Source: Chloroflexota bacterium (GTDB lineage: Bacteria > Chloroflexota > UBA11872 > VXNJ01). Taken from it: a DNA stretch of 64,000 nucleotides. The notes beneath the pieces are model-generated. The model saw only the letters and a program-made list of their open reading frames with translations, did no database searches and was not told the DNA's origin. The stretch spans positions 2,329,549 through 2,393,548 of the forward strand of contig OZ253449.1 of the NCBI GenBank assembly GCA_965261345.1, given 5' to 3'. Each line of letters starts with the position of its first letter. Position 1 is the first letter of the stretch. The position numbers were made by a program, and so were the translations under genes. This document shows positions 1 through 64,000 of this stretch, piece by piece.

Positions 1-1112
1 CAAAAACAAGGCAATGTTCGGCGCGAATTCGGCTGGATACCATCATGCGAACATCGACGTCGATAGGGTCGGGGTCCCGTCCAAGGCGGAAAAAGGAACG
101 CTCGACCCTGCCGGGCAAACGCTTCCCGGTTAAATTTGCCAATTGCCGCCGAAAGTAATGCAAGAAGAGGTGGTAAATGAAAGTGCTCGATTTCATCCGG
201 GCCAGGGTTGGCAGAGGACGTGACGGTGCAGAAACTAAGCATTTTTCTTGGGTGGAGGGTCGCGGCGATGCTCTTGCTAGCCGCTTCCTACGGCGTGACC
301 GTATATGCAGATCTCGATGATGGAGTCCGCGCACCGCTGGCTGCAGTTGTAGCAGCAGCCGCGGTAATAGCAGCCAACGAGCGCAGCGAGCATTCCAAAG
401 TAACCGAATTGGGTTTGCATCGATTGCATCGATTGCATCCCTTGGCGCAGGGTGGTTCTGGCTATGCGATGCGACCGGTGGAAATCCGGACAGATTGGGC
501 GTCGCAGTTGCCATTGCAATTGCCGTGGTCGTAATTGGCGCGTCGATCCGAATATTTTCCACTTGGCCAAACCGGGACGTCTCCTTAGCAAAATGCGAAC
601 ATTTCGGTTTGGCGTTCGCGACTAATCCATCGGTTACGCCATATTTAGCGTTTCCCGGCCAATGGGTCGTGCCTGGCCTTTCGGTGAATTGGAATCGAAC
701 GCGATCGGTGGCGCCTTAGGAGTGATTTGCGGGCGGGCGGCCCCAATAGCGGGTTAATTTTGGTCGCAATGGGTGGATTGGCTCAAGCTTCTCTCCAGTC
801 CGAGCGGCTGGCAAGTTTTTTATAAGGGTCCTGCCGATGAATCACCCGATACGGGTTGCAAAATGAAGTGGACATAACCGCGAATTTGCTCAATGCTCAC
901 CATCGATCAGCAGCCCGCCGGTCAGGCTTGCCGCAAGCGTGCATACGACGTCACACCGCTTTCCCGCATTTCGGCATACATCAGCTAACGGTTCCCTAAA
1001 TCGGATCCTTACACTCTGAACGGCGCTCTCTACATCGGTGCCGGAATCGGCCCTTTTCTCAGCGCTGACGCCATCCGAAATGGACCTGGCCATCGGTTGT
1101 CGCGGAATCGTT

Positions 1113-2621
1113 CTACGGCTGTGCGAATTGGGCCGCTTCAGCGCCAGCGATACGCCCGAAGACCGCGCCCGCCATCATTCCTCCGCCGGATGGATAGTTC
1201 CAAGCCCAGAGGCCACCGACCATCTCGCCAGCGGCGTAGAGGCCGGGGATGGCCCGGCCCAAGTTGTGCACCACCTCGCCCTGAGCTGCGATTTGGAGGC
1301 CGCCGTAGCAGAAGGTCATGCCGCAAGTGACTGCAAAGCCCTCGAATGGGGCCAGGTCAAGCGGGAGTGCCCAGTTGCGGCGTGGCGGAGTGATGCCTAC
1401 CGCCTCCTTGCCGTCGGGACGAAATGCATTGAACTCTCCGCGCTGTACGGCGCCGTTGTACTCCTTCACCGTTGCTACGAACGCGGTCACCTCCCGAATG
1501 CCGAGCTGTTGTCCTAGCCCTTCCAGCGTGTTGGACGCAACCCGCGTGGCCATTTCGTATCGCTGGAGGAGGCCAAGGTTACGGTGCTTGGCGTCGAATA
1601 TCTGAAAGGCCTTGGCCTCCGGTTGGGCCAGAATCGCGCGCCCGGTCTTGGCGTAGGTAAGCCCCCGCCAGGTCTCGCCCTCATCTACGAACCGGCGGCC
1701 ATCCAGATTCACCATGACCGAGTAGGGGTAGGCGTATCGACTCCAGAAGTCGCCGGCGACGCCTGGGCCGGGAAGGTCGCAGTGCGGGCGGTTCAAGTCC
1801 TGCGGCGAGGCGTGGCAGGTGGACCAGGAGCCGTATGGCAGGGCGCCGATGTCCATTGCCATGGTCAGGCCATCACCGGTGTTATATGGAACGCCGCGCA
1901 GTTTTACTGTTTCCCATTCAGGACCCAGGTAGCGGGAACGCATCTCGGGACTGGATTCGAAGCTGCCACAGGCCAGCACCACCGCCTTGGCCTGGTAGGT
2001 ACGGAGGCCGTCGGGCGTCAGAACCCGGACTCCGGTAACGTGTCCCTGGTCGTTCTGGATGAGCTCAGTGGCTTGGGAATCGTAATGGATCTGGATCCCC
2101 AATCGCTCACCCGCGGCGAACCACCGCTCGAGCAGGTTGTAACCCCCACCGGCAAAGGAGACCACGTTAGCGGCGAGCGGATTGCGATAACTGGGCTCCC
2201 ACTCATGGCCGTGGCTTCGCATCCACTGGACGGTGGGGAAGGCTCGATTTACGAGGGTCTCTGCCAAGGCCCTGTCGCTTTGCCCTTCCGTCACCATCAT
2301 GATGTCGTCCCAATACTCTTGCCGGCTGTAGCTGGTAACCCGGCTGGCCATTTTTCGGAGCTCGTCTCCCGAAACGTCTGGCAGTAGAGGAACGAGGTCT
2401 TCCATCCCGCCGAAAGGGAACCGCATCTGGATCGTCAGGGCACTGTTGCCGCCGCGGTGGGCCCTGGGCGCCTTCTCCAGTACGACTACGTCGGCGCCGC
2501 GCTCTCGAGCCGCTACCGCCGCCGCCATGGCGGCATTACCTGCACCGACTACAACTACCTGCGTGCGAATCTCGCGGTCAGCCATCGGCCGCTCCAACAG
2601 GGAATCGGGATGTTCGACCAC
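1113..2621 (-). CDS. FAD-dependent oxidoreductase, TcuA (tricarballylate dehydrogenase)/flavocytochrome c-like, copy 1
   Basis: N-terminal Rossmann motif VVVVGAGNAAMAAA, then GGNSA, RGVPYNTGDG, GRRFVDEG, TFCYGGL and GLYAAGE...GAVFGRIAG. The start may be the ATG at 2585. Confidence 0.85.
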   Translation of the reverse strand: MVEHPDSLLERPMADREIRTQVVVVGAGNAAMAAAVAARERGADVVVLEKAPRAHRGGNSALTIQMRFPFGGMEDLVPLLPDVSGDELRKMASRVTSYSRQEYWDDIMMVTEGQSDRALAETLVNRAFPTVQWMRSHGHEWEPSYRNPLAANVVSFAGGGYNLLERWFAAGERLGIQIHYDSQATELIQNDQGHVTGVRVLTPDGLRTYQAKAVVLACGSFESSPEMRSRYLGPEWETVKLRGVPYNTGDGLTMAMDIGALPYGSWSTCHASPQDLNRPHCDLPGPGVAGDFWSRYAYPYSVMVNLDGRRFVDEGETWRGLTYAKTGRAILAQPEAKAFQIFDAKHRNLGLLQRYEMATRVASNTLEGLGQQLGIREVTAFVATVKEYNGAVQRGEFNAFRPDGKEAVGITPPRRNWALPLDLAPFEGFAVTCGMTFCYGGLQIAAQGEVVHNLGRAIPGLYAAGEMVGGLWAWNYPSGGGMMAGAVFGRIAGAEAAQFAQP

Positions 2622-3021
2622 CAGGTCGCATCACCAGCCCGACCGACGGCAATTTGGGGGCGGCGTCGCAAATCAAATAAATCAGGGAACGAGCGCAATC
2701 GTTTTCGGATTTTGGGGCATCTGGCGAATATCGGCGGGAGGTGGAGTTGAGTAGCTCTTTTTTCGCTGACAACATACTGGAATTAGACAAACTGCGCGGC
2801 TTGCAAAAGTGGTTTTCCTGGTGGCGCGTCACTTCGACTCTCCTAGTACCGCCACCTCTGGCGACACTAGGGCTATTGTGGCTCTCGGGCCGCCATATTT
2901 CCCTGTAGGCGCTTCGCCTAGCTTGGAGCCCAACGGTAACATCTCAATCCAGATCCCGGAGCCCTCACGCCCCCGGCAGGCCCGGAACGGAACCGTTCAA
3001 TCGGCCAAGGAGCGGCTAACT

Positions 3022-4704
3022 ATGTCCAAACCCAACAGCATCACCGGCAGTCACCTCATTGCCCGTGCCCTAAAGCAGGAGGGCGTAAAGAACGTCTTCA
3101 CGCTGGCGGGAGACCACATCCTTCCCGTTATAGATGTCATGGAGGATGAAGACTTCCGCTTCATCGATACGCGCCACGAGCAAGCCGCCGTTCATATGGC
3201 GGATGCCTGGGCACGGATGACCGGTCAGATTGGGGTGAGTATGGTCACTACCCCCGGTCACGCCAACGCGCTCCCAGGGCTGGTCCACGCAATGGCCACA
3301 GAGGCACCCGTCCTGCACATCAGCGGCTCGGACAAGCTGTCCGATTACGACCGGGGCATGATGCAGGAGATTGACCAAGTAGGCATGGCCAAGGCAACAA
3401 CCAAGGCGGCATGGTTGGTACGTGACGCTCACCGTCTACCCGAATACATCTCCATGGCCATCAGAACGGCCTTCTCCGGGCGACGGGGGCCAGTGCACCT
3501 CACCATCCCAATTGACGTGCAGGAGACTGTGGTTGACGACCAAGCGGTTCGCTATCCCGGCTCAAACGAGTCGCGTCCCACCGGCCCGTCAGTGGCCAGC
3601 GCAAAACAGGTAGAAGCGGCGGTGCGCTTGCTACACCAAGCGGAGCGACCGCTGGTGGTGGCCGCCAACCCCGCCGGCTATGAGGATTCCAACAGCGAGG
3701 TGTTGCAACGGTTCCTGGAGGTGACTCGCCTTCCGCTAATGACGGAAGGTACAGCCCGGGGGATCGTTCCTGACAATCACCCATATTGCTTTGGGATCTT
3801 CGACCTGGGCCTAAATCAGGCTGCGCCCCTGCTGCGGGAAGCGGATGTGGTGCTATTTCTAGGGAAGAAGCTGGACTATTCGATTGGCTATGCCCAACCT
3901 CCGGTGGTGGCAGCCGACGCGAGCACCATCCAGGTGGATCCTTCGCCCGCCGAAATCGGACGCAACCGCGGAGTGACCATCGGTATCGCCGGCGACATTG
4001 CCGGAGTCGTGGAACAGTTTTCCCAGGAAGCGTCCTCATTCCCCTGGAGCGACGGGCCATGGATCCAGCGCCTGCGGGCAAAACGTGAGAAGCAGGCCGA
4101 TTGGGTGGCCTCCAAGGCGGTACCGGAATCACCGCTGCATCCGCTTTTCGTGCATCAGACTCTGGGCGAACTCCTGGGGCCTGACGATGTGGTGGTCTTC
4201 GATGGTGGCGACTACTGCCACTTTGGGAAGCTCTATTTTCCGGCCCGTCCCAGAAGCTGGTGGTCGCTGCCTGACCTGGGGATGCTTGGATCGGCCGTGC
4301 CCACGGCCATCACCGCCAAGCTGGCGCGACCCAACGCCCGAGTTGCCTTGGTGTCCGGCGACGGCAGCTTTGGATTCAACGGCATGGAGTTCGATACGGC
4401 CGTTCGCCACGGCCTAGATATCGTGGCTGTCTTAGGAAACGATTCAGCATGGGGAATAGACCGGCAGATCCAGCTTGCCGCATACGGGAGGGCTGTGGCC
4501 ACCGACCTGCTCCCATCGCGCTACGACCAGGTGGTGCAGGGGCTAGGCGGTCACGGCGAATTCGTACAGCGTCCCGAAGAGCTTCGCCCTGCCCTGGAGC
4601 GTTCTTTCGCCGCGCGAAAACCGGCCCTCGTCAACGTGCTAACCCAACGCGTGTCCAGTCCAAGGGGAGAACGGGCAATCGCCCGACGCAAAGCTGGCGG
4701 CTGA
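3022..4704 (+). CDS. Thiamine pyrophosphate-binding enzyme (acetolactate synthase-like/acyl-CoA lyase family), copy 1
   Basis: RHEQAAVHMADAWAR, GPVHLTIPIDV and the TPP motif GDGSFGF...GNDSAWG. ATG at 3022 follows an AAGGAG Shine-Dalgarno; the longer ORF-track start at 2809 is unlikely. Confidence 0.9.
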   Translation: MSKPNSITGSHLIARALKQEGVKNVFTLAGDHILPVIDVMEDEDFRFIDTRHEQAAVHMADAWARMTGQIGVSMVTTPGHANALPGLVHAMATEAPVLHISGSDKLSDYDRGMMQEIDQVGMAKATTKAAWLVRDAHRLPEYISMAIRTAFSGRRGPVHLTIPIDVQETVVDDQAVRYPGSNESRPTGPSVASAKQVEAAVRLLHQAERPLVVAANPAGYEDSNSEVLQRFLEVTRLPLMTEGTARGIVPDNHPYCFGIFDLGLNQAAPLLREADVVLFLGKKLDYSIGYAQPPVVAADASTIQVDPSPAEIGRNRGVTIGIAGDIAGVVEQFSQEASSFPWSDGPWIQRLRAKREKQADWVASKAVPESPLHPLFVHQTLGELLGPDDVVVFDGGDYCHFGKLYFPARPRSWWSLPDLGMLGSAVPTAITAKLARPNARVALVSGDGSFGFNGMEFDTAVRHGLDIVAVLGNDSAWGIDRQIQLAAYGRAVATDLLPSRYDQVVQGLGGHGEFVQRPEELRPALERSFAARKPALVNVLTQRVSSPRGERAIARRKAGG

Positions 4705-5198
4705 GTTCTATTGGGGAAAGCATTGTCAACGGCACGTAGTCGAATGAGCCAATGTGAACAGCGAATCCCGATTCTGCCGGGATTACGAGCGCATTGTTGC
4801 GACTCAAGTGTTGCGACTGACATTCACTGAAGGCGCCGCGTTGGTCGCGCCATTCTCAAACCTTGCTCGAAAGGGTGCCGTCAGACCATTGGACAAAGGG
4901 CCGGCCAGCGGCCCGCGATGAACGGCGCGTGCGTCTCGGAAATCGAGCACTGCGCGCCGCAGCACCGGCTCGCCCAGACCGTGGCAGCCGGCACCACTTG
5001 AGCTCATGATTGGAATCCGGGCGGTCGGCCACAAAGACTTTGCCGCAAGGCGAGGAGGGTGCCGCCGGCGAGCGTTCCGAAGCATTTGGTCGGCGTTCCC
5101 GCAACGATCAACGGATCCTGGTGGCGCGGCGTCGTAGGACGACCCGAGCCCGTGTATCATGCCAGGCGGAACCCGGGATGCCCTCGGAAGTTGAACTA

Positions 5199-5500
5199 AT
5201 GCCAATTGCACGATCGCTTTCTGGCCCAGAAATGCGGCACCGGCAAAACCACCCTCGCTACCGCCCTCTAACCGAGATTTAAGGACGTTGACGTCCCGGT
5301 AGATCTGGTCGATCTCATTGCTCCATGTGAGCGCTTCGCCGCGGGGCACAAGGTTTGGCCGTCCCCATACGTGGGCGCTGCCAGCAGCGCTATTACGGAT
5401 ATGCCGGTATTGATACTGCGCCGCAATCCGAAGCGACCGCTCTGGCCGCGGCCCGTTCTGTCGACCTGGATCTGGCCTGCGCCGCATTGGGGCGAGACGA
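5199..5500 (+). pseudogene. Degenerate ParA-family ATPase remnant
   Basis: Reads TIAFLAQK(C)GTGKTTLATAL* (deviant Walker A) and later GIDTAPQSEATALAAARSVDL (Walker B region), broken by stops and frameshifts. Confidence 0.65.
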
Positions 5501-5508
5501 TCCGAACC

Positions 5509-6126
5509 CTATTTGCTGGAACGGCTTCCATTGTTTGTCTTCGATCTGACCACCGAATCTACTTCGCAATACGCAGCGGGCGAGGCGAGCAACTTCAACC
5601 GGGACAATGCGACCGTCTTCTGGAACCCGAAGTGTTTGTATAACTCCCTGGTCGACAGCACGTAGAACTCCCATTGCGCCAAGTCCATTGGATCGACGGT
5701 AGCTTTGTCCTTGTGCGCCATGATCGCAAATACGTAGACGTCCGCTTGCCGCCGGGACTCGGTTTCAAAGTCGCCGCTCTCCGGATCCCAAGCCAAGGTT
5801 TCGGGAATCCGAAATGAAATTGATGAGAGCCGATCTTGAGCCCAGCTTTGGACATAACTAGCGGACTTGACCTCGAGCCTGATCCCGGCCGGCGTTGTGA
5901 TGTCGAACGTCGCCCATGGATCGCGGATTCCAGCGCCCGATCCACCCACGGCTCGGTCCACGATGTACTCGGCTAGGACACCCCTAATAGTGTTGTTTAC
6001 AAGGTCGGACGCCGACCACCGCCAGAAGTCCAGGAGGTCGAACCTCGAGGCGGAGCTGCCGGCATGAAATTCTTCGGAACCAGTCTTCCTTAATACTTCC
6101 AGTTTCGGGAACTTGCTTTCCGGCAT
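5509..6126 (-). CDS. Hypothetical protein with PD-(D/E)XK nuclease-like motifs
   Basis: 205-aa ORF with RGVLAEYIV...FDITTPAGIRLEVKS...ADVYVF, matching the restriction-endonuclease-fold pattern. Confidence 0.6.
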   Translation of the reverse strand: MPESKFPKLEVLRKTGSEEFHAGSSASRFDLLDFWRWSASDLVNNTIRGVLAEYIVDRAVGGSGAGIRDPWATFDITTPAGIRLEVKSASYVQSWAQDRLSSISFRIPETLAWDPESGDFETESRRQADVYVFAIMAHKDKATVDPMDLAQWEFYVLSTRELYKHFGFQKTVALSRLKLLASPAAYCEVDSVVRSKTNNGSRSSK

Positions 6127-6571
6127 CGATTTCTCACCAATTCAGCGCGCGCGGACAAGATTGCGGCACGGAACTACTGCCATCCCAGGGCCGGGTACAC
6201 CCCTCGCCGGGAATGTCGTGGTCCGTTTGCGTTCGGAGGCCGCGAGTCCATGTTCTCGTAAGGCTCGACTGACCATGGTCGCTAACTTAAGGGTCCCGGT
6301 TGAGATTGATGACGGTGGCTCAGCAGCAAGACGAGCGATCGGACCGCGCTCACGGCCGGTAGCACGGTAGATTGCCGTTCGGCCTCAATTGCAATCTGAG
6401 ATCGGGCGGAAAGGTCGATTGCCTTGGTGCCAAAAAGCCCGGAATTCGGCCATGGCCTTGTCTACGGCCATCGACATCGCTCACTGGAGAATTGCGAGCG
6501 CGGACTGCAATCAAGATTGCGGGATGTGCCCGCGAACGGCTTGAAGGAAGAAGGAGCGACGGAGGGAAGAA

Positions 6572-7474
6572 ATGAGGCCCGTGCTGATTGACTGCGACCC
6601 CGGCACCGACGACGCGCTTGCGATCTGTATGGCCCTAAACTCTCGCGCCCTCGATGTAGTTGGATTTACGACCGTGGGCGGAAATGCCGCAATCGACGAT
6701 ACAACTAGCAACGCGCTGTCATTGCTCGAGACCCTGGGCCGGGCCGAATTGCCGGTATGGAGAGGCGCCGACCGACCGCTGGTTGGGGAGTTCACTTTCG
6801 CCTACGAGTTCCACGGCAAAGGGGGTATGGGTATCCAACTGGAGCCGCCCGCAACCCGCGTGCGTACTGAACCTGCCGTCGACGCGATCATCGCCGCGGT
6901 AAGGGCGCGTCCAGGCAAGCTGACACTGATCGCCCTGGGCCCTCTGACCAACATCGCGTTGGCCCTCCGCCGCCGGCCCGCACTAGCGTCCGAGGTCGCA
7001 GAAATCATCGTGATGGGCGGGGCGCTGCAAGTGTCGGGAAACATCACCGAGCATGCTGAATTCAACATCTACAACGATCCGACGGCTGCAGCCGTCGTAT
7101 TCGGCAGTGGGGCGCCGGTCAAACTGTTGGGCCTCGACGTGACCTCCAAAGTGGCCATTCCCCGATCTGAAGACCTGTGGATACAAGATGGATCAAAGAC
7201 GGCGGTGCTGGCCAGGCGAATCCTTCAATCGTGGTTTGAGAGTCACTCCGGCGCCGACCAGTACAGCCTGCACGACCCGTTAACTGTCGCCGCGGCAATT
7301 GACCCGACTTTGCTCGCTTATCGGCCGAGCACAGTCGCTGTGGATACTCGGCACGGCACCACCCGAGGAAAGACCACGCCTTCTTATGGACACGGCCCCG
7401 TCCACGCCGCCCTTGGCGTCGATTCCGACCACGCGCGATTGCAGATCGAAGGCCTCATCCGCCATCAAGAATGA
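6572..7474 (+). CDS. Inosine/uridine-preferring nucleoside hydrolase
   Basis: DCDPGTDD motif, LGPLTNIA, GNITEHAEFNIYNDP and HDP; GGAGG upstream. Confidence 0.92.
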   Translation: MRPVLIDCDPGTDDALAICMALNSRALDVVGFTTVGGNAAIDDTTSNALSLLETLGRAELPVWRGADRPLVGEFTFAYEFHGKGGMGIQLEPPATRVRTEPAVDAIIAAVRARPGKLTLIALGPLTNIALALRRRPALASEVAEIIVMGGALQVSGNITEHAEFNIYNDPTAAAVVFGSGAPVKLLGLDVTSKVAIPRSEDLWIQDGSKTAVLARRILQSWFESHSGADQYSLHDPLTVAAAIDPTLLAYRPSTVAVDTRHGTTRGKTTPSYGHGPVHAALGVDSDHARLQIEGLIRHQE

Positions 7475-7749
7475 CGGCCGGTGACGCGGGCTGGAAGGCC
7501 TCCGGTCGACGCACCCGATTGCCGGTGGTGGTCCGCGCTGCCAGCTGGCAGCGCACTGGCCTTAGCGCCGAGCACCCGTATCCGGCCAGGGATGGCGGTG
7601 AACCGTTGCAGATTGGCGATCGGATTGAACTGATTCCGCACCACCCCGGCAGCACCGTCCCTTTGAATCGGACTATCTACGCCTGCCGCGACGGCCAGGT
7701 GGTCGAAGAATGGCCGATCGCATACCTGCCGGTGCGCTCCAGTAATTAA
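7471..7749 (+). pseudogene. C-terminal fragment of a DSD1/D-threonine aldolase-like PLP enzyme
   Basis: DAGWKA...LSAEH...LQIGDRIELIPHHPGSTV...RDGQVVEEWPI; no N-terminal barrel present. Confidence 0.6.
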
Positions 7750-7917
7750 CGCCGGATTGGGCCAGGAAAGAATCGCCCTTACAGGTGCGTCATCAACGCA
7801 ATCAGGTGCGGCAAGATCGCCACAATCCGCACCGGGACATACTTGGCGGTTCCGGCCTCCGACAGCGTGCGACGGCGCCAATCCCAGGGCCGATTGATTA
7901 CTTGAAACCGCAATCCC

Positions 7918-8337
7918 ATGGCTGAAAACAAAACCCACAAGACCGGAGCCAATGTTGAAGAGTTTCTGGCCGCGGTCGAGAACCGGCGGCGGCGCGAGGA
8001 CGCATTCGCTCTCTTGGCGATGATGCGGGACATAACCGGGTTGGAACCGGAAATGTGGGGACCGAGCATCATCGGATTCGGCGATCGCCACTACCGGTAC
8101 GAATCGGGTCGCGAGGGCGATATATTCCTGACTGGTTTTTCGCCGCGCAAGCAAAACATGACCCTTTACATCATGGACGGACTCGAAGGCCAGGAAACCC
8201 TCCTGGGCCGGCTTGGAAAGCACCGCACGAGCGTAGCTTGTCTTTACATAAATAAATTGGCAGATGTTGACACCGATGTGCTGCGGCAATTGGCAAAGGT
8301 GTCGTTCGAACGCGCCAAGTCGACCGGGCAACCTTAG
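7918..8337 (+). CDS. DUF1801 (YdhG-like) protein
   Basis: MWGPSIIGFG.RHYRYESGREGD...GFSPRK...LGKH...CLYINKLADVD signature. Confidence 0.85.
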   Translation: MAENKTHKTGANVEEFLAAVENRRRREDAFALLAMMRDITGLEPEMWGPSIIGFGDRHYRYESGREGDIFLTGFSPRKQNMTLYIMDGLEGQETLLGRLGKHRTSVACLYINKLADVDTDVLRQLAKVSFERAKSTGQP

Positions 8338-8418
8338 CCGCCCGCCCGCCCGCACTACCCCCTTTACAGCGGTCGATCCAAGCCCCGATCGATGAACCGA
8401 CGCCGATCTGGGCCCGAA

Positions 8419-9191
8419 TTATTGCGCCGTGTAGCCGCTGTCCATCATCAGCGGTGCGCCGGTGGCGAGGAAAGATACATTCGAAGCCAGAAATGGAACC
8501 GCGCAGGCGATTTCCTCGCGTTTTCCAAGCCTGCCGATCGGGCACATTTTGTAAGGGTCGCGTACCCTTCCAAGTCGCTGGTGACTTCGACCGTTCGGTT
8601 CGATTCGACATAACCTAGGCAGATGCAAGAAACCCGAATGTTTTGCTGGCATAGGCAAAGGCCAGATTGCTGGTGAACCACAGGGCCGCGCCCTTGGACG
8701 ATAGATAGGGATCGAATCCGCCCAACAGGCTCGGAATATCCGCCCGTCGCCCACCGCGGCGATGATCGAGGCCAGGTTGATGATCGAGTCGCAGCCCATG
8801 CGCTGCATAAGCGGAACGGCGCGCCAGCTATCCAGGCAAGTGCGCTTTGAATTGATTTCCAACACCGGGTCGCAGATCTCCTCCGGATTGGCTTCGGGCC
8901 CGGCTGCGTTGCGGGAGACACTCAGGCGTTGCCGACCAACTTCGAATTTTCCGTAGGCGTCCAGTACGGCGTCGATTATGGCCTTGGCGTCGCTGTTGCG
9001 GCATACGTCCCCGATTGCAGCTGCCGCCCCGCCCCGGTGAGTAAAACCTGGGCCACAGTCTCCCGGGTTTCATCCGCGCTTAGTTCCGCGACGCCGACGC
9101 GGGCGTTATCGAGGGCAAAAAGCAGCGAGGTTGCGCGGCCGATTCATGATCCGGCGCGGGTCACTACGGCGACCTAGTTCTTGAGCCTCAT
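8419..9191 (-). pseudogene. Short-chain dehydrogenase/reductase pseudogene
   Basis: Starts MRLKN*VAVVTRAGS*IGRATSLLFA; contains SIINLASI and NIRVSCICLG; ends PIGRLG...FLASNVSFLATGAPLMMDSGYTAQ. Multiple stops and frameshifts. Confidence 0.8.
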
Positions 9192-9301
9192 GCATCCTCC
9201 CGCAGGCAGGCACCTTCGCCGCTGCGAATCATGGCAGCGCGCGGGCCCAAATCCCACCACTCGGGCGGCGGCGGTCAATTTGTGGAGATAGGCGCCTGTT
9301 G

Positions 9302-10465
9302 CTAGCGCAACCCCTTCGGGGCCAGGTCGCCAATCGAACTTGCCAAATCGTCGGAGGATTCCTGGCCGATCTTACGTGCCGTCGGCGGCAGCGGTGTGTC
9401 GAACTGGTAATCCGGATCTTGCTGCTGGCGATCCCAGACGTAGAGCATCTCCCGCCAGGTGCCGATCAATGTGCGTGGCGCGGGCATGTCGTCGGCTATC
9501 GCCCGGTGCAGTTTTTTCAGGTTGTAGCACGGGACCCCGGCGTACATGTGATGTTCGCAGTGCCAATTCATTCGCCAATAGAGGAACTCGAGGATCGGGA
9601 TCAGGGTCATCGAGCGGACGCTCTTGCGAAAGTCGGGCGTCTTATCCATGAGGCCGCAGTGTTGGGGCAAGCCGACAGCATATTGCGCCCAGTTGGCGAT
9701 GAAGGGAAAAAACGTAAGTATCAGCGGCAGCACCCATTGCCCGGTGAGGACGGCCGCCACCAGGATCAGGCTGTGGAAGACCAGCTGGATCCGGGCCCAG
9801 CGAATGGACTTGCGGTGCTCGACTGGCTGGTCGGCGTGAACCGCGCGCAGCCACTCGATGGCTGGAATTTCGGCCGGGCCGTCATAACCCCGGGCCGTGC
9901 GAACGGTCTGCACGATCGTGGAAATGAGTCCGCCCTTCCCGAAAGTGCGTCCGGGTTGTGAGAACACGTTTACCGTAAACAGCTGCAGCAGAAACGTCTT
10001 GCCGACGGTCGGTTTTAGTGGCAGCAGCACCTCGCGATCGCCCGCCGGATGCAGCGTGTAACGGTGGTGGAAGGTATGGCTGGTGTTGTAGTCGTAGGGG
10101 TCGTACCAGCCCAATAGGCAAAAGACGTGATTGAAAAAACCATTGAGCCATTTGGTCCTAAACACTGACCCGTGACCAAGCTCATGCGGTGCAACGCCAA
10201 TGAAAAAGCTCCCTATCGTGCCATGGGCAAACAGCGCCACGACCAACCCGATCCAGATCTGCTGCCACCAGAAAAAATAGGTCAGCGCGCCGGAGAGGGC
10301 AAAAAGACCCAGGTGTCCGCCGGCCTGCAGCCAGCCCTGAAGGTCGCTGCGGCGCGAGATTTCCTTAAGGACGGTACGGTCAATCGGAGATCGGTACCAT
10401 TCGATCCGCAGGCTCTTGCGCACATCGGCCAGCGGCCGGTAATCCGAATCAGCTGCTTGGCTCAT
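9302..10465 (-). CDS. Membrane fatty acid desaturase family protein
   Basis: Three His boxes (HELGH, HTFHH, HCEHH) plus hydrophobic segments. Confidence 0.88.
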   Translation of the reverse strand: MSQAADSDYRPLADVRKSLRIEWYRSPIDRTVLKEISRRSDLQGWLQAGGHLGLFALSGALTYFFWWQQIWIGLVVALFAHGTIGSFFIGVAPHELGHGSVFRTKWLNGFFNHVFCLLGWYDPYDYNTSHTFHHRYTLHPAGDREVLLPLKPTVGKTFLLQLFTVNVFSQPGRTFGKGGLISTIVQTVRTARGYDGPAEIPAIEWLRAVHADQPVEHRKSIRWARIQLVFHSLILVAAVLTGQWVLPLILTFFPFIANWAQYAVGLPQHCGLMDKTPDFRKSVRSMTLIPILEFLYWRMNWHCEHHMYAGVPCYNLKKLHRAIADDMPAPRTLIGTWREMLYVWDRQQQDPDYQFDTPLPPTARKIGQESSDDLASSIGDLAPKGLR

Positions 10466-10980
10466 ATTCGGTCCAGTTCAATTCCGATCTGATCGCGGTG
10501 CCATCGCCCTTAAGGTCCGGCTTACCCCGCGTCCGGGTTAATACTCCTGATTTTCAGTCAGGAATCTGCCGGCTCAGTTCCTTAAATATATCGCTCGCGG
10601 GATTGGGTTTTGCGGCGTTGGGAATCGATTACATGGGTCGGCCAATACCGTCGGTCGGCCTTCTAAGGACCCTCGGCCGTTAAACACCTCCGGTCGGCCC
10701 GGGAGGCGACGAAGTCACCCAAGCGACATTTGGGTCCCTTTCAGCGGCCCATCGAACACATTTCAGCAGGCGGGCAAAGCTACTCGACATAATTGGCATT
10801 ATGTTTCATAGCCGGTGTTGTTCGGGTTAAAGTCCGCACCCCTCACGGATCAAATCACCCTATGTGCATGCCTGCACCTTGACGAAATTCAGCCGGAAAT
10901 GCCAACTTTTAATTGCGCGGCCATATGGTCCGCTGGGCCGACTGCGGGTTGGCGCCGTAGCGGCAAGGCCGGGCAAGAAC

Positions 10981-11760
10981 CTATGCGGCTGGGAATTGGC
11001 CGACCGGGAAGACGTCATTTATAAGCAAGGAGTTTTGATTCGGGCAGTTCGGAAGCCAGGTTCGCCGCCATTCGGCCTTTGGAATATGCATCAATAGTTC
11101 ATCGGCGGACCAGACCTCCGCCTCCAGCTCGTATCGACGGTGACGGCTGATCGAAACGCCGTCGCCGGGCAACTCAAAACTGATTGGAAACGTCCCAACA
11201 CCCAGCAGAGTCGTTTCAGTCACGACCGTGCGGGCATCCGGGTCTGAAACGTCCACCAGCCGAATGCGTAACTGAGCATCGCTAGGTAGAGATTGACCCG
11301 CCATTCCCAAATGGATCATCCCGGGTAAGGACTCGATACACCGGTCGTTTGGGTCGATTGAGACCACGAGCACATCGGTGTTGGTCGGTGCACCGCGCGT
11401 TATTACCGGGTGGACGGTGTCATTCACATACAGTAGCTCCTCTCCGAGCCTCACCTCGGCCTGCAGCGAATACTGGGCACCAGGGCGAACCTCACGAGGG
11501 TCATACGCAATCTGGAACCAGGTTGGCAATTGGCTTGCGCCGCGGATGACGTCACGCCCAAGCTCCACCGACGACGCGTCGGCGAGCGACGTATCGCGGA
11601 GCGATACGACCACAGTTGCACCGCGTGGCAGTTCGATATCTCTATAAAACCGAACATGGCCTGCCACCGATCCGTCTCCCAACTGGTTGCACGCGAGGGT
11701 TAAGAACGCGGAGACCAAAAGCAACGCCGCTCCAAGACATAGTGCCCGTAAAGGAGTCAT
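10981..11760 (-). CDS. Lipoprotein with two tandem YbaY-like domains
   Basis: Lipobox LTLAC; LPRGATVVVSLRDTSLADA (YbaY signature) and a second repeat LPSDAQLRIRLVDVSDPDA. Start chosen at ATG 11760. Confidence 0.75.
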   Translation of the reverse strand: MTPLRALCLGAALLLVSAFLTLACNQLGDGSVAGHVRFYRDIELPRGATVVVSLRDTSLADASSVELGRDVIRGASQLPTWFQIAYDPREVRPGAQYSLQAEVRLGEELLYVNDTVHPVITRGAPTNTDVLVVSIDPNDRCIESLPGMIHLGMAGQSLPSDAQLRIRLVDVSDPDARTVVTETTLLGVGTFPISFELPGDGVSISRHRRYELEAEVWSADELLMHIPKAEWRRTWLPNCPNQNSLLINDVFPVGQFPAA

Positions 11761-12581
11761 CTTTTTCGATTCAATATGGTCATAGATGGTTTTGCAGCCC
11801 ATTCTGCAAAAACCGTATCTTCAGCCGCATTCGGTTACCCGTTACTGCCCGCAACCGAATTCGCATAGCTCACCAAAGCAGTCGCTTGGCGCGTTGATTT
11901 AAGGAATGCGATTTGAGCTACTTCCGGTCGCAGGCCGAAGCTTTCATGCCGGCATTCTTGCAGGCATTCCCGCGGGTGGCTGTGATCGCCCGGGTACTTC
12001 TGACCCACCTCCGCCGCTGGCGAGGGGGCCGCAGCGGCGATGTTGGCGGGCCAGTTTCTGCGCACCCGGGTACTTAAGTCCGACTGACATTCCCATCGAC
12101 CTGCCGGCCATCAGCGATCGCTCTGGATTGGGAGATAGGAGTTCAATTTGAGTCCGACACGCCTCGCCCGCACTCGATCCAAACGGGAAAGGGACGGTTG
12201 CCGCCGCGGCCCAGCAGTGCCGATCTGACCGATGCGCTCAGGTTCGACTCCGACTGTTAGCGGCTCTACCGGCCGCTCATATTCATCGACGGCGGGCCGG
12301 CTGGGCTCGTTGTGGCGACAACTGCCGACCGCGACGACTTCGCAACGCTGGTCTTCGAGGAGAAGCTGCCGGAATTGCGGTATCGTCGCTTATGGCGAAG
12401 AGGGGAACGCAGTCAACAGAGCCGAGGCGGATTTCGGTATTGTGGTGGCGCCAAGGCATCCGAGAGCCTTCACACCGGTGGAACCGAAATAGCGAGCATT
12501 TTGCAAAATTTGCTCCCCGTGGTTCGAGCCCACAGTTCGCTGCAGTCGCTCGAACTCTTCAAAGATCAGGCTGGAACCGAC

Positions 12582-13079
12582 TCAGCAAATAGTTGAGTAG
12601 GCGTCCGGTTCAAATATGCCGTTGGCAAGCTGAATTTCGCGGACGTAGCAGATGATATCCTCCACGTCATCCGGAGAGACGCCAGCGACGGGAGGCATGT
12701 CGCCGAAGGACCAGTGGTGTTGCTTCGTTCCCTGGCTGACCGCGTTGCGAATGCTGAAGTCCGAGTGATGGCCGGGATGATAAACGCTGTCGATTAGAGT
12801 CGGGCCCAGATTGGTCCCGGCAGCGCCCACTCCGTGGCAGACCGAGCAGTTGACATTGAACACTTCTTCGCCTGCCCGAGCCGTGTCGGACAAGACATAC
12901 CCTTCCCTCAAAGCCTGTTCAGGCCCGTTCGAATCGGCAATATCGTACCCGGAGGTGCTCCCATCACCACATCCAGTCATCAAGAGCAGGACGAAGGATG
13001 CGACGAGGACATGGATCAGGAGCCTTCCAACTGATATTTGGCTTCTGGTCACTAACGGAGATTCCCATCGTTGAGGCAT
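12582..13079 (-). CDS. Monoheme cytochrome c lipoprotein
   Basis: Lipobox-like LLMTGC, heme motif CSVCH and HHWSFGDMP distal Met. Start uncertain. Confidence 0.85.
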   Translation of the reverse strand: MPQRWESPLVTRSQISVGRLLIHVLVASFVLLLMTGCGDGSTSGYDIADSNGPEQALREGYVLSDTARAGEEVFNVNCSVCHGVGAAGTNLGPTLIDSVYHPGHHSDFSIRNAVSQGTKQHHWSFGDMPPVAGVSPDDVEDIICYVREIQLANGIFEPDAYSTIC

Positions 13080-13292
13080 CCACCGAGCATCCGCAAATCT
13101 TCGGATGGCCCAGCTGTGATCGCCGGATTGCAATTGACCCGTCCGGGTCGTATATTTTCCGCTCGGTTTCCCGCCGATGATGGTCTCATCCATTGGTGAG
13201 CGGTAATGGAAAGCAAAATTCAATTTCCAGCGGCCGCGGCAGCTTTTCGGGCTCAATCGAGCCGCTACCGGCCGATCCAGTCTGCCCGGGCG

Positions 13293-14153
13293 CTATCCCA
13301 ATTTGCTTTTGAGAAACCCGATCACACGGTCGGCAACCCACTCGGACTCGAATTCGCCGCCGCCGTGCCCTGAGCCTTTGAGCAGGTGAAATTCAGCGGT
13401 GTCTGGGCCGAATTTGCCCTTTAATGCTTCATGTAACCGCACTGATTGCGGCGCCCCGATCAGCCGATCGCTGTCGCCGTGCATGATCAGGAACGGCGGT
13501 GCCGAATTGGCTTGTTCAAGGAATGAGAGGGGGCTTGCCTGATAGGCCAATGTGGGGTTTTCGTCGACCACTGCACCGATCAGGTCAGATTCAGGAGACC
13601 CGGCCTCGCCGTTCGGCGGTGATCCCCGCTCAACACCGGTTAGGCCGATGTCATGGTCCATGTGTTCAAAGTGGATCGGACCGAACCAGTCCACCACCGC
13701 ATGAATTCGCAGGGTCGGGTTATCGGATAAGGCGATCCCCATCATTGCCGACAGGTGACCGCCGGCTGATGAACCGAACGCGGCTATCCGATCGCTATCA
13801 AATCCGTAGCGGTCAGCGTTTTCGCGTATGAACCTGCTCACATTGGTCAGGTCTTCAAGTTGGGCCGGCCAGACTGCTTGCTGACTGAGTCGGTAGTTGA
13901 TGCTAACGATCGCCATTCCTGCATCCAGCAGGCGCCTTGCCAGCTTGGGTTCCCGCTTGTCCCCCAACCGAAATGCACCGCCGTGAATCCAAACGACGAC
14001 CGGGTACCCACCACCTTCGCCATCCGGCAAATAGATATCGCACACATTCCGGAGCGCGATGTCCGAATACGCGACATTGATGTGCGTCGGCGCGGGATGG
14101 CCGCTGGCGTCATGCGGCGAATCTACTGTCCGCAATTCTTGCTCCGCACTCAT
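13293..14153 (-). CDS. Alpha/beta hydrolase (HSL-like esterase/lipase)
   Basis: HGGA oxyanion motif, GSSAG nucleophile, HGDSD and C-terminal GSGH. Confidence 0.9.
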   Translation of the reverse strand: MSAEQELRTVDSPHDASGHPAPTHINVAYSDIALRNVCDIYLPDGEGGGYPVVVWIHGGAFRLGDKREPKLARRLLDAGMAIVSINYRLSQQAVWPAQLEDLTNVSRFIRENADRYGFDSDRIAAFGSSAGGHLSAMMGIALSDNPTLRIHAVVDWFGPIHFEHMDHDIGLTGVERGSPPNGEAGSPESDLIGAVVDENPTLAYQASPLSFLEQANSAPPFLIMHGDSDRLIGAPQSVRLHEALKGKFGPDTAEFHLLKGSGHGGGEFESEWVADRVIGFLKSKLG

Positions 14154-14466
14154 CTCCGGCAGTCCGAATCTGAAGATTTGTTCACATTAGATCCTGCCCG
14201 GTGACTTCGAACGCGCCTTAGGGAACGCGCCCAAATCGAACGGCGGCCTGCGATTAATCTCCTGGGCACGCTGCGCGCGCGTTGGAACGGGCACCAAATT
14301 GCCGTCAATTGGCAGAGCAACGATTGCGCCGAGACCGCATGTCCGCTTCAAGCAACACGATCCGATATTTGGGAATTTCAACTGCCCACGCCCCAGGGGT
14401 TCTGGGCCGATGCGGGATGTATTCCTCTACCGGCAACAGCACGACGCGCACCCAAATGTCTACGGG

Positions 14467-14850
14467 CAGCAGGTTGCGGTCGTGCGCCGATTGGTGGCCG
14501 ATCTGGACATTCCGATCCGGATCGTGGCCGTTCCCACCGTGCGCCAAGGACGGGGCTGGCGCTGGACGCCCGCAACACCCACCTTTCCCTCGCCCAGCGG
14601 GCGGCGGCGCCTGACGCCTACCGCGCTGTTGGCAACCCGGAACCGGTTCGGGAACCAACTTTTGTCGGCCGCCGGACTGGCGGGCTTCTGCCGCGGACTG
14701 CTTGAGGCCCAACCGGCGATCGCTGCCATCGATTACGTGGCCACCGTTGATCCCGACACGATGGATCCGTGGGAAAGCGGGCCCTGCATGCTGGCGGTGG
14801 CGGTTCGAATCGGCAGTGTGCGCCTGATCGACAACCGGATCCTGAACTGA
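14467..14850 (+). pseudogene. panC: 3' fragment of pantoate-beta-alanine ligase, copy 1
   Basis: QQVAVVRRLVADLDIPIRIVAVPTVR, a frameshifted GLAL.ARNTHLS and C-terminal IDYV...AVAVRIGSVRLIDN. The 5' half is missing. Confidence 0.8.
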
Positions 14851-15458
14851 GCACCGGTCGGTCGCTGCTAACTTGACCGGGCCGACCTTAGGATTTGGCA
14901 ATTGGACTAGGGCAGCGCCGACCCTGCAGATTGCGATCGCACCCGGGCGGCGGCTGTGTGCCGCGGAGAGTGTGAACGCCGATGATTACAAGGTTTGGTA
15001 CCCTCTACGCCGGGCACGTCGATTTGGACGATATCGGATTGGCCGGCGTTCCGGTCAATGAACGCTGGCTGTCCGATGAACGCCTGGCCGGCGTTTTTGG
15101 CAAGACCGAGGCGATCGCCACGGTAATGGACGAGGTCGGCTACGACACTCTTTGGCTGGCCGAGCACCATTTCCAGCGCGAAGGCTACGAGTGCATCCCC
15201 AATCTGCTGCTGCTCGGCGTGCATCTGGCGCACCTGACCAAAAAGATCAAGATCGGCTGCGGCTTCAACGTCGCCCCGATGTGGAATCCGCTGCGTTTGG
15301 CCGAAGACTACGCCACCGCCGACATCCTCACCGGCGGGCGGGTCATCTTTGGAGTGGGGCGCGGCTATCACACCCGCGAGGTCGAATCCTTCGGCGCCCC
15401 GATGCTGGACCAGGATGTCAATCGCGACTTGTTCGAGGAACAGGTCGACATAGTCTTT
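14592..15458 (+). repeat. Near-identical direct repeat of 63134-64000
   Basis: The sequences match at offset 48542 with only two differences noticed (near 14640 and 15401). Diverged homology extends back to ~14278 / ~62820. Confidence 0.92.
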
Positions 15459-16151
15459 AAGGCATTCAACAATCGCGCCTTTTCCCACCACGGCAAGGCC
15501 TACACGATTCCGCCGCGGGTCCCCTATCGTGGCTACGAGTTAGAGGAGATCACGCTGGTGCCGCGACCGCGCACGCTGCCGGTTGAGTGCTACCAGCCGC
15601 TGGTGAGCGCCAGCCAGCGCGGGATGGACTTTATGGTCAAGCACGGGATCAAGGGCATGGTCGGCGGCGGGGCCGCGTCCGGTGGGGCGTCCGACAAAGT
15701 CGTACGGGCGTGGCGCGAAACGTTGGCCCGGGCCGGTCGCGAGACCGAGCTGGGCGCCGACCTGATCATCGGGTTCTCCTTGCATCTGGCCGATACCGAG
15801 GAAAAGGCGATTGCCGAGGCGACCAAGTTCTTCGAGGAGGACATGAAGATGTTTGCCCCGCTGGGGTTCGCCCGGGCTACCCCGGAGCAGTTGGCGGCGC
15901 TGGAAGACCCGGCGCTGATCGCTAAAACTCCGCTGCCGACGATTCGCGACGGCATCGAACGCGGTTCTTGGCTGTGCGGACCTCCAGAAATGGTCGCCGA
16001 AAAACTCATGGCCGCCCAGGATCTCTATCCCGGCCTCACGCAGATAAATATCGGCTCAGTAGTTGGTACGCCCAAGGACGTGATCCTCGAGCAGCTGCGC
16101 TGGTTCGGCAACGAGGTAATGCCCGAATTCAAGGCCCAGGCCAGCTCCTAG
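14982..16151 (+). CDS. Luciferase-like (LLM class) flavin-dependent monooxygenase, copy 1
   Basis: GYDTLWLAEHHF, PLRLAEDYATADILTGGRVIFGVGRGY and FGNEVMPEF. Confidence 0.93.
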   Translation: MITRFGTLYAGHVDLDDIGLAGVPVNERWLSDERLAGVFGKTEAIATVMDEVGYDTLWLAEHHFQREGYECIPNLLLLGVHLAHLTKKIKIGCGFNVAPMWNPLRLAEDYATADILTGGRVIFGVGRGYHTREVESFGAPMLDQDVNRDLFEEQVDIVFKAFNNRAFSHHGKAYTIPPRVPYRGYELEEITLVPRPRTLPVECYQPLVSASQRGMDFMVKHGIKGMVGGGAASGGASDKVVRAWRETLARAGRETELGADLIIGFSLHLADTEEKAIAEATKFFEEDMKMFAPLGFARATPEQLAALEDPALIAKTPLPTIRDGIERGSWLCGPPEMVAEKLMAAQDLYPGLTQINIGSVVGTPKDVILEQLRWFGNEVMPEFKAQASS

Positions 16152-16153
16152 GC

Positions 16154-17277
16154 TGTCCTATTTCCGAGTACCTGCGACAGGTGAGCGCCTAATTTCGTAG
16201 GGGTCACTTAAGGCATCCTGCTGTGTTACCACACGCAGCTAAGGATTCCCGCTGTGACCCCCGAGGACACGATATACCGCTACCGCCTGCGCACTCTGGC
16301 ATTGGCCAGGGAAATCGGCAGTGTAAGGGCCGCCTGCCGGGTGATGGGCATCCATCACTCGACCTATTACCGCTGGAAGTCGCAGGCCGACCGCTTCGGG
16401 GTTGACATCCTGCGACCGCGGGAGCGCCGCCGTCCGCAGATGCCGAATTCAATCTCGCTGTTGATCGAGCAGCGCATCCTGGCGTTCTCAATCGGCAATC
16501 CCGGTCTTGGTCCTGCACGGATAGCGGCCGAACTGGCCCGGCAGAAATGGGGCGGGCTAAGGGTCTCACCCTCCGGCATCTGGAGGGTGCTAAAGCGCCA
16601 TGGGCTAAACACCAGGTCCAAGCGTCTGGCATTGGTGGCCGGCTATGCCGCCCCGCCCGGGCCGCAGCCACTCGAACCTGAACCCGAGCGCCACCTGGAT
16701 GTTGATTACCCCGGGCAGCTGGTGCAGCTGGACTGCTTCCATATCGGAAGACTCTCCGGCACCAGAGGGACCCTGTGGCAGTACACCGCCATTGACGTGG
16801 CCTCATCCTTCGTCTGGGCCGAACTGCACACCAGTCCGCGCAATCCCTCGGCCCGATGGACATCGCGGCTGGCCCGAAGGGTGGCTAAGGACCTGGCCGC
16901 CAGGGGCTGGAAGCTGAAAGCTGTCATGACCGACAACGGCTCCGAGTTCCGATCACACCAGTTCAGGGAGATGGTTGCCGCCCTTAGCGCCCGCCAGAAG
17001 TTCATTCATGCCGGAAGGCCCCAGACCAACGGTTGCGTCGAACGGGTCCAAGGGACCATCCTTCAGGAGTGCTGGAAGCCGGCCTTTGCCCGTTACCTGG
17101 TCCCCAAGCAAACTGGATTAAGACGCGAGTTGAACCGTTATCTGCGCTACTACAACCGCGATCGCGCTCACACCGGCAGGTGGAACCTGGGCAGGACCCC
17201 CGAAGCGGTCATCGGCAAGGGCAGAATCTATGCTTGAGAAACAGCGGGATGTGTCGCTAGATCTCCGAAACGGGACA
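16154..17277 (+). mobile_element. IS481-family insertion sequence
   Basis: Imperfect 26-bp terminal IRs (TGTCCTATTTCCGAG... / ...CTCCGAAACGGGACA), flanked by the direct repeat TCCTAGGC at 16146-16153 and 17278-17285. Confidence 0.9.
16254..17237 (+). CDS. IS481-family DDE transposase
   Basis: N-terminal HTH and an rve core: PGQLVQLD, TDNGSEF, PQTNGCVER, YYNRDRAH. Confidence 0.92.
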   Translation: MTPEDTIYRYRLRTLALAREIGSVRAACRVMGIHHSTYYRWKSQADRFGVDILRPRERRRPQMPNSISLLIEQRILAFSIGNPGLGPARIAAELARQKWGGLRVSPSGIWRVLKRHGLNTRSKRLALVAGYAAPPGPQPLEPEPERHLDVDYPGQLVQLDCFHIGRLSGTRGTLWQYTAIDVASSFVWAELHTSPRNPSARWTSRLARRVAKDLAARGWKLKAVMTDNGSEFRSHQFREMVAALSARQKFIHAGRPQTNGCVERVQGTILQECWKPAFARYLVPKQTGLRRELNRYLRYYNRDRAHTGRWNLGRTPEAVIGKGRIYA

Positions 17278-17285
17278 TCCTAGGC

Positions 17286-17530
17286 GCGCGGCCCTTGCCA
17301 GTCCCTGGGCCTGGAACGGGCACGCCTGGGCTATCGAGCCCTTAAAGAATGAGACCACCGCGCCGGCCAACAGCAGGAACCCGGTGCCGGTGTAGAGCAG
17401 GTTCATGCCCGCCAGGAACGCCGACCCAGCCCCGCTGTCAGCACTGGAATCGACCGTGGCTGAGGTCGGGAGCAAACCCCATCGCCGCCATCATGCCGAC
17501 GCTCTGAGTGATCGGGGCGCCGTTGATCAA
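17286..17530 (-). pseudogene. Possible C-terminal fragment of an MFS transporter
   Basis: SAFLAGMNLLYTGTGFLLLAGAVVSFF resembles the last TM helix of DHA2-type MFS proteins; nothing else remains. Confidence 0.4.
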
Positions 17531-17758
17531 TGCCAGCGGAGTCGATTCAGAGACCCGCGAAATCGTATACATTCCGGCAGCGGTGCGCCGTCACCCAACC
17601 CTCCAAACGGCGTGCGCCCTCGACCGGACGCCCGATTCCCGCAAATAGAGCGGTCAACGTTGGTTCCGGGACTGAATGTCTACCTCAGAATGCACGATCT
17701 CGACGTCTTGGAATCGCCAGTCAATCGCAGCAGCGGGCCTCTAAACGCAATCTGGATG

Positions 17759-20700
17759 CTATTCCTCTACCGGCAACAGCACTACACGCACATAAATGTC
17801 GACGGGCAGCACGCGTAGAGCAACGGCCTCAATCTCAGAAATCGTCACCGCTTCCAAACGCTCCTCGAATTCGCCAAATTGCGAGACTGGCTCTTCTCGT
17901 TGCGACGCATTCAGGATCTGTCTCAGCCAATAGCCGTTTTCGCGCAACTGTTCCTCGCGCGAGGAGAGGAATTGCTCCTTGACCGTATCCAGGTACTCCA
18001 TTTCACCGCCGGCGCGCAGCCACGCGATCTCCTCCAGCACAACCGCAAGCAATTCATCGGTGCGCGTGGGATCACTTCCAAAAACGATTGATACCTGGTA
18101 TTCGGGATCGGGCAAGCGGCTGCGGCTCGCGTTTACCTGAACGCTGTAAGTTCCGCCGAGGTCTTCACGAACTCTCTCGCGCAGTCGAATCCCCAGCATC
18201 TCGCCCGCAACAGAGAGCGCCAGCGCTTCCTGTCGGCTAAATTCGGCCTTGCCAGCGAACACCAGCACCGTTGCGGCGCGCGGTTCAATACCGCTGCGGA
18301 CGACATGGTCCTCCAGTCCGGTCGGCGGGTCGATCCCGACATCGCGCCACTGCTCGACATCGCCTATGGAAGGAAGGCTTGCCAGGTACGTTTCCGTAAG
18401 CGAACGCAAGTTATCCCAATCGAAGGCGCCCACGAATACAAACGTCGAATCACCCAGATTTTGGAATCGGTCAGAATACACCGATTCCACCCGGCCGGCA
18501 TCCAGCTCGGCAAGCGTTTCCACCGTCAGTGGACGCTCCCGAAAGTGGCTTTGGCTGAGCACGGTGCCAACTCTGTCAAATAGAACCGAGTCGGGGTCGG
18601 CGGCGCGGGCTTCGGCAACGCTTTGCAGGCTCGCTTCGTATCTGGAAAAGTAGGCTGGATCCAGTCGCGGCTGAGTCGCGTAGAGAGTTATCAATTGGAA
18701 AAGGGTTTCAAGATCCTGCGGCGAGGCGCCGCCACTGAATCCCTCGAACAGCTCCCCGATGTAGGGGGACACCGAAACTCTTTTGCCGGCCAGCAGCTTG
18801 TCGAGCGCGACACTGTCGTGCAGGCCAACTCCGCTGCCGGAAACTATCGCGTCCGCGTATTGCGCCGACACATGGTCATCATCGTCCACCAGCGAGTGTC
18901 CGCCGGGGCTATAGGAGCTAAACGCCACTTCATCGTTACGGAAGTCGGTTTGCTTGGCGATAACCGTGATGCCGTTGGATAACGTCCACCGCACCGCATC
19001 GATAGATTCGAGTTGCTCTTCCTTGGTTATGCTTCCTGGGACTGGCGGGTTCGCCAGCAACGGAATGTCGTCGAGGGAGTCCTCAAAGGGGTCAAGGTCA
19101 AGCGTGCTGCCGGCTTGGATCTGCGTTAGTAAAGTCGTGGCCAATTCGCCATCGGTGATGGAGCCTTCAGTCACGGGGCGAACAACCAGGAGTGCCGTAT
19201 CTTCAAGTTGGGTCCAGGATTCTTTGAGCGCGTCGAAGTCCGCAAGGTCGATCTGGGGCAGCAGTTCCTGGTACAACTCCCACTCGGCCGCGATTCCCGG
19301 CGCCGGTATGCCGCTGAGGAAATGGACCGTGTATTCATCGGCCAGGCTTGCCGACGGAATCTGGTCGCGTTGCTTGTACGCACTTTCAACCGCCCGCAGA
19401 AGCGTGATCTTCTCGCGCGCCAATTCGGTGTCGGTAAAACCGTGCAAGCGAACTCGGTGCATCTCTTCGAGCACCGCCTCCAGACCCCGCTCAACCCCAT
19501 CCTGCTCGACCCACCCCGAAAACGTCAGGATGTCCAGGGATTCCACGAACGGTAATCGTCCCGCCCCCGCCTGCAGGTAAGGCGGATCCACCACCTGGGC
19601 CCGCTCGAACAGGCGTGCATTGAGCATCATGAAGGCCAGTTGTTCCACCACGTAACGTTTAAAGGACACTAGGCCCTGACCGCTGTCGGGGCGCAGCTTT
19701 CGGATCAAGATGAACTGGGTGCCGGGCGATTCGGGATCGGTGAAAACTTCGATCTGCGGAATATCGTGGCTGGGAACATCAATTCGAGGCCGGTCGGTAG
19801 GGCCCCCGACCGCGGCGCGATCCTGGCTGGCCTGCCCCTCCGGCGGCGGCGCAAAGTGCTGCTCAATCTTGCTTTTGATTACAGCAGGGTCAAAGTCTCC
19901 AACTGCGATGAGCGCCATCTGATCAGGCCTGTACCAGCGTTCGTAGTAATCGCGCAACCTTTGGACGGGCGCAGTTTCAATGACCGATGTCAAACCAATC
20001 GGGGCGCGCTGAGCATAGCGCGAGGAACCAAATAGCAGCATTAAAAAGTTGTCTTGGATGCGTGAAGAAAAGCCCTGGCTCAGTCGCCACTCTTCCAGGA
20101 CCACGCCCCGCTCCAATTCGACCTCCTCCGGTTCAAAGGCAATTGCGAAGGCCCAATCGCTCAGGATCTGAAACGCGGTCTCGGTGATCTCGGGGTCATA
20201 GGTCGGAATCTCAATCCAGAAAAGGGTGTCGTCAAAGCCGGTGCGGGCGTTGATGTCGGGGCCGAAGGTGCCGCCGACGGATTCAAGGTACTCGACGATT
20301 TCCTGCTTGGCGAAGCGCTCCGTCCCGTTGAACGCCATGTGCTCGACGAAGTGAGCCAGTCCGCGCTGGTCCTCGTCTTCGTGAACCGAACCGCCTTTGA
20401 CGACAAGGAGAAACTCGGCCCTTTCACGTGGTTCCACGTTTTTTTTGATGTAGTAGGAAACGCCATTGGAAAGGGTGCCACGGACGACGGTGGGGTCAAA
20501 TGGGAGGGGTGGGCCCACCTCGAGCTCCGGGACGATTACGGAGGCGGGTGTCGGGCTCGGTGCGGGTTCGGGCTGGACCGGAGCTGGAGTCGGACTCGCC
20601 GTCGGCGCAGGAGTTGCCGGTGCGGCGGTTGCGGTGGGCGCCGGACTTGCAGTCGGCGTGGGCGAGGGTGTCGAATCCGGTTCCGGATCGCAGGCGACCA

Positions 20701-20770
20701 AGGCAATCAGCACGAGCACGGACAGAATTGCGGCCAATGCCGACTTTAGATTCGCCCCGGTTGGATTCAT
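17759..20770 (-). CDS. M16-family zinc protease (PqqL-like) lipoprotein
   Basis: Lipobox IALVAC, Pro/Thr-rich linker, inverted zincin motif HFVEH(MAFNGT) and a second half beginning WTLSNGITV. Confidence 0.92.
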   Translation of the reverse strand: MNPTGANLKSALAAILSVLVLIALVACDPEPDSTPSPTPTASPAPTATAAPATPAPTASPTPAPVQPEPAPSPTPASVIVPELEVGPPLPFDPTVVRGTLSNGVSYYIKKNVEPRERAEFLLVVKGGSVHEDEDQRGLAHFVEHMAFNGTERFAKQEIVEYLESVGGTFGPDINARTGFDDTLFWIEIPTYDPEITETAFQILSDWAFAIAFEPEEVELERGVVLEEWRLSQGFSSRIQDNFLMLLFGSSRYAQRAPIGLTSVIETAPVQRLRDYYERWYRPDQMALIAVGDFDPAVIKSKIEQHFAPPPEGQASQDRAAVGGPTDRPRIDVPSHDIPQIEVFTDPESPGTQFILIRKLRPDSGQGLVSFKRYVVEQLAFMMLNARLFERAQVVDPPYLQAGAGRLPFVESLDILTFSGWVEQDGVERGLEAVLEEMHRVRLHGFTDTELAREKITLLRAVESAYKQRDQIPSASLADEYTVHFLSGIPAPGIAAEWELYQELLPQIDLADFDALKESWTQLEDTALLVVRPVTEGSITDGELATTLLTQIQAGSTLDLDPFEDSLDDIPLLANPPVPGSITKEEQLESIDAVRWTLSNGITVIAKQTDFRNDEVAFSSYSPGGHSLVDDDDHVSAQYADAIVSGSGVGLHDSVALDKLLAGKRVSVSPYIGELFEGFSGGASPQDLETLFQLITLYATQPRLDPAYFSRYEASLQSVAEARAADPDSVLFDRVGTVLSQSHFRERPLTVETLAELDAGRVESVYSDRFQNLGDSTFVFVGAFDWDNLRSLTETYLASLPSIGDVEQWRDVGIDPPTGLEDHVVRSGIEPRAATVLVFAGKAEFSRQEALALSVAGEMLGIRLRERVREDLGGTYSVQVNASRSRLPDPEYQVSIVFGSDPTRTDELLAVVLEEIAWLRAGGEMEYLDTVKEQFLSSREEQLRENGYWLRQILNASQREEPVSQFGEFEERLEAVTISEIEAVALRVLPVDIYVRVVLLPVEE

Positions 20771-21289
20771 GCCTTGTCCTTATTGCCGCAATTCCGGGAC
20801 GAGGTTAATTCATTTCCAATTCGAAACGGCAGCGGATCGAGGGCGAACACGCCAACAGTCCATTGCAGACCCGCCGCGATCCGTGGCGTCAATTAGGAAA
20901 CAATTCCCGATTGGCAAAATGCCCAGTCGGCGGGCAACAGCGAACGCGGCCTTCCGAACAATTCCACTTCGAGATCGATGATACGCCGGGCATTGGACCC
21001 GTTCATGGGGTAACTCAGGCATCGGCACGCACCTTCGCGCCCGCGCCGGTTGGATCGCACTAGTGTTCAGCGATGAACTGCGCCGTCCGCTGGGTCAGAT
21101 TCGGCCCGGTTTCGGCCCGTTCCAACCGCCAATCGGTCAAGGCCAATCCTGCGTCTGCTGCCCATGCCGTGCCGGATCCAGATTTGCTGGCCCGCAATCT
21201 GAAGAGCCCGGATTTTTCGGTCAACAGCACTCACCAGGCGAGGCCGTATCCCTCTTCGGTCCAGCGGGCATGGATCGCATTCCTTTCCA

Positions 21290-21541
21290 GGCCAGGACCC
21301 ATGTCACCAATACCAGGACGCCCAAGGCTGACATTGAAAATCGTTAGCTGAATTCAAGTCAGATATTCAGATCAAGTGGAGGAATGGTTTGGGCATGGCA
21401 ACGAGGCCATTCAGGGCATGCATCGCCCGACCCTGTCACCCAGACAACGCCACCGAAAGCTACATGCGTAATCGCCACGGCAAGTCCCAACAGCGAGACG
21501 GTGTGGTGCCAGGACAGTTTGGCAGTCAATGACCCAGCCAT
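21290..21541 (-). pseudogene. Heme A synthase (COX15/CtaA) N-terminal fragment
   Basis: GGVVWVTGSGDACPEWPRCH...IPP followed by stops (LNI*LEFS*RF). Confidence 0.65.
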
Positions 21542-21960
21542 TCTGCTTTGGGTTGGCCCTATCGGAACGCCGAGTTGCTACCGAGACAGACGAATCCAGG
21601 GATCGGTGATCGCGGTGGCGGTGATGATTCGCCGGCCCCGAGCCGCATCAGCGTAGCCTGCGGGCCCGATTCGCCCGCGACCAGCCGGGGGCGAAAGCTG
21701 CTTCGAATCGCCGGATTCGTAGGCCCCGGCAGATGCAGCGGCCCCTTTTCTTACGCGGTGCCAGCGGCAGGGTGTCTCTTTCCGAGCGCCCCGTGGCATA
21801 TTCATCAATCAAGAAAATTAACTGCAAGCGGGAATTGACGATTGCGCCGGTTGTAGCAAACTCCGGTTTGTAGCGTACTGGCAACGGCCGCCTTCACACC
21901 GGCGCCGTCACGTGATCGATCTCTGCCTTCAAATAACCAGGCAGGTAAGGAGGCCTCCCA

Positions 21961-22887
21961 ATGCCTGAGCGCAAGGTGCTGCTGACCGGCGCAACCGGAT
22001 ACGTTGCATCCCAACTTCTTCCCGCGTTTCGTGAGAAGTACGACTTGTCATTGGTTGACGTTCGCGGGACCGATCGAGAGGGCCGGGAAGTAGCGGACGT
22101 CGCCATCTCCGATCTCAGCGCCCCAGACCTGGGGACGTACGCCCATCTATTCAAGGGCCAGGACTCGGTGGTTCACTTCGCACACATGCGCCGACGGGGA
22201 ATTCCACTGGACGACTTCTATGATGAGCAATTCAACGTGGCGATGGCTTACAACGTATTTAGATCGGCTTACGACGCAGGGGTGCGTCGGGTGGTGATGG
22301 CCAGTTCCAACCACGCCGCCGATTGGTACGAGCACGCGCTGATTCACGATCGCAAATTGGAGAATCTGGACCCGTACGACTTGCCTCTTTCCGACAACTT
22401 CTACGGATGGGCCAAGGCGACGTACGAGCACATCGGATTTTTATTTGCTTCCGGAGTTTTCGGGAGAAAATTGGAAGTGGTGATGGTTCGAATAGGCGCA
22501 CCGCGGGAGATTCGCCTACAGAATTTCCCTGGCAACCCGAAGGCTTATAGGCGCGATTTGGGCGCTTACCTTAGTCGCAGGGACTTGTCGCAGCTGTTCA
22601 CCAAAGCCGTGGAGACGCCGTCAATCGAAAACGAGCACGGCGTACCCTGGTTGGTGGTCTACGGGATAAGCAATAACACCCGCGCTTTCTGGTCCCTAAC
22701 GAGCGCGCGAAAGTTTCTCGGGTATTCCCCCGAGGACGATTCCGAAGTCAAATACGCTGACGACATTCGTAGTTTTCTAACCGGGCCCGACGGGAATCGA
22801 GAGCCGGGAAGAGTTGGCGGACGGATAGGGTCCGTCGATTTCCCTGATGCCAATTTCATTCCACGCAGGCCACCAGCGGACGGCTGA
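21961..22887 (+). CDS. NAD-dependent epimerase/dehydratase (uronate dehydrogenase-like)
   Basis: TGATGYVA, RVVMASSNHA, YGWAK and YGISNN; AAGGAGG Shine-Dalgarno. Confidence 0.87.
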   Translation: MPERKVLLTGATGYVASQLLPAFREKYDLSLVDVRGTDREGREVADVAISDLSAPDLGTYAHLFKGQDSVVHFAHMRRRGIPLDDFYDEQFNVAMAYNVFRSAYDAGVRRVVMASSNHAADWYEHALIHDRKLENLDPYDLPLSDNFYGWAKATYEHIGFLFASGVFGRKLEVVMVRIGAPREIRLQNFPGNPKAYRRDLGAYLSRRDLSQLFTKAVETPSIENEHGVPWLVVYGISNNTRAFWSLTSARKFLGYSPEDDSEVKYADDIRSFLTGPDGNREPGRVGGRIGSVDFPDANFIPRRPPADG

Positions 22888-23191
22888 CGATTCGCCCCGC
22901 CTTCAGCGCCATCCAGTGGCTCAAAGGGAGCACTCGTCCGAAATTAGCGCCGAGCGCCGGATCGCCCAGCTTTCAAAGAAGCCAACCGGAGTCCTCTGCT
23001 GAAACCGAGTTGAGCGTCATCCCATCGTGAAACCCTTCGCGCCACAGGGCGGTCGCCCCTCCCTCGGCCGTTAAACCGATAGAAAAGCGATGGTTGGGAG
23101 AGCACCTGGCCCGGGCGGCTAAATTCGCGGATTCCTGGCCGGACCCCAATCGCGGAGGTTTGTTGTTGGGCAGCTCAGGGTTTTCGGCGCC

Positions 23192-24079
23192 TTACCCAGG
23201 CACGCTAGTGGTGGGCGGTCTGAAATGATGGTCCTTGCGGGCGGGGTATTGACGGGCGTGGAACTCGTCACTCCACTCGGTCAGCCTGGTCACTGCTTCT
23301 TCGAAAAGTAGCTTCCCTTTCTTTACGGAGGCCAGCTCGGGGGACCCGCACACGCCTGTTTCCGTGTAAGTGCTCGTCCAGCTTGTTACGGCGACAGGCC
23401 CGAAACCGAACAAATCCACCGACTCGAATTTGGATCCCTGGGCGTTGGTCCACGTCTGATGGTTTTTGGCCAGGTCCATTCGCACCATCGATTCGTCAAT
23501 ACCCAGTGCGAGTGAAGTTTCCAACTCGCAGGCGTGAGCGCAGCCACCGGGAAAATGCGACTCCCTCCACGTGGCAGCAAAATCTGGATCCACCGTGACA
23601 AGCGACCACCAACTCGTTAACGACACGACGGCGTCGGTTTCGATCATTACCCGCCGAGCGGCAAGATCCAATGGCGGCACGTTGGAGCCGTGACCATTGA
23701 CCACTATCACCTTCTTGAACCCATGATGGACGACGCTCTTGATAACGTCTACGACATAACGGATGAACGTTTCGTGGTGGACCGTGATGCTGCCCGGGAA
23801 GTCCATCACGTGAGTTGTGTACCCATAGGGGATTGCCGGCATCGCCAGCAGCCTGTCTGGCCTCCGTCGTGCGGCCTCGTCGGCCACTGAGTCGGCCGAC
23901 CAGAGGTCCATCTTTATCGGCAGGTGCGGACCGTGTTGTTCGACCGTTCCCACCGGCAGTATCGGTATCAAACCTTTCTCGACCGCCTCGTTTACCTCCG
24001 GCCAGGTCAAGTTTTCGAATCTGTGCCAATTGCTCACGACTTTTCGCTCCGAGGCTATGGGGTTGTCAGTCGAGCGCAC
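23192..24079 (-). CDS. Creatininase/creatinine amidohydrolase family protein
   Basis: PVGTVEQHGPHLP, NGHGSN and HACELETS. The true start may be ~40 nt downstream. Confidence 0.9.
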   Translation of the reverse strand: MRSTDNPIASERKVVSNWHRFENLTWPEVNEAVEKGLIPILPVGTVEQHGPHLPIKMDLWSADSVADEAARRRPDRLLAMPAIPYGYTTHVMDFPGSITVHHETFIRYVVDVIKSVVHHGFKKVIVVNGHGSNVPPLDLAARRVMIETDAVVSLTSWWSLVTVDPDFAATWRESHFPGGCAHACELETSLALGIDESMVRMDLAKNHQTWTNAQGSKFESVDLFGFGPVAVTSWTSTYTETGVCGSPELASVKKGKLLFEEAVTRLTEWSDEFHARQYPARKDHHFRPPTTSVPG

Positions 24080-24736
24080 GCCGGCTCGATGCTGCCACCC
24101 TCGGAGCGTACTACGCCGCTTATGCGTGGCAACGCCGGATGAAGCGGGCGGCCTTCTTACGCGCTAGGCCACGCGGCTCGGCGACTCTGCACCAAAGACA
24201 ATGCGAAGGTTTTTATGGTTGTTTCCGCGTTGGACTGGGTGAGCGGCGTCGCGGAGGACGGCGAATCGATCGTAGTATTCGCTCGCGGCGAATGGTCGTG
24301 GGAGCTCAGATTTACCTTGGGTGGGTCCGACGTTTACATTTCGAAAATGGTGGCAGAGGCAACATCGCTGGAACAGTACTTCCTAGACGTTTCGGGTGAT
24401 GATCCCGGTCCGTCAATGCCGTCTACGGCGTGTGCCTATTTTGTCTAGCGAATGCCACTCGACATAATTACCAATTGTTTCGATGTTGACTCGCCCGCAA
24501 ATGCCAGGTTCGTCGATCCCGCGGGAGATTTCCACACTACGCTCTCCCGTATTTGCCTAGTCCGCATCGATCGCTGGTATTGCCCCAGAACTGTCCATGT
24601 CATCAGTAAATCCGACGCGCATTTATGCCTGAGAGGAGGCCGGATTTGACGCGCACTCGTGGTTGGTTAGCAGGCGAGTTGGCTGCCTTGGTTCCCTCGA
24701 GTTCAGTGCTGTGGACTGGTCTCCTTCCAATCGCGA

Positions 24737-25831
24737 TCAGTGATCCCGAGTGGGCCGAGACAGAAGCTCTTTAATGTAGACATCTTGCTTCGAATAAGGA
24801 ATCTCGATCTGTTCGCTTGCGAAGCGACGGTAGACCTCCGTGTTAAGGGAATCAGTAACTCGGCCTCGCAGAACTGGTTCTTCGACCCAGGCCAATAGCT
24901 CTAGCTCCAGGCCCGAAGGCCCAAAAGAGCGAAATCGCACGCGCGCCTCGGGATCGTCACACACTTCTTGTTGGCTATTGGCGGCATCGAGGAGTACCTG
25001 CTTGACATGATCGATATCGCTACCGTAGGCGGTCGCAACGCGAATCCGAATCCGTGCTTTTTTGTGGGGCCCGCCGGTCTCGTTGGTCACCTTGATGTTC
25101 CCCATGACGCCGTTGGGAATCGTGACTTCAACGTCATCGCGAGTAAGAACGCGTGTGCTCCGCAATCCGATATGAGTTACCTGTCCCCGTTCTCCCGAAT
25201 CCAGGACGATGTAGTCGCCAAGGCGGTACGGAGCATCAATCAAGATGAGGACTCCGGCGAAAAAATTCGCAACTGTGTCTCTTGCGCCGAAACCGACCGC
25301 AATGCCTATGATTCCCGCCGAGGCCAGCCACGCTGTGATGTCGAGATTCCACAGGAGGAAGAGGATGTAGGCTGCAAATACCACAAGCAGCACATTGTTC
25401 ACATTGCGGAATAGAGGGACAGTGCGCTCGTCGAGGTACCGAAACCGACCCTTTTCGTGACTCAGAACTTCCAGGATCAAATGATTTAGACGAATTGCGA
25501 GCCCTAGACCCACCACCACCGCAATCGTTCCAAAAACTCCGTAGGTAATAGTTCGGAGTAAACCCTCCAAACGCAAGAGGCTTGACGCAACGACAAAACC
25601 ACCCACCAGTACAAAGAGGAAAAGCGGGCGATGCAGAATGCCCACTAGGCGATCGTCGAAATCGCTTTCAGTCTGACGCGCCCAACGTAACAGCAGCCTG
25701 GTAACGACCCAATCAGTGATCCAAGCAATAAATACGCTCAGGATTACAACTGCGGCCGCCTGGATACGAGGATCAACCGCCACCGTTCCGAGTCCCGCAA
25801 ACTTGTCGAACATAGCCTCTAAACCCTGCAT
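24737..25831 (-). CDS. MscS-family mechanosensitive channel
   Basis: GIIGIAVGFGARDTVANFFAG, PYRLGDYI, IGLRSTR, IPN and EIPY. Confidence 0.92.
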   Translation of the reverse strand: MQGLEAMFDKFAGLGTVAVDPRIQAAAVVILSVFIAWITDWVVTRLLLRWARQTESDFDDRLVGILHRPLFLFVLVGGFVVASSLLRLEGLLRTITYGVFGTIAVVVGLGLAIRLNHLILEVLSHEKGRFRYLDERTVPLFRNVNNVLLVVFAAYILFLLWNLDITAWLASAGIIGIAVGFGARDTVANFFAGVLILIDAPYRLGDYIVLDSGERGQVTHIGLRSTRVLTRDDVEVTIPNGVMGNIKVTNETGGPHKKARIRIRVATAYGSDIDHVKQVLLDAANSQQEVCDDPEARVRFRSFGPSGLELELLAWVEEPVLRGRVTDSLNTEVYRRFASEQIEIPYSKQDVYIKELLSRPTRDH

Positions 25832-26401
25832 TCACCGCCTCCCGAATTTTGCGGCAGGCACGAGTAGCACGGACCCGCATCGGGCAAATGCCGCGATGTA
25901 GCCAAGCGCCAAAAGGCTCGATCAGACCGCCTGCTTCTGGACCGATGCGGAAACGACGGATGCTGCTGCCTATCACATCGCCCATCGCGCCGTTGCAATT
26001 GAATTTTGCACGCCAAGTTGCCGCACCGGCACCGTGAAGATCAAAAGTGGTTAGGCTGAAACTGATCTAATCATTTGGCGCACGCATGGCCAGCGTGACC
26101 CGCGCTTTTCGGTCTAATAGTCAAATGGCCGGTTTGGTACGATTCCGCAATTTAATAACGATGGCACACCGCTCTAGGCGCTTCGCCGTTCGGGAGTTTT
26201 GCCGCTCAATGAACGATCAGAATCGGTGTTTACATAATTACCATTATGTCTAACCCTCGTTACCAAAGTCCACTTGACCTCCGCCTTTTTAAATTCCCGT
26301 GCTCCTGGACAACGACCCTCGGCGCACGTTAACTCGGTTAACCAAGGGCGCTCGAAATCAATTCTCAAATTAGAGTATTAGATCGTGACCACTTTGAATT
26401 C

Positions 26402-27040
26402 GTGCCCGCAATGCGATCTCTAAGCGAAAGTGATCACCTCACCTCGAGTTTGGAGGCCGCGACCCAGGGGACCTACGGAACGATCCTGGCCGATCCCCCG
26501 TGGAGGTTCAATAACCGCACAGGGAAAGTCGCTCCTGAATACAAGAGGCTGAATCGCTATTCGTCATTGGCGATTGAGGAAATAAGCGCATTGCCTATAC
26601 AGGATTTCGCGGCCGACGATTCCCATCTGTATTTGTGGGTTCCCAACGCACTGCTTGACGCGGGTCTGGCAGTAATGAGCAAATGGGGCTTCAAATACAA
26701 AACGAACATCGTCTGGCAAAAGGTCGGGAGTGACGGCGAACCGGATCGGCGTGGTGTCGGTTTTTATTTTCGAAACGTTACGGAATTGGTGCTCTTTGGG
26801 GTTCGCGGTTCGAAACGCACTCTGCCTCCGGCAAGGCGCCAAATCAACTTAGTAAAAAGCCGTCGACGAGAACACTCCAGAAAACCCGATGAGCTTTATG
26901 AAATCGCCGAGCAGTGTAGTCCGGGCCCGTATTTGGAATTGTTTGCGCGTCATTGCCGGGAGGGATGGTCGCAATGGGGTGATCAACTCAAAGCTACATC
27001 TGAGTTTTCCGATTCGGCGAGTCGGGTCACGCCGCTGTGA
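26402..27040 (+). CDS. MT-A70 family N6-adenine methyltransferase
   Basis: ILADPPW catalytic motif, HLYLWVPN, WGFKYKTNIVW, FRNVTELVLFG, REHSRKP and YLELFAR. Confidence 0.9.
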   Translation: MPAMRSLSESDHLTSSLEAATQGTYGTILADPPWRFNNRTGKVAPEYKRLNRYSSLAIEEISALPIQDFAADDSHLYLWVPNALLDAGLAVMSKWGFKYKTNIVWQKVGSDGEPDRRGVGFYFRNVTELVLFGVRGSKRTLPPARRQINLVKSRRREHSRKPDELYEIAEQCSPGPYLELFARHCREGWSQWGDQLKATSEFSDSASRVTPL

Positions 27041-27108
27041 CTGTCGGCACTTGGTGAAAGTCGGGTTCGAGGGAAAAGAAAATGCGACCGTGAAGACTCG
27101 AGTGCCGT

Positions 27109-29415
27109 GTGGAAATTGATTCTGCTGCCGACGGCAACAACGGACTCGTTTCGGGAGAAGCCATCGCGGGCGCAATGCGAGGGCGAAAACTCCCATATGT
27201 AGAAAAAACGGTTCCATTCTCTGATCAAGACAGGCACTTATCGGTTGGATGGGTTGTTGTAAGGACCAACAAATCTTCAGTCAGGATACGGAAAGACAAA
27301 AAGCACGACGAACGACTCGAAGATGACGTTTGGGTAACACTAGCGTCGGCAGGATTTGACGAGTTAAATGCGGACCGCCGTTTCTTTATTCCGATTGGTG
27401 ACCCCGGAAGTCGTGTTCCGCCAAAGCAGATAGATGTGATTGCAATAGACAGCGATTCAGTATTGGTTGTCGAGTGCAAATCGTCGGAAAAACCGAAATA
27501 TCGAAGCCTGCAAAAGGATTTGAATGAAACACGAGCTTTGCAGCAGAGTATTCGTGATTGGGTCAATGCCCGGTACGAAGACCGCCGAAGGGTCTGCTTC
27601 CTTTACGTCACGCGAAACATCAGATGGAGCGCTGGAGACCGTGCAAGAGCGGAATCTAACCAAATAGAAATATTGCGCGACTGGCAAATACCCTACTACA
27701 AGCTGCTGGCGGACATTGTTGGTCCCGCCGCCCGTCATCAATTGCAAGCTGATTTGTTTGCTGATTCGCCGATTCAAGGGTTGAAAGCATCCGTTCCCGC
27801 GTTGATGGGCACGTTTGGGGAGACGCGTTTTTATCAATTCGCAATCGAGCCCGAAAAGTTGTTGAAGCTGGCCTATGTTTCACACCGAACAAAAATCGAT
27901 GCGGAGGCAATCGGAACATACCAAAGATTGCTTAAGAAAACACGCCTCAAGCAGATTGCCGCCCACATTGACGAAGCAAGCACCAACAGCATTTTTCCGA
28001 CAAATATCGTAGTGAATTTCAGAAAAACTCGCGGACTTCGCTTTGACAGAGCCGGGCCACGGGGCAATAGCCCAACCGTGTTGGGCACCTTACACCTGCC
28101 AAACGTTTATAAGAGTGCCTGGGTCATTGATGGGCAACACCGGTTATTCGGTTTTGCGCAAAGCCAACGTTCCGACAAAGGAAAAGTACCCGTACTTGCT
28201 TTCGAGGGATTGGATCCGGAAAAAGAAGTCAAGATGTTCGTTGAAATCAACAACAAGCAAGTAAAGGTCCCTCGGAGCTTATTGATTCAGCTCGAGCCAG
28301 AATTGCGTTCAGACGAAGCAGACTTGTCCCAAAAACTGCGAAATCTGCATGTTGAATTGGCATTGGCTTTAGCGAACGATGACGATTCACCGTTGTTCGG
28401 AAGAGTTATCACGTCTGATTGGGACCAAGACGCGACTAGCAAAACCGTTAGTCTTCCGCAGATGGTCACTGGTTTGCGATCCAGCCAATTGGTCGGATCG
28501 GTCCGAAACGATTATGTTGATCCTGGCCCACTTTGGACGGGATTTGAGGCAACTAAACGCCGAGCACTCGCGACCATAACCCTTTATCTGAATTTATTTG
28601 CGACGGGGGCAGAGGATCACTGGGAACGCGGGCGGAACGAAGGCGGGTTCCTTTGTACCAATTTGGGGTTTAACGCCCTATTGAGGCTTTTGAAAGGGAT
28701 ATTGGATTTTCAAAATCACGCCAATCAAGGCATCGATTACCAACAATTCACGCCCGACGAGATCGTCAATTCACTGGCCAAGTACGTGCCACCAATCATC
28801 GATTGGTTCAATCTCAGATTCGACTCGGAAAACTCTAGGTTCCGTGGTCGGTTTGGAAGTGGCGCACCGAAGATTTACGCGTTGGACATGATGGCGTTAA
28901 TTCACAACAAATACGGCGATTTTGACACTGCGGAGTTGCAAGAACACATTCGTGCTGGGGGTGCTGAAAGAGTTGCCGATGCAATTCGGCTGGTAGGCGA
29001 GATTGAAGATTGCATACGGGCTGTGACGTTGTCAGTGCTGAAAGGTGAATTCGGCGGCGATGGAGACCGATGGTGGCGCGAAGGAGTGCCTGGGCCAATT
29101 CGTGTGTCGGCTGCGAGTAGGGCTGAGGTAAGCGCGGACGGTGGCAAACGGGAAGTATTTATCTCGCTAATTGAGTACAAAAAAATTGCTGAACAACCGA
29201 AATTGTGGCGCAAATTTCAGCCACTATGGACGATGGACGCAGATTTGAGATCAAAGGCTGAACGATTGCACTGGATGGACACGTTGAATGGCGTGAGGAA
29301 CAAAGTTGTTCACTCTGGCAGACGACACATCGCCGATGAAGAAATCAGTTTCCTGTGGGACGTTTGGGAGTTTGTGGATCGAGTTTCAACATCGTTGGAG
29401 AATTCGAAATCATGA
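27109..29415 (+). CDS. DGQHR (DndB-like) protein with N-terminal PD-(D/E)XK nuclease-like and C-terminal Swt1-type HEPN-like domains
   Basis: KQIDVIAID...VVECKS; YQRLL...FPTNIVV...WVIDGQHRLFG...FVEINNKQ; WWREGVP...GVRNKVVH (RxxxxH). Start may be ATG 27175. Confidence 0.82.
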   Translation: MEIDSAADGNNGLVSGEAIAGAMRGRKLPYVEKTVPFSDQDRHLSVGWVVVRTNKSSVRIRKDKKHDERLEDDVWVTLASAGFDELNADRRFFIPIGDPGSRVPPKQIDVIAIDSDSVLVVECKSSEKPKYRSLQKDLNETRALQQSIRDWVNARYEDRRRVCFLYVTRNIRWSAGDRARAESNQIEILRDWQIPYYKLLADIVGPAARHQLQADLFADSPIQGLKASVPALMGTFGETRFYQFAIEPEKLLKLAYVSHRTKIDAEAIGTYQRLLKKTRLKQIAAHIDEASTNSIFPTNIVVNFRKTRGLRFDRAGPRGNSPTVLGTLHLPNVYKSAWVIDGQHRLFGFAQSQRSDKGKVPVLAFEGLDPEKEVKMFVEINNKQVKVPRSLLIQLEPELRSDEADLSQKLRNLHVELALALANDDDSPLFGRVITSDWDQDATSKTVSLPQMVTGLRSSQLVGSVRNDYVDPGPLWTGFEATKRRALATITLYLNLFATGAEDHWERGRNEGGFLCTNLGFNALLRLLKGILDFQNHANQGIDYQQFTPDEIVNSLAKYVPPIIDWFNLRFDSENSRFRGRFGSGAPKIYALDMMALIHNKYGDFDTAELQEHIRAGGAERVADAIRLVGEIEDCIRAVTLSVLKGEFGGDGDRWWREGVPGPIRVSAASRAEVSADGGKREVFISLIEYKKIAEQPKLWRKFQPLWTMDADLRSKAERLHWMDTLNGVRNKVVHSGRRHIADEEISFLWDVWEFVDRVSTSLENSKS

Positions 29416-29734
29416 CTATTCGATGTCGAATTGCGCAAGCCGTCGAGACGCCCACTAGTAATTGAGTCGCCAGAAGTACTGTAGTGCAGGAGGCCTCAAA
29501 TACGCCAGATTTTGGCAAAAAAATAAGAAATTAAAGCTGCATTTGGTTTCGCCGTGATACGGTCAGCGATTCCGATTCAGCGCGCCGGTTTGATTGGGGT
29601 TGACGCGGAACGGGAGCCCTAGTTGCGGCCCTTCAACTGATGGCAGGGATTGCCAAGGGGTCCTGAACCGATTCTTTAAATCGCCGGGTCCGAGCCAAAT
29701 TGAATTTTGGGATGAACTTTGATTGACCGACCGC

Positions 29735-30240
29735 CTGCCTATTCAATTCGCATTCTTTTCCTACATGGTGAATCGAATGGCGTTCGAATCATCGAAAAAT
29801 CCAACTGGAGAAGGCAAAGAGTAGCATTCCCACGATCACACGTACGGATCGCGCGCGCGATCCCGATGAGATAGATCGAGCCGGCATTTACGTTCTCTGA
29901 AGTGATTCCGAAGGCGAAGAGGGATTGCCGGTGGCATTTATCGTCCAAGGCGATGGCAAAAAACAACGCTTAGGCACGCATTCAAGATTCAAGGATTCAC
30001 GGAATTGCGGGATTGCGTTATCGAGCCGTGACCAACACTTGAACCCGGCTCGCGTTGGGTACCTTGAATCTTGGCTCCTCGAACTTACACAGGAACTAAA
30101 CAGAGCGAGTTGGACAATTCCAACTTCCCATCTCTCACGTCAATGGGACAAACCGATGCCGCCGAAACGGAGTTGTTTTCGGCAGATGTATTGCTTTGTC
30201 TACTCGCATTTGGGGTGAACTGTTTTGTCCGACCTGAAGA
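29735..30240 (+). pseudogene. GIY-YIG nuclease family remnant
   Basis: Pieces across frames: NGVRIIEKSNW, AGIYVL*, QRLGTH..FKD, VGYLESWL and LDNSNFPSL...LLCL. Confidence 0.65.
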
Positions 30241-30479
30241 TCGGTGTCAATCTCCACCACCATTAGTCCACATCTGTCGCCGCTCAGCGACTTTGTCAGT
30301 CCAACTGTCCAGCAATTGTGTTGATTGTCAAGTCTGAGCGGATGGGTTTGGATGGTGGCTAGTCGAGGGGATTTCATCGACGGCAACTGTCCACACTTTG
30401 CGGCGATCAGTCCACTAACGTATTCGCTCGCAATCTCACCGTGTGCTCTTGAGGTAGTCGCTGCCCGCAACTCTTCGGG

Positions 30480-32176
<1,697 letters not shown>

Positions 32177-33338
32177 CGTCGGTGTGTTCGATCACCTCCG
32201 CCCTGGCGCCGGCGTAGCTGGGGCGCTGCTTTGAGGGCAGGAGCTGAATGCCCTGCCACTTGTACCTGACGGTGTTATCACGGGCGACCCGGCGGGAGTG
32301 TCTAAAGCAGAGCACTCCGTCAAGGTCGATGTCGGGATCTGGGTGGCGGAAGACGTTCTGCGGTTGGGCTGGTGCCACCGCGAACTGCTGGTTGAAGCGC
32401 TCTACGAACCGGGAGAGCAGGTAATTGGCGGCGGCAATGCTCCTTGCCCCATCCAGGCGCAGCTTAAGTCACCAGGCGATCCTGGAAGGTTCCGCAGGCA
32501 CGTTCGACTCTCCCTTTTGCCTGTGGTGAGCTGGCAAATATCAGCCGTATCCCCAGCTGCCCCATCGCCCGCGCGAATTGGGTCGCGCCCTCGGCCTTTG
32601 CCGGTTCGGCAGAGCGCAACGAGGGCACGAATACGCTGTGACGATCACTGTAGAGCGCCAACGGGATGCCGTGATCTCTGATCAGGTCGCTTAGCAACTC
32701 AAAGTAGCCGCAGGCATCCTCATCGGGCCAGAAAGCGCGCCGCCAACACCTTGCCGGTGGCATCATCTATGGCCAGGTGCAGGGTAAACAGGGGAAAGTC
32801 ATCACCCAGCCAGCGGTGATGGCTGCCGTCAATCTGGACCAGCATCCCTTCGGAGGGCATACGCTCCCTTCTTACCCGGTGGCGGGGCGGGCGCCGGCGC
32901 CGCGGGCTTCTGATTCCGGCCGCCGCCAGGATCCGGCGAAGGGTCTGCCGACCGATCTCGATTCCCTCCCTCTCGCAGAGCAGCTGGGCTAGGTGGGTGT
33001 GATTTACATCCTGGTAACGGGTCTGGGCCAGTGCGATCACCCTGGCGGCGACATCCGGTGGAGTTGCGTTCCCCGGCCGGCGGCCGCGGTTGCCGTGACT
33101 TAAGGCTTGCTCGCCGCGGCTGCGGTAAGCGGCCAGCAATCGATAGAACTGGCGGCCGCTGAGGCCGAGCAGGGTCGCCGCCTGCTGGGAATCGATCTGC
33201 CTGGCAAGGAAGCAATCAAGGATTTGCCGGCGTGCTGGCGGGAACTGCTCGACCAATGTCATGGGTCCCTACTGTTGAAGAAAAGACTGACATTTTCCTT
33301 GAGCAGTTAACCACTGACGGAATCGCTGAGCAATAACA
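32177..33338 (-). mobile_element. ISNCY/IS1202-like element, frameshifted and 3'-truncated
   Basis: HGNRGRRP, GMLVQIDGSHHRW, IDDATG, YSDRHS, SPQAKGRVER...QDRL and RRVARDNTV across three frames. Terminus TGTTATTGCTCAGCGA...TCAG with two tandem binding-site-like units. Confidence 0.82.
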
Positions 33339-33535
33339 CATTGACAAGCGAATGGTCTTGAAGGAAAACAGCACTTCAGAGGGCTTGCCTGGAGAATCTT
33401 TCGAGAACTCAACACGATTGCCTAGGTCAAAAATTGGCAATTCGGGATTCTGAATCAAGTCAGTTGTTTCACCCCGGTTGCGCGCGAGAACTACCCACCG
33501 GACCAAGCAATTCAGTTCCTTAAGGACTTTCGTTT

Positions 33536-34477
33536 ATGGCTTCGTTTCCAGACAAATGCCCGCTTTGGGGACCTGAATTCTCTGCACGGGTTTCAGCGCG
33601 TAGTAGACAAGGTCGAATCGATGTTGAATCGCCCCGAACAGGGGGGTGCTTCTGCTCAGACAAGGATGTGTTAAGCAATTTGCATGAGTTGAGCAAACGA
33701 GAAAAAGCAAAACTAACGACTTGGCTCATCGAAAGGAGGAGGCAAGGAGAAGATTGGCCGCGGATTACTCAAGATGTAATCGACGCGGTGGCGCGAACAA
33801 ACCCGTTGCCTGTTTACACCCGGGCTGATCGTTTGCTGCAGCATTTGAGCGAAATTACTACCGAATTTGGAATGCCATTGTCGGCACCGTTTAAACCGTA
33901 CGTGGCCCATGCGATCTCAGAGTCAACTAGTGATCGCGAAGTTGGATTTCTTCGCGATTTTCTCGCCGATCGCGGCTGGATATTGGACAAACCTGGTTGG
34001 TCGGGCATGGATACAGCGCTTAAAGTCGACGGCTTGGCTCGGGTGGAACAATTGACCGTCAACGCAGATTCTCCCCAGGCGTTTGTAGCAATGTGGATAG
34101 ATTCGTCATTGGACAGCGCATATGTCGATGGATTCAAGCCCGCAATTGAGGATTGCGGTTACGTGGCGATGAGGATTGACCAAAAGCCCGATGTCGACAA
34201 ATTAGACGATGAAATCATCGCTGAGATACGGCGTTCGCGATTTGTCGTGGCTGATTTGTCTCAAGACAATAAAGGCGCGCGCGGAAGCGTTTATTTTGAA
34301 GCCGGGTTCGCAATGGGAACGGGTTTACCAGTTATCTTTACTTGTCATAAAGAATGGGACGACGATTTTCATTTTGACATTCGACAGTACGCGCACATTG
34401 TGTGGGACTCGTCGGACAATCTCCGAAAATCGTTAAGTGCCCGAATCTCGGCACGACCGCGATGGGCCCGGTATTGA
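33536..34477 (+). CDS. Protein with C-terminal nucleoside 2-deoxyribosyltransferase (NDT)/TIR-like fold; candidate defence effector
   Basis: QAFVAMW...MRID...IIAEIRRSRFVVADLS...SVYFEAGFAMG..LPVIFTC...FDIRQY; uncharacterised N-terminal half. Confidence 0.7.
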   Translation: MASFPDKCPLWGPEFSARVSARSRQGRIDVESPRTGGCFCSDKDVLSNLHELSKREKAKLTTWLIERRRQGEDWPRITQDVIDAVARTNPLPVYTRADRLLQHLSEITTEFGMPLSAPFKPYVAHAISESTSDREVGFLRDFLADRGWILDKPGWSGMDTALKVDGLARVEQLTVNADSPQAFVAMWIDSSLDSAYVDGFKPAIEDCGYVAMRIDQKPDVDKLDDEIIAEIRRSRFVVADLSQDNKGARGSVYFEAGFAMGTGLPVIFTCHKEWDDDFHFDIRQYAHIVWDSSDNLRKSLSARISARPRWARY

Positions 34478-35005
34478 TGGGTGAGTGACCTTTTCGCAAT
34501 GACGGATCGGGCCCGGCCGGGTATGTCGGCACCGCTCTTCTCTACCGATTCCAATTCATCCACCCACTGTTACCTGCTAAAGGAGGCGTTTCCGCATCGC
34601 CACGTGAGGGATGTCCGTTGATGATGGCCATCAGAGATCGGACAGAGACGGACATCAGTTAGTGGATAGGCAAGTGACGATGTCAATAGACTTTGCCGCT
34701 CAAACTGTCCAGCGAACAGAAGCTAGTGGCCACCCACACCCGCGGACTTAAACGTCAGTTAGAGGGGCCCGCATGGGTTCTGCAGCAGACCCCTATATAG
34801 ACATAGGTTCTCTTCTGGAATTAAGCGACGTTTGAGTAATGTCACCCGGGCCGAAGCGAAGTCTTAATTCAGCAGGGGGCTGTTACTAGTTTGCTGCGTG
34901 CTGATCAATTGCCGACGGAGCCAAGCCGTCTGGCGACCGAGCCGCCGCAGAACCGGATACGCCGCGAGGGGGCCATCATCCGGCAAGAATTAGGCGAGCC
35001 CGTTC

Positions 35006-35056
35006 ACTGACATTTTTGCTGGACCGTTGGACTGACAAAGTCGCCGAGCAACGACA
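35006..35056. mobile_element. Orphan IS1202-like terminus
   Basis: ACTGACATTTTTGCTGG...ACTGACAAAGTCGCCGAGCAACGACA resembles 33287-33338 (ACTGACATTTTCCTTG...ACTGACGGAATCGCTGAGCAATAACA). Confidence 0.6.
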
Positions 35057-35786
35057 CGGAAGTGGGGATTTTCATTTCGCCGGGATTTCTGATTGGACTA
35101 AATATTCAATTAACTGTTGGCTATGCACAAGGGGTAACCGGAGTTGCCCGAAGCGGTGGTCGACTGCGAAACGATCCGATCGGCCGATCTTAATGCGAAT
35201 GGTACCCGAGCGCAATGGCATCAACGGAAGCGTTAAGGCATTGCGCTCATTGGTCGACTGGACTCGGTCTCCGGATTTCGAATCTGTAGCGGAATTGGGT
35301 TTCGCCCGATAGTTGTAACTTGCCGTTTAACGCCCTACTGCGTGGAGACAATAACCTAAGCCTGCCCATTGTGGTCCCGGCCTTGAAATGCCCTCCCTAG
35401 GCCGCTTTCGGGTTACCAAACCCTCTGGTAGTAAACGGTCTGACCGGGGCCGCATTGACCGCAAGGCGGCAGTCGATCACTGTCGTCGTCGAGGGTTACT
35501 TGCCATGTGGTGCACGTAGTGCAGCGATAAGTGCCTTTGCCAGGTTTTGATCCAATGGGGTACAAATGAGTCCTCCAAGATGAATATTGGGTAACAAATA
35601 AATGTCACGTTTGGGTGCTAACGCCGTCGCATCTAAAACGGAATCCGCGTTCGCTCTGCGCTTCAGTCCTCCTTCTTTGGCCGCGGTGGTGAAAACGGAT
35701 TGGCAGTGAGTGCGATTGCGTTAACATGATAATAGCACGGGCACGTGGCGACTTTGAAATTGGGCACGGTCTAGTGAGGGTGGAAA

Positions 35787-36383
35787 GTGCAAATATCAAC
35801 CATTGCCGATATTAAGCCAGGATTGTCAACGTCTGGAAGGGCGGCAGGCAGCCGCCGTGGCGACTGGGAGCTCCGCATCGTAGAAAGCGCCGACATAGTT
35901 GAGGACTGTTTGCAACTCAGCGGGCTCCGCAAAATAATGGTCGTGCGCAGCACGCGGGCCGAAAAGCACCTCCTTAAGCCATTTGACTTGCTCGTAACTG
36001 CACGCTCCCCGGCGGTAAAGGTCGCATTGGTCCCGCCTGGCGTAACTCGGACTGTCGCGTCATCGACTTTGCTCGTCCTGCGCACTCCTGACCCGGGTTC
36101 CGGATTGGCGCACTTCCTCTGGTTCTACCTCTCATCGACGCACGGTCGGGCTCAGATAGCGGCCAGATTCACGAAAACATTTTTGCCGGCGCTATCGGCG
36201 AAAGCGCTCGGTGAATTGAGAATTCGGTTGCCTGGGCTCATTGAACTTCAACGCTTGGCCGACCTGATTGATGCGGCCGAAATCTCGCGCATTACAGCAA
36301 TTGAGGCCGCGCGCATCAGACATGGCGTGATTCGCGATGCTGTCATCGGCGCGATCACGGCGCCGGCCTATGAAAGGTGTTAA
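35787..36383 (+). CDS. Half-size HsdS-like protein (single TRD plus helix)
   Basis: ISTIADIKPG...LLKPFDLLVTAR...VASSTLLVLR...FLWFYLSS...LGELRIRLPGLIELQRLADL; stop lies 2 nt before hsdM. Confidence 0.7.
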   Translation: MQISTIADIKPGLSTSGRAAGSRRGDWELRIVESADIVEDCLQLSGLRKIMVVRSTRAEKHLLKPFDLLVTARSPAVKVALVPPGVTRTVASSTLLVLRTPDPGSGLAHFLWFYLSSTHGRAQIAARFTKTFLPALSAKALGELRIRLPGLIELQRLADLIDAAEISRITAIEAARIRHGVIRDAVIGAITAPAYERC

Positions 36384-36385
36384 CC

Positions 36386-37918
36386 ATGCCGCTTGAAAAC
36401 AAGGAATTGGAATCAAAACTCTGGGGAGCCGCCGACATCCTCAGAGGCCAGATCGACTCCAGCGACTACAAAAACTACATCTTCTCGATGCTTTTCTTAA
36501 AGCGGCTTAGCGACCGCTTCACCGAGGAGGTCGAGCGTGCCGTCGCCGACGGCCAGCCCCGTCAAGTGGCCTTGCTCGACCCCGATGAGCACGAGTTCTA
36601 CGTTCCACCCGAAGCCCGTTGGAGTGAGATCGTCAGTCAGGCGATGAACCTCGGCGAGGTCGTCAACCGAGCCAGCGCCGAAATCGAGGAAGCCAACGCA
36701 CCCCGGCTCGACGGCGTCCTGCGTAACACGAACTGGAATGACGAGTCCAAACTCGGCAACCCTATCAGTCGCGACCGAATAATCAGTAGACTACTGCGGC
36801 ATTTCGATGCCCTTGACTTGAGCGACGCGAACCTGACAAGTGAGGGTGCCCACGGCGCCGTCAACGTATTGGGCGATGCCTATGAGTACCTAATTAACAA
36901 ATTTGCCGATGATGCCGGCAAGAAGGGCGGCGAGTTTTACACTCCCCGATCGGTAGTTGGTTTGATCGTGGAACTGCTGGAACCAACCGAAGGCATGCGC
37001 ATATGCGATCCCACCGCCGGGTCTGCGGGCATGCTTATTTACGCAGCTCAGTACGTCGCCAAGCAAGGCGGCAATTCGCGGAATCTGGTGCTGCACGGTC
37101 AAGAACGCAACCTCGGAACGCTCGCCATCGGCAAGCTGAACCTGTTGTTGCACAGTCTGCGCTCCGCCCGTTTCGAGGGCGGTGATGTCATCTTGGACCC
37201 GCAGTTACGGGACCAGGACGGTCGCCTGTTTTCCTATGACCGCGTCATCGCCAATCCGCCCTTCAGCCTAAAGGAGTGGGGGCGCGATTTTGCCCCCAAC
37301 GACCCCCATCACCGTTTCGACCGTTTCGGCGCGATTCCGCCGAAAACCAGGGGAGACCTCGCATTCCTCCAGCACATGCTCGCTGTTACCAACGCGGATG
37401 GGATGGTAGGAGTGGTGATGCCGCACGGCATCCTCTTTAGAGTTGGTACAGAGGGCACGATCCGCAAGGGCATCGTCCAGGCCGACCTGTTTGAGGCAGT
37501 CATCGGGTTAGCGCCCAATCTTTTCTATGGCGCCAGCATCCCTGTCGCCGTCTGCATCCTCAACAAAAGCAAACCCCCCGAGCGGCGTGGGAAGGTCCTA
37601 TTCATCGACGCTGCTCAACCAGATTACTTCCGCTCGGGCAAGGCGCAGAACCACCTTGATCAGGCACACGTGGCGAGCATCGTCGAGGCGTTTCGCACCT
37701 TTAAAGAAATCGAGCGCTTTGCGCATGTGGCGGACCTCGCGGAGATCGCCGCCAACGACCACAACCTGAACATCAGTCGCTATGTCGACACCACCGAGCC
37801 GGTCGAGGTCATAAGCGTCAAGGACGCACTGGCGCAGCTCCGCGAGGCGGAGCGGAAGCGTGACGAGGCGGCTGCCCACATGGACGAGTTGCTTGCGGAG
37901 CTGGGCTATGGCCGGTAG
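36386..37918 (+). CDS. hsdM: Type I R-M methyltransferase subunit
   Basis: LWGAADILRG, GKKGGEFYTP, motif I DPTAGSAG, motif IV NPPF and NLNISRY. Confidence 0.95.
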   Translation: MPLENKELESKLWGAADILRGQIDSSDYKNYIFSMLFLKRLSDRFTEEVERAVADGQPRQVALLDPDEHEFYVPPEARWSEIVSQAMNLGEVVNRASAEIEEANAPRLDGVLRNTNWNDESKLGNPISRDRIISRLLRHFDALDLSDANLTSEGAHGAVNVLGDAYEYLINKFADDAGKKGGEFYTPRSVVGLIVELLEPTEGMRICDPTAGSAGMLIYAAQYVAKQGGNSRNLVLHGQERNLGTLAIGKLNLLLHSLRSARFEGGDVILDPQLRDQDGRLFSYDRVIANPPFSLKEWGRDFAPNDPHHRFDRFGAIPPKTRGDLAFLQHMLAVTNADGMVGVVMPHGILFRVGTEGTIRKGIVQADLFEAVIGLAPNLFYGASIPVAVCILNKSKPPERRGKVLFIDAAQPDYFRSGKAQNHLDQAHVASIVEAFRTFKEIERFAHVADLAEIAANDHNLNISRYVDTTEPVEVISVKDALAQLREAERKRDEAAAHMDELLAELGYGR

Positions 37919-38377
37919 CGAGGGCATGGCCCTCCCCGCCGGTTGGGAAATCGTACGTTTGGGGGATGTGGCAGAGGTGGTGATGGGTCAGTCTCCGCCA
38001 GGGGAAGCAGTACTTGATTGGGACGGTGAATCTACCGAGGATGATGGGCTACCGTTTATTCAGGGCAATGCTGAATTTGGAAGTAAATCTCCCCAACCGC
38101 TGAAATGGTGCGTCGATCCATCGAAAGTAGTTGACTCCGCCGACTTGTTGATCAGTGTGAGGGCGCCCGTGGGTCAAACAAATCGAGCTGATCAGCTACT
38201 CGCCATTGGCCGGGGCCTTGCCGGAATCCGATTCACCGGCGCGTATCAACCCTTCGGTTGGCATGTCCTTAACCATGCCAAACGAGATTTTGAACGTGTT
38301 GCTCAGGGAAGCACATTCGGGGCGATAGGCGGCACGGAACTTCGATCTCTTTCGCTGGCACTTCCACCCCTACCTGA

Positions 38378-39601
38378 TGACGTGGACCCTTCTATTGGTA
38401 CCAGGACGAATGTGATTAATCTGGTTCCATAAGAAAGGGACATTCATGGCGAAAAGAAAGTACTCGCCCGAACAGATCATTCACAAGCTCCGCTCGATTG
38501 AGCTGGTTGTCGCGCAAGGCAAGACCGTGTTCGAGGCCTGCCGCGAGGTGGGCATCAACCCCCAGACCTATTACCGCTGGCGCTCCCGCTACGGCGGCAT
38601 GACCATCAGCGAAGCCAAGGAGAACAAGCGCCTGCGCGAGGAGAACACCCGCCTCAAGCAGGCCGTGGCCGATCTGACTCTGGACGTACAGATCTTGAAA
38701 GAGGCGGCCTCGGGAAATTGGTAAGCCCGGAGCGCCGACGTCGATGCGTCAAGCACATTCGGGCTAAATACAAAACATCAGAAAGAAGAACCTGTCAGGT
38801 ATTGGGGCAGCCGCGGCGGACCCAGCGCTATGTGCCCAGACCCGATCCCGAAAACGACAATCTCACCGCCGAGATAAAGACCCTCTCCCTGCGTCATCCA
38901 CGCTACGGCTACAAGCGCATCACCGCGCTGCTTAAGAGCTCAGGCTGGAATGTCAACCGCAAGCGGGTGCTGCGCATCTGGCGCCGGGAGGGCCTTAAGA
39001 TCCCCGTTCGGCAGATCAAGCGCTCCCGCCTCTGGCTGGATGGGGAGCGCAGCATCCGACTGCGGTCCCTTCATCGCAACCACGTCTGGGCTTATGACTT
39101 CGCCTATGCGAGAACCGACGATGGCCGACCACTGCGGATCTTAGTCGTCGTTGATGAATTCACGCGCGAGGCGCTCTCGCTAACGGTCAACCGCACCTTC
39201 ACTTCCAGGGACGTCATCGGGGTCATCTCAGGCCTCATGCTCACCCATGGCATCCCTGGTCACATCCGCTCTGACAACGGACCCGAATTCACCGCCAGGG
39301 CAATAAGGAACTGGTTATCGCAGAACGCAATTAAGACCTCCTACATCAAGCCGGGGGCGCCCTGGGAGAATGGCTATGCTGAGAGCTTCATCGGCAAGCT
39401 CCGCGACGAGCTGCTGGACCGGGAGATATTTTTCAATCTGGCCGAAGCCAAGGTGCTAATGGATGGCTATCGGCGGGAATACAATACCGTCCGGCCGCAC
39501 AGCGCCCTTAGCTACCGGCCGCCAATTCAACCGATCTTAAGATCGGTTGAAACCCAAGCAAATGTCGCATGAAGCTTGGTACCAAGAATGGGTACCCGTC
39601 A
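38378..39601 (+). mobile_element. IS3-family (IS407-like) element, 1224 bp, copy 1
   Basis: TG...CA ends with imperfect IRs (TGACGTGGACCCTTCTATTGGTACCA / TGGTACCAAGAATGGGTACCCGTCA) and a 4-bp TSD CTGA. Confidence 0.96.
38446..39572 (+). CDS. IS3 transposase OrfA (38446-38724) and OrfB (to 39572), probable -1 programmed frameshift
   Basis: HTH OrfA; OrfB with VWAYDF, VVDEFTRE, SDNGPEF and WENGYAESF. Slippery heptamer G GGA AAT at 38712-38718. Confidence 0.92.
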
Positions 39602-40378
39602 CTGAGCAACGCGCTATCGCTTCCGTGCTTGACTCCATCGACAAGGCCATCGAGTGCACTGAGGATGTCATCGCCGCAACTGAGCGGCTGCGCGAGTCCC
39701 TGCTCCACGAGTTGCTCGCGCGTGGCCTCCCTGGTTGGCGCACAGAATGGCGCGAGGTTCCGGGGTTTGGGCCCGTCCCTGACGGCTGGAAGGTCGTACG
39801 GTTGGGAGATGTCGCAGAAGTTGTAGGAGGCGGAACGCCATCTCGGGCCAAGTTTGAGTACTGGGGTGGTGATACACCGTGGGTTGTACCATCGGAAATC
39901 ACGGCATTGTCTGGACGTTATTTGTCTACAACGCGTGAGTCAATTTCGGTATATGGGTCTAGGGCCGCTCGCCTACGAATGATTCCCGCCGGCTCAGTCC
40001 TCCTTACCAGCAGGGCGACTATTGGCGCAACGGCGATCAACACGGTTCCTGTTGCCACCAATCAGGGTTTTCAGAGTCTGATTCCTGGCGATAAGATTTC
40101 CGGACTATGGCTCTATTACGTCGCAACCTCCTTGAAACGGGAGTTGGAAAAAAGGGCCGCGGGGAGCACATTTCGTGAGGTTTCTCGTGAGAGCGTCCGC
40201 TCAATTCGCATCGCCCTTCCATCGCGAGTTGAACAGAAGGCAATTGCGGCGGTGTTGGGTAGCGTGGACGCCACGATCGAAGAAGCGCAGGAGAAATTAA
40301 GAAAGCTGAATTTGTTAAAAATTTCGGCGGCCGAATCGCTCTTAGCAGGGCGGATTCGGTGCAGTATCAAGGACAAAA

Positions 40379-41311
40379 TTGGACAACAATAAAACGATTG
40401 AAATTCGCGCAAGCGATTTGCCAATTGCCCTGTATCTGAATCAACGGGTGACCTTTGACCTGCTCGCCGTCATGGAGGGTGGTTTCGCGCGCGTGACGAC
40501 AGTTCAGGAATCGTCGTCACGCGCAAAGCACTCCGGTGTCGAAGGGAGCGTTGGGCTCGGCACTAGCAATCCATTCGCCTTTCTCGGGTTCACATTCGGG
40601 GCACAGGGACACCGTGACACGGCGACCGCTTCTGGCGGTGTGACAACCGAGGAACTTGTTCACACTCCAACATCATTGTTCGCCAGACTTCGCCAGGAAC
40701 TGATGCGCAGGGGTCTTGTCAGGACAATTGAAAATGAGAGCGCTGACTTTGATACAGTCGCGCCTGGGGAATTTGTCGAGTTTCGAGCGGTATTACGCCG
40801 GTCGCCGTTAGTCGATGTTCTCGATACGTTTCAGCAGTTCGTCCCGATGATGGCCGTTTTCGACGGCGCTAAAGATTCGCCGCGAAAAGGCGGCCGGAAA
40901 CAGCGGGGCGATAGGAGGAAAAATCTAGATCGAACCGCACAGATGCTCCAGCAGATCGCGGCAATTCGCGACGCTGTTTCCGCGGATGGGTCCCAGGACC
41001 TTATTGCGGAGTGTGGCGTGAATCGATTTGTCTTGGCTACGGAAGAGGCATTCTTCGTCGATCCATCAATGAACGATGTCATTGATGGCACCTTCCGAGT
41101 ATTCGGAAAAATCACGCGGGTTGTGCCTAAAAATGCCCCTGAGGGGATAAGCCTTTTCCGCAAGTCCGCTATCGGCAACTTTGGAGGCATTGTTTCGGAG
41201 TTGGGCTCGTCCCTCGCCTCGCTCGGAGACGTAGGTTTCACTGGTCAGAAAGTCGAGACGCAGATACCTGCACCGACCCTCCAGGTGATCCCGATCGGAA
41301 TCTTCGCCTAA
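40379..41311 (+). CDS. DUF6414-like hypothetical protein inserted between hsdS and hsdR
   Basis: 310-aa ORF with YLNQRVTFDLLAVMEGGF...VHTPTSLF...FRVFGKIT...PIGIF. Overlaps the hsdS stop and ends 5 nt before hsdR. Family call from memory. Confidence 0.65.
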   Translation: MDNNKTIEIRASDLPIALYLNQRVTFDLLAVMEGGFARVTTVQESSSRAKHSGVEGSVGLGTSNPFAFLGFTFGAQGHRDTATASGGVTTEELVHTPTSLFARLRQELMRRGLVRTIENESADFDTVAPGEFVEFRAVLRRSPLVDVLDTFQQFVPMMAVFDGAKDSPRKGGRKQRGDRRKNLDRTAQMLQQIAAIRDAVSADGSQDLIAECGVNRFVLATEEAFFVDPSMNDVIDGTFRVFGKITRVVPKNAPEGISLFRKSAIGNFGGIVSELGSSLASLGDVGFTGQKVETQIPAPTLQVIPIGIFA

Positions 41312-41316
41312 CCCCC

Positions 41317-44300
41317 TTGACCTCCCCAGCCAAGCTCAACGAGCTCACCCTCGCTGAAAAACCCGCGCGCCAGTTGTTGGAGCGCCTCGGTTGGACCTAC
41401 ATAGACCGCGAGACGCTGGCGGCGGAGCGCGACGACGAACGAAACGTGTTCCTCTACGAGCGGTTGACGTCTGCGCTCATGCGCCTCAACGAGTGGATGA
41501 CCAAGGACCAGGCGCAGCGCGTCATCTTCAATCTCCAGCACTTGAATGGAATTGGGCTCGCGCGCAACCAGGCCATCCACACCTATCTCTCTCACGGCAT
41601 GCCGCTCACTGTCGACCGTGGCGGCCGGCAGGAGACGCCCACCGTTCGGTTCTTCGATTTCGACCACCCGGAACCGGGAGTCGGACTCAATGAATACGTG
41701 GTTACCACGCAGTTCCGTGTGCGGCGCAGCACCGAGCGCGGCGCCCCGCGAACCAGCGAGGACGACTCCCGCGTCGTCAAGCCAGACATTGTGCTGTTCG
41801 TGAACGGCATCCCCCTCGTGGTGCTGGAGGCGAAGTCACCTACGCTGTTTGACGTGTGGAAACAACAAGCCGTCAAGCAGTTGCACCGCTACCAGGAGGC
41901 CGAATCGGAATGGCACGGCACCGGCGCCCCCGAGCTTTTTGAGACGAACCTCATGTGCGTCGCACTCTGCGGCGCCGATGCTGCATTCGGCTCCCTCGGC
42001 GCGCCCGAGAACACCTACGCCGGCTGGAAGTCGATCGACCCGTTCACGGAGATGGAATTCGAGCGTCGCTTCGGCACACCACCCCAGGGCCAGGCGCGGC
42101 TCATCACGGGGCTGCTAAATCCGACGACGCTCCTCGATATCCTGCGTGACTTTGTTATCTTCGAGCACGAGCGCGGGCGGCTGGTGAAGAAGCTGCCCCG
42201 CTACCAGCAGTACCGCGCGGTTCGCCACGCCCTCGACCGGATCCTCAGAGGCCGCACACCACAGGAAAGAGGAGGCGTCGTGTGGCACACGCAGGGTTCG
42301 GGCAAATCGCTCACCATGCTCTGGCTGACGATCAAGCTGCGCCGCTCACCTTCCCTCCGAAATCCCACCATCGTCGTCGTTACCGATCGGGTTCAACTCG
42401 ACCGCCAGATCACGGCCACCTTCCAGAAAACATCCATTGTCGAACCGGAGCGTGCGACCAGCACTCGGCGCCTCCGCGCATTGCTCGGCACGAACAACGG
42501 ACGGACGATCATGACGACCATCCAGAAGTTCGAGGATGTGCTGAATCTTCCTGCCGGTGCGAATTCTCACACCAACGCTGCAGATAACATCATCGTCATG
42601 GTCGACGAGGCGCATCGGACGCAGTACGGCCGTCTGGCGGCGAAGATGCGAAGGGCTATGCCCCAGGCGACGTTCGTCGGCTTCACGGGCACTCCCGTAG
42701 ACAAGGGTTTCAAGCGAACCACGCTTCGCGTTTTCGGCGAGGTTATCGATTCGTACAGCATTCCGCAGTCGGTAGAGGACGGCGCCACTGTAGCCATCCA
42801 CTACGAAGCCCGCCTCCCTGAGCTGCACGTGGATGGTCCCGACACACTCGACCGGCTTTTCGAGGCACTCTTTGGCGATGAGCCAGAAGAGATTCGCACG
42901 GCGATCCGTCGCCGCTATGCCAACAAGGAGCGGATAGCAGAAGCGGCCAAACGAATCGAAGTGATCGCGCTTGACATCTCCGAGCATTTCAAGGCAAAGG
43001 TCCAGCCGAACGGTTTCAAGGCGCAAGTTGTTGTACCCAGTCGCGCCGCGGCGATCAGCTACGCGGAGCACCTTAACGTCTTCGGCCTGGCCGCTTATCC
43101 GGTGATCTCCACTTCCCACGACGATGGAATAGAGTTCGAATCGGCCCGTCAACTAAACACGGACACAATCATCGAGGACTTCATTGATCCCGACGGGGAA
43201 CCTCAGATCCTGGTCGTAGTCGACAGGCTCATCACTGGCTTTGATGCGCCCGTTGAGCAGGTCCTCTACCTTGATCGCTCGATCCGCGAGCATACGCTGC
43301 TACAGACGATTGCGCGTGTTAATCGGCGCTTCTCCCACATGAAGAATGGCGTCCCGACCGAGAAGCGCTACGGCCTTGTCGTCGACTACCACGGCGTCTC
43401 TCGGGAACTTGAGAGCGCCCTCGCCATCTTCGACGACTACGACCTCGAGCAGACGCTCACTGAATTGCCCGAGGATCCTGGTCCCGTAATTCAGGCTGCT
43501 GCCGATAGGGCCGAAGCGCACTTCCGCGGGTCGGACCTTGACGACCGTTGGGCGTGCGTGAACCACTTCGCCCCTGATGTCACGACTGAGGGCGACTACA
43601 AGGCCGATGCCTACGAGCGCTTCGACCGCGACTACCGGGACTTTTCCATGTTGATGGACCGCTTCCTGCCCGACCCTGCGGCGCTTGCGTACCTCGACCG
43701 GTTGCGCAGGCTCACCGTCATTCGGTCGTATGCGCGAGCCCAATTCCTGCGCGAGAACGCCGACATCGACTGGACGGCCGTTGGGGCGAAGGTGAAGCGG
43801 CTCCTCGACTCACGTATCGACGCGAGCGTACGCGTGCTCATGACGCCGGTATCCATCCTCGACCAAGATTTCGAACAGAAGATCGGGCGCCTTCCCCACG
43901 ACGAGGCGCGTGCGTCACTGATGGAACACGCGCTCAAAGCGCAGATCAATGAGCGAGTCGAAGAGAATCCTGCCTTTTATGAGCGGCTCTCCGAGGCACT
44001 AGAACGAATCATTCGAGAACTCCGCGCCCGCGTAATTGACGCCGCCGAGGGTTGCAAGAAAATGGCGGCCCTTCGAGCCGAGATATCGCGCGAAGAGGCC
44101 ATTGCAATCGCCCACGGCCTTACGCCCGTGTCATTCGCCGTTTACGGCCTCCTCATCGGGAAGACTTCGAGGGGTGGTAGCCAAACTGACAGCATTTGTG
44201 AGCTGGCAGAAGACGTGGAGCCCGGAGGCGGGCTGAAGGACGCGGCCCGCGACATCGAAGCGGTCATCCAGAATCATCGCTCAATCATCGATTGGCGGGA

Positions 44301-44433
44301 GAACTTGGACGTGCAGCGAGAGATGCGACGCGACATCAAGCGGCTCCTCCGAGAAACCAAGATTTGTGATGAGGACGAGCTCGATGAGCTTGTACGTCAG
44401 GTGGTCGAGGTGGGCAGGAGACGACTCACATGA
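41317..44433 (+). CDS. hsdR: Type I R-M restriction subunit
   Basis: PDIVLFVNGIPLVVLEAK nuclease motif, HTQGSGKS Walker A, DEAH, FTGTP, LITGFDAP and QTIARVNR. Confidence 0.95.
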   Translation: MTSPAKLNELTLAEKPARQLLERLGWTYIDRETLAAERDDERNVFLYERLTSALMRLNEWMTKDQAQRVIFNLQHLNGIGLARNQAIHTYLSHGMPLTVDRGGRQETPTVRFFDFDHPEPGVGLNEYVVTTQFRVRRSTERGAPRTSEDDSRVVKPDIVLFVNGIPLVVLEAKSPTLFDVWKQQAVKQLHRYQEAESEWHGTGAPELFETNLMCVALCGADAAFGSLGAPENTYAGWKSIDPFTEMEFERRFGTPPQGQARLITGLLNPTTLLDILRDFVIFEHERGRLVKKLPRYQQYRAVRHALDRILRGRTPQERGGVVWHTQGSGKSLTMLWLTIKLRRSPSLRNPTIVVVTDRVQLDRQITATFQKTSIVEPERATSTRRLRALLGTNNGRTIMTTIQKFEDVLNLPAGANSHTNAADNIIVMVDEAHRTQYGRLAAKMRRAMPQATFVGFTGTPVDKGFKRTTLRVFGEVIDSYSIPQSVEDGATVAIHYEARLPELHVDGPDTLDRLFEALFGDEPEEIRTAIRRRYANKERIAEAAKRIEVIALDISEHFKAKVQPNGFKAQVVVPSRAAAISYAEHLNVFGLAAYPVISTSHDDGIEFESARQLNTDTIIEDFIDPDGEPQILVVVDRLITGFDAPVEQVLYLDRSIREHTLLQTIARVNRRFSHMKNGVPTEKRYGLVVDYHGVSRELESALAIFDDYDLEQTLTELPEDPGPVIQAAADRAEAHFRGSDLDDRWACVNHFAPDVTTEGDYKADAYERFDRDYRDFSMLMDRFLPDPAALAYLDRLRRLTVIRSYARAQFLRENADIDWTAVGAKVKRLLDSRIDASVRVLMTPVSILDQDFEQKIGRLPHDEARASLMEHALKAQINERVEENPAFYERLSEALERIIRELRARVIDAAEGCKKMAALRAEISREEAIAIAHGLTPVSFAVYGLLIGKTSRGGSQTDSICELAEDVEPGGGLKDAARDIEAVIQNHRSIIDWRENLDVQREMRRDIKRLLRETKICDEDELDELVRQVVEVGRRRLT

Positions 44434-45158
44434 GTGAGCATGGCGAAGTAAGTTTCGGCGGTGCGGTCGTCCGGTACGAGGTCGTCCGGAGTCCCAGGCG
44501 CCACAAAACTATTGAGATCACAGTGGACAAGCCCGGATTGGTGAGAGTTGCCGCGCCTCAGGGCACCCCTGCCGAACAGCTCGAGGCCACGGTCTTAAGT
44601 CGAGCGGGTTGGATAATCCGCCACGATGGCGCTGCGTCGGCCGCCCTTCCGCCGCGAAGGTTTGTGAGCGGCGAGTCTCTCCCCTATCTCGGGCGATCCG
44701 TGAACCTCACTGTTCTCCCCACTGACGACGAAGCGGTCGTGGTCAGTTTCAATCATTGGAAATTTGATGTCTATTCCCCGGGCTCACTCCGGGACGCCGG
44801 GCGTCGAGAGAAGATCCGTGCCGCGTTTGAAGAATGGTACCGCGACCGTGCAGGACTGAAGCTGCCTCCCCGAGTCGATCGCATCGCAGGCCTCCTCGGC
44901 GTTTACCCGAAAGAGATTCTCATACGGAACCAGCGTCGTCGTTGGGCGAGTTGCGGCCCGGACGGAACGCTTAGGTTCAACTGGCGAATTATTATGGCGC
45001 CGCCCTCTCTCCTCGACTACGTCGTTGCCCACGAACTCGCTCACCTCCGCGTACGTGACCACACTCCCGAGTACTGGGCCGTGGTAGCTCAGGCGGTGCC
45101 GGACTACCGCCTTCGCCGTGAGCGACTTCGGGAGGCGGGTCCCCTCTTCAATATTTGA
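44430..45158 (+). CDS. M48/YgjP-like (DUF45) metallopeptidase commonly downstream of hsdR
   Basis: FVSGESLPYLGR, RWASC, FNWRII and DYVVAHELAHL...HTPEYW; ATGA overlap with hsdR. Confidence 0.88.
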   Translation: MSEHGEVSFGGAVVRYEVVRSPRRHKTIEITVDKPGLVRVAAPQGTPAEQLEATVLSRAGWIIRHDGAASAALPPRRFVSGESLPYLGRSVNLTVLPTDDEAVVVSFNHWKFDVYSPGSLRDAGRREKIRAAFEEWYRDRAGLKLPPRVDRIAGLLGVYPKEILIRNQRRRWASCGPDGTLRFNWRIIMAPPSLLDYVVAHELAHLRVRDHTPEYWAVVAQAVPDYRLRRERLREAGPLFNI

Positions 45159-45386
45159 GCAACCGGCAGATTCCACCACCTCCAGGCCATACGCGTGCCT
45201 CCGTGCGGCCTGTCTGGTATTGAACTTCGGGGGCATGCACTGCCGCAAATTCAGCAACCAACTTGTACGCACTGAATCGGAATGTACGCCCCACGATCGA
45301 AGTAAACATAATGGCGATTATGTCTGTCCCCGTACCGCGAAATCGATTAGACGTCGAATCTCTTCTGAGATCGAAATCAAATCAAT

Positions 45387-48134
45387 TCAGTTGAATCTCT
45401 CAGTTTCTATTTCTCTCCTGACCTCGGGAAACGGGTCATTCCTACCAATGTCCAACCAAGTGATGACAGTTTCGTCGCTTTCGAGTCCCTCGTCAGCCAG
45501 TTGATTGGCAATGCGCGTGCAGAGTAGTCGCAATACGTGAACGTCGTTTTTAAAATCGTTCTTACCGTATTTGAGGCGGGGCGAAAGTTGACTCAATCCT
45601 CGAAGAACCAGCGGTTTCATCGCCTCCGAATTCTGCGGCGTCCCCAACTCGATCACCTGGCTGGCGCAATAAAGTACATCCGCCAACGCGCCGGTGCTTG
45701 CTCCTGCGACAATCGCGCCCAATTCCCTAATCAATTCGTTAGGCACTGGTGGAAACTCATTAGATTGCGCCGCCGAAAGCCAAGTGTGAATTGCGCCCAA
45801 TGACGCAGACACTAGCGCCTCATCCAATGAAGTAATTCCGGTAATCAACCCGTCAATTAATTCATCCCGTCGCCCCGGCGCCGCGTTGACTAATCCTGGC
45901 GTCAACATAAATGACAGTGAATCTCGAACTTGAATAACTGGCGCCAAAAGAGGGTGAACTTGATCGGATCGATCGCGGCGCAACGATCCGATCAAGTCAA
46001 TTAGAGCGATTGCATCATCAGGGCGGATTGTGATTGCAGATGCCAGATAACCGATATGTTCGATGCGGCTGCCAATACCAAGATCGAGTGAAATCGAATC
46101 GCCGGCGAACATTTCGACTAACCTGACGATGTCATGTGAAAGGCGCAGCTCTTCTTCTTGTGAAATAGCGAGCTGCCTGTCAGCTTCGCGCAGTCCAGCA
46201 ATCGCTGCACCGACTTGCGCAAGGCCTCCGCTTATTCCGACCATTCCCTTCAATTCGTTTGCCCCATGCCGATCCAGCCATTTCTTGCGAAATGACAATT
46301 CCGCAGCACCTTTGCGTGGTTCAGGTAATACCAAATAAACCCAATCCCAAGGGGCGTTAGCACCGCCTGAGCTTTCAAGAATCGGATCCGCGTCACCCCA
46401 CAGAATTTCGGTCAATTTGGCCAATTCAACGTCCGATATTCGCCCGGAACGAATTAACAACAATGCCCGCAATATCGCTCTTTCGCTGGCTTCTCGATCT
46501 CCGCGCAGGGCTTTCGAAATAACGGTCATGGCTTGATGATCAATTTCGCCGACACCCTTCTCACTCACCGGATTCAAGTCGCTTGCACTGATCACCGTTC
46601 CCGGATCCACGCGGTTCAATTGGCCTTCAAATCCTTTGGTGTCGCTGATCGGGACGGTAAGTAACTCCAATGCGCGATCTCGACGAACGTTGGCGGGTAG
46701 CGCTGCCCAAGTACGATTGAGCAAATTGTTCAAGGGTGCCGTCGTCGCCAAATGGCGAGTCAATTTTTCCTCTTGGTAGCACTTCATCCAAATGTCCAAT
46801 GCCTCGCCCATGACCGAATCCGGTGCCCGCAGGACAAGACGTGAAAGTGCTTCCAACGAAATAAGGCACCGATCAGCCCAAGAGTGTTTCCCAATTCCAG
46901 GGCGCGATCCATCTAACCGGGGCAACGACTGACTTATCAGCGCCAGTGCGACATTCAACAAAGTTTGGACGGTTTTTTCCGGGAAAGCGCCAATTTGGGC
47001 GCGGGACAATACTCGGTTGAAGCTCTTGTCGGTTGGCGAAGTGCAAACTCGCAGGATCATCCGCGCCGCGAATTCAGGATGCATCGGGAGCAATGCTTCG
47101 GCAGACGCTTTCAACATGCCAATTGACAATGAAATCGGCCAACCGTCGCCTTCTTTGGAAATGCAAATCAAGGGTAATCCCGCAATTTCAGTCATCCTTA
47201 TTGCTCTGAATGCCGCAAAATACTGGGCACGACCAGCCTGAGACCAACTAATGTTGAGAACATTTCCTATTACGGGGTCAAAAGTTGGCGCAGAATCATG
47301 GCCCGTTTCGTTGACCAGGGCGCGGCTGGCGAGTTCTTTTTCGGCCAACACGTCGCACTTGTAAGCGGCCAACTTATCCAATTCGCGACGAGTTTCTTGT
47401 TGATTCCTCGAGTTCAGAGTAGCTGCTAAGGCCCACGCTTCTCTTGAAGCCGTCGCAATTGTTTTAGCTTCAACGCCAATTGACCTAGTAGCGTCGCACG
47501 CAAGTTGCGCCAATGCGAGCGCCTCCGACCCCCTACACGATTCGAATAACAATGCAGCTTTCCGCAATTGCCACGCCGGATCGGCTCCATCGACATTCCA
47601 CTCGTCAAGAAGGCCATCTACGGAATCGAAATCTCCCGAATAAACCGCCCAAAGACTTCTTTCGTGGATGACCCGGTGATTGGCTTCGGGGTCCTCCTGC
47701 AATATCGAAAGGTATTCCGACAATCGCCTGTCGAACTTTGATCTGTCCCAATCAAGCCTGGCATCAGTCAATAGCGCCAATGCGACCGACCGCCAAGCCA
47801 TTCGAAATTCCACCGCGTTATTCTGTTGCCCTTCGATGGTCTTGCCCGGATCGAGAGACCAATCAATTGATTCCATCACGCGACAGGCAGCTGCCTCCAA
47901 GTCCACAGATATTGGTTGGAGCAGGATTTCGCGACGCCAAAACAATTCCCGCAATGCCGACAAGCACTTGAAAGTTGACCAACCTCCAAGTGCATCGAGG
48001 ATTTTTGGCTCCCATTCATCAGTGACTGTTGCCATATGTAATCGTCCCGGCCCGGTCGGAAACACCAACCAGCCTGGGTATATACGCCGATTGTGGCACC
48101 ACACTTCTAGTGTTTTCTGGACTTGGTCTTCCAC
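45387..48134 (-). CDS. C-terminal (helical, probable sensor) part of a Dsr1-like SIR2 defence protein
   Basis: 915-aa ORF beginning W.HNRRIYPGWL and ending DPFPEVR; same frame as the upstream SIR2 ORF. Confidence 0.65.
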   Translation of the reverse strand: MEDQVQKTLEVWCHNRRIYPGWLVFPTGPGRLHMATVTDEWEPKILDALGGWSTFKCLSALRELFWRREILLQPISVDLEAAACRVMESIDWSLDPGKTIEGQQNNAVEFRMAWRSVALALLTDARLDWDRSKFDRRLSEYLSILQEDPEANHRVIHERSLWAVYSGDFDSVDGLLDEWNVDGADPAWQLRKAALLFESCRGSEALALAQLACDATRSIGVEAKTIATASREAWALAATLNSRNQQETRRELDKLAAYKCDVLAEKELASRALVNETGHDSAPTFDPVIGNVLNISWSQAGRAQYFAAFRAIRMTEIAGLPLICISKEGDGWPISLSIGMLKASAEALLPMHPEFAARMILRVCTSPTDKSFNRVLSRAQIGAFPEKTVQTLLNVALALISQSLPRLDGSRPGIGKHSWADRCLISLEALSRLVLRAPDSVMGEALDIWMKCYQEEKLTRHLATTAPLNNLLNRTWAALPANVRRDRALELLTVPISDTKGFEGQLNRVDPGTVISASDLNPVSEKGVGEIDHQAMTVISKALRGDREASERAILRALLLIRSGRISDVELAKLTEILWGDADPILESSGGANAPWDWVYLVLPEPRKGAAELSFRKKWLDRHGANELKGMVGISGGLAQVGAAIAGLREADRQLAISQEEELRLSHDIVRLVEMFAGDSISLDLGIGSRIEHIGYLASAITIRPDDAIALIDLIGSLRRDRSDQVHPLLAPVIQVRDSLSFMLTPGLVNAAPGRRDELIDGLITGITSLDEALVSASLGAIHTWLSAAQSNEFPPVPNELIRELGAIVAGASTGALADVLYCASQVIELGTPQNSEAMKPLVLRGLSQLSPRLKYGKNDFKNDVHVLRLLCTRIANQLADEGLESDETVITWLDIGRNDPFPEVRREIETERFN

Positions 48135-48164
48135 CGCTCGCGCCTTTTTTTGGAACCCTGGCTA

Positions 48165-49187
48165 TTAAGTTGCCCGCGGTTCCGGCCGCGGAACGGCCCG
48201 CTTCGGTCTCAGCACCGGTTCAAGGTGCTCAGGCACCTCAATTTTGGGTTCGGAAGGAGGAGTTGGCCATGTAGTTATGTCATAAGAAACAGATTGCTCC
48301 AATGTCAATATCAACCATTCAGTTGCAAATCTGTGGCGTTCAGACTCGGGCCAAATGTGTGCTTTCGGGTGTCGTGCCAAGTCAATCGGAACAACGCCGC
48401 CGTCTTCCAGCATGCGGCGTCTGTGCTGGCTCAGCCCCAACCATCCAGCCAAATAAATCTTGGGGGCGGAATCTCCCAGATTCTCTCGAACCCAACTGAG
48501 CCAATTCAGAAAATTTGGATCATCCCCCGAAAACCCGATCAATAAGAACGTGGTTTCCATCATCGCTTGTTGAACCGTATTTACGAACGGCGCGAATTCC
48601 CTTGGATACGTCCGATAGTCTTCTTCCGTGACGATCAATGGCAATTGCATTGGGAAAGACCCGTGCATTTTGATGATGCGCGGTTGACTCGCCATCGGCA
48701 GTTGGTCGATACTCTGGACCACAGTGTATGGTCGCTCAGTTATCACCGGATTCGCGCGCTCGAGAAGCGTGTCCCAATTAGTCGTAAATACGTCACGCCA
48801 GGGCAATTGCAGTAAGCGCAAATGGAGCTGCCCCGGCCGAAAATCCGCATCCCGCAAAAGGTCCCCGAGCAAATTGTGCAAATCGCTTCGCCCGAAAGCC
48901 GATTTGTATTCTTGCGCCAACCTCAATACGTTTTGAGCTGAGTATTCGCTACTCAAGCCTTCTATCGTTTTATTGCCAGAATCTTCCGGGTATAGAGCGA
49001 TGTACAAAGACGTAGCTACATCGGCCCAGCCGGGCATTGCGCTTGTGGCAAACGGGAGTTGTTCCGCATTTTTGCTGAAACCACTGCCAATCATGACAGA
49101 GGCGCGTGACACCGGTAGTACTTGAAGGGCATCTCGCACCTTCGCAATGTGGCTCTGATCGGCAAAACATTCGACTAGTCCCGACAT
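48165..49187 (-). CDS. SIR2_2-family NADase domain (N-terminal part of a Dsr1-like protein)
   Basis: IGSGFSKNA, PGW, FTTNWDTLLE, IIKMHGS, TEEDY and LIGFSGDDPNF. Confidence 0.88.
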   Translation of the reverse strand: MSGLVECFADQSHIAKVRDALQVLPVSRASVMIGSGFSKNAEQLPFATSAMPGWADVATSLYIALYPEDSGNKTIEGLSSEYSAQNVLRLAQEYKSAFGRSDLHNLLGDLLRDADFRPGQLHLRLLQLPWRDVFTTNWDTLLERANPVITERPYTVVQSIDQLPMASQPRIIKMHGSFPMQLPLIVTEEDYRTYPREFAPFVNTVQQAMMETTFLLIGFSGDDPNFLNWLSWVRENLGDSAPKIYLAGWLGLSQHRRRMLEDGGVVPIDLARHPKAHIWPESERHRFATEWLILTLEQSVSYDITTWPTPPSEPKIEVPEHLEPVLRPKRAVPRPEPRAT

Positions 49188-49630
49188 GGATTCAACCCTA
49201 CTTCAGCGCAGTGTCAATTTGATGGCATTGCGTTTTGGCGATCCAATATGCAGGCCAATCCCTCCAACTTTCGCAGTACGGCTCATTTGCGAGCCTCCGA
49301 ATGGCAACAGGCTCGGTTCGCAAGAAGGGAACCGGAATTCAATATTGGATTGAGAATCATAAGAAGAGTGTCGCACGCACAATCATCTGCGGACTTGCAG
49401 CTCGTCTGCGTTCGCGGTTTGAGCCGCAGGGATCGCGACGTGGCAAATTGGGCTCGCGCCCGACGATTCGTATGCAATTCACAATAACCCCTATTTCATC
49501 CAGTTCCGCATGGATCACAGCGATTCGTCGCGTTCAAACCATGGTGGCTGACTTGCATGAGTTGCTTCATTGGTTGCCCAAATAGACGCCTAGTCCAATG
49601 CAAAAACAAACGGCCACGATTAGTCCCGCG

Positions 49631-49921
49631 TCAGTCCACTCCGGCAGTTACAAACCGCTCGACTTCGATCTTTTCGCGTCTAGCCCTCGCAAGATCGTAA
49701 GCAGTCTGCAATGCAAGCCAGGTTTCCGGAGTAGAGCCGAAACTCATTGACAAACGCAAGGCCATTTGCACTGAAACCCCGGCGCGTTCATTGACCAATT
49801 CCGAAAGGGTCTGCCGCGAAATTCCTAGCCCTTTGGCAGCCCTTGTCACGGACAAACCCAAAGGCTCAAGGCATTCGTGCTTAACGATTTCGCCGGGGTG
49901 AGGTGGATTCGTCATCGGCAT
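49631..49921 (-). CDS. higA: HigA antitoxin (XRE HTH)
   Basis: NPPHPGEI...SVTRAAKGLGISRQTLSELVN...MALRL...PETWLALQ..YDL. Confidence 0.92.
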   Translation of the reverse strand: MPMTNPPHPGEIVKHECLEPLGLSVTRAAKGLGISRQTLSELVNERAGVSVQMALRLSMSFGSTPETWLALQTAYDLARARREKIEVERFVTAGVD

Positions 49922-49931
49922 TGAGATTTCC

Positions 49932-50210
49932 TTAGTGGTAATCGACGTAGTCAACTTCGAAGGCATCACCGTCTTCGAATCTGAATGTGACTCGCCAATT
50001 CGCTGATACGGTAACTGCGTGATGCCCTTTCAACTGCCCGGATAGCGGATGCACTCCAAAGCCCGGCATGGCCATGCCCTCCCATCCCGTGCTTTGGTCA
50101 AGGACCGCGAGGATTCGCCGCAATTTGGAGACATGATCGGGATTCAATCGGTGTTGCCGACGGCCTTCATAAAGAGCCCTTAGACCACGGTGCTTGAATG
50201 ATCTGATCAC
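49932..50210 (-). CDS. higB: HigB (RelE-like) toxin
   Basis: IRSFKHRGLRALYE...HPLSGQLKGHHAVTVSANWRVTFRF...VDYVDYH; toxin-first order; GTG start at 50210. Confidence 0.92.
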   Translation of the reverse strand: MIRSFKHRGLRALYEGRRQHRLNPDHVSKLRRILAVLDQSTGWEGMAMPGFGVHPLSGQLKGHHAVTVSANWRVTFRFEDGDAFEVDYVDYH

Positions 50211-50216
50211 AAATGG

Positions 50217-50245
50217 ATTGTAAGGTGTCGCCTGACACTTGGCAA
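50217..50245 (-). promoter_or_regulatory. Sigma70-type higBA promoter with overlapping operator
   Basis: On the minus strand TTGCCA-N17-TACAAT-N6-GTG. Imperfect palindrome TGTCAGG-N5-CCTTACA spans 50219-50237. Confidence 0.75.
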
Positions 50246-50552
50246 CAGCAGCTCTATGGTAGAGCCTGCGCCACGTGAACATGGGCATTCGACCCGCGGC
50301 AACTGGCACTCTCCTTCCTGCCATCTGCCAATTAGCCTGGCTAATCCGTAATCCCTATTACTTCCAGCGCTCAATGCGGATATTAATGGCCCACTGGCGC
50401 TTCGGTACTGCCAGTGATCGGCCAGATCGGGTGTGAGTTGAACTCCGCCGCTTCGTGCTGGCGCATGTGAGGGGCAATATGTCCTTTCACTAACGTGAGT
50501 TTTTCGATCGAAATGAAGTCTTGATCGCCGACGTCAATGCTGCCCATAAACA

Positions 50553-51776
50553 TGACGTGGACCCTTCTATTGGTACCAGGACGAATGTGATTAATCTGGT
50601 TCCATAAGAAAGGGACATTCATGGCGAAAAGAAAGTACTCGCCCGAACAGATCATTCACAAGCTCCGCTCGATTGAGCTGGTTGTCGCGCAAGGCAAGAC
50701 CGTGTTCGAGGCCTGCCGCGAGGTGGGCATCAACCCCCAGACCTATTACCGCTGGCGCTCCCGCTACGGCGGCATGACCATCAGCGAAGCCAAGGAGAAC
50801 AAGCGCCTGCGCGAGGAGAACACCCGCCTCAAGCAGGCCGTGGCCGATCTGACTCTGGACGTACAGATCTTGAAAGAGGCGGCCTCGGGAAATTGGTAAG
50901 CCCGGAGCGCCGACGTCGATGCGTCAAGCACATTCGGGCTAAATACAAAACATCAGAAAGAAGAACCTGTCAGGTATTGGGGCAGCCGCGGCGGACCCAG
51001 CGCTATGTGCCCAGACCCGATCCCGAAAACGACAATCTCACCGCCGAGATAAAGACCCTCTCCCTGCGTCATCCACGCTACGGCTACAAGCGCATCACCG
51101 CGCTGCTTAAGAGCTCAGGCTGGAATGTCAACCGCAAGCGGGTGCTGCGCATCTGGCGCCGGGAGGGCCTTAAGATCCCCGTTCGGCAGATCAAGCGCTC
51201 CCGCCTCTGGCTGGATGGGGAGCGCAGCATCCGACTGCGGTCCCTTCATCGCAACCACGTCTGGGCTTATGACTTCGCCTATGCGAGAACCGACGATGGC
51301 CGACCACTGCGGATCTTAGTCGTCGTTGATGAATTCACGCGCGAGGCGCTCTCGCTAACGGTCAACCGCACCTTCACTTCCAGGGACGTCATCGGGGTCA
51401 TCTCAGGCCTCATGCTCACCCATGGCATCCCTGGTCACATCCGCTCTGACAACGGACCCGAATTCACCGCCAGGGCAATAAGGAACTGGTTATCGCAGAA
51501 CGCAATTAAGACCTCCTACATCAAGCCGGGGGCGCCCTGGGAGAATGGCTATGCTGAGAGCTTCATCGGCAAGCTCCGCGACGAGCTGCTGGACCGGGAG
51601 ATATTTTTCAATCTGGCCGAAGCCAAGGTGCTAATGGATGGCTATCGGCGGGAATACAATACCGTCCGGCCGCACAGCGCCCTTAGCTACCGGCCGCCAA
51701 TTCAACCGATCTTAAGATCGGTTGAAACCCAAGCAAATGTCGCATGAAGCTTGGTACCAAGAATGGGTACCCGTCA
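50553..51776 (+). mobile_element. IS3-family (IS407-like) element, 1224 bp, copy 2
   Basis: Same ends and identical ORF translations to copy 1; its own 4-bp TSD is AACA. Confidence 0.96.
50621..51747 (+). CDS. IS3 transposase OrfA/OrfB, copy 2
   Basis: Translations identical to 38446-39572. Confidence 0.92.
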
Positions 51777-51983
51777 AACACACCAATTGCACGGGATCGC
51801 ATCTGGGATTGGCTTTGAGCGAGTCCAACTGCGGCAATAACAAACACTCTGTTCAGCAGGGGATCAACCAATCGGAAGGCGGACGCTAAATAGTGGTAGA
51901 TCCGGTTCGGATCCGATTTAGTTGGTGATTGTGCGGATGACCAGGCGGAAATTTGGCTGCGAATGGCAGGAGGGTGGCTGCCG

Positions 51984-52984
51984 TCAGTCGATCGGGACGA
52001 AAACTTTTTTTAGCGGGATCAATGCTTGTGCTTGCGGCTCCAATTGCTCGTAATTTTCCAAAAGCAATTCAGTGAACTCGTCGCCGGTCGGGGTCGTCAG
52101 AGAGATTCCCTGCGGTGTTCTTTCAGCCTCATATAACGCTTCTCGTGTGAATCCCCTGTCGAAACAAAGAGGCCTTTATCCGGATGTCGCAATGTCGCAA
52201 TAAATTATCGAAGTTCGCTCGGATTCGCACGCTGATTTCGTTGTTTAACTTGCACTTTGATTCGGGGTGATTCGAGTCCAAGTGGGTCAGATTGCGCAAC
52301 AACGTCCACGCCTCGGTCTGGACCTTCCTCGGTGCGCCGCGCGAAATAACCCATGGAGCGCAGAAGCGCGGCCACAAGTTCCTCAAAGTCAAACGGGTCC
52401 ATTTGGGCAACCTTGTCAGAAATCAACTCTTCGGCTTTTCCCTGTACTTCCTCGTACAACTGAACCTCCGACTCCACCTGAGTTGGAGTCTCAAGGGAGC
52501 CATTCATAGCCGGGTGGCCGAAAGCGATCCGTTCGAATTCATCTCGGTGATCATTCATTGAGAAAAGTGTCAGTGTGCTGCCGGCGCTGTTCTTAGCGCG
52601 ATTGGATAGCACGTCTCGTGAAATTCGCTTCAACCAATCGACTGGCCGCGTGTGCGGATTGTTATCTTCTCGTCCCGGTACATACCTATAAGGACCGGTA
52701 CATTTGCCGATCATGATTTCACGCGTATCCCGGATTGGCGTGAGAATCAAGTCACCATTCTGAATTTCATTCAAGAAGCGAAACATTTGCCCCGCCCACA
52801 CAATTAGACGACGCTTCTTGGTATTCGGATGCTCGCCCTCCAAAACCGACATGAATTCCTCCTGCGTCTTAAGGGGCGAGACATCACCACTGTGGAAAAA
52901 CCCAATTGCGATGATGCCGGCCGCCCAATATGCGTCCGCATGAACACCGCCACCACCGGCTCGGACTACCCAAACGTTTTGCAT
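51984..52984 (-). pseudogene. Mrr-like (type IV) restriction endonuclease pseudogene
   Basis: VWVVRAG...FEELVAALLRSMGY...PDRGVDVVA...IKVQVK. TAA at 52205, then GLFVSTG, a 1-nt loss in a G run (~52155), and GFT...LLENYEQL...PLKKVFVPID*. Confidence 0.85.
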
Positions 52985-53594
52985 TTCACATCCCTTTTGG
53001 TTCGGTTGTTTTGTGGTGCGAGATCCTTGGTGTGAAGCAGCTAAATCCGCACGACACCCTGATTTGCCGGTCCAATTCACTCTTGAGGGTTATCGTAATG
53101 TCAAGTTTGACCAATTAAGATTCGGCGGTACAGGATTGGATCCACCCCAGGCGAATTGTGCCGTTTCGAATTGGATATCCTGCGCAATTGCGATTCAGAT
53201 TTGCTCACTGCGCGCTGATTCAAATTTCCAAGCTTCTTGACGCTCTGATTTCCTGTTTGCGGTGGTGGATGGAAACCTCACCATCTCAGGAGGGGTCGGC
53301 GCCAGCGGGGCGATACTGGCAAGGCGCCAGCGTCTTCATCGGCCCAGGGCTTCCTGGAGCGCCTATCCGGAGACTGGTTTGACCGATTGATACACGCGCA
53401 TGACCGAGCGTCACACATTCGCACCTTCATCCTCAGCGATGCCGAAAGTCGCCGGCCCCGACCATGGGACTTGTCTGCGACGTGTGCAACGCGGGTCGGT
53501 GGGTCAGCGGGGGATCCGAGTCCTTGACGTGATCGCATTGATTCGGCTCGCAACTCCAGGGCAGATGCGGTAGCGGGAGCGGCTCGGACCCGAA

Positions 53595-55349
53595 ATGCTC
53601 AACGTATCCACAGCAGCCGCAATGGTTGAAGAGATTGCGGGCAAGGAGAACAGCTTCAGTCACATTTGCTCCGCGTTCAGGGAGCAGGCAGACGAACCAC
53701 ACAATCCAGTTGTGCGGGCCATCCGTTGGATGCTGGGCTACCGGTTTGTCGAGGCATCGGACACTTCGGCGCGAAGACTCTACGGCGCCCCGTTCGCACC
53801 TTCCGTGGAATTGAAGGACATCCTCTTCCCTCCCTACATTGACCAGATCCCCGATCGCAAAGGCGTACTCGCCGTTTGGACTGAGTTCGCCGGGCTCGTA
53901 CGGCATCCGCTTGTAAAGTCGCGCGTGAGCGACCTGCTTTGGTATATGGAGTCGGGTGGCAACCGACACCAGCACGCGAGGAACGCCATTGGCGCTTATA
54001 TCGCCGCTTCGGATCTGGCGAACGCCGACCCCGCAGAGGAAGAGCGCCTCTTAGGCGCCACACTCGGGCTCGGAAGGGCCCTCGAACTTTCGTTGAAAAT
54101 TAACGCCCTTGAGCTAGTCCGTCTCGTCCGCGATCGCATAACCCAAATGCTCGAGAAGGAGATGCAGGCTGGTCAAGCAGTTTCTCGACCGGGCATCTGG
54201 ATGCGGTACGCCCGGGCTCTCGTTGACCTCGATCCGGACGAGCGCCCGCCTGACCTGGACGAATTACTCGATCAAGGCCACGCACTGCTTCGCGATCGCC
54301 CAGATTCCCGGCTGGCGCTTTTCCAGATGAGCGAACAGCTCGCGCGCGGTGACCAAGAATTGACGCGACGGATCGGACGAAGCGCCGTAGCGATGCTTAT
54401 TTTGCATGCTCGTCGTCAGGCTAGTGGGCTCGCCAGACAGCACTGGTTCATGGAAGCCCTCGAATTCGCTAGAGCGAAATCGTTGGGAGCGCGGACCGCG
54501 AATCGAATCCGGCGAGCGATGCAACGGATCGACCCAAACTCAACTGAGTGGCAGGAGCATTCGATTTCGATTTAAATCCCACGTGACGAGGTGGAGCCGT
54601 GGGTCAAGTCGATCGCCGGTGCTGATGGAATAGCAGGCGCGCTACACCGCTTAGCCATCGCTGGTGGGAATCCAATTGGCAACTGTAAAGAAACTGAGCA
54701 GTTGGTCGATGAGCTGGCGCGGGAATTCGTTTTCAAGAACCTGTTCACTCGCACCGTAGTTGATGATCACGACTTCCAGATCCGGTCGGCTGCGAACTCC
54801 GAAGACAAGCGAAACCTTGACATTCTGGAACAGGAAGCGAGGAAAATTCAGTACGATGGGTTTCTCCGCCAGCTTGCACTTGACCGCATTGGGGAACGGC
54901 ACTCTGCCAACCGGGAAGTTCCGGCCGCAGCGTTCCAGACCGGGATCATTGATGTACCGCAGGCTGACGGGTTTGCGCGCTCATTTGAGCACTTCTGGGC
55001 AGGTCACCCCGATGAGGCACTCCTCGTCTGTCTCCCCAGAATCGAAACCACATTTCGCGTATGGCTTGACGCGGTTGGTGGTGTCATATACCAACCGCCG
55101 CGAGGCCGACGCCCGGGTCGCTTGAGTGGACTCGGCGAGATCCTGCGAAATCTGGAAAATCTGTACGCAGATGACATGGAGGCTTGGTTTCGCTACTTCC
55201 GAATCGCCCTGACTGAACAGACGCCTGGCTTGAATCTGCGTAACCGGCATGTCCACGGGTTTGCGGATTACCCCACAAAGCTAGAGGCTGCCCTAGTTCT
55301 CAGAATAGCGGCGTTGTTGAGGCTCGCGCCGATTACGTGTCGACCTTGA
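53595..55349 (+). pseudogene. DUF4209-like HEPN protein interrupted by one in-frame TAA (54573-54575)
   Basis: The two ORFs are in the same frame (SISI*IPRDEVEPW). The C-terminal part has LPRIE...GLNLRNRHVHG (RxxxxH). Confidence 0.72.
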
Positions 55350-55616
55350 CAGTCGCAAGGGCCCAATAACCCTGAACCGTAATCGAGGGTTGGTTCAACC
55401 CGTGCCCCATCGGGATTCGAGGTACGTTGTGGATGTTTATTTCTGGTCTGGCGGAGTATTTGGTGTCGGGTGGCCGTCGCCGAGGACCTCAACCCGGGAT
55501 TTACGCTGGCGCTGGCCCCTAACTTCTGATGTGATCAAAATGTTCGTGCGTTCGGCCCGGCTAGCCCCAACTGAGCTTCCTCGCAACGTATTGAGTTCCA
55601 ATACCCCCAAAAAAAG

Positions 55617-56516
55617 TCACGGCAGGAATTCCCTGTTCACCTTGGCCACATAGGAGAAGGTCGGGTTTACGAACTGGGTGCAGCGGGCTTCCAACACTTG
55701 GCCCAGGAAGAGGTAGGCCTCGCCGCGCGTGAAACCGTAGCTATCCTCGAGCCATAGCACCATTTCCGATAAGGCCGTGCGGAAGGCGTCTTCGGCCGGC
55801 CTGGCCATCGCGGTAGTGATGATGTGGGTGTCGTTGGTGATCCTGGGCCAGGTCATCGACTCGCGTTTGGGCTCCAGGTCGCACGTTACCCTGACTCGGC
55901 CGCCGGCCTCGATTCCGCCGGCCCCGCATATCTCGCCATCGCCCTGGCGGGCGTGCATGTCGCCGATGTGGAGCAGGGCGCCAGGGACGGAAACTGGCAG
56001 GTGGACCGACGCTCCGGTGGTGATCTCCTGGATGTCGAAATTGCCGCCCCACTGCCCGGCCCAGGCGTTGGTCCAGCGGGAGTGCGCCGGCGCGACGCCA
56101 ACCACCCCCAGCATCGGCGCGATCGGTATTTGCAGCCAATTGCTCCAGAGGATGTGGTTGCCGCGTATCTGCACGACCTTTTGCTGACGACCAATCCCGG
56201 TACCGCCCAGCCAACCCGGCATGGCACCATTGGCGCCCCTGAACTGGGTAAAACCTATGGGGTCGAGGTCAATCTCGCCTATGTGGACGACAAGGACTTG
56301 ACCTGGCTGGGCGCCTTCGACGTAGATGCACCCGCTGGCGGGGTTGCCGGCGCGCAGTTTGCGGCTCAGCCGGTCGCGGTCAGGATGGTCTTCGATCCAG
56401 GGGCCACGGTTGATCTGCGTCTCGATCTCGAATTCCTCTCCGGGCGCGACGCGGAGGGTCGGTTCATTGTCCGGGCCGATTTCAAAGTACAAGACATCCT
56501 TGGTGGCTTTTTGCAT
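55617..56516 (-). CDS. Acetamidase/formamidase family protein
   Basis: NPASGCIYVEGAQPG, PMLGVVGVAP, GGNFD and GDMHARQGDGE; ATG 56516 follows a GAGGAG Shine-Dalgarno. Confidence 0.9.
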   Translation of the reverse strand: MQKATKDVLYFEIGPDNEPTLRVAPGEEFEIETQINRGPWIEDHPDRDRLSRKLRAGNPASGCIYVEGAQPGQVLVVHIGEIDLDPIGFTQFRGANGAMPGWLGGTGIGRQQKVVQIRGNHILWSNWLQIPIAPMLGVVGVAPAHSRWTNAWAGQWGGNFDIQEITTGASVHLPVSVPGALLHIGDMHARQGDGEICGAGGIEAGGRVRVTCDLEPKRESMTWPRITNDTHIITTAMARPAEDAFRTALSEMVLWLEDSYGFTRGEAYLFLGQVLEARCTQFVNPTFSYVAKVNREFLP

Positions 56517-57031
56517 GATCCTTCTCCTCGATGCTGTTGGGGTGATGAATTGTTGCGCGGTTCCCAATGACCACACCGGCGGCCCATACAAAAGTGGAAT
56601 CGGCGGACCGTTACGGCAAAGTCCGAACTCTGTTGGAAACTGCCAGATCAATGACGTCGGGATTATTCGGTCCCACTGTCTCGGCAGTGAATTCGATCGA
56701 AACTCGCCGCGGATCAGCTTATCAATGATTTAGCGATTCGGAGTGCGGCGGGTGTGGGGCTCTCGGAATTCCCGTACATATACTCAAGCGCTGACGCTGT
56801 GGGCCCTGGAATTTGGTCCCAAACTTCGGCTAATACGCGCCCGAGCGGCATTGGTGGCGCATGACCAATTGCAGCCAGCGACCCCCTCCGCCGCAGCTAC
56901 TCCGAGCGCATCTCCATTGACATAATGGCTATGGCTCGAAGTTTTTCGAGTCGGCAACTATTGCGGCACTTAGGAACCGAGCACTGGTTGCAAGATTCTT
57001 GCGAATTCAATAACAACTGAAAGAAGTCACC

Positions 57032-58321
57032 ATGGACTCTGATTTCGCCAACGCGGACTCGTACATGTACAACGGGTTTCCCTTAAACACCCCCTTGGAC
57101 ATCCGTCTCGGGCTAACCCACGAGGACGGAATCGACCACAAACTTCGCTGGGGCATCATCTCCGCATCGGCGATTTCATCTGACTGGGTCAAATCACTGC
57201 AGGATGTGCCGGGTGCATCCGTGGTCGCAATCGCAGCCAGGGAAATGGATCGGGCGCGCGCATACGCTGACGCCCATGGCATTCCTACGTCCTACGACTC
57301 CTATGAAGCGCTATGTGATGACCCCAACGTCGACATCGTCTACATCGCTTCCAAAACCTGGCACCACCACCGCGACCTGATGATGGCGATTGCCGCCGGC
57401 AAGAACGTGTTGTGTGAAAAACCCTTCACCGATACCGCGGACCAAGCAAAGGAAGCGTATGCCGCCGCCGAAAAGGCCGGTGTGGTTTGCTGGGAAGGGA
57501 TGTGGACGCGTTATTTTCCGGCGATCGAACACGCCCGGGCCGTCCTTGAGCGGGGTGACATCGGGGCGTTGCAGGTCGTGCAAAATGAATACCCGGATCC
57601 GGTTTATGCGCTCAATCCCGTAGTTGCCGGGTTCGGTACTGGTGAATTCCCAGTTATCGCGGCTGCCGGGAGAAAACCCCAACTTCGCGATGACACTGTC
57701 GCCAAATCTGGCAAGAGCGGTTCCTTCGCCGGCTATTCACCCGGGCTGCCCGCCGCGGCGGTTCTGCAATACGCGGGGCAGCAAGGCATTGGTGTGATTA
57801 CCTTGCCGACCGGCAGATTCAAAGAGGAGACCCTATTCGTGGGCACGAACGGGCGCATCACCGTCGAAACGCCGGCGCATCACTCGACTGCGTTGACGAT
57901 TGCTACCGGCCGTCCGCCGCGCCGGGGTAATCGCGCGGCCGAAGGTAAGCCCGAGATGGAATACACCTCCAGCGGAGGACGGGTTGGTGATTGGCGGCCA
58001 ACGCACTGGAACCAGGATCTGAACCCCTCCAGCGGTGCATTTAACCATGTGCAGCGCTTCGAATACCCGGTTCCCACGCCCGCGCCGATCCATGAGGGTC
58101 AACCGCCGGGATCACGCTGGACTGGTGAAAGGTTGATTTCCTACAAGGGCTGGTCGTGGGGTCACGGAAACCAGCACGGGTACACATATCAGGCACGGGC
58201 CATACATCGCTGCATGGCCGCCGGACTCAAGGAAATGCCCCAGTTCACGATCGCCGAATCGATACACGTCTGTGAAATCATTGACGAAATCAAACGCCAG
58301 TGTGCTGAAAGAGGGTTCTAG
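57032..58321 (+). CDS. Gfo/Idh/MocA oxidoreductase (dihydrodiol dehydrogenase-like)
   Basis: LRWGII, DPNVDIVYIA, GKNVLCEKP and EGMWTRYFP. Confidence 0.88.
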   Translation: MDSDFANADSYMYNGFPLNTPLDIRLGLTHEDGIDHKLRWGIISASAISSDWVKSLQDVPGASVVAIAAREMDRARAYADAHGIPTSYDSYEALCDDPNVDIVYIASKTWHHHRDLMMAIAAGKNVLCEKPFTDTADQAKEAYAAAEKAGVVCWEGMWTRYFPAIEHARAVLERGDIGALQVVQNEYPDPVYALNPVVAGFGTGEFPVIAAAGRKPQLRDDTVAKSGKSGSFAGYSPGLPAAAVLQYAGQQGIGVITLPTGRFKEETLFVGTNGRITVETPAHHSTALTIATGRPPRRGNRAAEGKPEMEYTSSGGRVGDWRPTHWNQDLNPSSGAFNHVQRFEYPVPTPAPIHEGQPPGSRWTGERLISYKGWSWGHGNQHGYTYQARAIHRCMAAGLKEMPQFTIAESIHVCEIIDEIKRQCAERGF

Positions 58322-58759
58322 TAGGTCAACTTGGTCGCTGAGGTCTGATCCAGCATTCGCCGAGCAGTTGCCCGCGCTTTGTTATTGACTGAATCGTTTA
58401 CCGAACGGTTCGGGGCGCGTGGATGATCGCTTTGCGATTGCACACAGTGAGGCTGTTGAGGCGTGTGGCCAACCTTGGTTTCAATGACGAGCGTGGCTCA
58501 CTGTCGCAACCTCGACCGACCAATACGGTCGCGTGCTAGACATAATACTGAGTAAAAATGGCGAACAGAATAACCGTATGCCACCGGACGCCCGCAGCAA
58601 TTGACAACTACCCCGGCGGAGTGACGGTCAACAACACGCCATTGAGCTTCGGGCCCAGTAGAGCCACCGCATTTTCCAAGATCCGCAGCCGGTTCCTTTA
58701 TTCATTTGGTGATTGCCCTGACGCCTGGTTCAGGGAATGGCTGATGTCGACGCAGCGAC

Positions 58760-60230
58760 CTATTTCTGGGCGAATTGGGCCGCCGCCGCCCCAGCTATTC
58801 GCCCGAAGACCGCGCCCGCCATCATTCCTCCGCCCGACGGGTAATTCGAAGCCCAAAGGCCGCCGACCATCTCGCCAGCGGCGTATAGCCCGGGGATGGC
58901 CCTATCCATGGTGTGCAGCACCTTGCCGTGCTCTGCGATTTGGAGTCCACCGTAACAGAAGGTCATGCCGCAAGTTACCGCGAACCCTTCGAACGGTGGC
59001 GTATCCAAAGGCAGGGCCCAATTGCTGCGAGGCGGAGTGATGCCAACCGTGTCCTTGCCGTCAAGCCGGAAGGGATTAAATTCCCCGGGTTGTACCGCGC
59101 CGTTGTACGATTTGACCGTTTCCACGAATGCCGGAACGTCACGAATGCCTACCTGTCGCCCCAGTTCTTCCAGCGAGCTGGCTTTAAAGCCGGTGGCGTT
59201 TTTGTATCCCGGGATAAGTTCCAATCTCCGGTGCTTGGCATCGAATATCTGAAAGGCCTTCGCCTCGGGCTGGGCCAGTATGGCGCGGCCCGTCTTGGCG
59301 TATGTCAATCCTCGCCACGTTTCGCCCTCGTCGACAAAACGTCGACCATCCATATTGACCATTACTGAGTAGGGGTAAGCGTATCGGCTCCAGTAGTCAC
59401 CGGTAACGCCCGGGCCTGGCAGGTCGTAGATCGGACGGTTAAGGTCCTGCGGAGACGCATGGCACGTGGACCAAGAGCCAAATGGCAATGCCCCGATATC
59501 CATCGCCATGAGCAGGCCATCGCCAGTGTTGTAAGGGACACCCCGCAGCTTTACGGTGTCCCAGCCAGGACCCAGGTAACGGGCGCGCATCTCGGGATTG
59601 GACTCAAAACTGCCGCAGGCCAGCACTACCGCCTTGGCCTGGTAATTGTGAAATCCATTGGGAGTCAAGACCCGAACTCCGGTGACATAACCGCGGTCAT
59701 CCTGCACGAGCTCAGTGGCACGAGCGTCATAGTGGACCTTGATCCCCAATCGCTCGCCGGCGGCGAACCAGCGTTCGAGAAGGTTGTAACCCCCGCCGGC
59801 AAAGGCAACCACGTTGGCGGACAAGGGATTGCGATAGGCCGGTTGCCACTCATGCCCGTGCTTTCGCATCCATCGGACCGTTGGCAGGGACTGGCTCACG
59901 AGGGTCTCAATCAAACCCTTGTCGCTGAGCCCACCCGTAACCGTCATGATGTCGTCCCAGTACTCCTGACGGCTATAGCTGGAAATCCGGCCGGCCATCT
60001 CTCGGATCTCATCGCCCGGGACGTCCGGCATGAGAGGGATAAGGTCTTCCAACCCGGCATAGGGAAACCGCATGTGGATCGTCAGGGCGCTGTTGCCACC
60101 ACGGTGTGATCTCGGCGACTTTTCCAGCACCACCACGTCAGCGCCGCGCTCTCTTGCCGCTATTGCCGCGGCCATTGCGGCGTTACCTGCCCCGATCCAC
60201 GACCTGAGTTCGAAATTCACGGTCACCCAT
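58760..60230 (-). CDS. TcuA-like FAD oxidoreductase, copy 2, with a frameshift near the 5' end
   Basis: Clear paralogue of 1113-2621. ATG 60230 reads MGDREFRTQVV and is out of frame with IGAGNAAM (2 nt missing relative to copy 1). Confidence 0.82.
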
Positions 60231-60493
60231 TAATTGCTCCGAAAAGCAATTGCGACGCCTGCTGGACCGATCGGGTCACCGGAGCCCGATCACGTTGAAT
60301 TTCGGGATGGTCTGGCCAAAGTAACGATGACGGCAAAATGGATGAAAGCCATATCAAATTTTGGGGCAACCGGGCTGATCCATATTGCTGTCGGCCTCGA
60401 TTCCAACGGTAGCACCTCACCCAGATCTCAAAGTCCATGGGCCTGCAGGCTGACCCGGCTCGATTTCGCGCGACCAACTCAGGGATAGTACGA

Positions 60494-62176
60494 ATGTCCA
60501 AGTCCAACATCATCACCGGCAGTCACCTCATCTCCGGTGCGTTGAAGCAGGAGGGCGTGACCAACGTCTTCACGTTGGCGGGGGATCACATCCTGCCAGT
60601 CATTGATGTCATGGAGGACGGCAATTTCCGTTTCATCGACACGCGCCACGAGCAGGCTGCTGTTCATATGGCGGATGCCTGGGCACGGATGACGGGCCAA
60701 ATTGGGGTGAGCATGGTCACCACCCCCGGTCACGCCAACGCGCTCCCCGGGTTGGTCCACGCTATGGCGACCGAGGCTCCCGTGCTGCACATCAGCGGAT
60801 CGGACAAGCTGTCCAACTACGACCGCGGCATGATGCAGGAGATTGACCAGTTGGCCATGGCCAAGGCAACTACCAAGGCGGCGTGGCTTGTGCGGGACGC
60901 AGCCCGCATCCCGGAGTACATCTCCATGGCTGTCAAGACCGCCTTTTCCGGTCGCCGCGGACCAGTTCATCTAACCATCCCAATTGACGTCCAGGAAACG
61001 GTGGTGGATGAAAATGCCGTTCGATTTTCCAGCCCCAACGAGTCGCGTCCAACCGGGCCATCAGTGGCTAGCTCAGAGCAGATAAAAGCGGCGGTTAGCT
61101 TGCTGCACGGTGCGGACCGCCCGCTAGTAATCGCCGCCAATCCGGCAGGCTACGAGGAAGCCAGCAGTGATGTGTTCCGCCGGTTCCTGGAGTTGACTCG
61201 CCTTCCGCTGATGACGGAAGGCACTGCCCGAGGGATCGTTCCAGACGATCACCCCTATTGCTTTGGGATCTTCGACCTGGGACTAAATCGGGCTGCGCCC
61301 CTAATGCGGGAAGCGGACGTGGTGCTCTTTCTGGGCAAGAAGCTGGACTATTCCATCGGCTACGCCCAGCCTCCCGTTTTGGCGGCCGACGCCAACACCA
61401 TCCAGGTGGATCCTTCGACCGCCGAAATCGGCCGCAACCGCGGCGTGACCATCGGTATTGCCGGCGACATTGCCGGAGTTGTGGAACAGTTGTCTCGGGA
61501 AGCGTCCGCGCTCACCTGGAGAGACGGGCCTTGGCTTCAGCGCCTGCGGGCAGAACGTGCAAAGCAAGCCGATTGGGTGGCCGCCAAGGCGGTACCAGAG
61601 TCACCGGCGCATCCCCTTTTCGTGCATCAGACGCTGGCCAAGTTCTTAGCGCCTGACGATGTGGTCGTTTTCGACGGTGGAGACTACTGCCACTTTGGGA
61701 AGCTCTTTTTTCCGGCCCATCCCAGAAGTTGGTGGTCGTTGCCTGACCTGGGGATGTTGGGGTCGGCTGTACCGACGGCCATCACCGCCAAGCTGGCGCG
61801 ACCCAACGCCCGAGTTGCCCTGGTAACCGGCGACGGCAGCTTTGGCTTCAACGGCATGGAGTTCGATACGGCCGTTCGCCACGGCCTAGACATCGTGGCC
61901 GTCTTGGGGAACGACTCGGCATGGGGTATAGACCGGCAGATCCAGCTTGCCGCTTACGGCCGGGCCGTGGCCACCGACCTACTCCCGACGCGCTACGACC
62001 AAGTGGTACAAGGTCTAGGCGGTCACGGCGAATTCGTAAATAGTCCCGAAGAGCTTCACCCTGCCCTGGAGCGTTCGTTCGCCGCCCAAAAGCCGGCCCT
62101 CGTGAACGTGCTAACCCAACGCGTATCCAGCCCGCGAGGGGAACGAGCCATCGCCCGACGCAAAGCGGGTGGTTAA
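60494..62176 (+). CDS. TPP-binding enzyme, copy 2
   Basis: Colinear paralogue of 3022-4704 with the same length and motifs. Confidence 0.9.
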   Translation: MSKSNIITGSHLISGALKQEGVTNVFTLAGDHILPVIDVMEDGNFRFIDTRHEQAAVHMADAWARMTGQIGVSMVTTPGHANALPGLVHAMATEAPVLHISGSDKLSNYDRGMMQEIDQLAMAKATTKAAWLVRDAARIPEYISMAVKTAFSGRRGPVHLTIPIDVQETVVDENAVRFSSPNESRPTGPSVASSEQIKAAVSLLHGADRPLVIAANPAGYEEASSDVFRRFLELTRLPLMTEGTARGIVPDDHPYCFGIFDLGLNRAAPLMREADVVLFLGKKLDYSIGYAQPPVLAADANTIQVDPSTAEIGRNRGVTIGIAGDIAGVVEQLSREASALTWRDGPWLQRLRAERAKQADWVAAKAVPESPAHPLFVHQTLAKFLAPDDVVVFDGGDYCHFGKLFFPAHPRSWWSLPDLGMLGSAVPTAITAKLARPNARVALVTGDGSFGFNGMEFDTAVRHGLDIVAVLGNDSAWGIDRQIQLAAYGRAVATDLLPTRYDQVVQGLGGHGEFVNSPEELHPALERSFAAQKPALVNVLTQRVSSPRGERAIARRKAGG

Positions 62177-62276
62177 GTTTTGTTGGGAAAAGGACTGTTG
62201 GTGCAATCCAGTCGAATGAACCAATGTGAAAAGCCAATCCCGGTTCTGCCGGCAGTACAAGCGTGTTGATGCGGGA

Positions 62277-62765
62277 TCAGTGTGGCGACCGCCGTTTAAA
62301 AGAAGTGCCACCTTGGTCGCGGATGGCCAGGCTGTCGCATTGCCTTTCCGATTCAATCGCGACAGCGTTGGAACGGCTGGCAGGCGAAAGCCAGATCCGC
62401 ATGCCCGCCGGGGCCATCAGCTCCTGCGTAGACAACCGCGCTACCTTCTCCTTGTTGATGCGAGACCAAGCGCTCTTCGGTTTGCGGGGCGTGAAAAGCC
62501 GCATCGCGCGTTGGCCGTCCAGCTTGTTCGGGCGCGAGTCGATCCAATCGAAGCAGAGCGCTTCGTCCACCGCCTCCGGATACGGCACGAACCGCCTGCC
62601 GGTGGCCTTCTTCCACGAGACGAGCCACCCACCTTTGGAATCATGGTTCCGCTCCAGCCACGCCCGCCACTCCTCCCGCGTCTCCATGAGCACGAGAGGC
62701 CGCCCATCGCTGGGGTGCGTTCCGATCTGATCTGCCGTGTTGCTTGCTCCCTCCGCCAAGAGCAT
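62277..62765 (-). pseudogene. YdeI/OmdA-family protein, C-terminally truncated
   Basis: WRAWLERNH...EAVDEALCFDWIDS...FTPRKPKSAWSRINK...MAPAG; homology then ends. Confidence 0.7.
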
Positions 62766-63008
62766 ACCCCCGGAGGTGCATGATATTCCCGCATGGCAAT
62801 GTCTTCAGAGCTGCTCTGCACGCGTTGGAACGGGCGCCAAATTACCGTCAAATGGTCGGGCAACGATTGCGCCGAGACCGCATATCCGCTTCAATCAACA
62901 CGATCCCATATTTTGGAAATTCAACTGCACACGCCACAGGGGTTCCGGGCCAATGCGGGATCTATTCCTCTACCGGCAATTGCGCGAAGCGAACATAAAT
63001 GTCGACGG

Positions 63009-63392
63009 GCAGCAGGTTGCGGGCGTGCGCTGATTGGTGGCCGATCTGGACTTTCCGATCCGGATCGTGTCCGTTCCCACCGTGCGCCAACGGCAGGGAT
63101 GGTGCCGAGCATCCGCACCGTCCACTTTTCCCCGCCCAGCGGGCGGCGGCGCCTGACGCCTACCGCGCTGTTGGCAACCCGCAACCGGTTCGGGAACCAA
63201 CTTTTGTCGGCCGCCGGACTGGCGGGCTTCTGCCGCGGACTGCTTGAGGCCCAACCGGCGATCGCTGCCATCGATTACGTGGCCACCGTTGATCCCGACA
63301 CGATGGATCCGTGGGAAAGCGGGCCCTGCATGCTGGCGGTGGCGGTTCGAATCGGCAGTGTGCGCCTGATCGACAACCGGATCCTGAACTGA
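63009..63392 (+). pseudogene. panC: 3' fragment of pantoate-beta-alanine ligase, copy 2
   Basis: Homologous to 14467-14850, with an additional internal stop. Confidence 0.78.
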
Positions 63393-63523
63393 GCACCGGT
63401 CGGTCGCTGCTAACTTGACCGGGCCGACCTTAGGATTTGGCAATTGGACTAGGGCAGCGCCGACCCTGCAGATTGCGATCGCACCCGGGCGGCGGCTGTG
63501 TGCCGCGGAGAGTGTGAACGCCG

Positions 63524-64000
63524 ATGATTACAAGGTTTGGTACCCTCTACGCCGGGCACGTCGATTTGGACGATATCGGATTGGCCGGCGTTCCGGTCAA
63601 TGAACGCTGGCTGTCCGATGAACGCCTGGCCGGCGTTTTTGGCAAGACCGAGGCGATCGCCACGGTAATGGACGAGGTCGGCTACGACACTCTTTGGCTG
63701 GCCGAGCACCATTTCCAGCGCGAAGGCTACGAGTGCATCCCCAATCTGCTGCTGCTCGGCGTGCATCTGGCGCACCTGACCAAAAAGATCAAGATCGGCT
63801 GCGGCTTCAACGTCGCCCCGATGTGGAATCCGCTGCGTTTGGCCGAAGACTACGCCACCGCCGACATCCTCACCGGCGGGCGGGTCATCTTTGGAGTGGG
63901 GCGCGGCTATCACACCCGCGAGGTCGAATCCTTCGGCGCCCCAATGCTGGACCAGGATGTCAATCGCGACTTGTTCGAGGAACAGGTCGACATAGTCTTT
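63524..64000 (+). CDS. LLM monooxygenase, copy 2 (runs off the window end)
   Basis: Near-identical to 14982-15458. Confidence 0.9.
   Translation, partial: MITRFGTLYAGHVDLDDIGLAGVPVNERWLSDERLAGVFGKTEAIATVMDEVGYDTLWLAEHHFQREGYECIPNLLLLGVHLAHLTKKIKIGCGFNVAPMWNPLRLAEDYATADILTGGRVIFGVGRGYHTREVESFGAPMLDQDVNRDLFEEQVDIVF

Follow-up and report, generated by a model that had tools for sequence, protein, structure and literature searches.

Two adjacent genes in the window (the whole 64,000-nt stretch of Chloroflexota DNA analysed here) probably constitute a self-contained, horizontally mobile defence cassette of a restriction–modification-like kind, in which a methyltransferase of the MT-A70 family is accompanied by a large, three-domain effector protein. 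The cassette extends over ~26.2–30.3 kb, and its two-gene MT-A70 form, at 3.0 kb, is small enough for direct work in a laboratory host. As the initial annotation had it, the two open reading frames (ORFs) are intact and co-oriented, with a short gap between them (Table 1). Spacing is similarly tight among relatives: measured from the methyltransferase ORF to where the tblastn match of the large protein starts, the spacer is 2–140 nt, and across the loci with a methyltransferase partner the distance ranges from –7 to 140 nt. At one locus (L008), ORF coordinates show a 4-nt overlap of the genes. The + strand of the upstream region has no convincing sigma-70 promoter, and a combined promoter and terminator scan returned fewer sites than shuffled sequences did, none of them usefully placed.

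Table 1. Features of the cassette and its right-hand neighbour, in window coordinates.
Feature	Coordinates	Strand	Basis or remark
Left end of variable cassette and upstream non-coding region	26232–26401	.	Contig ends, depth, GC
MT-A70 family DNA amino-methyltransferase, 212 aa	26402–27040	+	PF05063, PADLOC MTase_II
Intergenic spacer in putative operon, 68 nt	27041–27108	+	ORF coordinates
Putative 768-aa effector, domains PD-(D/E)xK + DGQHR + HEPN	27109–29415	+	Family matches, AlphaFold2
N-terminal PD-(D/E)xK nuclease-fold domain (predicted), ~residues 64–217	27298–27759	+	E71, D109, E122-C123-K124
DGQHR (ParB/Srx-superfamily, DndB/DpdB-like) domain, residues 230–531	27796–28701	+	TIGR03187, ParB-like folds
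C-terminal Swt1/AbiF-like HEPN domain (predicted), residues 617–768	28957–29415	+	R730-x4-H735, fold matches
Low-GC cassette tail, no supported gene	29416–30315	.	Right boundary near 41-nt repeat 30275–30315
IS110 transposase gene	30558–31904		Follows cassette tail

The two proteins and their domains

The upstream gene is the sole MT-A70 gene of the host genome, and its product combines the attributes expected of a SAM-dependent DNA methyltransferase from a Type II restriction–modification system: a match to Pfam PF05063 over the full length of the profile (positions 1–172 of 172, E = 1.6e-30), a match to the PADLOC model MTase_II (PDLC03221, 1.5e-81) and an intact catalytic DPPW motif at residues 31–34. 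In the methyltransferase tree, the enzymes that precede the large protein form one clade (15 rows, including 12 distinct ones; support 96/95), which contains the window enzyme and lies next to enzymes from BglII-type Type II systems; the window enzyme is 57–68% identical to methyltransferases adjoining PF09195 endonucleases at 10 loci. The enzyme comes from the lineage serving BglII-type systems, with m6A or m4C as the candidate mark; a search of the literature on M.BglII and MT-A70 returned nothing on the methylated base. The target site is not readable from sequence, because GATC-core palindromes show no avoidance in the host genome (observed/expected ratios of 1.05 for GATC, 0.96 for AGATCT, 0.97 for GGATCC, 0.97 for TGATCA and 0.94 for CGATCG). 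That all of the partner methyltransferases described below converge on GATC-core sites is a guess. Among 22 close homologues of the window enzyme, ten lie beside a BglII-type endonuclease, seven stand alone and five adjoin the large protein; being found more often with BglII-type endonucleases or alone, the enzyme is best described as a generic Type II methyltransferase.

Genome-wide searches of the host (2.39 Mb, 95% complete) gave no match to DndC (TIGR03183), DpdA (NF041059) or the BglII-family endonuclease (PF09195). Because PF09195 matched no control genome, this last search was repeated by phmmer with two BglII-type proteins from relatives, again with no match at 1e-3. Dnd genes do not occur among 22 window ORFs scanned, nor does PbeA among the window ORFs scanned for it, and the earlier observation that such partners are missing holds well beyond the window for DndC, DpdA and BglII-type genes. 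The description of neighbouring defence genes as broken was also broadly right: Dsr2 is spread over two ORFs, an IS interrupts hsdS, and only partial profile matches are seen for the Mrr/PDC-S02 protein and a TIR protein.

All three domains proposed for the large protein are supported by sequence and by the predicted fold (AlphaFold2 model, pLDDT 84, pTM 0.66). The motifs reported at the outset are all in the translation, with family matches far beyond chance. The N-terminal domain carries Q107-I108-D109 and V120-V121-E122-C123-K124, and its model superposes by VIA-align on AF1548 (1y88; Z 12.1, rmsd 2.1, 113 residues), followed by VC1899 (Z 9.9), Can2 (Z 9.2), Card1 (Z 9.1) and NucS (Z 8.8). 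Pfam gives weak matches to Hjc, NERD and Card1, and protein-atlas clusters of NERD and Mrr_cat (0.79–0.87 with the N-terminal part) are to be taken as leads only. Across 70 full-length homologues, E71 and E122 are each retained by 69, D109 by 68 and C123 by all 70; the nuclease motif is missing from two relatives (L021 and L070). As in a Type II system, the gene downstream of the methyltransferase thus encodes a predicted nuclease with an endonuclease fold and kept catalytic residues. The middle domain contains D341-G-Q-H-R345 within IDGQHRL (residues 340–346), a stretch invariant in 70 of 70 homologues, and matches TIGR03187 at 1.6e-46 (159 bits, where the cut-off is 58.85) and PADLOC DpdB at 1.5e-23; its ParB-like fold neighbours are PadC (Z 7.7), the pNOB8 ParB N-terminal domain (Z 7.4) and KorB (Z 6.7).

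The C-terminal part, all-helical in the model, carries R730-N-K-V-V-H735 and resembles AbiF (8vz6; Z 8.2 over 132 residues) and the C-terminal domain of yeast Swt1 (4pqz; Z 7.1), with AF_0298 HEPN (Z 6.2) and Csm6 (Z 5.9) behind; scores of 7–8 are within the range that helical bundles reach by chance. The Pfam family HEPN_Swt1 (PF18731) matches 12 of 23 relatives (best 1.4e-5) and the window protein not at E ≤ 1, while PADLOC PDC-M34B matches the window protein at 1.4e-5. With an Rx4-6H motif in a helical, AbiF/Swt1-like fold, this part fits the HEPN superfamily. Each of R730 and H735 is retained by 65 of the 70 homologues, and the motif has gone from 4 of 30 methyltransferase-paired members (L010, L071, L073, L079), so it is not universally needed. 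Foldseek against the PDB gave no match to the model at E ≤ 1e-3, and a PDB sequence search with the family profile gave chance-level matches only (best E 0.021).

The invariance of DGQHR, the only motif kept in every full-length homologue, raises the alternative that the large protein serves chiefly to assist or regulate DNA modification in the manner of DndB and DpdB, loading the neighbouring modification enzyme onto DNA or limiting it there, with nuclease and HEPN secondary or structural. Its best family matches are indeed DpdB and DndB, the latter an ATP-dependent regulator of modification (PMC10853773), and a few members lack the nuclease or HEPN motifs. However, the putative nuclease and HEPN residues are kept in nearly all homologues; the scores fall far under the equivalog cut-offs for DpdB (NF041060, 77.5 bits versus 300) and for DndB (TIGR04172, DGQHR_dnd_1, 87.1 bits versus 450); and in BglII-type systems methyltransferases of this lineage need no helper of the kind. 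We therefore regard a chiefly regulatory role as quite improbable and favour the reading of the large protein as an effector.

Partner genes, co-inheritance and mobility

Relatives of the large protein were collected by an alignment-based scan; a single-protein query recovered none. The family comprises 419 clusters (50% identity) at E ≤ 1e-30, nearly all of ~760 aa, and occurs in both bacteria and archaea; among the matches listed, 134 of 150 clusters are at least 700 aa in length. Five full-length matches are plasmid-borne. A full-length homologue is present on plasmid pNL1 of Novosphingobium aromaticivorans (34% identity, 96% coverage), the species after which Saro_3948, an entry in PMC3710099, is named. 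Among 50,697 phage records there was no full-length homologue, only eight DGQHR-domain matches. Literature searches found no experiment on any family member, nothing relevant on DGQHR from 2021 onward, and nothing on PDC-M34 or on DndB-like proteins together with HEPN.

A census of partner genes at 80 genome loci, drawn from 496 confirmed relatives, revealed a modification-type module within 6 kb of the large protein at 68. The pairing with MT-A70, from which the initial annotation had argued, proved rare, an outcome that the annotation itself had named as a refutation: an MT-A70 gene lies directly upstream at 9 of the 80 loci, all nine in Chloroflexota, and is confined to one clade. In its place, an adjacent Dam-class (D12) methyltransferase occurs at 22 loci and a radical-SAM/GHKL-ATPase module, sometimes with an additional small DGQHR protein, at 37; among solved sequences, RimO and TM_1862 come closest to the radical-SAM partner (alignment A2), but only at E ~3e-3. 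The idea of self-marking is strengthened rather than weakened by these other modification-type partners. At MT-A70 or D12 loci, methyltransferase and large protein are co-stranded in 30 of 31 cases. None of the three modules is present at 12 loci, six of which have full 6-kb flanks (L009, L024, L028, L037, L059, L072); the effector can therefore exist without an adjacent modifier. Taken as a whole, the pairing of the large protein with modification-type genes looks obligate.

The effector tree bears on the swapping of modules. On it, partner labels require 10 changes, compared to a mean of 32 when shuffled (0 of 200 shuffles as low), and the MT-A70-linked effectors form one clade (10 rows, SH-aLRT 100). 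As a point against, the branches leading to the two window proteins are long (0.67 and 0.97). The flanks of the nine MT-A70 loci are unrelated housekeeping genes, and no other restriction enzyme lies within 3 kb except for a weak match 2.7 kb away in L008. These observations support the view that the pair behaves as one conserved, self-contained, co-inherited module. It could instead be argued that the adjacency is incidental, with an orphan methyltransferase left from a BglII-type system that has lost its endonuclease next to a stand-alone abortive-infection or Type IV-like effector that acts independently of any mark. The company kept by the closest methyltransferase homologues suits this account, as do the six full-flank loci without a partner module, and defence genes cluster in islands anyway. 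Yet there are 12 distinct MT-A70 pairs, alike in order, strand and short spacer and monophyletic in both the effector and the methyltransferase trees; they are located between housekeeping genes and not in islands, a methyltransferase of an unrelated class (D12) takes the same position at the 22 further loci, and the cassette moves as a unit. Incidental adjacency is accordingly unlikely, and we retain the interpretation of a functional pair.

The cassette is horizontally mobile and moves as a unit, as is evident from its composition, boundaries and distribution. GC content falls near 26.2 kb from ~0.59 outside to ~0.50, a value that persists to 30 kb. The left boundary, 26232, coincides with the start of contigs from two other studies: a 3578-nt contig (X5) spans 26232–29799, X8 has unlike sequence left of 26232, and in X6 the depth is ~10 in the flank up to 26248 versus ~2 inside the cassette. 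On the right, depth jumps at 30147–30307 in three runs and loose ends occur at 30275–30315; the 41-nt repeat at this position is multi-copy, with an inverted copy elsewhere on the same contig. No direct or inverted repeats flanking the cassette ends were found. The cassette differs among metagenomic samples. Searches for the large protein found it in none of 6 genomes from its own genus and none of 18 from its family, but in 2 of 22 from the next family; gene order in congeners has been reshuffled too far for an empty site to be recognized. Pointing to constraint, a variant from another study is 98.9% identical and gap-free; the changes listed for it include 13 synonymous and six non-synonymous in the large gene, and four synonymous and three non-synonymous in the methyltransferase gene.

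Such a mobile, patchy and low-GC element, with homologues on plasmids, might be expected of a selfish addiction module that stabilizes its own cassette by post-segregational killing and has little antiviral role. Classical restriction–modification systems serve both addiction and defence; addiction is compatible with defence here too, and the sequence does not tell one from the other. We consider a chiefly selfish function very doubtful, and a defence cassette the preferred interpretation.

A possible mode of action

In the scheme that we propose, the MT-A70 enzyme, descended from BglII-type Type II methyltransferases, would methylate a short site in host DNA, and the 768-aa effector would have taken the place of the classical endonuclease. 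The ParB-like, NTP-binding DGQHR domain may bind or scan DNA and license the N-terminal PD-(D/E)xK DNase on DNA without the mark, while dimerization would fall to the C-terminal HEPN domain, which may also cleave RNA as a further, abortive line of defence. The sequences show the domain architecture, the conserved motifs, the pairing with modification-type genes, the co-inheritance and the mobility; protection by methylation, gating of the nuclease by NTP and RNase activity of HEPN are inferred. Should the pair work in this way, it would represent a new type of restriction–modification effector, joining a ParB-like NTP-binding module to a DNase and HEPN, and would tie methylation-based self-marking to the ParB–nuclease logic of GmrSD, SspE and BrxU and to HEPN-based abortive infection.

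A wider and much more tentative reading is that the ~760-aa PD-(D/E)xK–DGQHR–HEPN proteins are widespread, cross-domain effectors against unmodified DNA that use interchangeable self-marking modules, with the radical-SAM/GHKL-ATPase/small-DGQHR module installing an undescribed DNA modification, as the radical-SAM partner hints. We hold this to be possible, if doubtful. If it were true, the window pair would be the simplest and, for experiments, most tractable member of a new restriction–modification class, one that combines an NTP switch of the ParB type with an integral RNase fail-safe.

Comparison with known systems

The suggestion that the pair is an uncharacterized system stands in part. 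PADLOC 2.0.0 has no system matching the pair and gives only generic or domain-level matches for either protein; the large protein has five matches at E ≤ 1 (DpdB, DndB and three PDC-M34B), none of them named Dzb (Dazbog), for which the database presumably includes models. On the other hand, computational work from 2013 had already pointed out that ParB and HEPN domains are fused and that the fusion is linked to modification genes: PMC3710099 records the same domain combination with the same proposed restriction–modification link, and Makarova et al. 2013 (PMC3632139) describe COG1479/DGQHR domains fused to PD-(D/E)xK and HEPN that accompany modification systems. The available portions of these two papers contain table entries and a general hypothesis, and within them no two-gene system is defined and no partner survey or experiment appears.

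PbeA, which the initial annotation counted among the DGQHR proteins, is rejected as a relative: according to PMC10853773, PbeA joins an HKD nuclease to an SF2 helicase, and PbeABCD further includes a CxC ABC ATPase and a DndE-like protein. Neither of our proteins has a PADLOC match to PbeA. DndB and DpdB do share the DGQHR domain with the large protein, but are stand-alone DGQHR proteins of ~350–380 aa without an N-terminal nuclease.

BglII/BstYI Type II systems correspond to the window pair in methyltransferase lineage, in their two-gene, operon-like layout and in having a partner of PD-(D/E)xK fold. Their endonuclease is ~200 aa with a BglII fold, whereas the window partner has 768 aa and three domains, the ParB-like and HEPN domains being additional, and bears no similarity to PF09195.

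GmrSD, BrxU and SspE attack or sense modified DNA, whereas the large protein of the window is encoded beside its own methyltransferase. Like the large protein, they carry the DGQ(H/Q)R motif in a domain of the ParB/Srx superfamily, in their case a DUF262 ParB-like NTPase, that is fused to a DNA nuclease and serves modification-linked defence; the likeness of the motif has been described (PMC4619093), and the structural neighbours of the middle domain include viral DUF262/GmrSD-N proteins. The large protein itself has no Pfam match to DUF262 or DUF1524 at E ≤ 1. The nuclease of GmrSD, BrxU and SspE is a C-terminal HNH domain (DUF1524), whereas that predicted here is N-terminal and of the PD-(D/E)xK fold.

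The pair and the domains of the large protein

The initial annotation described two intact, co-oriented ORFs separated by 68 nt, and the ORF coordinates agree with this arrangement. The first ORF encodes the only MT-A70 protein of the source genome, which matched Pfam PF05063 at full length (1.6e-30, profile positions 1–172 of 172) and the PADLOC MTase_II model PDLC03221 (1.5e-81). Its sequence would fit either m6A or m4C as the methylated base; GATC-core sites are not avoided in the source genome. The motifs reported earlier for the large protein (QID, VVECK, DGQHR and RNKVVH) are all found in its translation. It matched TIGR03187 (DGQHR) at 1.6e-46 (159 bits; cut-off 58.85), PADLOC DpdB at 1.5e-23 and Pfam DndB at 2.1e-14, with weak N-terminal matches to the Pfam PD-(D/E)xK families Hjc (0.0033), NERD (0.059) and Card1 (0.11), and a C-terminal match to the PADLOC candidate PDC-M34B (1.4e-5).

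Features of the pair, its relatives and its surroundings (window positions unless stated)
Feature	Location	Orientation	Description
MT-A70 methyltransferase	26402–27040	co-oriented with large gene	212 aa, intact ORF, DPPW at residues 31–34
Large protein	27109–29415	co-oriented with methyltransferase	768 aa, intact ORF
PD-(D/E)xK part	model residues ~64–217		AF1548 1y88, Z 12.1, rmsd 2.1, 113 aligned (VIA-align)
ParB-like part	model residues ~232–400		PadC Z 7.7, pNOB8 ParB-N Z 7.4 (VIA-align)
HEPN part	model residues 617–768		AbiF Z 8.2, 132 aligned; yeast Swt1 C-terminal domain Z 7.1 (VIA-align)
41-nt element	30275–30315		right limit of cassette, next to IS110 transposase gene
TIR-effector-like ORF	33536–34477		profile positions 231–361 of 388 only; probable fragment
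Type I restriction-modification locus	35787–45158		specificity gene interrupted by IS
rve-family transposase of that IS	38718–39572
Second ORF with identical Pfam scores	50893–51747
Dsr2-type SIR2 gene	45387–49187	-	split into two ORFs
Dsr2 part 1	48165–49187	-	Dsr2 profile positions 19–293
Dsr2 part 2	45387–48134	-	Dsr2 profile positions 311–1219
Mrr/PDC-S02-like ORF	52205–53080		profile positions 1–257 of 334; probable fragment
Stand-alone DGQHR protein	G000 (source genome):C1:1372456–1373592 (L122 8457–9593)		378 aa
Radical-SAM/GHKL module loci	L014, L027, L034, L067 and 33 others		large-protein homologues without methyltransferase
Plasmid pNL1, Novosphingobium aromaticivorans	L081 9281–13421		annotated example, radical-SAM/GHKL context
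Agrobacterium plasmid			annotated example, radical-SAM/GHKL context
BglII-type systems, archaeal loci	L011 8293–9954; L015 8714–10281		complete; directly adjoin D12-methyltransferase and large-protein pair

An AlphaFold2 model of the large protein, built from an alignment of 23 family members (A1), has a mean pLDDT of 84 and a pTM of 0.66. Foldseek against the PDB gave no match at E ≤ 1e-3; its top rows, all above that value, are PD-(D/E)xK nucleases throughout. Alignment of the model with 48,161 chains by VIA-align resolved three parts, with further matches to VC1899 (Z 9.9), Can2 (9.2), Card1 (9.1) and NucS (8.8) for the nuclease part and to KorB (6.7) and sulfiredoxin (5.7) for the ParB-like part. 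For the C-terminal part, the additional matches (AF_0298 HEPN Z 6.2, Csm6 5.9, sacsin HEPN 5.7), like those tabulated, fall below a Z of ~13, where similarity between helical bundles can be fortuitous. The HEPN assignment therefore also leans on other evidence: the Rx4H motif and Pfam HEPN_Swt1, matched by 12 of the 23 family members (best 1.4e-5) and not by the window's own large protein.

Conservation was counted in 70 full-length homologues. Residues of the nuclease and HEPN motifs are largely kept (E71 in 69, D109 in 68, E122 in 69, C123 in 70, R730 and H735 in 65 each), and position 124 is lysine in 35 and threonine in 33. Lysine occurs in all 10 MT-A70-linked and 18 of 20 D12-linked members (28/30 methyltransferase-linked), and 30 of the 33 radical-SAM-linked members have threonine; judged from these residues, the radical-SAM-linked clade may have either a relocated catalytic lysine or a different nuclease chemistry. 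The nuclease motif is missing at loci L021 and L070 and the HEPN catalytic pair at L010, L071, L073 and L079, so that neither is indispensable in every lineage. In contrast, the DGQHR motif never varies, and IDGQHRL is kept in 70/70.

Partner modules and inheritance of the pair

A word-indexed search with the large protein scored 8000 candidates, of which 2303 matched at E ≤ 1e-3. In an exhaustive phmmer search of 1.84 billion representatives, 2112 matches reached E ≤ 1e-3; of these, 1130 also reached 1e-10 and 419 reached 1e-30. Of the best 150 phmmer matches, 134 have a length of 700 aa or more and align nearly end to end. With one genome taken per species, an alignment-based scan confirmed 496 relatives, of which the best 80 loci, spanning many bacterial phyla and archaea, were used. 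ORFs were called by a simple greedy rule, immediate neighbours (147 proteins) were scanned with Pfam, and all called ORFs were compared with seed proteins for the partner census (phmmer, E ≤ 1e-6).

The expectation that homologues pair with MT-A70 genes held in only 9/80 loci (L001–L008 and L010), where the gene lies directly upstream on the same strand; all nine are Chloroflexota and the closest relatives of the window protein (43–56% identity). Other modification-type modules accompany most of the remaining homologues: a D12 (Dam-class) methyltransferase in 22/80 loci (upstream in 13; downstream in the others, on the same strand in 8 and on the opposite one in 1), and a radical-SAM protein (~540 aa) and/or a GHKL ATPase (~520 aa) within 6 kb in 37/80, with a small DGQHR protein (~330–380 aa) also nearby in ~8 of these 37. 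None of the three occurs in 12 loci: in six the contig ends less than ~0.5 kb from the gene (L031, L058, L060, L063, L065, L078), and six have full flanks (L009, L024, L028, L037, L059, L072). The large protein near-obligately adjoins modification-type modules of three unrelated kinds, and its MT-A70 specificity is one case of a broader effector–modifier pairing.

The GHKL partner is HSP90-like, and the radical-SAM partner is divergent, with an invariant CxxxCxxC. All 26 radical-SAM partners scanned match Pfam Radical_SAM weakly (best 6.9e-7), two of them also matching a B12-binding domain, and among solved structures RimO and TM_1862 are closest in sequence (E ~3e-3). PADLOC gave no system match for the radical-SAM, GHKL or small DGQHR partners. 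The radical-SAM protein and the GHKL ATPase, joined in ~8 loci by the small DGQHR protein, may form a DNA-modification module of unassigned chemistry. In the boldest reading, which we hold less likely than not, the large-protein family would supply an all-purpose effector to which self-marking modules couple interchangeably, one of them perhaps installing a new DNA modification through the radical-SAM protein.

A tree of 70 full-length effectors places the 10 MT-A70-linked rows, the window's own among them, in a single clade (SH-aLRT 100). For the D12 label the tree implies no fewer than 6 changes and for the radical-SAM label 5; all labels together need 10, against a shuffled mean of 32 (0/200 shuffles as low). 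The nine MT-A70 loci are flanked by unrelated housekeeping genes (e.g. chorismate synthase, transporters, glyoxalase), and the single further restriction-enzyme match that PADLOC gave within 3 kb is a weak REase_II 2.7 kb away at L008. In these loci, the gap between the methyltransferase ORF and the first position of the large-protein tblastn match is 2–140 nt; by ORF coordinates, the two genes of L008 overlap by 4 nt.

Among 401 genomes of the phylum, the methyltransferase is present in 35, a tally that includes the unpublished-flagged G145 and G173, which enter here only; it was found in 0/4 other genomes of the genus and 0/7 of the family. At 22 loci with a homologue of at least 55% identity and 1.5-kb flanks, the large protein follows in 5 (three of these repeat the sequences of L003, L005 and L007), a BglII-family endonuclease (PF09195) adjoins in 10, and neither is present in 7. 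The 15 methyltransferase rows preceding a large protein, 12 of them distinct, fall together in a single clade (support 96/95) beside BglII-linked and orphan methyltransferases. The simplest history would be that the large protein recruited the methyltransferase of a BglII-type system once and that the pair was then inherited as a unit. At the two archaeal loci L011 and L015, the BglII-type endonuclease has its own second methyltransferase, and this complete system stands beside the D12-methyltransferase and large-protein pair, a juxtaposition reminiscent of the BglII ancestry of the MT-A70 partner.

The cassette and its genomic surroundings

GC content is ~0.50 at 26–30 kb, compared to ~0.59 around it. 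The large protein was found in 0/6 same-genus and 0/18 same-family genomes, and in 2/22 of a neighbouring family. Contigs of public runs mark the limits of the cassette: a 3578-nt contig from another study (X5) covers 26232–29799 with 38 substitutions and no gaps, contigs of X8 begin at 26232 with unlike sequence before it, and depth in X6 is ~10 in the flanks (to 26248; from 30284) versus ~2 inside. Among the X5 differences listed (21 further rows exist over all runs), synonymous changes outnumber the others by 13 to 6 in the large gene and by 4 to 3 in the methyltransferase. These observations fit purifying selection on a ~4-kb mobile unit. The 41-nt element occurs in many copies or contexts: three runs show depth rising to 12–34 there, and the contig carries it again, inverted, at a distance of ~4.4 kb.

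Within the Type I locus, hsdS and hsdR are separated by a DUF6414 gene, and the gene after hsdR encodes a YgjP-like metallopeptidase. The genome's second DGQHR protein, the stand-alone one, lies in a separate defence cluster; its neighbours there are an OLD-family nuclease (648 aa), a TIR-like protein and a large helicase.

Proposed mechanism and comparison with known systems

A two-gene, restriction-modification-like defence system with the large protein as effector is the best explanation and probably the correct one. The initial reading as a defence pair is partly supported. Motif conservation, co-inheritance of the pair and its mobility are shown, and specificity for MT-A70 gives way to the broader effector–modifier pairing. 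We infer the mechanism as follows. Methylation would mark self. Under NTP control, the DGQHR domain would bind or scan DNA and let the DNase act where the mark is absent. The HEPN domain would dimerise the large protein, and RNA cleavage by this domain may provide a back-up. ParB/Srx-superfamily members act as NTPases and nucleases, and a regulatory role dependent on ATP is reported for DndB (available portion of PMC10853773); HEPN domains are mostly RNases, repeatedly fused to restriction-modification nucleases and never to methylases (available portion of PMC3710099).

The large protein is neither a DndB (87 bits, cut-off 450) nor a DpdB (77.5 bits, cut-off 300), and the absence of dnd and dpd partner genes noted initially was confirmed, with no match to DndC or DpdA in the source genome. 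A genome-wide phmmer search (1e-3) likewise upheld the absence of a BglII-type endonuclease, and found no D12 methyltransferase or radical-SAM/GHKL module. GmrSD, SspE and BrxU are ruled out by the lack of a DUF262 or DUF1524 match, and PbeABCD does not match, PbeA being an HKD nuclease fused to a helicase in the accessible text of PMC10853773. No PADLOC 2.0.0 system model matched the pair beyond generic MTase_II and domain-level matches. The domain combination is already in print, as far as the available text of Anantharaman et al. (PMC3710099) and Makarova et al. 2013 extends; the latter (PMC3632139) describes DGQHR/COG1479 fused to PD-(D/E)xK and HEPN domains, accompanying modification systems, and the supplements of both may list members of this family. 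A search outside most subscription journals found no later work on DGQHR (since 2021), PDC-M34 or DndB-like plus HEPN proteins. Judged by its genes, the pair would work like a Type II restriction-modification system, with which it shares the methyltransferase lineage, although its effector is of a different kind.
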